A DNA stretch of 64,000 nt, taken from the NCBI RefSeq assembly GCF_018977255.1, contig NW_024704798.1:1-64000 (forward strand), given 5' to 3'. How positions within the stretch are numbered: the first letter of the stretch is position 1; the number at the start of each line of letters is the position of its first letter. Both the position numbers and the translations under genes were made by a program. The notes under the pieces are model-generated. The model was given only the letters and a program-made list of their open reading frames with translations, was not told the DNA's origin and did no database searches. The DNA comes from Callorhinchus milii. Lineage: Eukaryota. Shown here in pieces: positions 1-64,000 of the stretch.

Positions 1-2020
1 GGTCGTGGAGTTCAGGGTAAAGGAGGAAATGTGGAGTTGGATGTCATCAGCAAACATGTGGAAGTTAACCCCATGTCTGCGGATGATGTCACCAAGGGGG
101 AGCATATAGAGGGTGAAGAGGAGGGGACCGAGGACAGAGCCTTGAGGGACACCTCACGAGACAGTGCGGGGGACGGAGGAAAAACCATTTGAGGAGACAA
201 AGTGAAGACGGTGGGAGAGGTACGAACTAAACCACTCAGGGACAGGGCCTTGAAGGTTGAGGTGGGAGGACAAGCGGTGGAGGAGGATAGCGTGTTCGAC
301 CGTATCGAATGATTCCGATAGGTCGAGGAGGACGAGGAGGTAGAGGAAGCCCTGGTCACAGATGGTCAGGATGTCATTGGTGAACTTGACCAGGGCAGTT
401 TTGTGCTATGGGCAGCACCGAAACCCGATTGAAGGGATTCGAATTGTGAATGGTTGGAGAGGAAAGAGCGCAGCTGGGAGGCGACAACTCGTTCCAGGAC
501 CTTAGATAGGAAGGGAAGGTTGGAGATGGGTCAGTAGCTTGTTAGCTGCGACGCATCAATGGAGGGTTTCTTCAAGGTGGGAGTGATGGTCGCAGTTTTT
601 ATGGGAATAGGAACAGAGGCAGAAGAGAGGGACAGGTTGACGATGTCTGCGATATGTGGGGTAAGGAGCTGGAGCTGGGAGATAAGTAGTGAAGGGGGGA
701 TGGGATCAAGGGAGCAGGTGGTTGGTTTTAGGGATAGGATGAGTTTGGTGACAGAGGGTGGGGGTGAGGAGCGAGAGTAGGAGACAGTACGGGAGGTGAT
801 AGGGGCAAGAGTGTCGAGTGTGGAGGAGATAGTGTTGTGGAGGAGGGTGAGAGCAGAAGAGGGGTCGGTGAGGTTTGAAGTCCAGCGGAAGAGGAGTTCA
901 GAGGAATCCAAGGCTGCGGTTCTGGATTGAGGTGGTAACTTCTTAAAGGGGCGGTAGAAGATGGTGGTGGGTCTGGTGGAGGTGGGGAAGGGGGAGGAGC
1001 TGGTGAAGGAGATGAAGTTGTGGTCGGAGATGGCCTTGTCGGTGATGGTGACATACGAGACACTGAGGCCCCGGGTGATCACCAAGTCGAGTGGGTGACC
1101 GTGACTGAGTGGGTGAGTTGATATGGAGGGAGAGGTTGAGCGAGGAGAGCAGGAAAGAGAAATCTGAGGAGACTGAGCAGGAGGGGGTGAAGTGCAGGGT
1201 AACGTCGCCCAGGATGATGAGGCAATCAGAGCAGAGGCAGACAGTTGTAAGTAGTGTCGAAATATCTGAGATAAAGGTGGGAGAGGATTTGGGGGGCCGG
1301 TAGAGGAGGAGGAGTTTAAGTGAGAGGAAGGGTGGTTGGGTGAGGGTGAGGTGTTCAAAGGAGGGGAAACAGCCAGAGGAGTAGGGGGAAAGGGCAAATG
1401 GTGTCCTTGAGATAAGGGCAAAACCACCGCTACGGCGTTTGGGGCGAAGGTGGGATGTGCAGCCGGGTGGTGTGGCCTCCGTGAGTGGGAAGGTGTCGCA
1501 TGTGGTGAGTCAGGTTTCCGTTAAGGACATGATTCAACGTTTTCATCAAGAATGGGATCGTTGATGACCAGTGCCTTGTTACAGAGGGAGCGGACGTTTT
1601 GTAGTCCGATGTGGATGGACCGGTTGACAGAAGGGTCTGTGGTAGAGGAGGGGGGTCCAGGTTGTGTGGCAGCGGTGGGGGAAATGCTGATAAGGGAGGA
1701 AAGGTTGGCTCCCAGGGTCTGTGTCCGGGGTGGCTGGCGAGTGCGGTGGGGAATGGGGCAGTCGGTGGATAGCCAACGCCGAGTGCTACGGTGAGACCGG
1801 CCGGCGGAGGGGTACCAGGCTGGAGCAGAGGGACGTTGCGGGAGGGTCAAGTGGGCATATAAGGCGAGCGGGACGGAAAGAGAGGAGGAAAGCGCGGGAA
1901 AGATGCAGAGGGGGGAGGGTTTGGGGGTAGAGAGGAGGGAGGAGGGAGGGAGGGGGTGAGGGGGCTCGGGTCAGAGCGGCAGCCATATTGCGCACGCGGG
2001 GACCGGGAACAAGCGGTCGG
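1..2020 (-). mobile_element. L2-clade LINE fragment (endonuclease + reverse transcriptase, frameshifted and internally deleted)
   Basis: Minus strand near 1-150 reads [36 protein letters not shown] (RT core); ~1620-1530 reads IHIGLQNVRSLCNKALVI (APE N-terminus); 531-1427 ORF has GHPLDLVITRGL...SDHNFISF and TCSLDPIP motifs. Confidence 0.9.
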
Positions 2021-2029
2021 GTGGATTAA

Positions 2030-3615
2030 TGCCACCATTATAGTCCACACATGCAACCATTACAATCCAGTCATATCACAATTACGGTACAGTCATGTCA
2101 CTATTAAAGCCCAGTCATGTCACCATTAATATCCAATCATGTCACCTTTTCATTCCAGTCATGCCTCAATTAGAGTCCATTCGTGTCACCGTTACCGTCC
2201 GGTCATGCGACCGTTGCAGTCAAGTTATGTGACCAAAAGAATCAAGTCATGTCACAATTTCACTCCAGTCATGTCACCAATACATTCTCTCATGTCAACA
2301 TTACAGTCCAGTCATATCAACTTTATAATCCAGTCAAGCCACCATTGCAGTCGAGTTGTTTCAACATTACAGTCCAGTCATTTCACCATTGCAGTACAAT
2401 CTTTTCAAAATTACAGTCCAGTCGTGTCACAATTATAGTGCAGTCATGTCACCATTACAGTCCTTTCATTTCACCACTACAGTCTCGTCATGTCACCGTT
2501 ACAGTCCAGTCATGTCAGCATTACATCCAGTCATGTCACCATTACAGTCCAGTCATGTCACAATTACAGTCCATTCATGTTACCATTGCAGTCCAGTCAT
2601 GTCACCGTTATAGTCGTTTCATGCCACCATTGCAGTCGAGTCATATCACCATCACAGTCCAGTCATGCAAAGATTGCATCCAATCTTGCCACCATTAAAG
2701 TCAAGACATGTCAATGCAACACTCCAGCCATGTCATATTTACAGTACATCCATAAGAGACCTTTCGTGTCACCGTTACAGTCCGGTCATGAAACCGTTGC
2801 AGTCAAGTTATGTCACCATTAGACTAAAGTCATGTTACAATTACAATCCAGTCATGTCACCAATACATCCTTTCATTTCACCATTACAGTTCAGTCATGT
2901 CAACTTTATAATCCAGTCATGCCAACATGGCCAACGAGTCATTTCACCATTACAGTCCAGTCATGTCATCATCACAGTCTTGTCATGGCACCATTACAGA
3001 CATGTCATGTCAGCATTGCAGTCCAGTCATGTCAACATCAGAGTGCAGTCATACGACCATTGCAGTCCAGGCATGCCACAATTACAGTCCAGTCACGTCA
3101 TCATTACAGTCCATTCATTTCATCATGACAGTCCAGTCCTGTCACAATTATAGTCCACTCATGCCACCATTACATTCCAGTCATGTCACCATTACATTCC
3201 TGTCGTGTCAAATTTACAGTCCAGTCATGCCACCGTTGCAGGCCAGTTATGTCAGCATTACAGGCACGTCATGTCACCATTTGAGTCCAGTCATGTGACC
3301 ATTACAGTCCAGTCAAGTCACTGCTCCAGGCCAGTCGTGCCACCGTTGCAGTCGTGTTATGTCACCATTAATGACAAGTAATGTCACCATTACTCTCCAG
3401 TCATTTCACCATTACAGTCGAGTCATATCACTGTTATAGTCCAGTGATGCCAGCATTGCAGTCGAGTCACGTCACGATTAGATTCCATTAATGCGACCAT
3501 TACAGTCCACACAAGTAACAGTTACAATCCAGACATATCATCATTAACGTCCAATCATGTCACCATTAATTTCCAGTCATGTCACCCCGCCAGACCGATG
3601 TCACCATTTCAGTCC
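2030..3615 (+). repeat. Degenerate 22-bp tandem array, consensus CAGTCCAGTCATGTCACCATTA (roughly 70 units)
   Basis: Unit visible directly; explains the overlapping MSPLQSSHVTITVQSCHHYSPV-type ORFs in all three plus frames. Confidence 0.95.
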
Positions 3616-5139
3616 ACTGTGACAGCTTCTCCCTGTCACTGAGCATATGGGTGGGTCACAGCCACATGTCTGTGCGAGGCAGCGCCGCCTGCTGCCTGTA
3701 TCTGGTATTACGTTGTGGGGCTGATCGTGTGTGAGTGTGGGATACTGAACATATACCCACTGACATTTTAAGGTGACAATTGATTTAACATCTCTCTCTG
3801 TTCAGCTCTGTGGTGAAAATATGATTCATCTTATTTTGTTTCGTTACAGTTTTTTTGTGTGTGTCAGATCAATGACCTCTGTGCTGTTTAATTTTATTGA
3901 AGCTGGGGATTGACAACTCCTTTTTAATAACCGTTTTAAAATTTAATCGTAACGTAAGACGTTTGTGCATATCTATGTAGCTGATGAACAACAACACGAC
4001 GTCAGAACCAGTGAAATCCTTTCTCCAATGGGAACGCTGACACTGTCAGAAAATCCTTGTGTCTCTCTGTGACTCCCTGTGCTGCGACACAGTGACAATC
4101 TGCCGGAAACTGCAGCAAATACTACGCACAGAATAAAATAGAATAAAACAGCTTTTAAATGGAAGCTGCTGCTTTTAGATCAGCTCTGTACCAGCGCCTT
4201 GAATTGTCCTCCCGTCGCGAAAGGCGCTCTATCCATGTAATTTTGTTGTTGTTTTGCTGCTGTTGTTGTCTTTGCTCTGATGACTCACAGTGAAGAGGAG
4301 ATGGTGAATTTGAGTAAAATGCTGTTGTTCACTCTCAGGACAAAAGAGTTATTGAGAGAAATGGTCAGTTTCACAAATCGGTGCGAGTGCAGGAAAGGCA
4401 ATTGCCCAAAGTTCCGCCATGCCAGCAATCGATCCCAAGCCAATCTCTTCTCGGCCACAGCTCCTAACCTCTGAGTTACTGTACTCCGCTTCAATGGTAC
4501 TATGTTGAACATGATTCCTTTGCTCACGTCAGAAATCAAGCTATCATTTCACCATTTCTAAACTGACAGTCTTGCTGCTCAACGGTTCTCATCGCCAATG
4601 TCAGACTGTTCGTAGATTATTATCATTGATAACGCCCATTTTATGTTACTTTCCTACAATCAGCTGGCGGGAGGTCATCACTGTGCATTGGTGTTGGGAA
4701 TTATCTAATTGGTTAGCATTAGATTGGGGCTGGTGTAATGCAATGTGTGATTGCTGGAGATGATGGTTAGACTGTGGTTGAGCAACGAGTTCAAAGCTGG
4801 AGATGAGGATAATTTTGGATGAGCTGGGGAGGTTGGAATCATCTTGTCCATTTTTATGTGCGGAAGCTGGTGCTCAGCAAGCCCGTGATGTTCCACAAAA
4901 AACTGTGCAGAATCTCTCCACCGCTCCTCACCAGAGCACTCCCCTCCCCCCCACCGCCCCACCCTTCCGCCACCCACCACCGTTGACCTGCAAACGTGTC
5001 CTCCACTAATAATTACTGATTTCTCTCCGAAACGTTGTTATCGAATCGGCTTCCACAATCTCCTCAAGTAATGCGTTCCAGGTTCGAACAACTAGCTTTG
5101 TAAAAATACATTCCCATGACATCCTCTCAAACCCCCCCA

Positions 5140-5495
5140 ACCCCCACCTCTGCGAACTCCTAACGCCGTAATATCCTGCTCGCTCCCTCGGCTCAACGGG
5201 CTCAGGACTACTTCACATCCCCCGCCTCGCCCATCATGCCTTCCTCCACTCGGCCCGCACTCTGTGGAACTCCATCCCGCATTCCCTCCGCTTTGTCCTC
5301 TCCATTGCCACCTTCAAGGCCCTTTCGAATAGCTGTCTCTTCGACCGTGCTTTCGTTCTTCCTCTACCCGACTGCCGTTCACCCTACCCGTACCCGAATC
5401 CCCTCTCGGATCTGTAGATCTTTCTATCCGGCGCCTGGGACTTCCCACTGATGTGAAAGACGCTTTTGAAATGAAATTGTGTTGTTGTTGTTTCT
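5140..5495 (+). mobile_element. L2-type LINE 3' end with (TTG)n tail
   Basis: C-rich LINE C-terminal-like sequence (ACTCTGTGGAACTCC) ending ...GTGAAAGACGCTTTTGAAATG followed by (GTT)n. Confidence 0.6.
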
Positions 5496-5639
5496 TTGAA
5501 CAACTACTATAATCGATGTCCTCGGTTTACCGACAAACCTTCCAGTAGAGTTAGTTTCACCTTGTTCACGCTCTCGATATCTCGTAATTTTCAAAACTTT
5601 TATTCAGTCTCCTCTTTATATTCCCTGCTCCAAGAGGAA

Positions 5640-6030
5640 TAATCTTAATTTGAATAGCTGCTCCTGATTATTGAAGTCAATCTTCAATGCCGTGTCATCT
5701 CTCCTAAAGCGCAGAGTCCAGAATTGAACACAGTCTCCAGCTGAGGCTTAATCACTATTTTATAACGTTTCATCACAACTTCCTGACTTTTGTATTGTGT
5801 GCCCCTATTTGTAAAGCCTTGTATGCTTTTTGACATCTTTATCTACCTGTCCTGCTACCTTCTAATATTTACTTATATTAATTCCCAGTTCTTTCTATTC
5901 CTTCATCTCCTTTAAGACTCTAGCATCTAGTTTGCATTGCATCTACAAATTATTCCTCCAAAAATGTATCTCTGTGCATTTCTCCGCATTAAACTTCATC
6001 TGCCACATGTCTGCCTTTGATTTTGCAGTC
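5640..6030 (-). mobile_element. CR1 LINE RT 3' fragment
   Basis: Reverse complement of CTCCTAAAGCGCAGAGTCCAGAATTGAACACAGTCTCCAG resembles the CR1 LEYCVQFWAPHFRKD motif, seen more intact at 42750. Confidence 0.65.
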
Positions 6031-6059
6031 CTTTGATGTGCTATTCACTGTTTACTGTA

Positions 6060-7105
6060 TTTCCAACCTCAGCATCATCTTCACCCAGTGCTGAGGGTGG
6101 CGATGATTGTGTATGCTTGTGTGTGTGCGTGTGTGTGTGTGTGTGCTTGTGTGTGTGTCAGACCTTGCAATTTGCCCCCAGTGCAGAGGATGGCGTTGAT
6201 TGTGTATGCTTGTGTGTGTGTGTGTGTGTGTGTGCATGTATTTGTCTCAGAGGCTGTAATGTGCACCCAGTGCTGAGGGTGGCGTTGATTGTGTATACGT
6301 GTGTGTGTGTGTGTGTGTGTGTATGCATGTGGGTGTGTCAGAGGCTGTAATGTGCCCCCAGTGCTGAGGGTAGCGTTGTTTGTGTATGCTTGTGTGTGTT
6401 TGTGTGTGCGTGTCTGACCTTGCAATTTGCCCCCAGTGCTGAGGGTGGCGTTGATTGTGCATGCTTTTGTGTGTGTGTGTGTGTGCGTGTGTGTGGGTCA
6501 CAGGACTTAATATGACCCAATGCTCAGTGTGGCGCTGTTATTGTGCGTGTTTGTGTGTGGCTGTTTATGTCAGCGCCGGTAATGTGCTCCCAGTGCTGAG
6601 GTGGCGCTGTTGGTGTGTGTGTTCTTATTCAGAACCTATAATGTGCCAACAGTGCGAAGAGTCCCGGTAGTTGTGTTTGTGGGTGTGTGTGTGTGTGTCA
6701 GAGCCTGTAATGTGTCCCCAGTGCTCAGGGTGGAGCAGTCAGTGTATGTGTTTGTGTGTGGCTTTGTGGGTCAGAGCCTGTAATTTGCTCCCCGTGTTGA
6801 GGGTGTAGCCCTCTGTGTGTGAGTTTGTGTTCGTTTGTTTCAGAACAAGTAATGTGTCCCCAGTGCTCAGGAAGGCGCTGTGGTTGTGTGTTTGTGTATG
6901 TCTGTGTGTGTCAGAGCTTGTAATCTGCTCCCATACCTGAGGGTAGCGCTGTTTGTGACTATGTGTGCGTGTGTGCGTGTGTTTGTGTGTGTGTCAGAGG
7001 CTGCAATGTGCCCCCAGTGCTGAGAGTGGTGCTGTTTGTATGTTTGTGTGTGTGTGTATGCATACGTGTGTTTGTGTGTATGTTTTTGTGTGTATGTGTG
7101 TGTGT
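6060..7105 (+). repeat. ~60-bp minisatellite with an embedded (GT)n tract (GTCAGAGGCTGTAATGTGCCCCCAGTGCTGAGGGTGGCGTTGATTGTGTATGCTT(GT)n), about 17 units
   Basis: CCCAGTGCTGAGGG recurs about every 60 bp. Confidence 0.9.
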
Positions 7106-7127
7106 CAGGGCCTTTACAGTGAAATTC

Positions 7128-7442
7128 TGTAGCTCAGTGGTTACTGCACTCGCTTTACAAGTGAGAGACCTGAGTTCAATTCCAGGCAGAGGGCGAAACC
7201 TTGGGCAAGTTTCCTTACTCCACACAGAGCCTAATAATAATCCCTCCAAAACCAAAAACAATAATAAATTGGTCATTTTCAATCCACGACTGTTCGTGGG
7301 ACATTGCTGTGCGCAATTGGCTGCCGCTTTCGCCCACAAATATACAATCAACTCACTTTACAGTATATTCTCTGAAGCGCTTTGGGACGTCCTCCCGACG
7401 TGAAAAGCGCTATATCAAATGCTAGGATTATTATTATTATTA
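7128..7442 (+). mobile_element. Near full-length tRNA-derived SINE (Deu-like core, L2-like 3' tail, (TTA)n end)
   Basis: tRNA-like head TGTAGCTCAGTGG...GAGTTCAATTCC; core GGGACATTGCTGTGCGCAATTGGCTGCCGC; tail AAGCGCTTTGGGACGTCC...AAGCGCTATATCAAATGC(TTA)n; near-identical copy at 62660. Confidence 0.9.
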
Positions 7443-10400
7443 ACCTCAGAATATCTGGGAATGGTGGATAGTCTGATCTGATCCATCAGAGCAGTTCAAT
7501 CAAATCTGAGGCATCACCTGATAGAAGGACCTCAAATGATCGAGGGTTTTGACATAGGAAATATAGAGACACGATTCCCACTGCAAAGCAGTGACTAACT
7601 GATTGGAGCGCTTGAGACTGTAACCCGTGTTGAGAGCGCTATATATGTGCAAGGTTTTGTTGCTGTGACTGTGTTCATTTAGATGGCTAACAAAAATGAG
7701 CAAACGGCGATGTCCACAGATTATTTTTCTGTCACAGAGTCGTTAGGATATGGAATTGATTGTCGGGAGCAGCGTTTGTGCAATAATTCATTTTATAAGT
7801 CAAAGGAGAGTCAGAGACAAAACTAAAAAGGAGTCAAATATAGGGCATTAAAATGCGATCAAAAGGATTGATCTTAAAACAACCAACAGACATACAGTGG
7901 AGCAATTTACCTTTTCTATGCTGTAAATGCTTTTGGTTCTATGATCAAGAGAATAATGAACACTCCCAATTATTATTATCTCAGATATTGGTTCAAACAA
8001 TGTAGCTTTTCTTAAAAAAATTCTGTTTGCACACATGCAATACACAAGGTTCCCATGCAGAATATAATAATCTTTGTACGTTATACAGCGCCTTTCATGT
8101 GCGGAGGATGTTTTAACCGCTTCATGTGATTTACTGCAGAGTTTAGTGACTGTACTTTCCAGGCGAATGCCACGTAGCTTTTAAGTGTGTTCCATATGGT
8201 CGCAGTTTAGCCTCTGACACAGTGATTGAGTGCACACATATCAATTGCAAGAATTATTATTATTATTACGATTTTGAACTCCTAGAGTCTCCGCTGAATA
8301 TTTAACAATGTGATCGTTCTCGACTGCGTTGTGAAGCTGCCATCAATATGTGCGTTACACCGAGGTTTGTCGGCCGGTTCAGTTTGAGGTTAAAAATCTC
8401 AGGGCATTATTCGAAACAAGGAGATAGATTTTCCCGGTCCTCCTGTGAAATACCTCAACAAGCTGATAATATGGCGTGTGCATTGCTAACATTATTAACA
8501 ATTAAGATAAAATAATAATAATAAAATAATAATAATAAATTGGTCATTTCAATCTCCGACTCAATGTGGGACACTGCTATGCGGATTTGTGCATCGCATT
8601 TTCCAACAACATATACAATCAATTCACTTTACAGTATATTCTGTGAAGCGCGTTGAGACGTCTTTTAGATGTGATCAGGCGCAAAATAAATGCAAGCATC
8701 ATTACCAATGTAACATGGTATTGTAAACTGGGGATTGTTGGCCTGAATACCCTGAGATATTCACTTTTGTATCAAATTAGAGTTACAGGATCTTTAACAT
8801 CCAGAGAAACGGACAGACCAAATCTCCTAAAATACAGGCGTGCAATGTATTGCAGTGTCGGCCTGGACTTGACCAGTTCCACATGCAAACATAGGGCTTG
8901 AACCCACGGCTTCCTGACTGACAGGTGAGAGTGCTGACACTGAGCCAGATTAGGGCATGCGTTTAGCCATGTAATCTGAGTTTGGTTCTCAATGTGGGGA
9001 ATAAACAAAATATTGATGGACAAAGATAAGGGTAACCTCAGCACTGAGACTGACAGAATAAAACAGTTTACTTATTTCCCAGCCCTTTGGTTTGAACATT
9101 CTTAGACATGAAATTTATAATAATTCCTGAATAATTAGGCTTCGTATTAATAGTCTCTAAAATATATTTTCAATGAGCGTTTAGAGAGGATTAATTGTAT
9201 TAAATGAAAAGGTTCTGTTCTGCAGTCACACTTGTTAACCATGTAGCTGCTAATTTACAATAAAGCTTCCATGATAAAAACTCCAAGATGTTATTTTCTC
9301 TGGTGCTGATTCACCTGCAATGTGTTTCAAATATTTGTTTTAATTCTCAAATTTACAACTTGTGTGGGAAGATTACACTTACAGACACTTTAAATATCTA
9401 AGATATTTTAGTTAAACATTAACGTGTAGAAGATGTAAGGTTTGATTTATATATATTCTGGCAATTGCCAACGGTCTGTTGTCACTTAAGATAAGTGCTG
9501 TGGTATGAAATATAAGCTGATAATGATAAAGAGATTCTATTTCCATTGGAGAATCATATCTGATCCTTTGACAATTATTTTATTTACACAGTCATAAGGC
9601 ATGAGTGGAAAATACTCAGTGTTGTTTGGTGCAGTATTTTTTAACCTGTTTGTAGCAGAAGGTTTCGGGTCAGATTCATATTAAGAGGAAACCGGTTTAA
9701 ATTAGAGTCAGAAAGTACAGGTGTTTCCTGCAAATCAGAAAATGACTTCATTTCAGATCACCACGTGGCGATTATCAATCATTTCTTGTAAATGCTGTTT
9801 GAACCGCAGTACTTGTGGCAGTAGGATTCAGTCCAGTGTTTGTTGCAGTTAATTTGTCTCATAGTTATCAATTGTATGTACATTTGTTGTATTGTAATTT
9901 GGCTTTGGTTCTGGAAGCCAGGGGAGGTGTATACGTCTCATTGGTCCTGAACTGACTCCAGGTTGGAATACTTGGGAACAAAATATGGGAAGTTAGTCAA
10001 GCCTTTGTGGTGGTCTCAATCACATCTGTTCCTGAGCCAAGTCAGTCCTTAGTATTCTATTCCCTGCTGTTGACAAACCAGCCACACTGCCTCATTGTCA
10101 GGACGAGAGAGGCAAACTGGACAAGAAAGGCATTTCAGATTCTTTCAATTTAGATCTTGTTAACCCTTCAAGGCAAATCAGTAACTTATAGGATAGTTCA
10201 AACCGGCCAAAAAGCAGGAATCAAGCCAGACGATGCATAACTTGTTAGAGCCAGTACTAAGAAATACACACTACCCCTCCTCCACCGCCCCTCCTTCACC
10301 CAAAATCACCACCACCACCAACCCACTCCCAAGTCTAACCGGAGCACACTGAGTTATGTTGAAATTATTTGTCCCCCAAACAGAGTCCTGTTTAATGTAC

Positions 10401-11249
10401 CTCTTGCTGCAAAAATGTTCCCCAACCAGCTTCCTTCTCTCTCTCTTTCCCTCTCTTTCTCTCCCTCTCTCTCTCTCTCTCTCTCAATCTCCCTTTCCAA
10501 CACACACTCACACAGTCAAGCGGGAAAACATACGTCATAACATATAATAACTTCCAACAGCAATATCCAATTTCATTAATTGAACCTCTTAGAACATCGT
10601 TCCCATTGTGGGAATGAGCCTCCTCGATCTCTGTGCTGTCTCTTGTCCAGCGCTTTCACCTTGGACACTCAGTATTGAACAGGTGCAGCCTGAAAAAGAT
10701 ATGTGCATCTTCATGATGCTTTCTGAGGATTTGGGCCTAAACTGGTTCAGGTTGTCGCCGAACATCCTGTTTGTTTTCTCAGGAGCCATATTATGGCATA
10801 GTCTGTGCTGCTGTGGCATCTCAGTGATGAACATCCTTCTCTTGTGGCAGAATAATTTTCTTCCGAGATTTCCATCACATGCTGCAAATGTTCTTGGATT
10901 TGTACACTGAAGGCCTGAACATAGTCGTGAATTAAAGGAAGAATCGTACTGGGATGATTCTCCTTAATAAGGAAAGGGTTCATGGGCCGAATTACAAAAT
11001 GGTAGAGATTTATTTTATTTATGTAACAATTGGAAATTTGATGTATTTGGCAAATCTTTGATATCAGTAGAAATACTGCTGCCAGTTGCCTGTACTTGAT
11101 ACAAGGAACTGATCCAAGACTGACTTTAAATAAATGGCTGTTTAACTGTTTCCAATTTCTGGATTCGCAAAAATTCCACATAAAATTGTAAAGCGTGAGC
11201 CAAATGAGATTCCTTCCCTGTAGGGCTCATTCTCAGCAATGGTAATGTT

Positions 11250-11490
11250 AGGAGGCGTATTGAGTGGTGTGCAAAACAGAGGACATTGCCAGCAAAAGGA
11301 TTTCAAAACAAATCTTTGAGAACACTATTTTGGATAGATAGATTTCTTATTGCTATAGGGATTAAGGAATATGGGGAAAAGGCAGGGTTCAGTTATTAGC
11401 TGGAGTTAGATTAGAAGATCAGCCATGATAGAATGGCGGGGCAGGCTCGAAGGGCCGAAAGGCCTACTGCTGCTCCTACATGTTACGTTG
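11250..11490 (+). mobile_element. CR1 LINE 3' end fragment
   Basis: Characteristic tail GATCAGCCATGATAGAATGGCGGGGCAGGCTCGAAGGGCCGAAAGGCCTACTGCTGCTCC. Confidence 0.75.
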
Positions 11491-12289
11491 TTTGTTATGT
11501 TATTTCAGTGAGGAGCAGAAATGCATGGAACAGGCTTCCTCGTGAGAAGGTGAAAGCAGAAAGTGTAGATTTTTGCATAAGCAAATGGGATAGATTTATT
11601 TCAGGAAATAATATCTTGGGAGACAGCAAAAAATTGGGGTCATGGCACGTGAATGTCACTGTGAGGATGGAGGAAGGTGAACTGGATTAGCCCTGGTTTT
11701 TTCTTGTTACTCGATTCTTATTTTCCAACTGAGCTGTTACATTGGATCAGATCAGATAAGAAGCAGATATGACTGACGGCGTTAAAAGTACTGAACGCAG
11801 GATAAACCAAATGCTTTGCTTTCATACAGCAATGTGAACTAAGGCAATGTTACACCACATTTTTGCACTAATGGTTCACTATTGATTAATAGATTTGGCG
11901 CAGAAGCTGGCTAATTAGACAACAACATTTTAAAAAATCTTGATAGCAAAATAACAAAACTGAGCTTTGAAAGATAAAGGAATATTGAGGAAATAATAAG
12001 ACAGAGAGCTGCAAATATTAATTTAGTAATAACAAACGGCAACCGTGACCGCAGAACTGTCAGACCAAATGGACTTCTGTAGAAGGTGTTTGTGTGTTTA
12101 TGTGCAATGGCGACAATTTTAAATCTTGATCGGTTAATTTTTTTCAAAATATTCAAATAGATAAAACGGCAAATCAATTGTTATACGTGTCAGTGTGGGA
12201 AATCAATCATTAAATAAAAATATGAAAGTTGTACTTATGTTTTCCTGTTTGCTTAACGTAGACAATTTCAGTAAAAAAGGGGCATTGGG

Positions 12290-12460
12290 ACGTCTTATCC
12301 CACAAAGAGTCGTGGATTGAAAATGACCAATTTTTTTGTTTTGGAGGGATTACTATCAGGCGTGTGGATTAAGGAAATTTGCCAAAGGTTTCGCCCTGTC
12401 TGGAAATGAACCCGGTGTCTCGATTGCAAGGCGAGTGCTCTAAGCACTGAGCTACAGGAC
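12290..12460 (-). mobile_element. SINE copy, same family as 7128 (5' half)
   Basis: Reverse complement of the tRNA-like head and linker (CACTGAGCTACAG at ~12445). Confidence 0.8.
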
Positions 12461-14809
12461 TCAAAGCTGCTATACAAATGTAATTTTGTACTGTATAAAC
12501 CTAATGTTTCGCAAAGAGCTTTTCACATCCAGAGGACGCGTAAAACGGCTTTAAGGATTTACTGACAATGGAGAAGGAACGACAGATGAAACCTTCAACT
12601 AAACAGCACGTCCGCAGCACAGCATTGCAGTGTATTACACAAACACAAATTCCATTACTTTCAAGTCCTAATGTGGGTTTGTGCCCAAAAGCTTCTGTTT
12701 CAGAGCAAGGAATTGTGACTTTTGCTGACACAACTTCACCCATCTTGACTGTTTTTGGCGAACGATTAATCAATTTTAGTGAAGATTCATATCCTTCAAT
12801 GTGAACTGTAAGTTTAAAATGTCTAACACAGAGACTTCGTTCCTAGAACAAAATCATCTAGAGGTTTTGAATCTGAAAGTCAGTGTGCAGTGTGAGTGGG
12901 AGCCTTGTCAAAACAGTAATGTACTATCACATTTGTAACTGCTTTCAAGTGGTGGCAAATAATTTCTCCTCGTTGGGCTCACACTTTTATTGAATTCTAT
13001 ATCTTCCCGATTGCATATTAGCAATTATCGTGACAGTAATAAAATGGTAACATTTGGAAAACTGCTCTGCTTGCTAGATATTTAATACGCTCCTTCCCAA
13101 GGAAAATATTGTTCAACGTATCCCTATTATATGTTATCAGAGGCAGGCCAGGCTGAGGTTATCTTGTGTGCTCAAGTCAGCCAACAATTCAGAAGCTGCA
13201 GAGAGACTAATTGTGAATTCAGTCTGATGGAGGGATACCCTTAAGAAAGTCAATGACCACTGTACAAATTTCAAAAGCTGAGACCAGACACAATCATAAA
13301 CCATGACAGTAATCATTAGAAGGTGATATTTCATATATATATAATATATATATTCATGCTACAGGGGCTAAACGGATTCAGGTCAAATTTAGGCCCATTA
13401 GGCCCAAAATTCTATCGCATTGCACACTATGAGATTTATGTTGTTATCAATAACAATGATAATAATCACTGTGTTTGGTTTAGTCCCTCTCACGTCACCA
13501 GGACCTTTGAAGAGGTGTCTGGGCCAACGTAGCAGATCAATTACCCACAGCAGGAATTTGGGCTGTATGATCTCCCATTGAGGTGCTGCCCGGCTCAGAT
13601 TGTTCAGCTCAGCACAGGCAGGAGATAAAGCTCTGTCAGTGTATAAAACATGGTGCTATAAATATTCTAACGCAGAGCTGCATGTTTCTATATTTAAATA
13701 GCCGTGTATCTGAAGCTGTTTCTGGGTGAGGGGCTGATGAACGTGGGACGGAAAAAGCTGCTGGTCACCGGAGCGAAGAACCAACTCAAGCGGAACTGTC
13801 GTTGCCATTTTTGTTCTCAGCAAAACTGTACCTGAAGTTACACGTTTCACTTAACAGCTCTTGTTTAATGCTGAGTTACTGGGAATCTGAATAATTTCGA
13901 AAGCAGCGGCAAGGCACAATTAACACAAAAGGAACAGGAAAGAGAGGAATCAAACAGCGCAATTAATTTTAACATTTTTTATTGATGCTTCAGGCAAAAA
14001 ATATAGAGAATCTGGAGATAGTATGAATGAGGAGCAGATACAAAAAATAGCTTCAGATTAAAATCAAGGTACAGAGTACCACAGGCACTGTCTTTCTGTT
14101 TCATTACACCACACAAATGGTAATCACAAATAAAGAACATCAGAGAGGCGTGAATGTACCATTATTATTCATTATTACCAAAGTCACAATGTAACACAAA
14201 GTAGCAATAAGAAAGGCTTCTAAACTTCAGGTAGTTGCCTAAAAAATAGTATACTTTCAGCGGATTTGTACAATGGGTGAAAATAGACATCACATAATCT
14301 GTCACGAGGCACAGTTGTTACACATAAACGGATGCGACACACTGGTGAAGCTGATCTTAAGAAACTCATTGTGCTTATTTTTGTCTCTATGTATCCGCAC
14401 AGATACGCGCACAAACATACAAACACAGATACAAACATACACATGAGTCCAACTGATTCTGTGTGAATCTGAGTTTGTCTGCTGGGACTGAAAAAGGCAG
14501 AAAGCCTTCGACATGCTTTATATTGTCCACAATAACTCACAGATACACTAAATCTTTAAATAACCATTGCCCCTTGCCTGTGTCCATAGCAGGTGAGCAT
14601 ATGCCAGGTGTGATAGGCTGTGTAGGGGTGATAGAATATTTTGATCACCCTACACACAGCCCAGTCACAAGGATCGTGGCCTGTAGGTGCAGGTTGAGAT
14701 TCGCAGCAGAGTGGTTGCAATGAGCATCACTATCAGGATTCCCATGGACCAAGTATTTAAAAGCAGCTGTTACACCGCATCATGGCGTCAATGCATTTAC
14801 TCTCCTCAC

Positions 14810-14940
14810 CTTAACTAGAGTGACGGTGGCGCTGTAGAAAATATTCAGGAAGAAGAAGATGATGAATTTGGAAGCAGTAGGCCAGATGTTGTCACATTTA
14901 ACTGCTTGAAAACTTTGCAGAATTATCTCGATTGGGAAAG
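14810..14940 (-). CDS. Second (duplicated) IgH transmembrane exon TM1b: (A)[43 protein letters not shown]
   Basis: 131 nt, same length as TM1a, open frame, acceptor cctcacag and donor AAG|gtgagg intact; expression unknown. Confidence 0.7.
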
Positions 14941-15380
14941 CTGTGAGGACAAATAAGGGCAAATATCTTCAGAGCGAAATGAAACCTGAGTCAATTCTTA
15001 TTTTTCCTGTTGGATTATTAATGTATTTTCAGTTTGATAGTCAATCCCTTTGTTAAGCTGCACAGAAACATATGCAGATTCTTCCAAACTTTTAATATGA
15101 AGAGAAATAAAGAAAACAATTGTTTTATTATTTGTTCCTCTCAATTATAGAATTTAGAGAAGAATCTGTGGAACACTTGCCAAAAATTTCAGGAAATACA
15201 TAATGAAGGAAATGCTCCCATTGAGACTGTGCTGGTCGTAAAAGGACAGATCTACTCCAGTCCTCCAATTCCACCTTCCTGTCTGTTCTATTGCAAGTTC
15301 ACATCGTCACTGTTCAAATACCATTTAGAATTCCTTTACATTTAGATATTGATGAAGAACCTTCTTTTCTAAAAAGTTCA

Positions 15381-15540
15381 TGGCTGAAACTGATAGATTT
15401 TTAACAATAGAGGGATTAGGGGATATGGAGATAGGGCAATTTATTACAGATAGGTCTGAAGATCAACCATAATCTTATCAAATGGCGGGGCAGGCTCGAG
15501 GGGCCGAGTGGCCTAAACCTGCTCCAAATTGTTATGTTCT
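15381..15540 (+). mobile_element. CR1 3'-tail insertion specific to duplication unit A
   Basis: ATGGCGGGGCAGGCTCGAGGGGCCGAGTGGCC tail; absent at the equivalent site (~19840) in unit B. Confidence 0.75.
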
Positions 15541-16239
15541 CGATATAAAATTCGACTGAGCTTTTATATTTCACGGTGATTTTCTTGGATGTTTTATATA
15601 CATGTGTCGCCTTTCAGTGCATCATTCTTACAAAACTTTAATAAATTTGAAAGCTTGTATTTGCTTCTCTTCCCTTTCTCTTTTACCGTCTCTTTTTCGA
15701 GAGCAGCCACAATGTTTGAAGCGGAACCTCATCACTGTAACGTCAATCACAGGCGTCATCTTTATTGATCTTTGTGAATCTGCTCAAAATCCTCTCAGCT
15801 GCTCGTACATCCTTTATTTAATAAAATGCCCAGAACCGCACTCTGTACTCCACCCAGAATCCTGCTAATTTCATATTTAATTGACATTCATATTTCATAT
15901 TTAAGTGACCTTTTGATATATGGTCTATCGACCGATAATACTCCAAATTTTCCACACTGCCCTGAAACAGAAGCTTTTCCTTCTGTTTCAATATAGAACT
16001 GCAATTCCACTTTTCAGCCAACTCAGCTAAAAGGTCTGTAATTTTAAGCAATTGCCCATGTTGCTCCTGACTGTGACCCACACCCCTATTATGCTATCAT
16101 CAATAATCTATAAATAGCAACATGTCGATTTCAAAACCGTTCATATTATAGTAAAGCAGTGGAGGATCCGGCAAAAACGTCTGTGTAAATCAACTAAAGC
16201 AATTCAGGATTAAATGTAACAGGATTCATCCAGAGCGAT

Positions 16240-16925
16240 ATTGACTGTGTGTTGGCCTGGGTGAGCGTGAGTGTGTGTGTGTAGCCCTGTGTTGAAGTGA
16301 GTGGTTTGTGAGTGTATGTGGGCATTGATGGATGCGAGAGAATCTGGGTTTTTGTGGGTGTGTGCGAATGTGTAAGGTCCTTGTTGAGTGTGAGTGTACA
16401 TGAGTTTTGAACCTGGGTGGATTTGAGTGTGTTTGAGTGTGTATGGATTTCGGTGACAGTGTGTGGGCCTGCATGGAATTTCTTATGTGACAGTGTGTGT
16501 GAGCCTGGATGGAATTCAGTATGTATAATTGTGTGGGAGCCTTGGTGGATGTGAATGTGTAGGTGTGGGATCCTGGTTGTGTGATTGTAAGTAAGTGTGA
16601 GTGGGCCTGGTTGCGTGTGAGTGTGTATGGAACTGTATGGAAGCCTATTTGTGTGAGTTTCGCTGCCTTAATTGATGTAAGGGTGCGTATGTGTTGGCGC
16701 CTGTACGTGTGTGTGCGAGTGTGGATGTTGGTGCGAGTATGTGCGAGTTTGTGTGATCCTAGGTGGATGTTTGAGTGTGTGAGCCTGATGTGGAGTTTGT
16801 GAGTCTGTGTTTGTGTTGTCTGTGTGTTTGGGAACCTGGTGGACATGTGAACGATTGTGGACGTTGGTCGACATGATTGTGTGTGTGAGGGTGTGTGGAT
16901 GTGAGTGTGAATGAATGCGTTTACA
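16240..16925 (+). repeat. GT-rich low-complexity tract (paralog at 20570-21215)
   Basis: Degenerate (GT)n/GTGA repeats in both duplication units. Confidence 0.85.
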
Positions 16926-17503
16926 TACAATGTAAAAGTACGGCTAAGCGTGTGTTTAAGTGAACATTTCCATCCCGGAACAGTTCTGTGTAAGAAGTAT
17001 TTACTTTAAAGGAAATGTAGTATAAAAGGACGCTGCTTACAGCAGAGATGCTGTTGCATGCGGATTGCGATGCTATTCGGTGGAAATGAAAGTATCATGG
17101 AAAGGAACAGGTGCAGCTGACTTGTGCAATTCTAAATGAAACTGCAAATAAAATCCAGTACTAGATTGGGTGGTAGCAATTAATGTAGATTAGTTTGGGA
17201 GCATTAGCGCCTTTTTTTGATCAACCCAGTTTCTGACACGTGTCAACCCATCAAACTGCTTAATACTCACATAACAATCTGATAGTTTATTAATTGATGT
17301 TCACATCGCCTCAAAGAAAGGATGTATCTCTCCTTATTATAGAAGTTGTCTGTGTAATTAGTTGTAAATCATGCCCGCTGTAGCTGACTCATCAGTACAA
17401 CTCTAATCTTTGTTTGAGTTACTTTTTTATGAAACAAAACAGGCAATGCAATGGTAGGGAGGCGCATGCCTAAGAGATAAAGAAACATGGTATTGAGAGA
17501 CAC

Positions 17504-17613
17504 TCATTGACAGGCATTGACGGTGTCCGTCAGGATAAGGGAAAAGTTTACAACACTCGGTTTCCCGCTGGATTTATTAACTTTTCTGGTCAGGGTCTTC
17601 AGTGGGAATGTTT
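17504..17613 (-). pseudogene. Orphan copy of CH4 3' end plus secretory tailpiece ([35 protein letters not shown])
   Basis: Ungapped match to 21798-21907; truncated at the duplication junction with no splice acceptor; internal donor GTAAAC changed to GGAAAC. Confidence 0.88.
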
Positions 17614-18607
17614 AGGCCTATTAGGCCGAGATTACTATTGCATTGCAGCCTGTGAGGTTTATGTCGTTATCAATAACAATGATAAGTATCATTGTGTTTG
17701 GTTTCGTGTCTCTCACACCAGCAGGACGTCCCAATGATTTTCACAGTATAACTGTGAAGAGGTGTATGTGCCAAAGTCGCAGCAGGAATTTGGGCTTAAT
17801 GGTCTCCAATTGAGGTGCTGCACTGTTCAGATTGTCCAGCTCAGCACAGGCAGGAGATAAAGCTCAGTCAATGTATAAAACAGATTGCGCTCTCACTTTG
17901 TGCTATAAATACTCTAACACAGAGCTGCATGTTACTATATTGGAACAGTCATGTGTCTGAAGCTGTATCTTGGTGAGGTGCTGATGAATGTGCGACGGAA
18001 AAAGCTGCTGTTCACTGGAGCGAAGGACCATCTCAAGCGGAACTATCATCGCCTTTAGTGTTCTCAGCAAAGCTGCAACTGAAGTTTGACATTAAATTTA
18101 ACAGCTTTTGTTTAATGCTGAGTTACTGGGAATCTGAATCATTTGGAAATCAACAGCAAGGCACAATTGACACAAAAGGAACAGGAAAGAGGAATCAAAC
18201 AGATCATTGAATTTGTAATATTTTTATTGATGCTTCTGGCAAACAACAGACAGAATCTGGAGATAATATGAAACCGGAGCAGAATCAAAAATTCAGATTA
18301 AAATAAGAGGACAAATTATCTCAGCCACTAACTTTCTGTTTCTTTACACCAATAAAATGGGAAACAGCATAGAGAGAATATCAGAGAGGCGTGACAGTAA
18401 CAACTTCAGTTATTGTTACCTAAAGGCACATTTCTAAAATAAACTAACAATAACAAAAGCCACTAAAGTTCAAGTAGTTGCACAATACAATGTTTAATTT
18501 AAGTGATTTGTACAATGAGTGAAAAATGGCAGCGCGTAATCTTTCACACGACGCTGTTGTTAAGCACAAACGGACGGGACACATCGTTGAAGCTGATCTT
18601 AATTAAT

Positions 18608-18616
18608 TCATTTTAC
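18608..18616 (-). CDS. IGHM: IgH TM2 exon (VK*)
   Basis: Minus strand ttttattttccag|GTA AAA TGA, in phase 0 after TM1a; AATAAA at 18228-18223. Confidence 0.85.
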   Translation of the reverse strand, partial: VK

Positions 18617-18712
18617 CTGGAAAATAAAAATAAAGATGTCATGATATTTAAGGTTGTGTTTATAAGTGTATATCAATTCAAACAGGTAAACACACACAAA
18701 CATACAAACATA

Positions 18713-18925
18713 CGCCTCATAATAATCCCTCAAAAAAACAAAAAAAATTGGTCATTTTGAATCCATGACTGTTTGTCGGACATTGCTGTGCACAATTGGC
18801 TGCCGCGTTGGCCCACAAATATACACTCAATTCACATCACAGTATGTACTGTGAAGCGCTTTGTGACGTCCTCCCGACGTGAAAAGCGCTATATCAAATG
18901 CAAGGAGTATTATTTTTATCATTAT
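18713..18925 (+). mobile_element. 5'-truncated SINE in the TM1a-TM2 intron, specific to unit B
   Basis: Same core and tail as 7128; absent from the equivalent region of unit A (~14420). Confidence 0.85.
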
Positions 18926-19255
18926 TATGCACACACACAAGGATACACAAGAGTCCAACTGATTCTGTGTGAATTTGTATTTGTCTGCTGGGGCTGACAC
19001 AGACAGTAATCCTTGCACCTTGCCTGTGTCTATAGCAGGTGAGCATATGCCAGGTGTGATAGGGTGTGCAAGGGAGATGGGATATTAGGAACACCCTATA
19101 CACAGCCCAGTCACAAGAATCTTGGCCTGTAGGTAGAGTTTGAGTTTGACAACAGAGTGGTTGCAATGAGCTTCACTATTAGGCTTTTCATGCACCGAAT
19201 ATTTAACAGCAGCTGTTGCACGACATCGTGGCCTCAATGCATTTGCTCTCCTCAC

Positions 19256-19386
19256 CTTAAAAAGAGTTACGGTAGCGCTGTAGAATATGTTCAGGAAGAA
19301 GAGGATGATGAAGGTGGAAGCAGTAGGCCAGAGATTATCACACTGAACTTCTTGAAATCCTTCCAGCATCATCTCGTTTGGCAAAT
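19256..19386 (-). CDS. IGHM: IgH transmembrane exon TM1a: (D)[43 protein letters not shown]
   Basis: Matches the IgM TM signature NLWxTASTFIxLFxLxxFYSxTVTLFK; acceptor cctcacag, donor AAG|gtgagg; phase fits the CH4 internal donor at 21859. Confidence 0.92.
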
Positions 19387-21702
19387 CTGTGAGGATATAA
19401 AAAGGGAAAAATCTTCAGAGCGCATTGACACCTCAGACATTTCTTATTTTTCCTGTTATATTATTAACGTATTTAGAGATTCCGAGTTAATTAAGGGCCC
19501 TCTCCGTCTATTAAACAACACTGAACTTCATGCCATTTCTTCCAAACTTTTAATTCAAAGGCAAATGAATAAAAACATTATTTTATCGTATACTCCACTC
19601 AATATAGATTCCGCGGAAGAATTTGAGGAACACTTTGGGAAAGCTCAATTTGTGGAAATGCAGAAAGAAGGAAGTTCTCCCATTGAGACTCTTCTGGTAG
19701 TAAAAGGACAGATCTACTCCAATCCTTCAATTCCACCTTTCTTTCTGCCCTATTGCAAGTTCACATCGTCTCTGTTCAAATATTATTTGAAATTCCTTTA
19801 CATTATAATGCTGAGGTGAAGATTTCTCTATTCTAAACAATTCTCGATATAAAAATCGACTTTGCCATTATATTTTACAGTGATTTTACTGGACCTCTTA
19901 TACCCATTTTTATGGATACTATCGCTTTTCACTGTATCAGCCTTTCAAAACTTAAATACATTTGAAAACTTGTATTTGCTGATCTTCCCTTTCTGATTTA
20001 CCTGCACATTCCTTTCGAGAGCTGCCGCGCTATGTGAAGCTATTCCTCAACACATTAACGTCAGTCACAGGTACCATCTCTATTGACCTTTGTGAAACTT
20101 CCCAAAACCCTCTCAGGAGCTCTTATTTCCTTTGTTTAATAAAATGCCCAGAACCGCACACTGTACACCACCCATAATCCTGGTAAATTTATATTTAATT
20201 AACAGTCGATTGCCCAACAAAAAACACAGGGTCCATTTTTACTCCATTTGATATGCGCTCCCATCGACTATTACTCCAGGTTTTCCACTCGTCACTTATA
20301 ACAGAAGCAGTTACTGAATATTGAACTGCAATTCCACTTTTCGGCCAACTCAGCTAAGGGGTCTGTAATCTTATACAATTGCCAAAGTTATTCCTGACTG
20401 TGTCTAACAACCCTATTAGACCATCATCTCTTTTATCATGGATAGCCATGTCGATTTCGCAATCGTTAATATTATTGTAGGAACCGGCACAAACGTCTCT
20501 GAAATTAACTAAAGTAAATGAGGGTTAAATTTAAAAAGGTTCATCCATAGCGCTATTGATTTTGTATTGTCTTGGGTGAGTGTGAGTCTGTGTGTGTGGT
20601 CATTCGTGGATGTGTATATATGTGTATATGTGCGTGTTCCTGCATGTATGTATTTGTGTGGCGACATGGGTTGATGTAAGCGTGTGTGAGTGTTTGCCTT
20701 GGTGGATGTAAATGTGTCAAGTTGTCTGTGCAATTAATTGTAAATATGGGTATGTGAGTGTGTTTAAGTGTGCGTGGGCCTGGGTGAGTGTGAGCTTACG
20801 GGGGCCTGGATGGAAGTGGGTGTGTGTGAGTATCTGTGGGCCTTAATGGAAATCAGTGTGAATGTGTCGGCCCAGTAAGTGTGTGTGCGGAAATGTGTAG
20901 GGGATTGTTTGGATGTGGATATAAGTGAGTTTGTGTGAGCCATGGTGGATGTGTGAGTGGGTGTGAGTGTGTGCGGGACTGGGTGGACGTGAGTTTGCGT
21001 CTGCAAGTGTCTGCATGTGTGGACCTGCGGGGATGTGTGAGTGTATGTGTGTGTGGCCCCTGGGAGGATGTGAGTTTGTGTGTCTGTGTCTGTGTGTGTA
21101 TGTGTGTGTGTTTGTGAACATGGATGGACACGTGAGAGTGTGTGGGCCTGGATGGATATGATGGTGTGTGTGAGTATGTGTGGATGTGAATTTGAATGAA
21201 TGCATTTTGTTACAATGTACGTGTATGGCTAAGCTTATGTTTAAATGAACATTTTCCTGTATTCGGATCAGTTTCAGTGTGAGAAGTATATACTTTTAAT
21301 GGAAATGTAGCAATAAAAAGCCGGAGTTTACGTCCGCGATGTTATTACACGTGGAATGCGATGCTATTCGGTGGGAAAGAAAATATGTTGAAAAGGAACA
21401 GGTGTAGCTTCACTGTGCTATTCTGAATCAAACTGCAAATAAAGTACAGTCTGAGTTGAGCTGTAGCAAGTAAAGTAGAATAATTTCGGACGGGTAACTT
21501 TTTTTTGGTCACCCGGGTGTCTGACACCTGCAAACCCATCACGATGATTAAGAGTGTACAAACCAACCTGACTGTCCTATTAACTTGATGCTAACATCCC
21601 CCCAAAAATGAGTGTATCTCTCCTTTCTATGGAATGTGACAGTGAAGTTAATTAATTGCAAATCATCCTCTCTGTACCTGTCACATCAATGCAACTATAA
21701 TC

Positions 21703-21708
21703 TTTATT
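21703..21708 (-). terminator. Poly(A) signal of the secreted IgH transcript
   Basis: AATAAA on the minus strand ~90 nt after the secretory stop codon. Confidence 0.7.
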
Positions 21709-21797
21709 TGAGTTACTTGTTCATGAAAACAAACAGCCAATGCAATGGGAGGGAGGCGGTTGCATAAGAGAATAGGCAACATGGTATTGAGGGTCAC

Positions 21798-22189
21798 TCA
21801 TTGACAGGCATTCACGGTGTCCATCAGGACAAGGGAAATATTTACAAAACTCGGTTTACCGCTGGATTTATTAACGGATCTGGTCAGAGTCTTCATTGGG
21901 AAAGTTTCATGTCCGACCACACAGGAGTAGGAGTTTCCTCTGCCCCAGTCTCCGGCTGAGATGGACAACATGCTGTACATGGAGTAGTTGCGATCTGCAC
22001 TTTCTGCCATCACATCAGTGTTCTTGTATTTACTGCCATCAATCAACTGGTCATTCTCAGTCCACTGCACAAAGATCTCTTTGGGAGCGAAGTCCTTCAC
22101 CAGGCAGGTGAGGGTGACAGACTGCTGAGCAGACAATTCTTCTGCCGACGGGAGGAGGAGATACACTGAAGGTCGTTTCACGTGCTCCA
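21798..22189 (-). CDS. IGHM: IgM-like CH4 exon with secretory tailpiece GKPSFVNISLVLMDTVNACQ*
   Basis: C1-set domain (PSVYLL...VTLTCLVKDFAPKEIFVQW...YSCVVGHE); acceptor ttccaacag; internal donor G|GTAAAC at 21860/21859; tailpiece has an N-x-S site and penultimate Cys. Confidence 0.95.
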
Positions 22190-22446
22190 CTGTTGGAAGA
22201 ATACAATCGAATCAATACACTGAAAGTGGTCAATCAGAGAAAAGTTTGAAGCATAAGAGCCTGCAGAATAAGCTGAGATTGATGTGTTTTTCTGTTAAGA
22301 CTGCGTTCAGCTGTTTGTAATTGCACGTGCGAATGGGAACACGGATGTTGATTGAAATCTCTCGGCAGCAATTTATTATTTGCACACAGTGGTGTTACTA
22401 TATTCTGGAATTATAATAAACACGTAAATTATTTTGCACTCCTCAC

Positions 22447-22758
22447 CTGTCTTCTTAAACGTCTTTTCTCTGATGGGAGATGGTATATCATCATGGCTGG
22501 CGACACAGAAGTATTCTTTACCACTGTTCCAGTCTAATACAGAAATGTTTAATTTACTGATCACTTTCTGAGGCTCAGTGGCAGAAGTTTTCCCATATCC
22601 AGACTGCAAATGTGTATTTCCTTGTGTCCAAGTCACGTTGACGTGAAGTGGTGCATTAACCACGACACATGTTAGCGTTACAGAGGAATCCATCAAAACC
22701 TGTCGCTGTGCAGGTGGCAGGAAATAGATCTTGACACCTCCAGAGGGATCCTCGCATT
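22447..22758 (-). CDS. IGHM: IgM-like CH3 exon (ECEDPSGGVKIYFLPP...TLTCVV...YFCVASHDD...KKT)
   Basis: 312 nt, phase 1/1, acceptor ttttctag, donor G|gtgag, canonical C-W-C spacing, extra N-terminal Cys. Confidence 0.93.
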
Positions 22759-23391
22759 CTAGAAAAGTAAAAGAAACTTAGAAAGACAAAGAACAGCCCA
22801 TTTCCAGAATTTCATATTGGGTCAAGTTAATCAATGACCGCCCAATGAAGATTCTCACTTTCTGGCTCATCTGACCACAGATTGTTGTTTCCTATTTCAA
22901 CTATCAATCGTTGATGGAATAATTTACTGGAAAGTTGAGCAATCCTGCCTGAAGCATTGCGTGATATTTGGCCTATTGATTTCCAATTCCCTCCGACGGA
23001 CAACCGCTCATGATGTAACACATATGATGGATGAGCTGTGACTCTGTGTTTATATGTATATCTGCCCTGGTTGATACAAATTGTGATCAGAAAGTTCAGT
23101 GGGAGTAGATGTTGAGGAAGCGGGTGGAATATGAGCAAAACAGCCACAATCCCGTGGACCTGTGAGTGATGCCTGAGCTCCTCATGAGCAGCAGATCAGA
23201 AACATGGCCTTTGTTGCTACCCACTGAATACAGCGTGAGAATTGGGGCCCGGTTTCCTCATGCCGTTCCCAGTGAAATATCCAAATGGGGCTGAAAGCAA
23301 TGCATTAATAGAGCTCTCACCAGTGGACATTTGAACGGAAACTGAGAGTGACGTTCTTGCCATGTGTACCAACTATTGCCGTGTTTCCCAC

Positions 23392-23712
23392 CTGAGGTGA
23401 TGTTCTTGACAATGATGGTGTGGGTGGGTTCATGGGAAACCTGGCAGGTATAAACCGCGCCACTCCTCCACTCTCTGGCGGGGACAGTCAGGCGGCTGCT
23501 GGTGCTGAATGTCACGTTGTCTCCTTTAACCGAGGGAGAACTCACAACACCTGAGGTGATGGGCAGCCAGTCTCTTAGCCATTTAACCCGGAGTATGTCC
23601 GGATGAAAACCAAATGCTAAGCAGACAGCAGTGGCCTGGTTGTGCCTGGTGATGTCTTCAGGGGAAGTTTGTGTGAGGATAACAACTGGCGGCGATGGCT
23701 TAGGTACATTAT
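23392..23712 (-). CDS. Second CH2-like constant exon (DNVPKPSPPVVILTQ...AVCLAFGF...YTCQVSHEPT...KNITS)
   Basis: 321 nt, open, acceptor ctattccag, donor G|gtggg; about 77% aa identity to the 24437-24766 exon by manual alignment. Confidence 0.92.
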
Positions 23713-24302
23713 CTGGAATAGATTAAACGATAGGTCATGTTTTGCTCCATGGACATACATATTGCTATGTGAAGCTTATACCAATATTGAAAAAAAACAT
23801 TGAGCTCAGCCACGATATGGACACTTCTCACTCATTGACCTTTCTATCTTCCTAGTCAAGATAATCATATCTTTTTTTCCTTCAGAAAGATAGAAATTAT
23901 GTAACCTACTCAATCACTGCTTTTGATATATTCCACTAAATCAGCAATCGGGAAATGAGTGTGGTACCATCAGACCGTAGAAGGTTTTCTGTGATGGCAG
24001 TGTTGAAATATCCTGGTGAAGAAAATTGAGATGCCCATTTCTACGATGCTGATTGTTCTACCCTTAACATTAATGATTATAATTATCGTTGCGTTCCATA
24101 TAGTGCCTCATCACTTCCTCGGGACGTCTCCAAGTGCTTTACAGACAATGCTGTCGTGTCAATTAATTTTTCTCTGTGTGAAACGAGGCAGCCAGTGGCG
24201 CCCAGGAGATACACCAACTCATTGACAACCCGTTCCCGACTTACTGCTGGATAAGCAGAGGCAAGTGATGTAACAAAAAGTGCCCAACATCTTGCTCTGT
24301 CT

Positions 24303-24361
24303 GGGAAACGAACCCACGTCTGTCGCTTGCAAGGCGAGGGCTCTAACCACTGATCTACAGG
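24303..24361 (-). mobile_element. Isolated tRNA-like SINE head in the intron between the two CH2-like exons
   Basis: Reverse complement resembles the 7128 head (CTGTAGATCAGTGGTTAGAGCCCTCGCCTTGCAAGCGA...GGGTTCGTTTCC). Confidence 0.65.
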
Positions 24362-24436
24362 CCACCGGTGTAAATGTCAAAGGACACTGAGAGGCACGTT
24401 GCTGCCATGTGTACCAGCTGCTGCTGTTCCTCCTAC

Positions 24437-24766
24437 CTGTTGGGGTGGTGATGTTCTTGACAATGATGGTCTGGGTGGGTTCATGGGACACCTGGCAGGT
24501 GTAAACCGCGCCAGTGCTCCACTCTCTGGCGGGGACCGTCAGGCGGCTGCTGCTGCTGAATGTCCCGTTGTCCTCTTTAGCCGAGGGAGAGGTCACAACA
24601 CCAGAGTTGATGGGTTCCCAATCTTTTAGCCATTTAACACTGAGTTTGTCCGGTCGGAAGCTGTTTATTGAGCAGACAGCAGTGGCCTGGTTGTGTATTT
24701 TGATGTCTTCAGGGGAAGGCTGTGTGAGGAACACAACTGGGGGCAATGGTTTCGGTTGTACATTCC
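24437..24766 (-). CDS. First constant exon, CH2-like rather than CH1-like (GNVQPKPLPPVVFLTQPSPEDI...AVCSINSF...YTCQVSHEPT...KNITTPT)
   Basis: 330 nt, open, acceptor gtatttcag, donor G|gtagg; in phase with the J donor; only the two canonical Cys. Confidence 0.93.
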
Positions 24767-25179
24767 CTGAAATACATTGAATAATAAGTTATGTTACGTT
24801 GAAAATATATTGCGTTAGGTGTAATTGGTATTAATATGAAAACAGACATTTATCTCAAACATGATGTGGATACTTCCCACTCAATCACTTATCTCTTTCA
24901 ACCTTCCCAGTTCAAATTTATCTTTAGAAAAATAAACATTGCAATCTACTCAATCGTTTTATCTGATACTTTGCACTGAACTCTAAGCTGAGGTTGGAGT
25001 TGGCAAGTCTTCTATTCCCCTTTCCCTGTTTGTCACAGAGAATCGTTAGGTATTCTCCTTTCGAACTGAACCGCGTGAAATGATTCCTATTCCGTTCATA
25101 TCTGCACTTTATCTCCGAGAAACGTAGCTCTCGGGAAACGAAGGCAACAGTATCAGGCCATTAAGGTACTGTCTGTATG

Positions 25180-25280
25180 GCTGTTTGTGTGTGTGTGTGT
25201 CTTTGTGTGTGTGTGTTTGTTTGTGTGTGTGTGTGTGTGTATGCATGAAGATCCCATGACGTATTCGAAAACAGATGGCA

Positions 25281-25333
<53 letters not shown>

Positions 25334-25350
25334 TCCCCCCCCCCCCCCTT
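25180..25350 (+). repeat. (GT)n and (CT)n microsatellites plus poly-C
   Basis: Directly visible. Confidence 0.95.
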
Positions 25351-28300
25351 CCACTTTCTCTCTCTTTCTCTCTAACTATGTCTTTCCATCTCCTTCTCTG
25401 TTTTCCTCGTCAACAATCCCCCNAAATAAAATCGGCCAAACACTATACGCCTGTTTGTGGGGATTTGCTTTGCGAAACGCACTGTTGGCGTTTTGGCCAC
25501 AAAATACAGTCAATGCACTTTACCTTAAATCCTGTGATGCGCTTTGAGGCCTATCTCCGCCGTGTGAGGCACTGTAGCTTATGCAATGATTATTATTTTA
25601 TTGGTGTGTTCATGTCTGTGTGCATACCTGTGCCAGCAAAGCATCCCAGCTGGAGTTTGTGCTGAGACCAAGGTTTTCACACATAACGTTTAAGGAGAAA
25701 TGTATCATTCATATATTTGTAATCTTTGTGTCCGTTTGTATGGCCAGAGCTGCACTGTGCACTTGTAGCGCGCGGTGATGGGTGCGCTTTGGATAGCAGC
25801 TCCTAAATTGGCTCCAACGTTAAAAAAATTGCCAGTTTAAATTTAATATCCCAATAATGTTGGCTCATGTGTGACTTTTGTATGAGAGAGAAATTGCTAA
25901 TTTACACAGCAGAGCATCGACTTCCTTTCCCTCTGTGTGTGTGTGTGTTTATCTGCCTGCCTGACTGGCTATGCGCTGGAATAAATAAATACATAGATAA
26001 ATAGATAAATAGATAAATAGATAAATGGATACAAATAGATATATAAATGCAGAGCTATCTGTATGTGAACCTGGTGTCAGTGACTGTGCATCGACTGTGA
26101 AGCCACTCAAAGTCACCTCCTGACCAGTTTAAATTTGAAACACGGAACGACAGACTATGGTTATAATGTTAATTTGAAATCATTTCAGGCTAAAATGTTC
26201 ACTGGTCTTCTTCCGATTAATTCTGTTTTAAGAGATAAAGTCGTGTGGCATTTTTTTTAAAAATAGCTGAAATTCAAATGTTGCTTCAATTTCCAAATCG
26301 TCCACTGGATTCACCAAAGAAATATCTATCCAAGGATATTCAGATCTGTGGACCATCTTACATTTTTATACAATAGTCCGAAAATTTTAAAAAATGATTC
26401 TTTCTGGTTCTGACATATACTAAAACAAGTTACTCTGTTCAGATTGGTTACAGATTCGCCGCAGCCAATTTGCCACCTGTGGTATTAAATTGGTAAATTA
26501 ATTATTAATAATAGTAATTCGTGCATTTGATATAGTGTCTTATCACGTTTTCGAGACATCTTAAAGCGTTTTACCGACTAAACTGTGAGTTGAATAGACC
26601 GAGTAATTTCAGGGCGGAAAATATTTGTTTGACTGTTGAAGAATTTTGGTCCCTATTATATCTTTTGTCTACACAACTACAGAGATCATATAGTGGGCAG
26701 ATTCAGTGTTCACATGAGGAATGAAGGACTCTTATCAGTGCTGTGCCCAACACAGTCTCTCACAGGGAATCCTGTCTGATTGGTGAATGTGATTTGCGGG
26801 ACCTGCAACAGCTGCTGCACAGCGCGAAATACAGACGCAGAAATAACCACATTTACGAGTAATTTTGTCACACAGCTGCATCGAAAAGGTTAATTAAAAA
26901 CAGAAGTCACTGTCTTGGGATTTGCAGTCAATGGCGCTGCATTGCATTGCAGCAGCAAAACACGTTTACGTTCATGTTTCGGAATAAAATAATCATATTA
27001 TTTGCCTTTCAATTCAGCGCCTGATTACATCATCGAGAATTCGCAAAGCGCTGCGCAGAATACACTGCAAAGCTCTAACGGCTGAGCTGCAGGACTCTCA
27101 GAATGGATAACATTCTGCTTTGCCTCAGAATCTGCATTACCGTGAATTGTATAAAATTTATGTTTGCAGTTAAATATCCTGTTGTTAAGCTGTAGTAATG
27201 CCACACAGGCAGATATACAGAGGCAGGTGGTATTAAGTTTGAACAACAACTGTTGCTGGTAAATGTGCATCTGTTTCCTCTTTCCTGCACCCACGACCAT
27301 ATTCTCGTCGTTTATCAATAAATTTTGTTCACATCTGAGATCCCAATAAACAACTATTAATAAACAATGAAAGATCATTATATCTCTAATTTAATATTTT
27401 GCGGAATTGTGTAATAATCTTCAATTTACTTAAAATTTAGAGACCGTTTCCTCTTTCAGAAATCAAACTGAATTTGACAATTATTCACAATTCTGCGCGA
27501 ATTTACACTTCAGCACATGTTCTCCTCACAGCCTGAGGGGCAGCGAATTTCTCAGCCTCTGGGAAGATATTGGTTAACCATCACATTGCTCTTTCCTACC
27601 CTGGGTCAGCGGATTAACATGATCCCAGCTCCCAGCCTGTCTATAAACAGCCAGACATCTCAGTTCATCCATTTGCTATTTCACTGCTCAATGCCATTTA
27701 ATCTGGTCTCACACACAATCGTAGCCCCATCTCACATCACAAACACAAAGTGTTTCCGTTCAGTAACCCACACGTTACTCTATATTCTCTTTCTCTCTGA
27801 GAGCCTGAAGGTTTCACTTACTGCACAGCAGCTCACACACTATCCTTCCACATCACACACATAGCATTACATATGATGCGATTTAACTCAGTCACAAATC
27901 CCTGCAGCACAAACACTTACATAGAATAACTAAATCATATATTTACAGTCAAATGAGAAACGACCACTTTCACCCTCATCCCTGCCGACTCTGGAGTTTG
28001 AGATGATCTTCTCTGAATTCATTAGTTTGGTATCACTGATCAGTGTCGCTGTGCGTTCACATCTCAATGAACAAATGGTAAAGTTTGAGCAGCAGACTCT
28101 TGCACTGCAGCTGGATCTGTTACATTGCAGCCTGCTGTGCAAACTTTACCATGTGTTTATTGAACATATCTGTGTTCTTCTGCGGAACAGTTAGCGTAAA
28201 ACAGGAAGTTGATGACTACAGATCAACAACGACCCCTCGTGTCTCTGAACACTGTTTGAAAACGAGTTCATGTTCACTCAATCGCTGATAAAATCAAACG

Positions 28301-28639
28301 AAACTAAGTCAGAGCTCAATGTGTCGCTGAATAAAGTCGTGACTGGGGTATGTGGTGTAGCTGAGGAATGAGATTGTGAGCAACACATTAATGCTGATAC
28401 TAAAATAATGACCTTCACTATTATTTCTGTAATATCGGAGTCGATTGCACTGCTGTACCGCCAATCTCATTCCTGTAATATAAACCCACTTTACTCTCAG
28501 AGTCATCCCCTATCGTTCTAAATCGCAAACATTTTCCATATGTACGAAAACGGATTTAACTGCATAAAAAAATAGTAATCCTTGCACTTGATATTGTGCT
28601 TTTCACATCTCCTCGACTTCTCAAAGGGATTCACTGAAT

Positions 28640-28880
28640 AGACTGTAAAGCTAATTGATTATATTTGAGGGTGAACCGCGGCAGCAAATTGCGCACAGCA
28701 GTGTCCCACCAACAGTCGTGATTGAAAATGACTAACTTATTATATTACTGTTTTGGTTTTTGGAGGGATTATTGTCAGGAATTGTAAGGAAACTTTCCCA
28801 AGATTTCGTCCTTCCTTGAATAGAACCCAGGTCTCTCGCTTGGAAGGCGAATACTCTAACCACTGAGCTATAGGACGCCA
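28640..28880 (-). mobile_element. SINE copy in the J-C intron
   Basis: Reverse complement of the SINE core and tRNA head (GCGCACAGCAGTGTCCCAC; CACTGAGCTATAGG). Confidence 0.8.
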
Positions 28881-29297
28881 CACAGCTATTCTCAACTGCT
28901 GTTGGAAGCGATCAGATAACATTCCCATCACTCATCCCACCACATTTCAGGCCCTAATTCCCAAAGAATGGGCACAGTTTTAAACACAGTTGCACAATTA
29001 AACACCGAAACCCAGCAGCCGCCAGTCACCGCAATAAGAAAGTCCATCAGATTGACCTCTGCTGGATCTTCACAAACCACCAGAAATATCACCAACAATT
29101 ACCTAAATATTGAGAGAGTAATCCATGATGGGACAGTTGCTGTTGAAAGCAATAACAGATAAAAACTTTCAAGGTGGACTAAAGTGTGAGATAGCCGGCA
29201 ACACGGAGTTCATTACATTTACAAGCTGTTAAAGTGAACAAAACGAATATATAAAGAGACCGTTCACTGAAGTGAATGAGTTAGTGTCTGTTCTTAC

Positions 29298-29351
29298 CGT
29301 CAGTCACCGTCACCGCTGTGCCTTGTCCCCAGTAGTCAGGGCTGCCGCAGG
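29298..29351 (-). CDS. IGHJ: IgH J segment: CGSPDYWGQGTAVTVTD
   Basis: WGQGT motif; donor G|gtaaga; RSS on plus strand CACTGTG (29352-58), 23-bp spacer, GCAACAACT (29382-90). Confidence 0.93.
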
Positions 29352-29727
29352 CACTGTGCTACAGTCAGTGGGCTGTTCACTGCAACAACTGCTGTGTGGG
29401 CAGAGCACACAAACACAATATTACTGTAAATGTTGGCTTCTCCAAACCACACACAGATCACGATATGTGTCTGTCATGTTCTGAAAACAATTGCCCGGCG
29501 CTGTGTTTACCTTTTAAATGTTTGTGTCTTTGTCAGTTTGCTGTGTTTCTGCCAAACCACGTTTCTTCTCACCAACAGGTGGAAGATTAAGTCCGATGTT
29601 CTATGTCGTTTAAAATCTCGTGAAATCCTCGGGGTTCAGCAACATGTTAGAAATACCAAATCCCCGCAATTTCAGTGGGTGCCACACAAGCGAGTAGTGA
29701 CAGAGATTAGCTGGTTTGTTGTTGAAG

Positions 29728-29796
29728 GGTTTTTGTATTGGCAGTTAATGCTGTGGTCCATGTATATACACAGTGATACACAACATGACAAAAACT
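29728..29796 (-). other. IgH diversity segment D2 (29756-29768, TATATACATGGAC) with 12/12 RSSs
   Basis: Plus strand GGTTTTTGT-12-TGCTGTG [D] CACAGTG-12-ACAAAAACT. Confidence 0.93.
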
Positions 29797-30109
29797 CCTG
29801 CACAAGACGGACTAACACACATTGACTTGGAATTTGAGATAAGAACTGGATCTCAGTTCATATTCTCTCGTGAGGCCCCGTGTGATGTTTAAGTCAAAAT
29901 AAATTCGTATGTTCATCAGAGAATTTGGATTCTTGTTAAAGCAGCTCAGCAGAACTCATTCTTGTTTAATATCGTCCTGTAATATAAATTAACCTTAATT
30001 AATTTGTTAAACACCAGGTTATTTCCGAGAATGACCCACGTTCAGTAACACTAATATGGGAGCTGTGGATGTTGTAGTGATGACAGGGATTATCATTTTT
30101 TCTCTCTGG

Positions 30110-30187
30110 GGTTTTTGTATGAGGAGGTAACTGTGTGCAGCATTGTGACCCACTGTATACACAGTGATACAGTCCCATACAAATACT
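30110..30187 (-). other. IgH diversity segment D1 (30148-30159, TATACAGTGGGT) with a 12-bp V-side RSS and a 22-bp J-side RSS
   Basis: Plus strand GGTTTTTGT-22-CATTGTG [D] CACAGTG-12-ACAAATACT. Confidence 0.93.
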
Positions 30188-30600
30188 GATCCCTCAATGT
30201 CTGCTCCACACTGACAGCCAAAATTCACTTGAAGGGACTATTCTCCTCTGACATGACACAGAGGATACAGAGTAGTATTTTGATATCCACAGAAACAGAA
30301 AGCAATTATTTCCAACACCTTGTAACAAAATGATGTTTGTGAACCGTAACATAGTCAGTCTCCAATCGCAATCCTTCCCGCCTCAACAGCACAGTGTCAC
30401 TGACCATCTGAAATCACAGAATATTGTAGCACAAATACGTAGTTCGTTCACCCCAATCCAACCACGATTCACTGTGTGGGGTCAGTCTGAGAATAAATCC
30501 ATCTTCAGCTTTTCGTTTAAACTTGGCTACAGATACAGCATTGACCGCATGGATGTCCGTCAGTCAGTTTAGATTGGGAGGGGCTGCTTTCCTCCCCTTG

Positions 30601-30639
30601 AGTATTTGTAGGAGTTCAGCCCAGTTCCCTCGCACTGTG
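30601..30639 (-). other. V-segment 23-bp RSS
   Basis: Minus strand CACAGTG-23-ACAAATACT immediately after the YYCAAD codons. Confidence 0.95.
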
Positions 30640-30948
30640 AGTCCGCTGCACAGTAGTAGGTCGCGGTGTCCTCCACTCTCGGGCTTTTGATGATCAGATC
30701 GAAGATGCGATTGGAATTCTCTCTGACGACAGTGACGCGGTTTCCAAAACCGGACTCGAAACTGTTGCTGGAGTAGGTGTCAGAAGTGAGGAGCTTTTCC
30801 CGCTGCTTCCCGGGAAGCTGCCGGTACCAGAACATACAGTAGTAATAGGAGCTGTAAAATCCGCTGCTTCTGCAGGTCAGTCTCAGGGACTGGCCGGTTT
30901 TCCCGGTGAGAGTCGGCGGCTGTGTCATCACCACAGCGGCCTGGACAC
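30640..30948 (-). CDS. IGHV: IgH V exon, single-domain-like: VQA/AVVMTQPPTLTGKTGQSLRLTCRSSGFYSSYYYCMFWYRQLPGKQREKLLTSDTYSSNSFESGFGNRVTVVRENSNRIFDLIIKSPRVEDTATYYCAAD
   Basis: V-set C-W-DTATYYC motifs, open frame, acceptor ccttacag, followed by a 23-RSS. Confidence 0.95.
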
Positions 30949-31064
30949 CTGTAAGGAATAAAGGACCGAAGGTGAATGATGGTGAAATCTCCTGTCTCTC
31001 TGACACTGCAGAGAGAATAACACCGACAGAGGAACAGAGACAATATCAGAATAATAGCACTTAC

Positions 31065-31110
31065 AGGAGAAGACCGCCAGCAGCAGACTGAGAGAAATCA
31101 GGGACCTCAT
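31065..31110 (-). CDS. IGHV: IgH V leader exon MRSLISLSLLLAVFS(C)
   Basis: 46 nt, donor T|gtaagt, 116-bp intron, joins in frame to the V exon; hydrophobic signal peptide. Confidence 0.93.
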
Positions 31111-31200
31111 GTTTCTCGGAACTTGTCAGAACTGAAACTTGTGCCGAATAACCGAGGGCCAGAGAGCAGCCGGACAGATGGCCTCAGTCCCCAGTGACCA

Positions 31201-31276
31201 CTATTTAACACGGGCCACTGGGGCAGGGGTTTGAGAATCGACCAATAGCTCCAGGACTGAGGGGAGTGACGTGTCA
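31201..31276 (-). promoter_or_regulatory. Putative V promoter: TTAAATAG TATA-like box (31208-31201), CCAAT on plus strand (~31241), CRE-like TGACACGTCA (31276-31267)
   Basis: Motifs lie 90-165 nt upstream of the ATG; no ATGCAAAT octamer seen nearby. Confidence 0.5.
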
Positions 31277-34200
31277 CATTCCTTCTGACCTGCACAGATC
31301 AATAATCAATAATATTAACTGTATATTCTGCATTTACAGTAAATCAATGTTAATATAAGTCTCGATCGTATTCAACATAGCGCTGACTCTGAATCATCGT
31401 CAAGTGCTTCATTCCATGTGTTTGTCAGAGTGTGTGTTTAGGGGTCAATTCAAACCATATCTGCGGAAACACTATTTCAGAGAGTTAGTAATAAGTATTT
31501 GGAACACGCTCTCTTAGATGATGGCTTAAGAAGAAATTATTCATTATTTTAAAAGTAAATTAAGTATCACTTTTACGAAATAATATCGGGTAAATTAGTA
31601 TGAAATTAATATCAGCAAGGTCATTTAGGAGTGAAAAGCAAAGCAACAAAAGTCGTGGTGATCTACAAATCTCGCCTTCAAATGTTTGTGGATGTTAGGT
31701 ACATTCATATTTTTCCGATTGTGATGGTAAATATGTTATAGTTGATTTTGTTAAGGGATCAATGATAAAGTCGGTTATTTTGACTTGAGTTTGAAGATCG
31801 GTTTTGATCTTAAAAAAATCCCAATGTATTTTTTCTTACTCCTACTATTTCTCTCTTTTCTCCGATAGAAATAATAGTGATAATCCTTGCATTAGATGTA
31901 GCGCTTTGCACCTCTTCTAGACGTCTCTAAGCGCTTCAGGGAATATGTTGTAAAGTGAATTGACCGTTCATTTGTGGGCGAAATACTTTAGAAGAAACCT
32001 CCTTAACAAGCTTATTTGGAAGAGGTCTTGTTTGGTTTCTTCTAACAATATTTATCTTTGGTCTCACGGACAACTTGTAAAAATTCTGTTTCAAGCACAC
32101 TTCTAATAGTACTCCTTATTATATTTGTTTCCCATATTTACTGAAATCAAAAGATAGATTGGTGATGAAATAATGTAATGAACTGTGAATGATGTCATGC
32201 CTTGACTCATGCGCTCAAGCCAGTCATGAATCCATCACTTGAGTGAGAAGCCGAATGGCGAGAGCTGCTGGTGGAATCGGAGCCTAGAGAAATGCAGGGA
32301 CAGTCACACTCCTTCGGGACGGGGGGAAAAGAAACTGGAGGAGTAAACTGACAAGAAAAAATGTGTTGTGACGTTTCAATTAGAAGTGATATCAGTGGTG
32401 CACTTCTCCAACTCACATATTTTATTCCACCAACCTGTTTACCAAGGTAAGAAGGAAACCGGTTGTAATTCTATTAGCAGATCACTATTCTTGGGTTGTT
32501 AATCTCTTTAAAAATTACCAATGATTTAGTCGGTGAAATTACAATTGTTTGCTGAACTTTGCAAAGTGCAATTTGTTGCCGCGTTTCTACAAGAAAAGGC
32601 GCTGTGAATTCAAGTCATAGTATTATCCGTGGAGCACTTTGAGAAGCCGCAAAGTCGTGAGAGGGTATTACTTCAATTGCAAGGATTATTAACTCCTGAT
32701 TCCTGGCAGCTGACAGTAACTGTGAGCAGATTGTAATAGGGATTCTGATCAGACACTGTTTGTGTTGCTCCCTGTCTGCCTTATGGATTATTAGCCAGCA
32801 AATTGAAAAAAATCGTTTTCCTTTTACAAGCGGTGTTACAGATTATTTAAAGTCCACCTGACTCTGGAGAGAGGACTCGGTTTGATTGCACAGAGAACCA
32901 GCCGTCGCTGTGATCTCAGATCCCAACATGAACCCACCACCTTGTCTGCGAGTATAGGGACGTACCTTGCATCCAGGTAATTGCACTATTTTGGTTTGTA
33001 ATTCTCTCTGTCCCATTACACAGTCACACAGGTAATCTCTGACCAGCACTGAAGTCCCATCTTTAGATCAGATCAAAGCGCATAGATTGTGGATTCCTGA
33101 AGCTCAGTGGTTGAAGCACTTGCCTCACAAGCGAGAGGACCCAGATTGGATTCCCGAGGAGAGCTAAATGTGGGGCAAGTTTCTTTATTCCACGCTCTTG
33201 ACCTTGTTTACCGAGCATTAGGTAGTCGTTTGATAGTGAATTGGCGTATTCCTTTTCCTGGGATAATAATCCCTTCAAAGGAAAATAATAATGCACTGAA
33301 TTTGGAGGCACTGACTAGAAAGACAAGAACTTCTATCTTACAGCAAACGTATCAAAGCACAACACACATTCTCACTTGAAAGATATATATAGATATATAG
33401 ATATATATATATATATATATATATCACTGTAACGGCTCACAAACAATGTGGCAGAAAAGGATTCCATGAGCGACTGATTGACAAAATCTTTCAGCATTGA
33501 AGGAACGTGAAGTATAATATAATTTAAAGTTATATAATAATCGTTGTATTTCATATAACATTGCATCTTCGAAGCGTCTCAAAAAGCAACACAGAATATA
33601 CTGTAAAAGTGTACTAGTGACAGTAAATATTGTGGGCGAAAAACGGCAGGCAATTGCGTTATTTTTTATCATTTTTATTTATGATTGTTATACAAGACAC
33701 TTATTTTAATGGCATTTGTATTTGCTGACTGTGAGTACAATCCTGGTGGTCTCAGTGCCTCGGTGGTGGTCGGAGAAGAAAGCGAAACATTTGACATAGT
33801 TTGGAATCGGCCAGATATAATAATCATTTGAAAAGGATAACAATCTGGAGCATTTGAAAAAGGTCATTTAATTATTTCTTTTTTTTTTGCATTGATGCGT
33901 TTCTTTTTACTGATAGTGTTTTCCGCTCAGCAGTTGATAATGTTTCCTATTGTATCTGTGGAATCGCCAAGGCCGCTGGACCTGCACTGGCTTTTGTGGT
34001 AATTCTCTCTGACTGCATTTCTCCGCTTTGCCTCCATGTAACTTCATGTCCTGACTTACAGACTATCATTTATTTCCTTTTCCCATCGTCCAAAATTGAC
34101 TGTGTATGTGGACTCCCAAGGCTGTTCATTCCAAAGAATGTGTATTTACCGACAGTCTCATTGTGAAAATCAAAGTGTCAGTGTATCTGAAAAATGACCT

Positions 34201-34827
34201 GTGTTAATAATATATAGTACATACATGTAATACACTTGTATCACAGAGTGTAATGTAACAGGGATATACTGGCTCATTATCCTGAGAATAATAGGTTTGC
34301 CTCTTTCACTAAGCTTGTGCTGTGGATTTTCATTCCCTGGAGGGTTAAGCCGGTGTCAAACTATCTGAATTTTCTGCCGTATTCTTACATATAATATAAA
34401 TAAAATTAGCATCTAATACAAATGCAGGCAAGTTCTCAGTCTCGTTATATTGTTATATAGGTTTGGGCTTTTTTGTGTCCCTTGCAATTCAAGACTGCGA
34501 ATTTAAAGGAAACCTTTGTTTGCTGATGCTGTAGAACAATCAATGTTCAAGCACAGTTTATCAGCAAAATGCTGTTCAAGTCATTGCATTTTATGTGTAA
34601 AGTCTTTCTGCTGAGCGCACTCAGGAAAGACGGTTCTCACAGGAGGTGTCAGGCGGCCTTCAGGTGGGGCGGAAACTCAGAGCACAATTGTCAGGAAGCA
34701 GCTGTGATGGTGTACAGTCAGTCATTGATCAGATTCCTGCCCTCACACCGCACAGCCACAGCCTGAGCCTTCATACAGTGTTCCCCATCACACCTGCCAC
34801 AGCAGGAACAGCAGCAACAGCAGCACC

Positions 34828-35150
34828 TGGTCATCTCGTACTATCTGGTCATCTCACACTGTCTGGTCATCTCACACTGTCTGGTCATCTCACACTCTCT
34901 GGTCATCTCACACTCACTGGTCATCTCACACTCACTGGTCATCTCACACTGTCTGGTCATCTCACACTTTCTGGTCATCTCACACTGTCTGGTCATCTCA
35001 CACTATCTGGTCATCTCACACTGTCTGGTCATCGCACATTGTTTGGTCATCCCACACTGTTTGGTCAGCTGAAACTGTCTGGTCATCTCAAACTGTCTGG
35101 TCATCTTAAACTGTCTGTTTGTCTCAAACTGTCTGATTATCTCAAACTGT
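34828..35150 (+). repeat. 18-bp minisatellite (CTGGTCATCTCACACTGT)n, copy 1
   Basis: Directly visible; produces the (SGHLTL)n ORF. Confidence 0.95.
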
Positions 35151-37731
35151 CGGACGAAATAATAAGAGTAATAATAAAAAGTAACATTAATACGTAAAAA
35201 TGTTTCTAATTGACCCAATTTCTTACATGTCTCAAACTTCTTCACAGGTTTTCTTTGAAACACAGTAAAGTCTCTTTCATTTCAGCTTCTCTCAAGGATT
35301 CTCCTTACTCAGCTCTGCGATTTGCTGTAGGCTCACCGACCACGCCTCTCTCTTTGGTGACTGACAACCATCTGATTGATATCGCAACTGCTCTATGTGC
35401 CCCACATTGGTTCTTTGGAAATCACAGGCCTTCTGTCGCTTGCTTTATGCTTTATTGAAACAATGGAGAAAAATGTTTGTCTTATTATCCTGTGGTGTGA
35501 TTCAGAAATCTGCTGACATTCAAAAATATTATGTAAAGTCACTAGAATTTCATGCATTACATTTTTGCCGCCTGGAGCAGAAACATTCTGCATCTGGCGA
35601 TATACCTGGGTTCAGAGTCCGGATCACAGCTGGGTGGAGGTGGATGTCCCACCTACTCATGTGGCCTTCAAGAACCTGTCATTCGCCTCTATGTCTTGGC
35701 TAACGTTTAGTTGCTTTGAGTCAGCCAACTAATCTCAAAGATAAGTTATCTTGTAATTGTATAATGCAACAAGATAATCTTGAATTTCACTACTAAGCAT
35801 ATCCCTTGCTGCTTAATCATAATAATAATAAACCTTGTTTTTCTGTAAAGCATTTATTGTGCCGGAACGACAATGAATTTTGGAGGCGACTGCAGCATTC
35901 GCATCAATGTCCCTCAATCAGTCGTTAAGCAAATTATCAATTTAATCTCGATATTTTTGTTGGTAGAAACGCCCTTCCCTTTTCCAGCAATTTCACGTTA
36001 GCATTAATGTTCAACAGAAAAAGGAGACTGAATCGCTATTTTTCATCTGAACCAGGTGAACACCAGCACCAACAATGCAGCAGAAACCAATCACTGCTTT
36101 ATTGTGTCAATTTAAACGGTATTATATCTGGTCGTCTCTGGCCCAAACCGAGGGAAACACTGAGCCGCCCATCATATGTCAGCACACGCCAGCAGTCATA
36201 TCACATCACTCAGCCTCCAGCATAGTCGAGTGCACAGCCCTCAGCATCGTCCACCACACAACACCAATCATATCACATCATACAGTCTCCAGCATAGCCC
36301 AAGACACAGCCATCAGCATAGCCCAGCTCACAGCCTGCAGCAAAGCCCAGCATACAGCAAGAATCATTTCACATCACACAGCACCTGGCATAGCCCAGCT
36401 CACAGCCACCAACATAGCTCAGCTCACAGCCAACAACATAGCTCAGCTCAGAGTCTGTAGCATAGCCCAGCAGACAACAACCAGCACAGCCAAGCTCACA
36501 GCCTGCAGCATAGCCCAGCACACAACAACCAGCACAGCCCAGCTCACAGCCTGCAGAATAGCCCAGCACACAACACGAATCATTTAACATCACACATCCC
36601 CCAGCACAGCCCAGCTCAAAGCCTCCATCCAGCATGAGACACCCAGCACAGCCCAGACTACAGATCGCAACTTAGCCTCGCGTACAGCCCCCATCATTTG
36701 CACAATAACACGCAGTTTCCTCGTGGCCCGAGGGTAGGGTGACAGTATCATATGATTCAAAGGCGGGGAGACTTACAAAATATTGAGCTGACGACAGTTC
36801 CTGCTTCTGTCAGACCAGGATAAGGTTTTGCATTAATGGGTGTGTTTCCTTGACCAACGGGTGTCTTTGACAATCGTAATGTTCTTCTTTATTTTCTTGC
36901 TGATTGAACGTAGTAAAGATTTACCTCAAAGATTCACCGGCTCACTTTACCTCACCCCTTAACCCAATGGCCCCTCACTTCACACACTCAAACCCACACT
37001 CACATTCACACAACATCAGACACAAACACTCTCAGATCCACACATAGGCCTCACACAATCCTCAAACACACACCCTCGCACACGCACACTCATGCACAAA
37101 CATTCATACACAAAGTCTCACACGTACACATTAACACACACTGTAAAACATAATCCTCTCTCTCTCCCACAACATCAGGCAATCCGTCACGTTCCCCCAC
37201 ACGATGAAACACACTTCAGACACACAGTGTCAGGCACACACACCATCGCTCACACACTTCTCAAGACATACTCTGCAAGGATTATTATTATATTTTTATA
37301 CACTCACACACAAACGTCTCACACACAAACTCGCATACCCTCTCTCACACACCCTCACAACCAACTTAGTGTTATTAATCCACAAGGACTTAGAAAATTC
37401 TTCACTTAATAAGAAATATAAACGTTGTCATTTGAATTATCAAAAAAATATAACACGCGTATGTATAACGTACACAAATGTCAGTGTGATAGGTTTCCGC
37501 AAGGATACCATACAAGTTGCTAAAAATGATTAATTTACGTAAGTTGCACCGCTCAGGGAGAGCACATGTTATCCACATGGCTGAATCTCGTTCGACATCA
37601 TGTAATAAATCTTCTAAGTCAAGCGTTCACGTTGGTATAAATCAGGCTTTGTTTTTTTGCTCTTGAAACCCATATATTTATTCTGATCTCCTGTCTATAC
37701 GGAGACGAGGTACCATCGGTTCACTGTCGAG

Positions 37732-40012
37732 ATGACAATAGCACCAATACACAGGATACAAAACATTTACTATCCGGTTCTCGCTGCCATTGGAGTTCCT
37801 GGCAAGTTGTTTAACTTAATCGTTAGTTAGACTAGTTTGCAGTAAAGTTTGCAGCCTGACTCAGGTGGTAGCATTTCTCCTCTGAATCAGAAAGATGTGG
37901 TTTGCAGACCCCGACCCATTGATCTTTGCTGGAGGATCCGCGATTTGTATACGTATTTAACAAGTAATGTCCTACTTGATCCTTCAGATATCAAAGATTC
38001 TGTGACACAGCTAAAAAAAGGGCGGATTTGATTGCGGGTTGTTGGGCACACCTACTTGCAAAAAACACTTCGCGGTATGCTTGTTAATTTACTTTATATC
38101 TGTTTGTCTGTTTTTAATTGCCGCATTTGCCAACAAATAGGCTTTTCAGTAAACTTAAACGCTTTGCAAAAATAATAATATTCCTCACATTTGATATTGC
38201 ACTTTGTAAGTATTCCATACAACGCAAAGCGTTGCAGAGAATATAGTAAACAGAGAATTGTCTTTGCACTGATAGATTAAACTCAGCAGCCACTTGCGCA
38301 TTGCAGAATACCACAAACAACCATGGATGGAGCGGCCAGATGTTCATTTTAATGATTATTATCCTCGGAAATGTGAACTACCAATTGACTAACAAACGGG
38401 TGTCTGCTTACTGCTCGGTAAATGGAAATATTAAGCGAAGCGTATTGATATGTTTATAAGTAGTGAATAGTGTCGTATCAAATGCAAGTGAAATTGCTAT
38501 TATTATTATGTGTTACATAGCGGGAATAAGAGAAGATGATCGGAAAATCGCAACTGATAATATTATATTAAGCTATGGGTTTAGCCAATGATTATCCATA
38601 CGTTTGACTCATTTCTTAGTGTTCTTGCCTCTCAGTTAGAAGTTTGCAGGTTGGAGCCCACAGCACCTCATTGAGCTCAGAGTCCGAACCGTGATAGTCC
38701 ACGCTTTAGGCCTGTGGCGTTTTCTGGCAACTTAACCACAATTTTAAACTGTAAAACTGTGTGGGTTTGGCTGCCCCATTTCGCCCACAAAATGTACCGT
38801 TAATTCACTTTTCAGGTTATTTTGTGAACCGCTTTGAGACCTCACAACGAAACGTTAAATTGTTGTGTCGAATGCAAGCATTTTTATTAATTATTATTAA
38901 TATTATTACTATTAATGAGGGCCGGATGACAGCCACATAAGGAACAGTTTTATGATTGTCTTTCAGAAACATAACTTATAACAATTATATTGAAATCCGA
39001 TGTTTAAAATTGAGTACCTTATTTGATATACAATTCCAACTTTCGATTGGCAGCAAAAAATATCGGAATTGTCAAGCAATAATACCTTCAGCGATGAGAA
39101 ATCTCTCTCTCTCTCTCTCTTTCTGTCATTATCTCTGTGTGTGTGTGTCTGTGTGTATGTCTGTATCTGGCTTTGTCTGTATGTGTCGACTGCTTTCGAT
39201 TTCTTGATGCTGTATTAATTGCAGATGTGTTAATTAAACGCAAGTTGTTGTACTGTGGTGATGGGCATTTATCTGTCTCGCTCTCTCCAGCAAACCTGGT
39301 GTCGATTGAAATTCTGTCTCGTGGGCGGTGTGGACTCTCCAAATGTATCAGTCACTATCTGGTGGCCATGTCCACAGCAGATCTGTTGGTGATTATCACA
39401 TCAGTGATTTTCTATCCAGTTATTCCTTCTTATTCACCCAATTCATTCCTGTCCATCACACCTGTTTGTAGGCTAGTTATAGTCTTGTTGATTTCATCAA
39501 CGTCAACTTCTGTCTTGTTAACTGTGGCTTTCACCTTTGATCGATATGTGGCCATTTGTTGCCAAAACCTGAAAACAAAATATTGTTCAGAAAAAACTTC
39601 TGTTCCAGTGATAACGGTATTGACTGCGCTGTTCGTAGTGATAAGTATTCCCTGGGATTTTATATTTGAACCAAAGTATATCATTAACGATATACCGTGG
39701 GGTTGCGAACCGAAAGCAAGCTATTACACTCTCTGGTCCTCTCACACTGTCTGGCCATCTAACACTCTCTGGTCATCTCACACTGTCTGGTCATCTCACA
39801 CTGTCTTGTCGTCTCACACTCTCTCGTCATCTCACACTCTCTGGTTATCTCACACTGTCTGGTCACCTCACACCGTCTGGTCCTCTCACAGTGTCCGGTC
39901 ATCTCACACTGTCTGGTCATCTCACGCTGTCTGGTCATCTCACTTTCTGGTCATCTCACAATGTCTGGTCATCTCACAATGTCTGGTCATCTCACACTGT
40001 TTGGTCATCTGA
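37732..40012 (+). pseudogene. Truncated GPR139/142-like GPCR duplicate: exon 1 37732-37801, exon 2 from 39291, homology ends ~39730 (after TM4), then reads into the 18-bp array
   Basis: Exon 1 MTIAPIHRIQNIYYPVLAAIGVP; exon 2 close to the 47422 exon up to EPKASY; TM5-7 missing; V-to-E change in TM1. Confidence 0.85.
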
Positions 40013-40075
40013 AACTGCCTGGTCATCTCAAACTGTCTGGTCATCTCAAACTGTCTGTTTGTCTCAAACTGTCTG
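39731..40075 (+). repeat. 18-bp minisatellite (CTGGTCATCTCACACTGT)n, copy 2, at the duplication junction
   Basis: Directly visible; the following flank matches 35150 onward. Confidence 0.95.
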
Positions 40076-42219
40076 ATTATCTCAAACTGTCGGATGAAAT
40101 AATAAGAGTAAGAATAAAAAGTAACATTAATACGTAAAAAAATTTCTACTTCACCCAAATTCTTACATGTCTCAAACTTCTTCACAGGTTTTCAAGGATT
40201 CTCCTTACTTATCTCTGCGATTTGCTTTAGCCTCAGCGACCACGCCTCTCCCTTTGGTGACTGACAATCATCTGATTGATATTGCAACTGCTCTATGTGC
40301 CCCACACTGGCTCTTTGGAAATCACAGGCCTTCTGTCGCTTGCTTTATGCTTTATTGAACAATGGAGAAAATTGTGTGCCTTAATGTCCTGTGGTGTGAT
40401 TCCCAAATCTGCTGACATTCAAAAATATTGTGTAAAGTCACTAGAATTTCATGCCTTACATTTTTGCCGCCTGGAGCAGACACATTCTGCAACTGGCTAT
40501 ATACCTGGGTTCAGAGTCCGGATCACAGCTGGGTGGATGTGGATGTCCCACCTGCTCATGTGGCCTTCAATAACCAGTTATTCTCCTCTATGTCTTGGCT
40601 ATCGTTCAGTTGCTTTGAGGCAGCCAACTAAACTGAAAGCTACGTTATCTTGTTATAGTATAATGCAACAAGATAATCTCGAATTCCACTACTAAGCATA
40701 TCCCATGGTGCTTAATAATAATAATAATAAACATTGTTTTTCATGTAAAGCACTTAATGCGGTGGAATGACAATGGATTTTGGAGGCGACTGCAGCAGAC
40801 GCATCAATGTCCCTCAATCAGTCATTAAGCAAATTATCAATTTAATCTCGATATTTTTGTTGGTAGAAACGCTCTTCCCTTTTCCAGCAATTTCACGATA
40901 GCATTAATGTTCAACAGAAAAAGGAGACTGAATCGCTATTTTTTTATCTGAACCAGGTGAACAACCGCTCCAACAATGCAGCAGAAACCAATCACTACTT
41001 TATTGTGTCAATTTAAACGGTATTATATCTGTTCGTCTCTGGCCCAAACCCAGGGAAACACTGAGCCGCTCATCATATGTCAGCACACACTAGTAATCAT
41101 ATCACATCACTCAGCCTGCAGCATAGCCCAATACACATCCCTGAGCATCGTCCACCACACAACGCCAATCATATCACATCATACAGCCTCCAGCATAACC
41201 CAAGACACAGCCATCAGCAAAGCACAGCTCACATTCTGCAGCACAGCCCAGCACACAGCCTGCAGCAAAGCCCAGCATAAAGCAAGAATCATTTCACATC
41301 ACACAGCCCACAGCATAGCCCAGCTCACAGCCACCAATACAGCCAAGCTCACAGCCTCCATCCAGCATGAGACACCCAGCACAGCCCAGACTACAGATCG
41401 CAACTTAGCCTCGCGTACAGCCCCCATCATGTGCACAATAACACGCAGTTTCCTCATGGCCCGAGGGTAGGGTGACAGTATCATATGATCCAAAGGAGGG
41501 GAGGCGCATAAAATACTGAGCTGACGACAGTTCCTGCTTCTGTCAGACCAGGATAAGGTTTTGCATTAGTGGGTGTGTTTCCTTGACCAACGGGTGTGTT
41601 TGACAATCTTAATGTTCTTCTTTATTTTCTTGCTGTTTGAACGTCGTAAAGATTTACCTCAAAGATTCACCGACTCACTTTACCTCACCCCTGAAACCAG
41701 TGGCCCCTCACTTCACACACTCAAACCCTCACTCACATTCACACAACATCAGACACAAACAATCTCAGATGCACACGTAGGCCTCATACAATCATCAAAC
41801 ACACACCCTCGCACACGCACACTCATGCATAAACATTCACACACAAAGTCTCACACGTACACACTAACACACACTGTAAAACCTGTTCCTCTCTCTCTCC
41901 CACAACATCAGGCAATCCGTCACGTTCCCCCACACGATGAGACACACTTCACGCACACAGTGTCAGGCACACACACCGTCGCTCACACACTTCTCAAGAC
42001 ATACTCTGCAAGGGTTATTATTATATTGTTATACGCTCACACACAAACGTCTCACGCATACACTCGCATAGCCTCTCTCTCGCACCTTCACAACAAACTT
42101 AGTGTTATTAATCCACACGGACTTGGAAAATTCTTCACTTGAAAAGAAATATAAAACTTGTCATTCGAATTATCAAAAAATATAACATGCAGGTCAATAA
42201 TGTACACAAATTTCAGTTT

Positions 42220-43190
42220 CAAATTAACAGAATCAGTAATTGGTCAGCCCTTAAGCCTGCTTTTCTGACTGGAGGGAAGTGTACAGTGGCGTTCCCCAGT
42301 GATCGCTGTTTGGACCACTGCTCTTCTTAATGTACAAAAATTATCCGGAGTTGGGTATAGCAAATACTATTTCCAAGTTTGTGGACGACGGAAAGTCAGG
42401 AAGGGTGACAAACAGTGAGAGGGATAGGAGCCAACTACTGGAAGACAAAGACAGAATGCTAAAATGGGCAGACACAAAGTAGTTGAGTTTCAGTGGAGAG
42501 AAATGCGAAGCAATGTATTTTGCGTAGAAAGAATGAGGGAAGGCAATACAGACTGGTAATACAATCTTAAGGGGGTAAGAGAACAGAGACACCTAGAGGT
42601 GCAGGTAAATCAATCCTTGAAGGTGGCAGGACAGGTAGGTAAGGCTGCAAAAAGGACAAATGGAATTCTCGGCTTCATAAATAGGGGCATAGTGTACAAG
42701 AGTGAGGAGTCTATGATTAACTTATATAAATTCGTCCATAGGCCTCAGTTAGAATACTGCGCCCAGTTCTGGGCACCACACTATAGGAAGGATGTTAAGG
42801 CATTGGAAAGGGTGCAGAGGAGATTTACGAGGATGTTAGCAGGGATAAGGGACCTTGATTATGAGGAAGGATAGAGAGGCTGGGTTAATTCTAAAAATTG
42901 GAGCAGCGAAGTTTACGAGGAGACCTGGTAGTGCTATTCAAAACCATGAGGGTATTTGATATGTTAGCAAGAATAAAACTGTTTCCACTGGTGGGTGAAT
43001 CAGTGACTGAAGGTCACAGAATCAAAAAACTACCTAAAAAAAGCAGAGGGGATGTGAGAAGAATTTTTTTCACGCAGCGAGTTGTTCGAATCTGGAAGGC
43101 TTTGCCTGAAAGGGCGGTCGAGGCCGATTCGATAACTAATTTTAAAAACGCGGTGCATGGGTATTTGAGGAGGACGCCTTTTGGCCAATT
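42220..43190 (+). mobile_element. CR1 LINE RT 3' fragment within a ~1.9-kb block (42218-44146) absent from the first GPCR duplicate
   Basis: GILGFINRGIVYKS...RPQLEYCAQFWAPHYRKDVKALERVQRRFTRM and RRIFFTQRVVRIWKALP; frameshifts present. Confidence 0.9.
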
Positions 43191-44395
43191 CCAAATCTTG
43201 TTTAAAATCCTACTGTAACCTATCTTGTTCAGATTTGCAACCTGCTACATTCATTAGGTTACTGTCAGATATAAACTTAGCCAATGTGCTTGTGACCGCT
43301 AGTTCCAGATATTTCAAATATTAAACAAAAGAGGTCCAAATGCAAATGCTTATTGAACTCCTCTAGTAATAATTTCCCAGTCTGATGACATTCTTCGTTT
43401 TACCATCCTCTGGTCTCTTGCCGTCAATCAATTGGATAGTCAGGATAGTATATGCGAAACACAGACAGCTGGACATACACACAGACAAAGAGAGACATGC
43501 ATGCAGAAAAAGGAAGGGGAAACAGACGCGAGTGGGAGAGAGAGGGATCCAGTCCTTCATTGCATTGTCCCAAATTGGGGCTTGAACACACAAAATGCTG
43601 ATTCAAGAGGTGAGAATGCTGCAACGAATCCAGGGTGACACCTAATGTTTAGCAACTGATAGCGCAATTGATGCCACAATCTATTGAATGTAGGGAATTC
43701 ATGTTGGAATTATTTGGCACACAAAACAAAACAGTCAGTTAAATTTACAGTATATTTGCGAAGCGTTTCGAGAAGTCTTGAAGAAATAAATGGTTTATCA
43801 AAGTCAAGGATCATTATTATTAATGTGGTGTTATTATTCTGAAACATTTCCACAAACCTCGATGATCTGCAACAGTGCCTTCACTGGGGTCCCAAAGCCT
43901 TGTTTCTTGTCAATCTGGACGCAACACACTCCAGAATTAGTTCAAGGTGAGTGCGAGTCTCCAGGGAGAGAGTGTGCCTTCAATTTCATTCACTGTGTGG
44001 TTTACATTATTATTATTATTATTACATATAATAATTTGTAAATGGCTACATACGTTGACCACTGTTTCTGGTTTGGATAGTTTAATAACAGCAAACAGCA
44101 TTTACATAGTATACTGAACGCAATTTGGCCTCTCGATGTCGAAACCGTGGCGATAGGATTCCGCATGGATGCCATAACATGTTGCTAAAAAAAATTAATT
44201 TACGTAAGTTGCACCGCTCAGGGAGAGCACATGTTTCTCACATGGCTGAATCTCGTTCGTCATCATGTAATAAATCTTCTGAGTCAAGCGTTCACGTTGG
44301 TATAAATCAGGCTGTGTTTTTCGCTCTTGAATCTCATATAGTTATTCTGATCTCTTGTCTGTACCGAGCGGAGGTACCATCGGTTCTCTGCGAAG

Positions 44396-46083
44396 ATGAC
44401 AATTGCGCTAACACACAGGATACAAAACATTTACTATCCGGTTCTCGCTGCCTTTGGAGTTCCTGGCAAGTTGTTTAACTTAATCGTTAGTTAGACTAGT
44501 TTGCAGTAAAGTTTGCAGCCTGACTCAGTTGGTAGCACTTTCTCCTCTGAATCAGAAAGATGTGGTTTGCAGACCCAGACCCGTTGATCTTTGCTGTAGG
44601 TGCCGCGATTTGTATATGTATTTAACAAGTAAAGTCCTACTTGATCCTTCAGATATCAAAGATCCTGTGGCACAATAAAAGAAAGGGGGATTTGTTTGGA
44701 GGTTGTTGGGCAACAACTACTTGCAAAAAACTTCGCGATATGCTTCATAATTTACTTTATATCTGTTTGTTTGCTTTTAATTGCCGCGATTGCCAGCAAA
44801 TAGGCTTTTCAGTAAACTCAAATGCTTTGGGATGTTTGGACGCCGAAAGGTGGCGATGCCTCAAATGTTAGTCAGTCTGTACCGTACTATTAATATATAT
44901 ATATTAATGGATTCCTGTCGCTCGGTGGTAAGAGCAATAACATCGCAAGCGAGAGACCAGGGTTCAATTCCCGGGAGTGCGAAATGTTGCGAAATGGAGA
45001 TAGTAATCCGTACAAAAAATCCAAGTGAGTCTGTGAGACATTTTTGTTTGGAATTGACTGCCGCGATTCATCCACAAACGTACAGTCAAGTCACTTTACA
45101 AAAATAATAATATTCCTCATATTTGATATTGCACTTTGTATGTATTCCATACAACGCAAAGTGCTGCAGAGAATATAGTGCACAGAGAATTGTCTTTACA
45201 CCGATAGATTAAACTCGGCAGCCATTTGCGCATTGCAGTATACCACAAACAACCATGGATTTGGCGGCCAGATGTTTATTTTAATGATTATTATCCTAGG
45301 AAATGTGAACTACCAATTGACTAACAACCGGGTGTCTGCTTACTGCTCGGTAAATGGATATATCAAGTGAAGCATTTTGATATGTCTATAACAAGTGAAA
45401 AGTGTCATATCAAATGCAAGTAAAATTACTATCATGATTATATATTACACAGAGGGAAAAATCGCAACTGGTTTTATTATTTTAAACTGTGGGTTTAGCC
45501 AATGATTATCCATACGTTTGACTCATTTATTAGTGTTCTTACCTCTCAGTTATAAGTTTGCGGATTGAAGACCACAACATTACATTGAGCTGAGGGTCCG
45601 AACCGTGATAGTCGATGCTTTTGGCCTGTGTTGTTTCCTGGCAATTTACCCACAATTTTAAATTGTAAAACTCTGTGCGTTTGGCTGCCGCATTTCGCCC
45701 ACAAAATATACAGTTAATTCACTTTCAGGTTATTTTGTGAACCTATTTTAGACCTCACAACGAAACGTTAAAGCGTTGCATCGAACGCAAGCATTTCTAT
45801 TAATTATTATTAATAATTTTATAATTAATGAGGGCCGGATGACTGCCACATAAGCAACAGTTTATGATTGTCTTTCCGAAACATAACCTGTAAGAATTAT
45901 ATAGAAATCATATGTTTAGAATTGTGTACCTTTATTTGATAAACAATTCAACCTGTAGATAGGCAGTAAAAAATAATCCAAATTGTCAAACTATAATACC
46001 TACAGCGATGAGAAATCTACCTCTGTGTGTCTCTGCCTGTCTTTTACTCTCTCTCTCTCTCTCTCTCTGGCTCTTTCTCTCTC

Positions 46084-46120
<37 letters not shown>

Positions 46121-48368
46121 GTCTGCGTGTATGTCTGTACCTTTCTTTGTCTGCATGTAGTTTTGTATCCCACACTATATAAATATGTGTGTCTCTCTCT
46201 ACCTATGTAGGTCTGTCTATGAGGATCTCTCCATCTCTCTGTCTGTTTGTGTGATATTTTCTATGTATCTCGCCCTGTCAGTTGATATCTCTGTATCTGA
46301 ATCCATCTCTGTATATCTCTTTAACAATCTGTCAGTCCGTGCTTGTCGCTATCGCTGTGATTCTCTGATTTCTCTGTCACTGCATTGCTCAGTAATTATG
46401 TATGACTTCATGTGTATTTCTCTCGTGCTGTCTGCTGTGCCTCTTTCTGTCTCTGTGCGTATATTTTTCTGTCTGTGTCTCTGTTTCTCTATCTGGGTGT
46501 GTATCTCTCTCTGTGTCTGGGTGTTTCTCGCTGCGTGCGTTTGTGTTTCCCTCTCTCTCTGTCTTTGAATCTCTCTCTCACGCTGTCCATGATTGTGTTT
46601 CTTTCTCCACCGGTCTCTCTCTCATTCTTTCTGATAACGATGATTCTTTTTTGCGCATTGTTTTTGCGTCTCTCTGTGTCTGTCTGTGTCAGTGAATCGC
46701 TCTTCTGTTATCCTTTTAGAAATGATTGACAATTTCTGCTGAATTTGTTTTTCTGTTTTTACGTCCGGGACAGACCACATACACACAGCGAAACAGCGTT
46801 CGAGGGCACAAGCAACATTTATGTGTTTCCGATCGAGAAACACAACCCGTAGGAGTATAGAAACCCTGCATTAAAACTGCATCATTTTAATGCAGTTTCA
46901 CTCCATTTCAGTTACGATACAGACTCTAAACGGGCAATGTAAAAAGCATAAAATTTTTAAAATAATGATAGAATCCCTGACAAGATATCTCTCTTTGCTT
47001 CTGTTCTAACAGCTTCTACCATTGTCTGTCTCTAACTTGCGCGTTATCTCTGTACGAGTTCGTATCAAGTGCTCCAAGTCGCTTGAAGGGCTCTATATAA
47101 ATCCAAGTGATTGTTGCATCTATCTCTCTCTCTGTCTGTTTGTCTCTGTATCTTTCTGTCTGCGTGTATCGATACCTGTCTCTCTCTTTCCCTGTTTTGG
47201 TACCTTTGCATGTCAGGCATTTGCGAGTCAGGTTTTGTGCGATCACACATCGAATCCATTAGGTTAGATTTTGAGGTGGGAGAGAAAGTCAACTGTTCTT
47301 CATTCAGAGAGTCACTGCTTTCGATTTCTTGATACTTTATTGATTGAAGCGACTTGCTAAGTAAATGCAAGTTGTTGTATTGTTGTGATGGGCATTTCTC
47401 TGTCTCTCTCTCTCTCTCCAGCAAACCTGGTGTCGATTGTAATCCTGTCTCGTGGGCGGTGTGGACTCTCCAAATGTATCTCTCGCTATCTGGTGGCCAT
47501 GTCCACAGCAGATCTGTTCGTGATTATCACATCAGTGGTTTTCTATCGAGTAATTCTTCCTCATTTCCCGAATTCATTCCTGTCCATCACACCTATTTGT
47601 GCGCTCCTTATAATACTGGCTGCTTCTACAACGTCAATCTCTGTCTGGTTAACTGTGGCTTTCACCTTTGATCGATATGTGGCCATTTGTTGCCAAAATC
47701 TGAAAACAAAATATTGTTCAGAAAAAACTTCTGTTACAGTTATAGCGGTATTGAGTGCGCTGTGCGTTGTGATAAACATTCCCTGGGGTTTTATAGTTGA
47801 ACCAAAGTACATAATTAACGATATACCGTGGGGTTGTGAACCTAAAGCAAGCTATTTCACTTCTCCAACTTGGGCAGCGTTTGACACAATTAATTATATT
47901 TTAACCCCAATTCTCCCATTCGTTATGATTTTGTTGCTCAACGCCCTGACTGTCAGGCACATACTGGTGGCCAGCGGAGCCCGCAATAGATTGGGGGGAC
48001 ACAGCAATAGTTACAAGAGTCGAGGTGCGACTGACAGTGATCCGGAGATGAAGAACCGAAAAAAATCCATCGTTTTACTCTTTGCTATTTCCACCAGTTT
48101 TATATTATTATGGATGACATATGTTCTATGTTTCTTGTATTTTAGGATTTCTAAGACATATTACGTTACAAACCCAGATGACCCGATTTATATGACCTTG
48201 CACACTGGTTACATGCTGCAGCTTTTGAGTTCCTGCACAAACACTTGTATTTACGCGGCTACACAGACGAAATTCAGGGAGGAACTCAGCAAAGTGGTGA
48301 CTATTCCTTTCCTTCTAATTGTTAGATTATTTCATTTGGAAAAGTTGTTTGCGGCTCTGATAACTTGA
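44396..48368 (+). CDS. Intact two-exon class A GPCR, GPR139/GPR142-like (exon 1 44396-44465, exon 2 47422-48368; 338 aa)
   Basis: MTIALTHRIQNIYYPVLAAFGVP|ANLVSIVILSRGRCGLSKC...FTFDRYVAIC...SSCTNTCIYAATQTKFREEL; seven hydrophobic segments; GC donor (G|gcaagt), acceptor ctctccag. Confidence 0.88.
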
Positions 48369-50805
48369 TCGATGAACAGAAACCTATAAAGCACCACACT
48401 GTCTGTACAAAGCCCCGTTAGTGTCAGAGATAGAGGAAAGCTCCCTCCAACCTGACCATCAAAACTTACAGGTCAAGGATAGAGACAAAGTAAATTTTCC
48501 TCTTCACCGTCCGTCCAACCTCTGATGTAAGAGTGTTTGGAGAGTTGTTCTGATTCGGTTAATACAAGAAGTTGGCGAGTGTCAATCTTTCTCTTCATGT
48601 CTATTTTTGTGATTGAGTACAATTTTATGTTTGTGTTTCTGTTTCGCAGTGTTTGAGTGCATCTGTGTTTTTGTATGTCTTAGTATATATGTGCCAATGT
48701 TTCAGTGTGTGTGTGTGCGTGTTTGTAGGTCAGTGTATGTGCGTGTGTAAGTATACACGCTTATGTGTATTCATGTATTTTTTGCGTGTTTTAGTAGGTA
48801 AATGACAATGTGTGTCTGTGTGTGTGTGAGTGTGTAGGTCAGTGTATGTGCGTTTATGTCTGTGATTTTATATGTTTTAAGATATATTTGCCAATCTGTG
48901 CGTGACCGTGCGTAGATTAGTGTGTGAGCGAGTGTGCAGAACAGTTTATGTAAGTGTCTATGTGCATGTGTAGGTTTCTGTGCGTGTGTGTTTCACTTTC
49001 TGTGTCAGTTTGTGAGTCTGCGTTTTTGTATCTTTCAGTCTGTATGTGTGAAATTGTGCTTGCGCTTGTGTTGATCAGTGTGTGTATAGATCAGTGTGTG
49101 TATAGACCAGTTTGTGTGTGAGTGTGTGTGCGTGTGTGGGTCAGTGTGTGTGTGTGATTGTGATGGAGGAAGTCAGTGCATGTGTTTGCTTGAGTGAACG
49201 TTTGCTGGTCGGTGTGTGTTTGTGTTTTAGTGTGTGCGTATTTGTGTGTGTGTGTGTGTGTCGGTGTCTGTGCTTTTGTGTGTTTTATTATGTATGCGTC
49301 AATATGCGAGTGTGTGGATCAGTGTGTGTGAGAGTGTGCGCGTGTGTGTTTGTGTGTGTTGGATTCGGGAGCAGTCGCCTTTCCCTCTCCATTACCACAC
49401 TTCCTCCCATACCATCAATGGTGATACCATCCTTATCTTATTGTGTTCATTTCTATTGCTCTCTCTATACATCAAGCACCTCATAAGCAACCAACCAACC
49501 ATCGCCCCACACGATAATCCCATCGCCAGAAAACGTGGCACATCAAAAAATCTGTACAACTGAATGTAAAAAAGAGGAAAAACAATAAAAAATTGCCATT
49601 CTCTACGTCTAATTCAATAACGATTTTTTCAAAAAAACGCGAGCGCAACACAGAAGCAAATCAAATCTGTTGGTTGTATTTCATTGTGGAAGAGGCCGTC
49701 GTTCAGTTGATTTGTTAAACCCCGCTCCCGTATTCTAGTTCAGGTGGAAGATAAAGAACCCACGACGAGATTGGAGAAGGAAAGGGAATTTCTCTATCCG
49801 AGTGACCCAGAAAACAACCCTCCAGATAAAGCTGCAGTGCGGCACGTCTGTTAGACATCTGGCTGGTGGAATAGCCAGCGGGCCACCTGGCAATCTGTGT
49901 AAGTGACCAGTTCTTCTGGTCAGTTACCGGGCAAGTGAACGGGTCATCTGCTTATTTAATTGGCAGGTGACTTGGTTGGCTGGTGACCGGGATGGGGAGC
50001 TGCTTTTCTATTACTTTCTGAGCTGGAATCAACCAGTAATGGCACAGTCGTCACCCGCCTTATTCCAGCTTCGCCATCGACATTCGTGTAGATGTCACAG
50101 ACCCGTCGTCAAACGCCACGGCCCTGTGCATTAACGTCATTTAGCGACTCTGTGTTTCTGAGTCAAATCCTTGACTCCCGTAACCCGATTTGGTGCATCA
50201 TGACACCAATAGTGTTCCGCAATCCGCCACATAGAAACGAGAACTATCACAGTCCCTAGGGTTTAGTGTGAGAATGTGGACGGATAGTGGTAAATTTGAA
50301 AGTGAGGTTAGCCTGGAGAGAGAAAGATAGTTTTCTTGATAGAATCAAATCAGATAGTATTATGTTCAGAATAGAGAGAGTGCGAGGAGTTGAGCTTGAC
50401 AAACGTGTGTGTTAATAGTTTGAGAGAAGCACCACAGCCCATGCATATCACAACCCTCGCATAATTTCATACACTTTATGTTGCTATAGTGTCTGTCAGC
50501 ATAAGTTATTTACAGGCATTCTGGGTTTTACTGTTGTGTTCCACATACTGCATGATGCAAATAAGTTAATGAATAACAACTATAAAATGTCGATATACTG
50601 GAGCAAACTGCATATTTCTTGATCTTTTCTTCTCTGCCCCAACCTCTATTAAAAATGCTATAGAGTACAGGTGTGTGATAGTTCTTTACAATGTCGACCC
50701 ACCATGTCCACACATGTGCAGAATGGCCTCTCTCGCCTCTGCCCTGAACCCCATGTTCCTGACTATCAGCCACGATTGTAAAGCGCTGCGGTTCCTTCTC
50801 CATAT

Positions 50806-52180
50806 CAGTCCAGTCATGTCACCATTACAGTCCAGTCATGTCACCATTAAAGTCCAATCACGTCACCATTACAGTCCAGTCATGTCACCTTTACAGTCCA
50901 GTCATGTCACCATTACATTCCAGTCATGTCACCATTAGAGTCCAAACATGTCACCATTAGAGTCCATTCATGTTACCATTACATTCCAGTCATGTCACCA
51001 TTACAGTCCAGTCATATCACAATTAGAGTCCAGTCATGCCACCATTACAGTCCAGATATATCACCATTACAGTCCAGTCATGTCACAATTACAGACCAAT
51101 TATGTCACCATTAGAGTCCAGTCATGTCACCATTAGAGTGGAGTCATGTCGCCATTACAGTCCATTCATGTCTCCATTACAGTCCAGTGATGTCACCATT
51201 ACAGTCCAGTCATGTCACCATTGCAGGCCAGTTACTTCAACATTACTATCCAGTTATGTCACCATTACCGTCCAGTCATGTCACAATTATAGTCCATTTA
51301 AGTCACCATTACAGTCCAGTCATGTCACCGTTACATTCCCGTCATGTCACTATTAGAGACCAGTCATGTCACCATTACTGTCCAGTAATGTCAGCATTAC
51401 AGTCCAGTTATGTCACCATTACCGTCCAGTCATGTCACAATTACAGTCCATTTAAGTCACCATTGCAGTCCAGTCATGTCACAATTGCAGTCCATTCATA
51501 TCCACATTACAGTCCAGTCATGTCACCATTACAGTCCAGTCATGTCACCATTACTGTCCAGTCGTGTCACCATTACAGTACAGTTATGTCACCATCACCG
51601 TCCAGTCATGTCACCATTACCGTCCAGTCATGTCACAATTATAATCCATTTAAGTCACCATTACAGTCCAGTCATGTCACTATTGCAGTCCATTCATGTC
51701 ACCATTGCAATCCAGTCATGTCACCATTACAGTCCAATCATGTCACCATTACCGTCAAATCATGTCACAATTAGAGTCCAATCATGTCAACATTGTAGTC
51801 CAGTAATGTCAACATTGTAGTCCAGTAATGTCAGCATTACAGAACACTCAGTCACCATTAGGGTCCAGTCATGACAGCATTACAGTCAGTCATGTTGCCG
51901 TTAAAGTCCAGTGATGCCAGCATTAAGGTCCAATCATGTCAGCATTGCAGTCCATTCAGGTCAATTCTAAGGTGCAGTGATGTCTCAGTAGCAGTCTAAT
52001 GATGTCACCATTACAGTACAGTCATCTCACCATTACAGTCCAGTCATGTCACTTTTACAGTCCAGTTCATTGAATCACCGTTACAGTCCAGCTATTCCAC
52101 CATTACATACCAATGACGTCACCATTACATTCCCGTGATATCTCAAATGCAGTCCAGTGATGTCACCATTGCAGTCCAGG
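50806..52180 (+). repeat. Second degenerate 22-bp array (CAGTCCAGTCATGTCACCATTA)n, roughly 60 units
   Basis: Same consensus as 2030-3615. Confidence 0.95.
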
Positions 52181-52970
52181 TTGCCATTTTCTTGCTCTCA
52201 CTGAGCTACCTGGGTCACACCCACAGGTTTGCGCTGTGTGAGGAATCGCCACCTAATGTCTGCATTTGGTATTACTTTATGAGGCAGATCTTGTGTGCGT
52301 GTGTGAGTCTGAGACTGTGATCTTATGTCCACTGCCACTGTAACCTGACAATGGATTTAAAAGCTTTATCTGTTCAGCTCTGTGGAGAGAATACAAATCG
52401 TATAATTTTGGTTTACTACTGATACTGTGTGGTTCAGATTACTAGTATCTGCGCTTATTCCTTTTACTGTAGCTCATGGGGATTGACAAATGGTTGCGAA
52501 TGTTCCGTTTTCACTTCATTCACAATATAACACATTTCTGCATATCTATATCGGTGCAGTTAATGATCAACAACATTTTATCACAACAACAGAAATCCTT
52601 TACCCTGTAAACTGACACTATAAGGAGCTCCTGGCTGAGTCTTTTACTCACTGAGCAGCCAAAATGTGACAAACTCCGGGAAACACCAGCACAAGCATCG
52701 CACAGAGCGAAATACTCTTCGGAAAATTACCTGCCTGGTATATACTTTCCTGGATAAAGTTGTGTAAAATGCTATTGTTCACTCACAGAACAAACGAGTT
52801 TTAGAGAAACGGTCAGTCTAACAAGCGAGAGAAACACAGAGATGAGGAACCAGGAAGCTGAGAAGAGAGTACGGATGCAAGTTTCTGTAGCTCCGCCTGG
52901 CTTCACTATCCTGAGCAGCTCCAAACACTGAGCTTCTCACCGCTGAAATTGTTCCATCCAAAGTCACGCA

Positions 52971-53494
52971 ATGACCTGCAGCAGCCGCCGCCGCCGCTTC
53001 ACCCGAAATCGCCAAGAAACAAGTTGACCCGTTGCTGGAATCCAGCTTCAAACTGATGGAAGAGGTCCATCAGATAGTGGCGAGTGCTGAGCAGCGCACT
53101 GGCATATCCGTGGTCGCCATGAATAATGCACTAGACGCCAAAGGCTACAAGACGGTAACTCACAAATTCCACGTCAGGAGTCCTTTGAAGGGACAGACGG
53201 AGAAAAGTTTCCTGACCCAGACCAAGGGCATCAGCGCCACCGTCTCCTACAAACACAAAAGTGCAACCAGGCAAATAATCCGACCCCGCTGGGGAAGACA
53301 GGGGTCACCAAGAAATGTACTCACGGTGAAACGTACAGTGAGAAAGCCAAATTCACCCCGTTAACCACCATTGTCTAATAGAATCAGCAAAGCCAAGTCT
53401 TCCGGTGCCAAATGACAGAGAAACCGATAGCGTATAACACGCCAATACCTACCAAAACAAGAAAGCTCTAAAGAAGACGGAATCCGCAGCAGAC
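52971..53494 (+). pseudogene. Divergent histone H1-like pseudogene
   Basis: Frame reads AAAAAAASPEIAKKQ...IVASAEQRTGISVVAMNNALDAKGY...LTQTKGISATVSYK, matching the H1 globular pattern (ERSGVSL..LKKAL...GY...LVQTKG.GASGSFKL); ATG at 52971 is out of frame; tail has stops; upstream AAACACA (52832) and GC box (52891). Confidence 0.7.
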
Positions 53495-53626
53495 NNNNNN
53501 NNNNNNNNNNNNNNNNNNNNNNNNNNNNNNNNNNNNNNNNNNNNNNNNNNNNNNNNNNNNNNNNNNNNNNNNNNNNNNNNNNNNNNNNNNNNNNNNNNNN
53601 NNNNNNNNNNNNNNNNNNNNNNNNNN
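53495..53626. other. Assembly gap (N run)
   Basis: Run of n characters. Confidence 0.99.
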
Positions 53627-54000
53627 AGGCCATTCGGACCTTCGAGTCTGTCCCGCCATTAAATAATGGCTGATCTTTTAATCTAACTCCAGCTACTAAC
53701 CTGACCCTGCCTTATCTCCACATTCCTTAATCCGTTTTGCCATAAGAAATCTATCCATTTCAGTCTTGAACATGTTCAAGGACTGAGCGTCAACAGCCCT
53801 TTGGGCAGTGAGCTCCATACATTCACCACCATTTGAGTGAAGACATTCTTCCTTAACTCAGTGCGAAAGAGCTACCTCTGATTTTAAGAATGTAACCATT
53901 GGTTTTAGTTTCTCCAACCAGGGGAAACAATCTCCCACTATCTATTCGATCATGCACTTTGATGATCGTACAGGTTTCTACAAGATCCCGTCTAATTCGT
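53627..54000 (-). mobile_element. CR1 LINE 3' end
   Basis: AGGCCATTCGGACCTTCGAGTCTGTCCCGCCATT is the reverse complement of the tail seen at 11430. Confidence 0.75.
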
Positions 54001-54859
54001 CTATTATGATACTGAAATAAACAACAGCTACCGGGAGAGATGACGAGGAAAGAAATTGATTTCCCTGTCTGACCACACTCTAGAATTAGATGGTAATACC
54101 CAGAACGGGTAAATGAGTAATAAAATCAATGACATCGGATTAAGTGGGGAATTATTCATTTACGTAAACAGATACAAGAGATTGAGAATGTATTCTTTTA
54201 TTATAAAACAATCTCGAGCTATGGCTCAGAGTCTCGATGCGAAGTCAAAGCGGCAAAACAAATGCAGATTGTTTCTTCTTTTGTTGAAATCGTAAGAATA
54301 TTTTAATTGAATACTCTTGGAGCTGTAATACCGCGGTCAGCCAATGTACGGGGGTGTTGTAATGTGAAAACACTAAAGGAATTACAGTGCGGCACCGCAA
54401 ACTGCTGGACATGCGCTTGTACTGCAGGTCTCAAAGCCTCTTCAATCTGCCTGGAGTTGGGGGCATTTTAAATTCCTCCCCATTTCAGTGAGTGATTATT
54501 GACAGTTTTCAGCAAACAGGACACTTGGGATAAGTAGCCCTGCAGGGGTTCAACTGGGACGTCTTTCCGACGTGAAGGGCGCTACATAAGTGTAATTTGT
54601 TGGTGTACACTATCCCAGTTGAACCCCAGCAGTCCTGTACACTGTTGTTGCCACGTCCCTTCCAGCCCCTCCCCATCCACAAACAAATCCACACGCAGCT
54701 CCTCCCATCCTCACCCACACAAAGGCCTACCATCCTCACACACAAACAGCCCCTCCCCCTTATCACCCACACTCATTCCCTCCCACTTATCACCCCCTCC
54801 TCAATTACACTAAGAGCCTCCCCTTCATCACCCAAACCCAATCCCTTCCCCTGCACTAA

Positions 54860-55225
54860 CACCATGGTGTAACACCAGCTCATCACTAACACCATGTTGA
54901 CCAGCTCAGCACTAACAGCATGGTGATCATTTCAGCATTAGTACCATGGTGACCAGCTCAGCACTAACACTATGCTGACCAGCTGAGCAATAACATCATG
55001 CTGACCAGCTCAGCACTAAGACCATGGTGGCCTGCTCAGCACAACCACCATGGTGACCAGCTCAGCACTAACACCATAGTGAACAGCTCAGCACTAACAC
55101 ATGGTGACCAAATCAGCACGAGCACCACGGTGACCAGCTCAGCACTAACACAATAGTGACCAGTTCAACACTTACCCCATGGTAACCAGCTCAGCGTTCA
55201 CACCATTGTGAACATCTTAGCACAA
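54860..55225 (+). repeat. ~26-bp minisatellite (ACCAGCTCAGCACTAACACCATGGTG)n, about 14 units
   Basis: Directly visible. Confidence 0.88.
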
Positions 55226-55469
55226 ACACCATGGTTACCATCAGTGACTGCACGCATTGTGGATGTTGTGTAGATCTATACAGAGCCTCTGTTATTATTG
55301 TGGCTTTGTTTAGCATCAGAATGGCGTGTCTGACTCTGCACATTCTCATCCGTTGATTAATGTGTGACCGTTTGATGAGGTATAAACTGACAAAGCTTTG
55401 CTTATGAAAAGTAATGTTTAATATCAATTGTGCAAGGTTATACATAATTAGAACACATTTATAATACTT

Positions 55470-55960
55470 CGTGCAGCTCTGTTCCCCACATTATAGAAGA
55501 GATGTAGAGTCACTGAAGATGGTACGAAGGAGATTCACAAGGCAGATCCGAGAGCTGAGAGGTTATACCTATGAGGAATGGTTGAACGATATCTTGGTAC
55601 TCGACTCTTTTCTCTTGAAAAGAGTAGGGCGAAAGTTGAACTGATGGCGGTCTTTAAAATGTATTAGACGTAGGGTAGACGTAGAAACGATATTTCCACT
55701 TCGAGGGGAGACAAAAACCAATGGCTATCAATGTAAAGCAATCACAAGTAGACCAAGTAGGGAAGTTGGAAGCAGCTTGTTTACAGGGAGAGTAGTGGGC
55801 ATGTGGAACATGGTGCCAGAATCAGCTGTTCACGCAAATAAGATATATATATTTAAGGGAAAGTTACATAGGTACATGAGCGAGAAAGGAGTAAAAGGTT
55901 TTGCTTGACAGCATAGATGAGGGGTTTAGGAGGAGTCTCATGTTGCGCCGAAAGGCCTGT
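55470..55960 (+). mobile_element. Decayed CR1 LINE 3' fragment
   Basis: Resembles the 42750-43150 CR1 segment (CCCCACATTATAGAAGAGATGTAGAG...AGGAGATTCACAAGG). Confidence 0.65.
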
Positions 55961-56234
55961 TTCTGCCTGGACTTGGGGGCATCAAAATTCCACCACCCCC
56001 ACATTCAGAGCGTGATTAATGTCAGCTTTGGGCAACCAGGAAACTGGGGATAAGTTACCCCGTGTTGGGTTCAAATGGGACGTCTTTCCGACGTGAAGGG
56101 CGCTACACAATTCTAATTTATTGATATATGTTGTCGTTGCCTCCTGCGAACACAAAACCAAAATCAGACCCTCCCCATCCTCACTCATACGCAGCCCCTC
56201 TCCATCCTCACTCACATCCAACCCCTCCCCTTCA

Positions 56235-56900
56235 AAAACAACAATAACATGATTGCATTCTTGTAGCGCCTTTCACGTATGGAGGACGTCCCAAGGCGCT
56301 GGACAAAGTACGGTATTTCAGACTCGAGCTGGAGTCGGGTGGGAAAGGGCTGGGGGCAGCGGAAGGAGTTTTCCCGATGACATTGTCTTGAGAGGTGAGG
56401 CAGTGGCGGAGTCGGTATATGGTACTGAGTTGAGGGAAAGCTGCTCTGGTCATGGCTTGAAAGTGGGGAGAAAAGACATTTGAGTGTTGAACAAGTCACT
56501 TGTGTTCCTGCCTGGCTTGGTGAGTTGTAGTGTGCAACCAATACGGTTGATGCTGCTGGAGCTGAGGTGTAGAGGCGCTGGCGCGAGCCAATCAGGACTG
56601 CCTCAGTCTTGTTCACATTCAGCTGTAAGAAATTCGCCCTCATCCAGGACTTGATGTCCGACAGGCAGTCTGTCGAGACATCAGTGTCCTGAGTTGAGTT
56701 GGGGGCAGACAGGCACTCTGTCGGGACAACAGTGGCCTGGAGTTGAGGTGGAGGCAGAAAGATAGAGTTCGGTGTCATCCGCATACGTGCGGAAGTTAAC
56801 CCCATGTCTGTGGGTGATGTCAGCATGGAGGAACATGTGTATATTAAAGAGGAGAGGGCCAAGGACAGAGCCCTGGGGGACGCCAAACGTGACGTGACTC
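56235..56900 (-). mobile_element. L2 LINE RT fragment with 3' tail
   Basis: [17 protein letters not shown]...HGVNFRTYADDTELY and IKSWMRANFLQLNVNKTEAVLIG. Confidence 0.88.
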
Positions 56901-57954
56901 GTCACAAGGATTCAGCCCCTGCCCATGATCACACACAAAAAGCTCATCCCCATCTACGCCCAATCCCATCTCCTCGACCTACGCTCCCATACCCAGCCGC
57001 TCCTCTTTCTCCTTAAATCCTCACCCAACACTCCCACCTTCACCGATATTGAGACCCTCCCATTCCTCAACCAAAGTACGCCAGATTCTCTCAATCCTAA
57101 ACCGCACCTACCCTTCCTCATTCTCACCACCACCACCCCACACCTCACACAACCAGTCCCCCCACCCTCAGCCACAATCAATTCCTCGCCTTCGTCAACC
57201 ACAACCAAGCCCTGCCAATCCTTACCACTCCAAGCCCCTCAACCACACCTTGACCCCACATCAACCCTAACCAGCACCACACGCCCTTTCACACACCTAA
57301 CCCCATCCTTCAAACATTTTTCCAATCGTCAACTACACCCAACCTCTGTTTATCTTGAAGCAAGTAGGAAATTGGTTGGTAGTCGATTCGCTGATCATAT
57401 TTTTCGGGATAATAACGGCTCCGAAGATTCAATAACGGTTTGGTCACTCAATAAACGACTGTTTGTGGGACTCTGCTGTGCGCCAATCCCTGCACCATTC
57501 ATTCAAATATATATTGTCAACTCACGTTGACATTGAAGCGCATTGAGACGTCTGGAAGACGTGAAAAACTTTATAGCCTTTGTGATTCTTATTATTATTT
57601 GGAAGAAATTCGATGGAAAGCAACTCATGAATGGGCCAAACTGTTTTTCTTTTTAGATGTTCATCAGATTTCAACATATTTTATTTTATTTCCAATATTT
57701 ATTCACACAACAAATAAAATGCTTCTGAGTAACAAGTTTACAACGCTTCCGTGGAGGAGTGCACAGTGAGCATACTCAAACACATTTCATAACATATTTG
57801 TGACATTTTGTCTTTCAATACACAATAACAAATCCTTTCTTACGCAGACAGAACAAGCGCATATTGGGGATTGGTTCATCATGTTATAAGGCTTCCCTTT
57901 TTGTGAATGCATTCACTGATATTTGTGAAGTTCCACGATGTGCGAACTCAAGTC

Positions 57955-60900
57955 TTACCTTAACTTTATGAATTTAGCAACGATACGAAATGGATAAACT
58001 ATTCCTTTCCGAAGCTCTTCTCTGAACTTGGTCTGAGTCAAAGCATAAATGCAGGTGTTGGTACAGCAACTCAACCTTTGAAGCATGATTCCGGTTTCTT
58101 GCACGATGTACCGCTTATTAATGACAAATGCTGCGGTGTAATTAAAATTGGAAAGTTGCCATTTGAAGGAATATGAAACAAAAGTTAACCAAAGCAGTAT
58201 AAGACTACCCGATATGGCGAAGAGTAAAATGACGGATTTTCTTCGGTTTTCTAACTCTGGATCACTTGCTTTCTCAGCATTTCTCTGACCCAGTAGCCTC
58301 CTGCGGACTCTATTGGCCATCATAATGTGCCTGATAGTCAGAGCGTTAAACAGGCAAACGAAAGCAAAACCAAACATGGGAACAACAATACGGTGAAGCC
58401 TTTCAAACGCTTTCCAGGTGTCCAAGGTATGAAAGCTTGTTTTGATGACGCAGTACCATGGGATGTTGTTAATTATAATATAGGGATCAAACATAAAATA
58501 GCAGGGAATGCTCAGTGAGCAGATGAAAATAGACAGAGTTACAATGACCACTGTGGCCATCCTCTCAGTGCAATATATTGGTTTCAGCTTTTGGCAGCAA
58601 ATGGCTACAAAACGATCAAAAGTGAAAGCCACAGTGAACCACAGAGAGCTGTGGATAGCGATACTCATCAATACAACTCTAGTACTACACACTGGAGTGT
58701 AGAATAAGATGTTTAATGGGAAATACAGATTGTTTATTTTATTCAGCAACACATCTACAAGGACAACCAGGAGATCAGCCGCCGCCATGGCTACCAAATA
58801 GCGAGTGATGCACTTGGAGAGACCGCACTTTCCTCTTAACAGGACCGCAATCGCCAGCAAATTAACTGCGAGAAGCAATAAAAGCAGAAAACGTCACATA
58901 TACAAATAAAAATTGCTATGTTAAAAATTTAAAGATGTGTCATATCTGGTTGCGTTTTCATTGAATTGTTTCAAGTATGTTCACATAAAATGCAGTTACT
59001 CCCAAATTTACTGTAAATCATGAAAAGCTGAGAGAAAAGTGCTGAAAGGCTGACGGCACAAGGACATTATTCATTTACATAATTTAGTTTGATATAACAT
59101 GTAAACCTGAGATATGTTCGGCAGCGTTTACTGTCGATTGTTTCAACTACTTCCAAAGAGAAATTACTTGAAAAGTTTAGGTTATTATAACGTTCACTCG
59201 CTCAGTGCCTGGTTCTCTGTCATACTCCCATTTAGGAATTCAGTATCATGTCCTTCAGAATAGATTTGAAATACGGGGCTCAGAGAGAGAGAGAAGCGCA
59301 TTCCCTGATATCTCGTGAAATCAACATTAATATCAGGAATACTTCCAATAAGCTATCCATACCTATTATTTTCCCATAAGCAAAGTGTCGAGTCCAAGAT
59401 CACTAGCCTGCAAATGTTGTGGGCTATCTCTGACAAGACGAAGTGTTGATAAAAATACATAAACGAAACATATAACTTTGAATATGTTGGAGTTCTGGAG
59501 AGTTGGTTCAACGCAATTTCCAGTGGAATCAATGTCGAGTCTATTTTCTCAGTTTTAAGAGTAAGTTAATCTATTTGTATTATTTGATAAACGATGGATT
59601 ATTACACCGCTGTTTCGTTCATCTCCACCCGAATCTCTTAAAATATGCAAAGAGAAAAAAAGATAATTGTAAAACTCGTTGACTTCGATAGTATTGTTAA
59701 AAATCAGATGGAAAGTGTCTACTTGGAAAAGGTGAAATAATAAAAAAAGAACAATTCTGTCATTTCGTGCAACGATTTGTCTTCCATAGTAAACAATGAA
59801 ACACTAAGCTATACAAATAATCGATCTTGACGTAAAATAGTATTACACACTATATTCATTGTACTTTGGAGTCATATTACTCTGTTCCATATAATTAGAA
59901 TGTAGAAGGTCTGAAGTAAACATTGTCAGGAATAAAATATTTTGGGATTGATTCGGTGTGGAGCTTTTGCTGTATAGCTCCTGCAATATTGCTCAATTTG
60001 ACTTTTCAGATACAAAATTAATCATTTCTTTTTAATAGCATCTTATGTGGATTTAAATCTACAAACGTGATACGAGATTGGAGACTTCTTTCGATTCAGA
60101 GCAGTTATAATAGAATCAGAGAACATTAAAAACCAAAGCAATCTATTCAGCCGAGAGGGTCCGCACTGGTTACCAAAAGAAAATTTGCATAGGCTTTTAC
60201 TGCCCAACATACCCTTATAGCTTTTTTAGCTCATTTCTTTAAAATCTTACCCACTTTGCTTTTTAATCCCCAAATGGGTTATGCCAGGCCATTCCACATC
60301 CCAACAACACTCTGAGTAAAAAAGATCAAGAAAGCCTCCCTGCTTCTTTCTTCTTGTGATTAACTTGTAACTTTGGCCACAAGGCAGCGATACTCTGTTG
60401 TTGCAAATAGCTTTCAACTGTTCACTCTTACAAAATCCTACATATTTTCATACTCCTATAATTTCCCTTACCAACCTTCTCTGCTCAAATGAAAATCGAC
60501 CCAACTTGTCCAATCGTTCCTCATTACCAATGTTCATCATCCCTGGTGTCACATTCTTGTGCAGCTTCTCTCAACTCACCAAATCCTTGACTTATTTCCT
60601 AAAAAGAGACTGAATGCATATCTCCAGCCGCTGCCTTAGCAATGCTTTTTTTGCAAAGTTAGGATTATTGCTGCAGTTTCCTACTCTACGCTTATTTATG
60701 AACTCTGTCGGCAAAAACAGCTTGCATAAAAATTACTTTCATGCATGGAGCAACCATATGTGATGAAAAGCAGCAGGGCTTGTCACCAAGCGGGGAGAGA
60801 TTGTGGAAGTGAACATTGACTGTATCAAAAAGGAAGGTAATCAGATAAGTTCGGAAAACAGGTAACCGGGAAACACCGAGGAGGCATTGAGGCAGAGATT

Positions 60901-62212
60901 TCTGGCGTTTGAGATGGATGCAGTCTGTAAACAAAGCCACTGCTGGTGGAGTAACGGGGTTAAACACATATAGAAGGGAAGCCAACTGAGGAAAAGCGGG
61001 GAAAAGTTGTGGTGTTTAAGCAGGTCAGAGAGGTAAGGAGATCAGTGAGGTGACAGGACTTCAATTGATTTGTGGGTAAGGGTGAGGATTACGAAATCGA
61101 TAAATCAATAATCAATGAGGGTTTTATATGTTGGGTATGAGACACGGTCTGATGTGGGTAATTCAGACCGTGAAATCGAGTCATTCTGGTCAAGGATGTC
61201 GGGAGGAAAGATAGTTCGGTATCTATCATGTCGTGTAGGTTTTGCCAAATTGGGAAGCTATTGACATTTTATGGGGAGATCGTTACCAGGAGACACGAGC
61301 ATAGGTGAGCGATGATGGGATAATAAAATGAAATGAGAAGAAATTGCTCTACCCCGGGGGGCAGAGAGCGTGTGGAAGTAGTTGTCTGAATCCATGATTT
61401 TATTTGGTGCATTGAAGAGGAAAATTGACATTCAATTGAGTGAGAGGGGAAAAGAATGCTATGGGAGGGAATATCGACGTTCCTGGACTACAACAGAAAC
61501 ACCAAGAACAAGTTGCACTTATCAAGCACTCTGCTGACAGGATAGCGTCTCAGAGCGCTTGAGAGTAGCGGAGCCTAACTGCAAGCAGGGTGGAAGGGGG
61601 ACGCAGCCGTAAGCACGTTGGAATACCAAAGTTTTCAGCCGGCACATTAAAGAGGGGAGAGAGTCCGCCAGGCGGAGGTTAATTGAGGGAGGTTCCCAGA
61701 GGCTTGGGGGCGTTGTTGCTGAAAGCGCGACCTCCAATGGTGGGCCGGAGGTTGCGAGGGACAAGCAGGGGGCGCTGTGTGGTGCAATGTGGAGTGAGGA
61801 GGTCGGATAGGTAAGGAGGTGCCTGGGAGGTGTCATCATAAATAACAACATGGTCAGATTTATCTTAGTGTGCCCTTTCCGTGCTGTGCAATATTTGTGA
61901 ATATTTGTATACCTTTTAACACAGCCCTTCCCACTACTGATGCTACTTTCATAGACTTACGTACATCTACTCCCTGGTACATTTGCTCCTATGTGCATTA
62001 AAATGTACTGTCACGCGTCACATACATATAGATTTCAGACTTGGACATGAATAACCTGATATGTCACTTTACAAAATGTCTTCTGTCACCCATTGAAGTA
62101 ACCTGTTGACCACTGTTGATAATTGCAACTAAACATACTTACCAGGAATTCCAAACGTTGCAAGAATGGGGTAGTAAATAGCAATTACTGTGTACAACGT
62201 TGGATATTCCAT
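57955..62212 (-). CDS. Intact two-exon class A GPCR, GPR139/GPR142-like (exon 1 62143-62212, exon 2 57955-58865; 326 aa)
   Basis: Exon 1 MEYPTLYTVIAIYYPILATFGIP with donor G|gtaagt; acceptor ttctcgcag; exon 2 VNLLAIAVLLRGKCGLSKC...FTFDRFVAIC...CCTNTCIYALTQTKFREEL; same intron position and phase as the 44396 gene. Confidence 0.9.
60230..60900 (-). mobile_element. Decayed CR1-like LINE fragment(s) in the GPCR intron
   Basis: CR1-like antisense text (CCAGGCCATTCCACATCCCAACAACACTCTGAGTAAAAAAG...). Confidence 0.55.
61520..61850 (-). mobile_element. L2-like LINE 3' end
   Basis: Minus strand resembles 5140-5480 (…LWEPPSINLRLADSLPSLMCRLKTLVF) and ends in an AAGCGCTCTGAGACG tail. Confidence 0.55.
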
Positions 62213-62659
62213 GCTCTGTTTTACATATTGTTGCTGAAGGCAGAGACTTCGATGAACACACTGCCGTCAAACTGAAATAAATTTGTACTTATAGGGAACA
62301 TGAAAGTACATCTTGCATCATGAATGCAATTAGTTCCAGACATATGAACAAACAAGTTAATGTATCCACTTGAGATTTGCAAATGTCACACTTGGATTAG
62401 ATTTGTTATTGTGAATTGAAAAGAAGTTACTCACAAAATACAGAAAAATTCATCGAAGAATGAAATAAAAACAGAAAGAAAGGAGCAACATAATGGAAAA
62501 TATTTTACAGGAAGCTCAAGAAGAACAAATGGAGCAACAAAATAAACAAATTACATACTTTTATCGTGCCCTTCACGTCGGAAAGACGTCCCGGGGCGCT
62601 GGAAAGTCAAGGTTTTTTGCATCTATCATTTGCTTCTATCAAACTACACACGTGGAGTC

Positions 62660-62976
62660 CTGTTGCTCAGCGTTAAAGCACTCGCTTTGCAAGTGAGAGA
62701 CCTGAGTTCAATTCCAGGCAGAGGGCGAAACCTTGGGCAAGTTTCCTTACTCCACACAGAGCCTAATAATAATCCCTCCAAAAACCACAAACAATAATTA
62801 ATCGGTCATTTAAAATCTACGACTGTTTGTGGGACATTGCTGTGCGCAATTGGCTGCCGCGCTCGCCCACAAATATACAGTCAATTCGCTTTACAGTGTG
62901 TTCTGTGAAGCACTTTGGGACGTCCACCCGACGCGAAAAGCGCTATATCAAATGCAAGGATTATTATTATTATTAT
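62660..62976 (+). mobile_element. Near full-length SINE, same family as 7128
   Basis: Near-identical head, linker, core and (TTA)n tail. Confidence 0.9.
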
Positions 62977-63279
62977 TCACGCGGGGTAGTGCATGGAATT
63001 GTATAAAGTAAAAATAATTAACACTCACACATTTGAACATGGAATATTGAGACCGGAGGATGCGGTATTTGCCAAGTGAGGGGGAAAGACAAAGATAAAC
63101 AAGAGCGTGGTGATTGAGGAATGTCTTGATACGGCCCAGGAAAGAGATGTGCGATGGAGCTGGTCCTGGTTTCAAAAACAACAACAACAATTTGCATTAA
63201 CAAGTCGCCTCTCACGTTGGGCTTGAGGGTACTCTGGGATTGAGTTACAGAGAGTGGGCAGGCAGATTGCCCGATAATA

Positions 63280-63500
63280 ATCATAATAATCCTTGCATTT
63301 GATATAGCGCTTTTCACGTGGAGAGTACGTCCCAAGGCGTTTCACAGAACACATTGTAAAGTGAATTGTTTGTGTATTTGTGGGCGAACACCGGCAGCCA
63401 ATTGCGCACTGCAATGTCCCACAAACGGTCGTAGATTGAAAATGACCAATTTTGCCCTTCTTTTGTTTTTTTGGAGGGATTATTATTAGGCGTGTGGCGT
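63280..63500 (-). mobile_element. SINE 3' half
   Basis: Reverse complement of the SINE core and tail (GCATTTGATATAGCGCTTTTCACG...GCAGCCAATTGCGCAC). Confidence 0.8.
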
Positions 63501-64000
63501 AAGGAAACTTATGGATAGTTCATTTAACATCTCGGTACGTTGGCAGTGAGACTGTGAACAGCAATTGAGGAGATGTCTTTTAGCAATTTGTGCAGCAATT
63601 GTTTCTGTCTGAAACAATACTGTAGCATGACCCTCTACTACCAAATATCCCACCTGATATCAACAACGAGCACGAATAAGTTTAATAGAAGTCCACCGAG
63701 GACAGAGCCCTCAAGAGCGTTGCACCAGACTGTGTGAGGGCACCAGAAGAAGCAACTTGTGCAGACAAACTGGAGATGGTGTGAGAGGTAGGATCTCGAA
63801 TACGTGAGGACAGAAATATTAATGCTTAGGTGATAGGAGAGGAGGTGAAACTTCAGAAGCTATTAATTTTCAGCAGTCGAACACCGAGATAATCAAATTT
63901 ATGGAGTGTAGGCCCTGTATTAAGAACATTATTATATAGAAAGGGAATGTTGCCATTCGGTCTGTATTGTCTTCTTCTTCTCACTAAAGGATGTTCAACT

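Follow-up and report, generated by a model that had tools for sequence, protein, structure and literature searches.

A probably ancient tandem duplication of the 3' end of a CH1-less IgM gene in Callorhinchus milii, and the state of its distal copy

In the stretch of Callorhinchus milii DNA analysed here (the 'window', 64,000 nucleotides in length), an immunoglobulin heavy-chain gene on the minus strand is followed by what appears to be a second copy of its own 3' end, complete with a second TM1 exon. Does this one antibody gene have the choice of two alternative membrane anchors, as had been proposed from the letters alone, or is the additional copy of some other nature?

The host gene and its proximal module

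The gene closely resembles the IgM clusters of C. milii, and its parts from leader to CH3 were placed by translation, Pfam and tblastn. Those of its 3' end (copy B) were read from sequence and alignment (slashes mark splice boundaries).

22447..31110, minus strand: host gene upstream of CH4, leader to CH3
31110-31065, minus strand: leader
30948-~30640, minus strand: V exon with RSS
~30160 and ~29770, minus strand: D1 and D2
29336-29298, minus strand: J
24766-24437, minus strand: CH2a
23712-23392, minus strand: CH2b
22758-22447, minus strand: CH3
21798..22189, minus strand: CH4 exon (translation; Pfam C1-set) with secretory tailpiece GKPSFVNISLVLMDTVNACQ, TGA at 21800-21798
21858..21860, minus strand: cryptic 5' splice site in CH4 (AGCG/GTAAAC), joining TM1 in frame
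21703..21708, minus strand: µs poly(A) signal AATAAA, copy B
19256..19386, minus strand: TM1 exon, copy B, 131 nt, 44 residues (alignment; tblastn with C. milii P0046, 78%)
18608..18616, minus strand: TM2, copy B, ttttattttccag/GTAAAATGA, encoding Val-Lys-stop (alignment)
18223..18228, minus strand: µm poly(A) signal AATAAA, copy B

A tblastn search with C. milii CH1 (P0005 residues ~130-240) found no CH1 between J and the first CH2-type exon, an interval whose intron holds a single N (at 25423), while CH2 matches the gene twice. Clusters without CH1 and with a duplicated CH2 are known from ratfish, and the host gene belongs to this type: the spotted ratfish has such a holocephalan IgM cluster (Rast et al. 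1998, as described in PMC3149040) and here, as there, V-D-D-J is followed directly by two CH2-type exons, CH3 and CH4. The FR2 residues of the V domain are hydrophilic (WYRQLPGKQREKL).

CH4 is 81-86% identical to C. milii IgM CH4, and the tail that follows it matches the C. milii consensus, N-glycosylation site and penultimate Cys included. TM1 of copy B is bounded by an acceptor (...cctcacag/) and a donor (AAG/gtgagg), and the acceptor of TM2 is the best polypyrimidine acceptor downstream of TM1. Set against the canonical IgM µs/µm module (tailpiece within the CH4 exon, internal GGTAAA donor, TM1, TM2 with Val-Lys-stop and two poly(A) signals), copy B has every element, and in the canonical order; the end of its predicted membrane product (29 residues) resembles that of horn shark, ...TLVKVK (P0033).

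The repeat and its junction

The repeat and its junction can be read directly from the sequence. Unit B (21907→17611) and unit A (17613→13388), both on the minus strand, form a collinear direct repeat with copies of ~4.3 kb, and each carries one insertion that the other lacks.

17611..21907, minus strand: unit B, proximal copy, 4297 bp (self-BLAST; MAFFT alignment)
13388..17613, minus strand: unit A, distal copy of the 4.3-kb module, 4226 bp (self-BLAST; MAFFT; noncoding K2P to B 0.27-0.31)
17608..17616, no strand assigned: duplication junction, where CH4 homology and 3'-flank homology swap
18709..18922, no strand assigned: SINE-like repeat in B only (73-87% match to 6 other copies in the window; gap in A)
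15392..15538, no strand assigned: repeat-element fragment in A only (matches 11337-11489; gap in B)

Self-BLAST of the window places the identity of A and B at 71–79%, in three blocks each with E=0 (13388-14370 against 17611-18612, 76.9%; 14561-15379 against 19007-19843, 79.0%; 15537-17613 against 19841-21907, 71.2%). In a global MAFFT alignment the homology extends from B 21907 / A 17613, its exact start, to B 17614 / A 13388; outside these limits identity drops to the random level of 42-59%. Unit B spans the last 110 nt of CH4 (stop included), secretory tail, µs poly(A), intron, TM1, TM2, µm 3'UTR/poly(A) and ~600 bp of 3' flank. At the junction, 3' flank (...GGCCTAAA) abuts the interior of CH4 (AAAC/ATTCCC...), within the codons for ...ETFP, through a microhomology of ~3 bp that reads AAA on the coding strand and TTT on the plus strand. 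Both analyses thus bear out the original prediction of a 4.3-kb tandem duplication of the IgH 3' end, and its breakpoint inside CH4 also holds: the three strings on which that breakpoint rested lie where they had been placed (gggaaagttt at 21898-21907, aaatttaggcc at 13385-13395 and gggaatgtttaggcc at the junction), with TTT common to all three. Two collinear direct copies meeting at one junction, at which both homologies stop, constitute a tandem segmental duplication.

The SINE sits in copy B only and must be younger than the duplication; together with the fragment private to A and a divergence of 21-29%, it marks A and B as long-separated loci. A haplotype duplication is ruled out on the same grounds (~25% divergence and the copy-specific insertions), and the earlier structural reading, of an event that is either old or joined two already diverged clusters, is upheld.

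Could the tandem instead be absent from the genome, the product of two paralogous clusters wrongly joined at 17611 during assembly? Assemblers misjoin inside long near-identical repeats and not at sites of ~3-bp homology, which is all that the two non-homologous sequences joined here have in common. The junction itself holds no N and no repeat (the nearest N is that at 25423, so that there is no gap close by), and the ~25% divergence again excludes a haplotype duplication. Such an artefact is thus very improbable, even though IgM clusters are multicopy (~10 in C. milii; PMC4279169) and the window does have gaps elsewhere (25423; 53495-53626). No exact match to the junction-spanning ORF, or to any of ten neighbouring ORFs, was found in collections from public assemblies, which indicates that the ORFs of this genome are absent from those collections. 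The tandem duplication of the IgM 3' end is very probably real, and probably ancient.

Two blocks, one of 380 nt (TM1 and the intron downstream of it) and one of 600 bp following the poly(A) site, are more conserved between the copies than the remainder. K2P is 0.13-0.20 in constrained blocks, where introns give a baseline of ~0.29, and so comes near the floor of ~0.145 expected where one copy is constrained and the other free. By eye, the post-poly(A) block contains no conserved ORF, a plus-strand gene having been considered, and Rfam assigned it no RNA family, returning only a SINE tRNA head elsewhere.

The state of the distal copy

The signals of copy A can be followed one by one through the alignment with copy B.

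17504..17611, minus strand: orphan tailpiece, 35 residues and TGA (tblastn with P0005, 83%, E=1.7e-12)
17564..17565, minus strand: counterpart of the cryptic donor, GT -> GG (GGTAAA -> GGGAAA, 17566-17561; alignment)
17409..17414, minus strand: counterpart of the µs poly(A) signal, AATAAA -> AACAAA (alignment)
14810..14940, minus strand: TM1' exon, 131 nt, 44 residues (alignment; tblastn with P0046, 64%)
14360..14385, minus strand: degenerate TM2' region, ...gacaaaaataagCACAATGAG (alignment gap)
13978..13983, minus strand: µm' poly(A) signal AATAAA, its 13-nt context GCATCAATAAAAA identical to B

The second tailpiece, second TM1 and second distal AATAAA (13983-13978) are all present as had been claimed, and the two TM1 exons (B 19386-19256, A 14940-14810) do differ at 23 of 131 nt. 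The tailpiece (17611-17507, stop 17506-17504) is open in frame and keeps its N-glycosylation site (NFS) and penultimate Cys, with neither a CH4 body nor an acceptor upstream of it. TM1' likewise retains an open frame, in frame with the CH4 donor, and intact splice sites (cctcacag/ and AAG/gtgagg); its core has undergone T->K, L->F, L->I and F->V substitutions and its membrane-proximal spacer is no longer acidic. In TM2', ~30-40 nt are gone, taking with them the polypyrimidine tract, the acceptor AG and the first codon; Val-Lys-stop is absent, and copy A contains no acceptor comparable to that of TM2. In all, three of the six short signals are lost (cryptic donor, µs AATAAA and TM2 acceptor/Val-Lys-stop), and about half of six is what a per-lineage divergence of ~0.13-0.145 predicts. 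The whole of copy A lies past the proximal membrane poly(A) site of the gene. With several RNA-processing signals lost, the second copy has the look of an old relic as opposed to a second working anchor.

Protein-level comparison of the copies is similarly lopsided. Across tail and TM1, copy A has 12-13 private replacements and copy B 1-2 (relative-rate test, p=0.002-0.007), equivalent to protein evolution that is ~6-12x faster in A. The changes specific to A strike positions that do not vary among 27 other C. milii tails, as well as the TAST/LFFL core of TM1 that is conserved from sharks to tetrapods. There, TM1' has a Thr->Lys change in TAST, a motif that does not otherwise vary; the membrane-proximal segment has a charge of -1 in A, whereas elsewhere it is -4 to -5. 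Pairwise dN/dS of A and B is 0.35 (0.15 in the TM1 core), with dS at 0.26-0.44. Gene conversion, considered as the source of the better-conserved blocks, was rejected for the exons, as dS is not reduced there. A claim of selection on A, made initially from a simple Poisson argument, was also dropped, since proper simulation of neutral decay does not reject the null (P(nd<=obs)=0.04-0.40); both frames were stop-free in 42-49% of neutral runs.

For TM1' to serve as a functional second anchor, transcription would sometimes have to continue past the proximal µm poly(A) site, with the CH4 donor then spliced to TM1'. The resulting receptor would have a Lys near the outer end of its transmembrane segment, a spacer that is not acidic, and a different cytoplasmic end; read-through of the intron, for instance, would yield ...TLVK-VRRVNALTP-stop, polyadenylated at 13983. 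The open and in-frame exon with its good acceptor and perfect donor, the distal AATAAA in its intact 13-nt context, the TM1 core dN/dS of 0.15 and the short basic tail that read-through would provide all speak for such use. Against these stand the loss of TM2', the need to bypass a complete and conserved terminal poly(A) site, the damage to TAST and to the spacer charge, and the accelerated protein evolution of A. Moreover, the preservation of TM1' is no argument for present use, because the orphan tailpiece, which cannot be spliced in, has been kept about as well. No A-type TM1 was found in protein sets of 5.8 billion and 1.8 billion sequences by word-indexed and exhaustive HMMER searches, the best match to the query being an ordinary C. 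milii TM1 (63%); this negative is a weak one, as known TM1-bearing proteins also escaped the word-indexed searches. The proposal of two alternative membrane anchors is consequently not supported, and we regard a functional second anchor as unlikely.

More doubtful still is a specific form of it, in which a heavy-chain-only (CH1-less) IgM would use TM1' as an alternative terminal exon and engage partners other than the usual Ig-alpha/beta; the helix Lys, lack of an acidic spacer and longer basic cytoplasmic end might suit a receptor to other signalling partners. Only if TM1' is expressed would B-cell receptor biology be affected; we infer that copy A is not.

Origin of the second module and its parallels

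The explanation that we favour, at about even odds, is an ancient in-cluster tandem duplication of the IgM 3' processing module, the distal copy of which is now a relic. A single non-homologous join, with ~3 bp of microhomology, would have put a second copy of the module (CH4 end, secretory tail, µs poly(A), TM1, TM2, µm poly(A) and ~600 bp of 3' flank) straight behind the first. Copy B, contiguous with CH4, would carry out the normal function, polyadenylation at the µs site giving secreted chains, and splicing of the GGTAAA donor in CH4 to TM1 and TM2 giving membrane chains that end in ...TLFK-VK. Copy A, past the terminal poly(A) site, would have drifted essentially unconstrained into a set of relic pseudo-exons.

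Some of the evidence sits uneasily with a relic. The A/B dN/dS of 0.35 (0.15 in the TM1 core) is somewhat under the ~0.5-0.6 expected had A been free from the start, and some parameter settings of the simulation give p ~0.04-0.06; the TM1' frame, both of its splice sites and the in-frame join to CH4 are kept, and neither coding piece has an indel, a degree of preservation with a joint probability of ~0.05-0.1 under strict neutrality. The better conservation of the 380-nt and 600-bp blocks likewise counts against it.

Alternatively, unit A could be the 3' remnant of a once-independent, neighbouring sister cluster. A deletion or illegitimate exchange would then have fused the 3' flank of the present cluster to the middle of the neighbour's CH4, removing its V-D-J-CH2-CH3, with the exons of A under selection until that later event and decaying only since. 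Such an origin would produce an identical repeat-and-junction geometry, and is consistent with the few disabling lesions, with a dN/dS of 0.35 at normal dS (which would indicate purifying selection and not gene conversion) and with the retention of frame, NFS site and penultimate Cys by a tailpiece that is now unusable; in addition, the A-B tail distance (6/35) equals that of B to P0011, another CH1-less cluster. On the other side, neutrality of A from the start is not rejected, no known C. milii cluster is nearer than B to its tail and TM1, and the rearrangement needed is larger and less parsimonious. A and B also have in common derived residues that are absent from other C. milii TM1s (Cys in ..CDN.. 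and Asn in FFLNIF), which makes them each other's closest known relatives. We therefore consider the inter-cluster origin possible, though less probable than duplication in place, and infer that the event took place within the cluster.

Compared with the canonical IgM module, that of this gene occurs twice in tandem, the second copy starting mid-CH4 and lacking half of its six signals. In the literature we found no duplication of the tailpiece/TM module published for the CH1-less cluster type, and nothing specific on duplicated Ig TM exons or the 3' ends of elephant-shark clusters. A parallel exists in rabbit, where a remnant IgD gene is reported downstream of the working Cµ (PMC5568218): in both, recognisable Ig exons, TM exons included, survive behind a functional µ gene although they no longer make up a working gene themselves. 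The relic here, however, would derive from the 3' end of the very gene that it follows, as a paralogous copy, where that of rabbit is what is left of another isotype.

If copy A is indeed a relic, the locus provides a well-resolved case of the remodelling of cartilaginous-fish Ig clusters by small non-homologous duplications. It would also supply an internal neutral yardstick for constraint on the µs/µm module, one that marks as constrained the tail, the TM1 core, the intron immediately downstream of TM1 and the 600 bp that follow the poly(A) site. Should other CH1-less clusters or other chimaeras have the same duplication, it would help to date a putative heavy-chain-only IgM lineage.

Teleost IgD has exon-block repeats, and these, along with the CH2a/CH2b pair of the present gene, resemble the A/B repeat as tandem, collinear duplications of ~1-4 kb inside one Ig gene. 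Unlike duplicated CH exons, which enter the product by splicing, the 3' module copy sits past the terminal poly(A) site and contributes nothing obligatory to the product. This one gene carries both a 3' module duplication and a CH2 duplication, of similar noncoding divergence (K2P 0.27-0.31 for A/B against 0.32-0.41 for the CH2a/b introns).

A tandem duplication of the IgH 3' end

Self-BLAST and global alignment show that the 3' end of this IgM-type heavy-chain cluster is duplicated in tandem with a breakpoint in CH4, as the original prediction had held; the strings and coordinates that it quoted were all correct when checked against the sequence. Two collinear direct copies lie on the minus strand, the proximal copy B (21907→17611, 4297 bp) and, behind it, the distal copy A (17613→13388, 4226 bp), with homology that starts at the CH4 codons for ...ET-FP and ends ~600 bp past the distal poly(A) signal; beyond these limits identity is at the random level. 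They meet directly at one junction, which reads GGCCT-AAAC-ATTCCC on the coding strand, and its parent sequences (GAAAC-TTTCCC on the CH4 side, CTAAAT-TTGACC on the 3'-flank side) have at least AAA in common (TTT on the plus strand). There is no N close to the junction, and a misjoin across a 3-bp overlap of non-homologous sequences looks unlikely. Haplotype duplication is excluded by the ~25% divergence between the copies.

Features of the two copies
21860, minus: internal donor AGCG/GTAAAC, copy B
21800-21798, minus: stop of the tailpiece GKPSFVNISLVLMDTVNACQ, copy B
21708, minus: AATAAA (secretory form, µs), copy B
19386-19256, minus: membrane exon TM1, copy B; acceptor cctcacag/, donor AAG/gtgagg
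18709-18922: SINE insertion, copy B only
18616-18608, minus: membrane exon TM2, ttttattttccag/GTAAAATGA = Val-Lys-stop, copy B
18228, minus: AATAAA (membrane form, µm), copy B
17611-17504, minus: open 35-codon tailpiece and stop, copy A
15392-15538: repeat-element fragment insertion, copy A only
14940-14810, minus: TM1' (counterpart of TM1), copy A; splice-site sequences identical to B, in-frame join to CH4
13983, minus: distal AATAAA, copy A; 13-nt context identical to B

Copy B has all the signals of a textbook µs/µm module and belongs with the ordinary IgM 3' modules. Copy A carries three lesions: its donor reads GGGAAA, its µs signal reads AACAAA, and ~30-40 nt comprising the TM2 polypyrimidine tract, AG and first codon are absent; no acceptor that would yield a short membrane tail was found in copy A. 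Its tailpiece has neither a CH4 body nor an acceptor ahead of it, and hence can enter no normal product.

The host gene

The cluster is unrearranged, on the minus strand, and the only immunoglobulin heavy-chain cluster in the window; four C1-set domains are scored in its constant region, and its nearest relatives in the databases are Ig proteins of Callorhinchus milii (83-94% identity; ratfish 51%, sharks 41-45%).

Features of the host gene
31110-31065, minus: leader
30948-~30640, minus: V exon, then heptamer/23-bp/nonamer signal
~30160 and ~29770, minus: two signal-flanked D segments
29336-29298, minus: J
24766-24437 and 23712-23392, minus: two CH2-type exons (CH2a, CH2b)
22758-22447, minus: CH3
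22189-21798, minus: CH4

A C. milii CH1 query gave no match in the window's assembled sequence, which has a single N at 25423 in the J-CH2a intron; a CH2 query gave two. The position of the N is precisely that expected of a CH1 exon. From its exon content the host gene is assigned to the known holocephalan CH1-less type, the 'CH1 loss with CH2 exon duplication' IgM cluster of spotted ratfish, reported there with a putative light-chain-free dimer as product (PMC3149040). In its V domain the FR2 is WYRQLPGKQREKL, hydrophilic at the positions that are the VHH hallmarks in camelids, in contrast to the conventional C. milii VH (WVRQVPGKGLEWL), and the same V type occurs in other C. milii predicted proteins (comparison sequences P0011, P0014 and P0049); V and CH layout together match the putative heavy-chain-only IgM of ratfish.

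Divergence and constraint

In well-aligned intron the copies stand at a K2P distance of 0.27-0.31. With B constrained and A free, the distance should not fall below roughly half the neutral value (~0.145), and the 'conserved' blocks lie at or slightly over this floor.

K2P distances, copy A versus copy B
CH4 end plus tail: 0.13
µs 3'UTR: 0.18
TM1: 0.20
249 nt after TM1: 0.17
~600-bp post-poly(A) block: 0.165

The tandem CH2 exons (85% identical in exon) have K2P 0.32-0.41 in flanking intron, so the CH2 and 3'-module duplications are of similar depth; as the C. milii genome is reported to be the slowest-evolving among vertebrates (PMC3964593), both are probably very old.

Conservation within the repeat peaks in the post-poly(A) block (17614-18225 and 13388-13970; 85% identity, 100-nt windows up to 91%), which is better conserved than TM1 itself. 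The block contains no conserved ORF or Rfam match, starts with a T/GT-rich stretch and has a purine-rich GGAA cluster on the plus strand; we speculate that it may combine a downstream poly(A) element with a cluster-level regulatory element. TM1 and the following 249 nt of intron form a 400-nt indel-free block of 82-87% identity (19007-19409 and 14561-14963), its intron part being more conserved than the exon. In both copies the CH4-TM1 intron includes ~650 bp of degenerate sequence (20560-21200 and 16230-16900), rich in (CA/CACTCA)n when read on the minus strand and in G/T on the plus (GC skew +0.2 to +0.3), but the two zones can hardly be aligned (49-69% identity).

The TM1 copies differ at 23 of 131 nt, as had been claimed. 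Between A and B, dN/dS is 0.35 overall (dS 0.35), 0.39 in the tail and 0.32 in TM1 (core 0.15, spacer 0.53). When changes are polarised against tails taken from 27 further C. milii proteins and against the C. milii TM1s of comparison sequences P0013 and P0046, 12-13 replacements are A-specific versus 1-2 B-specific (p=0.002-0.007), and those in A strike otherwise invariant positions both in the tail (F→V, I→F, V→I, M→T) and in TM1 (L→I, T→K within TAST, L→F, F→V), where TAST/TTST and the hydrophobic core are kept from sharks to tetrapods. The charge of the membrane-proximal segment is -1 in A and -4 to -5 elsewhere. Under a simulated null, with A neutral since the split and B constrained, P(nd≤observed) is 0.04-0.40, P(nd/sd≤observed) is 0.06-0.14 and both frames stay stop-free in 42-49% of runs; the chance of no indel is 0.46 × 0.54. 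Strict neutrality, including the absence of indels and the retention of four splice dinucleotides, gives A's state a probability of roughly 0.05-0.1, which is mildly low and not decisive.

Could TM1' nonetheless serve as a second membrane anchor, spliced to CH4? We consider this quite improbable. Transcription would have to run past the proximal µm poly(A) site, which is complete, the CH4 donor would have to pick TM1' at a distance of 6.9 kb, and the mRNA would end by intron read-through (...TLVK-VRRVNALTP-stop) or at a poor acceptor; the predicted anchor would carry a Lys close to the outer helix end and lack the acidic spacer, and protein databases hold no A-like sequence, a weak negative. 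Nor is the preservation of TM1' a sign of present function, since the unusable A tailpiece is preserved about as well. The proposal of two alternative membrane anchors is not borne out, TM1' lying beyond a complete µm poly(A) site and the TM2 acceptor being lost.

Origin of the duplication and surrounding features

Copies A and B have derived residues in common (Cys in ..CDN.., Asn in FFLNIF) that are not in other C. milii TM1s, and no known cluster is closer to the A tail than B. The simplest history, to which we give about an even chance, is one in-cluster duplication, in which a microhomology-mediated non-homologous join would have duplicated the module and the distal copy would then have drifted. 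Identical geometry would result from an illegitimate exchange, or a deletion, between two neighbouring sister clusters, and this route would account both for the slight shortage of replacements and for the orphan tail being intact; we rate it as possible but doubtful, below in-cluster duplication, because the neutral null still stands and a bigger event is required. We found no description of this particular 3'-module duplication in the literature, and it adds one more case to the small tandem duplications that leave Ig genes with relic exons. As a structural annotation it is sound and of modest interest; the interest would grow only if TM1' were expressed, or if the CH1-less IgM lineage turned out to share the duplication as a selected feature.

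Elsewhere in the window, a 22-bp satellite (ATGTCACCATTACAGTCCAGTC) forms two arrays in the same orientation, ~47 kb apart (2029-3586, 71 copies; 50806-52179, 62 copies), which flank the Ig cluster and GPCR genes. A ~5-kb segmental duplication (34827-39730 versus 39769-47861; 86-90% identity, second copy interrupted) contains rhodopsin-family GPCR ORFs. A tRNA-derived SINE-like family has copies 73-87% identical to one another; Rfam places the tRNA head of one at 28806-28877, at another the homology of CH2a and CH2b ends, and the insertion specific to copy B lies just upstream of TM2.

GPCR ORFs and SINE-like copies
47361-48365: GPCR ORF, complete
39098-40009: GPCR ORF, partial
57958-58893, minus: third GPCR ORF
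7229-7440, 12298-12366, 18709-18922, ~24300-24380, 28568-28877, 62761-62977 and 63274-63496: SINE-like copies

Follow-up and report, generated by a model that had tools for sequence, protein, structure and literature searches.

The window analysed here is the whole stretch of 64,000 nucleotides of Callorhinchus milii DNA (contig NW_024704798.1, positions 1 to 64,000). Its minus strand carries, over approximately 12 kb, an immunoglobulin heavy-chain cluster composed of a leader, a V gene, two D segments (D1 and D2) and JH, followed by two CH2-like exons, CH3, CH4 and TM1. This is a classical cartilaginous-fish IgH cluster (V-D1-D2-JH-C) of a holocephalan, and close homologues of its V and C regions were found exclusively in C. 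milii. The features of the cluster, in the order of transcription, are as follows:

31065..31110, minus strand: leader exon, MRSLISLSLLLAVFS plus 1 nt, donor gtaagt
30640..30948, minus strand: V exon, end of the leader and mature V domain (AVVMTQ...YYCAAD), phase-1 intron, acceptor ttacag
30601..30639, minus strand: V recombination signal, heptamer CACAGTG, 23-nt spacer, nonamer ACAAATACT
30110..30187, minus strand: D1 with its signals, AGTATTTGT-12-CACTGTG, TATACAGTGGGT (30148-30159), CACAATG-22-ACAAAAACC
29728..29796, minus strand: D2 with its signals, AGTTTTTGT-12-CACTGTG, TATATACATGGAC (29756-29768), CACAGCA-12-ACAAAAACC
29298..29390, minus strand: JH with its 23-RSS, coding part 29298-29351 = (x)CGSPDYWGQGTAVTVTD, donor gtaaga
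24437..24766, minus strand: exon A, the first constant exon, CH2-like and not CH1 (Pfam C1-set, 1e-21)
23392..23712, minus strand: exon B, the second constant exon, CH2-like, a tandem duplicate of exon A
22447..22758, minus strand: CH3 exon, N-terminal ECEDP with a candidate inter-heavy-chain Cys, 69% identity to conventional CH3
21798..22189, minus strand: CH4 exon with the secretory mu tailpiece (...GKPSFVNISLVLMDTVNACQ, then stop), 84% identity to conventional CH4
19256..19386, minus strand: TM1 exon, acceptor cacag, donor gtgagg

All nine coding exons have an open frame, with GT/AG at every splice site. The leader peptide is identical to that of the conventional C. milii IgM cDNAs P0015 and P0016. 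Upstream of it, a TATA-like TTAAATAG lies at about position 31208, and the canonical Ig octamer (ATGCAAAT) is absent from the 390 bp upstream of the ATG. D1 is located 470 bp downstream of V, and the recombination signals are intact, with the layout 23 / 12-22 / 12-12 / 23. The intron between J and the first C exon is 4.5 kb long and is followed by four C1-set exons, of which CH4 contains an internal G/GTAAA donor, i.e. the donor of the membrane form. A tandem duplication affects the 3' end of the cluster and includes a truncated copy of CH4. A tblastn search with the V domain as the query identified no further V genes in the 64-kb window. The same features are retained in the C. milii paralogues, at least four V genes (84-96% identical) and four C regions.

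The V exon, whose translation is (C)VQA followed by AVVMTQPPTLTGKTGQSLRLTCRSSGFYSSYYYCMFWYRQLPGKQREKLLTSDTYSSNSFESGFGNRVTVVRENSNRIFDLIIKSPRVEDTATYYCAAD, matches the Pfam V-set family with E=2.6e-15. Within this exon, the stretch 30794-30838 had been singled out by the sequence-only reading as bearing the hallmark residues of camelid VHH together with a Cys at position 33. Its minus-strand translation is CMFWYRQLPGKQREK, which spans C33 to K47 of the V domain; the coordinates are right and the strand is minus. The phmmer alignment with human VH3 (...yyCMfWyRQlPGKqrekl... against ...syAMsWvRQaPGKglewv..., zero gaps) yields the numbering C33 M34 F35 W36 Y37 R38 Q39 L40 P41 G42 K43 Q44 R45 E46 K47 L48 L49, and the original count of C33, Y37, Q44, R45 and K47 was reproduced by it. 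CDR1 of the window V is one residue longer than that of the same-species conventional VH, which leaves the back-count from W36 unaffected. When the PDB was searched with the 31 residues of CDR1-FR2, about 50 of the best 60 chains had nanobody, VHH, sybody or single-domain antibody in their names. The per-domain score was approximately 15-17 bits against VHH FR2 and 8-9 bits against conventional human VH, and the VHH FR2 sequences aligned in this search included yaMgWYRQaPGKeRElv, WYRQAPGKQREMV and the Cys-bearing rCMgWFRQtPGKEREgi. An AF2 model was obtained for the V exon alone (pLDDT 82), which is devoid of the G strand and CDR3, and the model is hence blind to a C33-CDR3 bridge. Its top PDB matches in Foldseek (TMq 0.8-0.9) were mostly nanobodies and included VH structures; Foldseek cannot separate VHH from VH, and the model agrees with the other evidence without discriminating.

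The constant region is that of an IgM-type chain with an unusual beginning. Exon A shares 70-81% identity with conventional C. milii IgM CH2 and 23-28% with CH1, and its Cys content is limited to the two intradomain residues; exon B shares 67-80% identity with conventional CH2. Taken together, both exons show 67-81% identity with the CH2 domains of P0015 and P0018 and 23-32% with CH1, and they have 82 of 110 residues in common with each other (dN/dS 0.42). No CH1-like sequence was found in the 64 kb by tblastn with three holocephalan CH1 domains as queries, which, together with the CH2-like character of exons A and B, argues that CH1 has been physically replaced by a second CH2 and not merely skipped. 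The remaining part of the chain (CH3, CH4 and the tailpiece) consists of ordinary mu exons.

Comparison with other chains revealed that the type of FR2 is related to the constant region to which the V domain is attached. The window V has Y37, Q44, R45 and K47, against V37, G44, L45 and W47 in the same-species conventional VH. The conventional IgM cDNAs of C. milii (P0015-17) and Hydrolagus (P0031) combine WVRQVPGKGLEWLL with a Cys-free J and a CH1 containing the LLPYCGQ light-chain Cys. In P0021/P0024 (a C. milii gene model) the germline-joined VDJ WKRQFPGKQRENFL is followed by a CH2-like domain, and there is no CH1; in P0070 the rearranged V, MFWYRQLPGKQRDQLL...YWGRGTKVTVTE, is joined straight to a CH2-like domain. 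Judging from its old UniParc identifier (UPI0000114065), P0070 is presumably the ratfish cDNA of 1998. When the sequences were grouped by the attached constant region (a grouping independent of FR2), the FR2 type went with the presence or absence of CH1: Q44, R45 and a non-Trp residue at position 47 occur in all three CH1-less chains (window, P0021/P0024 and P0070), which are phylogenetically related, and V/I37-G44-L45-W47 in every CH1-bearing VH examined (4 holocephalan, 4 elasmobranch IgM, 4 IgW and 1 human). Beyond the window this correlation is drawn from cDNAs and gene models, and no genomic contigs encoding P0007 or P0070 are on record. In a comparison of 10 polar-FR2 V sequences with 4 conventional holocephalan VH, 11 of 98 columns were fully group-specific (14, 37, 40, 44, 45, 47, 50, 52, 58, 61 and 89). 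They include all four hallmarks, for which the chance is approximately 9e-5 (hypergeometric), positions 44 and 45 having themselves helped to define the groups.

The window cluster also encodes two extra Cys residues in the germline, namely Cys33 in CDR1 and another at the 5' end of J, the codon of which begins at J nucleotide 3; there is no Cys in the J of the conventional chains or of P0070. The J-encoded Cys is a likely partner of C33. Trimming of J by more than 2 nt at joining would delete the Cys codon, and a C33-CDR3 bridge may therefore be formed in only a fraction of rearrangements. A hard-wired germline pair of this kind (Cys33 in CDR1 and Cys in J) was not found described in the literature surveyed, in which the original accounts of 1998 and 2022 are cited, and it is a possible, modest novelty of the window subfamily. 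Other C. milii paralogues have extra Cys residues elsewhere: in CDR2 in P0001 and at FR3 position 82b in P0006, P0008 and P0059.

With high confidence, we regard the window V as the germline V of one holocephalan CH1-less, IgM-derived heavy-chain-only antibody (HCAb) cluster, which is VHH-like by convergence. Four criteria of a functional HCAb were given by Flajnik et al. in 2011 (PMC3149040). The first of these is the lack of CH1, and the window cluster has none. The second asks for a way to build up a diverse repertoire of single V domains (PMC3149040); here, V, D1, D2 and J lie unjoined, their RSS intact, and would permit three joining events, and several paralogous clusters exist. A further one concerns change of the V surface (PMC3149040), which is seen at the sequence level as Y37, Q44, R45 and K47. 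The fourth is the presence of non-canonical Cys for an interloop disulfide (PMC3149040), and to this correspond the germline Cys33 and J Cys, a putative pair.

The cluster could instead be a non-functional relic, whose features have no present function. The tandemly duplicated 3' end with its truncated CH4 copy, the lack of an upstream octamer within 390 bp of the ATG and the absence of the exact protein from the protein collection would all fit such a relic, but it is made improbable by the nine coding exons, all open and bounded by canonical splice sites, by the good quality of the recombination signals, by the dN/dS of 0.42 between the CH2-like exons and by paralogues (no fewer than four V genes and four C regions) in which the features are retained. 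Moreover, the protein collection does contain P0070, a rearranged CH1-less sequence with polar FR2. A pseudogene was rejected on the same grounds (open exons, intact splice sites and RSS, dN/dS and conserved paralogues).

It is very unlikely that the gene is an ordinary VH still paired with a light chain, in which the FR2 differences reflect lineage drift and have no bearing on pairing. The core interface residues Q39, Y91 and W103 are indeed unchanged, and mouse VH that has no substitutions of the VHH type can still leave the cell as heavy-chain-only IgG (PMC2150980), which implies that a chain lacking CH1 does not strictly require the FR2 changes. Against ordinary pairing stands the constant region, as the cluster is without CH1 and therefore without a light-chain-bonding Cys. 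Furthermore, the changes fall exactly at positions 37, 44, 45 and 47 and turn hydrophobic residues into Tyr, Gln, Arg and Lys, and V/I37-G44-L45-W47 is kept in each of the CH1-bearing VH listed above.

The window V shares 59-63% identity with conventional holocephalan VH, 36-44% with elasmobranch IgM and IgW VH, 38% with human VH3 and 27-32% with TCR alpha/beta V, VNAR and V-kappa (outgroup sequences checked against the PDB). In the ML tree all VH, including the polar-FR2 type, were split from TCR, VNAR and V-kappa with a support of 90/98, rising to 99/97 without the hallmark columns. The sequence-only reading had proposed molecular convergence and had named grouping with TCR V genes as the observation that would speak against it; the 90/98 split and the identities (59-63% versus 27-32%) favour convergence instead. 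The comparison with conventional VH of the same genome, which it had also suggested, points the same way, as C. milii IgM keeps V37-G44-L45-W47, and its inference is further supported by a VH-derived V that lies in an IgH cluster with a WGQGT-type JH and without CH1, and by the germline Cys of J that could pair with C33. As the V descends from VH, and V/I37-G44-L45-W47 is present in all the remaining VH compared, its resemblance to VHH is taken as convergent, not inherited.

The opposite polarity was also considered, i.e. that the polar FR2 is ancestral, that the single-domain form is the older state of VH and the GLEW-type pairing VH a derived one, and that chimaeras keep a relic and not a convergent copy. 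One published proposal is that the first antigen receptor consisted of a single domain (PMC12227049), and with TCR, V-kappa and VNAR as outgroups the ML root inside VH fell among the polar-FR2 V genes, although weakly supported and with very long outgroup branches (1.1-2.6), whose joins the tree program flags as unsafe. The GLEW VH formed one nested group (41/98, or 90/93 without the hallmark columns). Tests of one-clade trees neither demonstrated nor rejected (p-AU 0.37-0.40) a single clade of all holocephalan V or of all polar-FR2 V. The direction of the FR2 change thus rests, for the sequences compared, on parsimony. Since the leader and frameworks stand much closer to the IgM VH of holocephalans than to the VH of any elasmobranch, the C region clearly derives from IgM (CH1 lost, CH2 duplicated) and elasmobranch IgM and IgW VH share V/I37-G44-L45-W47 with human VH, we give an ancestral polar FR2 very little weight.

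A V of TCR type or association (a V-delta supporting NAR-TCR, or a VH-delta/TAILV-like V), whose WYRQ FR2 was inherited from or adapted to TCR pairing, would agree with the usual TCR V motif WYRQ at 36-39 (A6 TCR alpha and beta) but is extremely improbable in view of the closed V-D1-D2-JH-Cmu cluster with its WGQGT J and its D1 470 bp downstream, the absence of TCR C or FGXG J from the window, the identity of 59-63% to IgM VH versus 27-30% to TCR V, the tree split (90/98 to 99/97) and the residues QREK at 44-47, which are VHH-like and not TCR-like. Assignment to TCR V was rejected on the WGQGT J, the mu C exons in cis and the tree split, and this applies to the cis arrangement, trans-rearrangement to TCR delta aside. 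A V-region protein search for chains of 220-700 aa (word-based and of limited sensitivity) returned only Ig-type chains and none of TCR type sharing the window V.

The following course of events may be proposed for the heavy-chain-only antibody. RAG would join V-D1-D2-J, and the VDJ exon would be spliced directly to the first CH2-like exon. It has been reported that BiP binds CH1, that ratfish COS5 has no CH1-type domain (PMC2150980), and it is established that CH1-less chains in camelids, in heavy-chain disease and in L-chain-deficient mice escape BiP and form no disulfide bond with a light chain (PMC2150980). The predicted window chain, being without CH1, would not be held in the ER by BiP and would have no light-chain Cys, and its secretion as a heavy-chain homodimer may be expected therefrom. 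The homodimer would be linked through the candidate Cys at the start of CH3, polymers may be possible by virtue of the retained mu tailpiece Cys, and the TM form would act as a B-cell receptor. Antigen would be bound by the single V domain, with a former VL-contact face that is predicted to be polar through V37Y, G44Q, L45R and W47K; Y37, Q44, R45 and K47 would keep this domain soluble without VL. By analogy with dromedary VHH and type II IgNAR, the germline Cys33 and the 5' Cys of J could tie CDR1 to CDR3.

The CH1-less holocephalan IgM class is already known, having been described in 1998 and discussed as convergent in 2011. The contribution of this study is a confirmation and the complete annotation of one cluster, with nothing new in principle; no precedent was traced for two details, the J-encoded Cys and the exact agreement with llama FR2, residue by residue. 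COS5 of the ratfish Hydrolagus colliei was reportedly described as a CH1-less IgM-type heavy chain by Rast et al. (1998, Immunogenetics 47:234) and, going by the title of the article, CH1-less holocephalan IgM is said to have been studied again by Anumukonda et al. (2022, Eur J Immunol 52:247). In the essay on convergence by Flajnik, Deschacht and Muyldermans, published in 2011, the term 'holocephalin HCAb' was used and the ratfish protein was unexamined at that date (PMC3149040); the ratfish IgM cluster was presented there, with reference to Rast et al. 1998, as having lost CH1 and duplicated CH2 and as 'likely ... L-chainless' (PMC3149040). A paper of 2025 uses 'single-domain Hydrolagus IgM V', citing Anumukonda et al. 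2022 (PMC12227049).

HCAbs arose independently in camelids, elasmobranchs (IgNAR) and chimaeras. The chimaera HCAb came from an ordinary IgM VH and camelid VHH from an ordinary VH, with changes at the same four FR2 positions and with three residues identical to those of llama, which makes the case for convergence about as clean as DNA alone allows. The recurrence of the same four positions, along with a CDR1 Cys that has a candidate CDR3-side partner, suggests that there are very few routes to a light-chain-independent VH. V genes of this type offer a third single-domain scaffold from nature, and a slowly evolving genome in which conventional clusters occur beside CH1-less ones constitutes a natural experiment on the substitutions required.

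Among known systems is conventional C. milii IgM (P0015/P0016, annotated as 'secretory form of immunoglobulin heavy chain'), with which the window cluster shares the leader, a V framework of 59-63% identity, the JH core DYWGQGT.VTVT, CH2/CH3/CH4 of 67-84% identity and the tailpiece. Conventional IgM differs in that it carries the light-chain Cys in its CH1 and has Pro14, V37-G44-L45-W47 and YY at 51-52, and, unlike the window cluster, it has neither the CDR1 Cys nor the J Cys. The window cluster and ratfish COS5 are both cartilaginous-fish cluster-type IgH that lost CH1 and duplicated CH2, followed by CH3 and CH4. P0070, which probably represents the ratfish cDNA, also has a polar FR2 (WYRQLPGKQRDQLL), and its CH2-like domain ends in ITMPT, that of exon A in ITTPT. 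Unlike the ratfish type, the window cluster comes from Callorhinchus, where it has several paralogues, and its subfamily adds two residues that are missing from P0070, Cys33 in CDR1 and the Cys with which J begins.

The product of the window cluster would work like elasmobranch IgNAR, a cartilaginous-fish heavy-chain-only antibody with a single V, a polar former VL face and, in type II, a CDR1-CDR3 disulfide (PMC3149040). Unlike VNAR, to which it is 28% identical (VNAR 1sq2), the window V has a full CDR2 and C'-C'' region; unlike IgNAR, the cluster has 2 D segments and not 3, and its C region is IgM-derived and not IgW-like. An IgNAR V was rejected on these features (28% identity to VNAR, full-length CDR2, two D segments and mu C exons). 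IgNAR has been reported missing from the C. milii genome (PMC3964593).

As in camelid VHH, the window V was derived from a conventional VH and is changed at FR2 positions 37, 44, 45 and 47, with Y37, Q44 and R45 as in llama WYRQAPGKQRE. It has the Cys33-M34 motif and a candidate CDR3 Cys partner, as in dromedary VHH, and its position 14 is no longer Pro, as in VHH, where Ala14 is often found. The predicted mature chain is, like that of camelid HCAb, without CH1. However, in camelids the CH1 exon is present in the gene and is skipped by splicing, whereas in the window cluster CH1 is physically gone and a second CH2 lies in its place. The window chain is of mu type and retains the mu tailpiece, whereas camelid HCAb are gamma chains (IgG2/IgG3), and the window V is a gene of a cluster, whereas camelid VHH is an IGHV3-family gene in a translocon locus. 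Position 47 is Lys in the window V and Gly, Leu or Phe in camelids, and over its length the window V is no more than about 35-40% identical to VHH. The window V would thus work like a VHH, but it is not a member of the camelid VHH family.

The coding parts of the Ig cluster, a minus-strand heavy-chain unit, are touched neither by the single N at 25423 nor by the 132-N gap at 53495-53626. The cluster is flanked by intronless ORFs for rhodopsin-family 7TM receptors (Pfam 7tm_1), and the region is bracketed by two long arrays, both of one 22-nt satellite unit, ATGTCACCATTACAGTCCAGTC; long ORFs arising from these arrays are spurious.

Features within and around the Ig cluster
2029-3586, 22-nt satellite array, 71 copies
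near 14878, minus strand, second TM1-like exon (duplicated copy)
17507-17611, minus strand, truncated CH4 fragment (duplicated copy), 83% over 35 aa
25423, single N inside the intron between J and exon A (first constant exon)
34827-35151 and 39726-40091, 18-nt tandem arrays accompanying the segmental duplications
35292-36043 versus 40192-40943, segmental duplication pair
37653-38811 versus 44317-45725, segmental duplication pair
39098-40009, plus strand, partial 7TM receptor ORF (7tm_1, 1e-5)
47361-48365, plus strand, intronless 7TM receptor ORF (7tm_1, E=1e-15)
50806-52179, 22-nt satellite array, 62 copies
53495-53626, 132-N gap, far upstream of the cluster
57958-58893, minus strand, intronless 7TM receptor ORF (7tm_1, E=9e-15)

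The two plus-strand receptor ORFs share 88% identical DNA (39272-39571 versus 47403-47702). Upstream of the cluster lie segmental duplications of 85-94% identity, each with 18-nt tandem arrays, and its 3' end (window 13390-21910, minus-strand features) is a tandem duplication (period about 4.3 kb), in which the block at 17.36-21.9 kb, comprising the CH4 end, tailpiece and TM1, has a second copy at 13.39-17.6 kb (identity 78-90%).

Outside the window, the C. milii genome also has further V subfamilies with a polar, VHH-like framework 2, represented by the paralogues P0006, P0008, P0059, P0001 and P0021/P0024. The P0006/P0008/P0059 subfamily has an unusual Cys in FR3, at Kabat 82b (IIKCPTV), and the J of P0059 is without Trp103 (YVGRGT). 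P0001 carries an additional Cys, located in CDR2, and the gene model of P0021/P0024 joins a germline-joined VDJ to one CH2-like domain.
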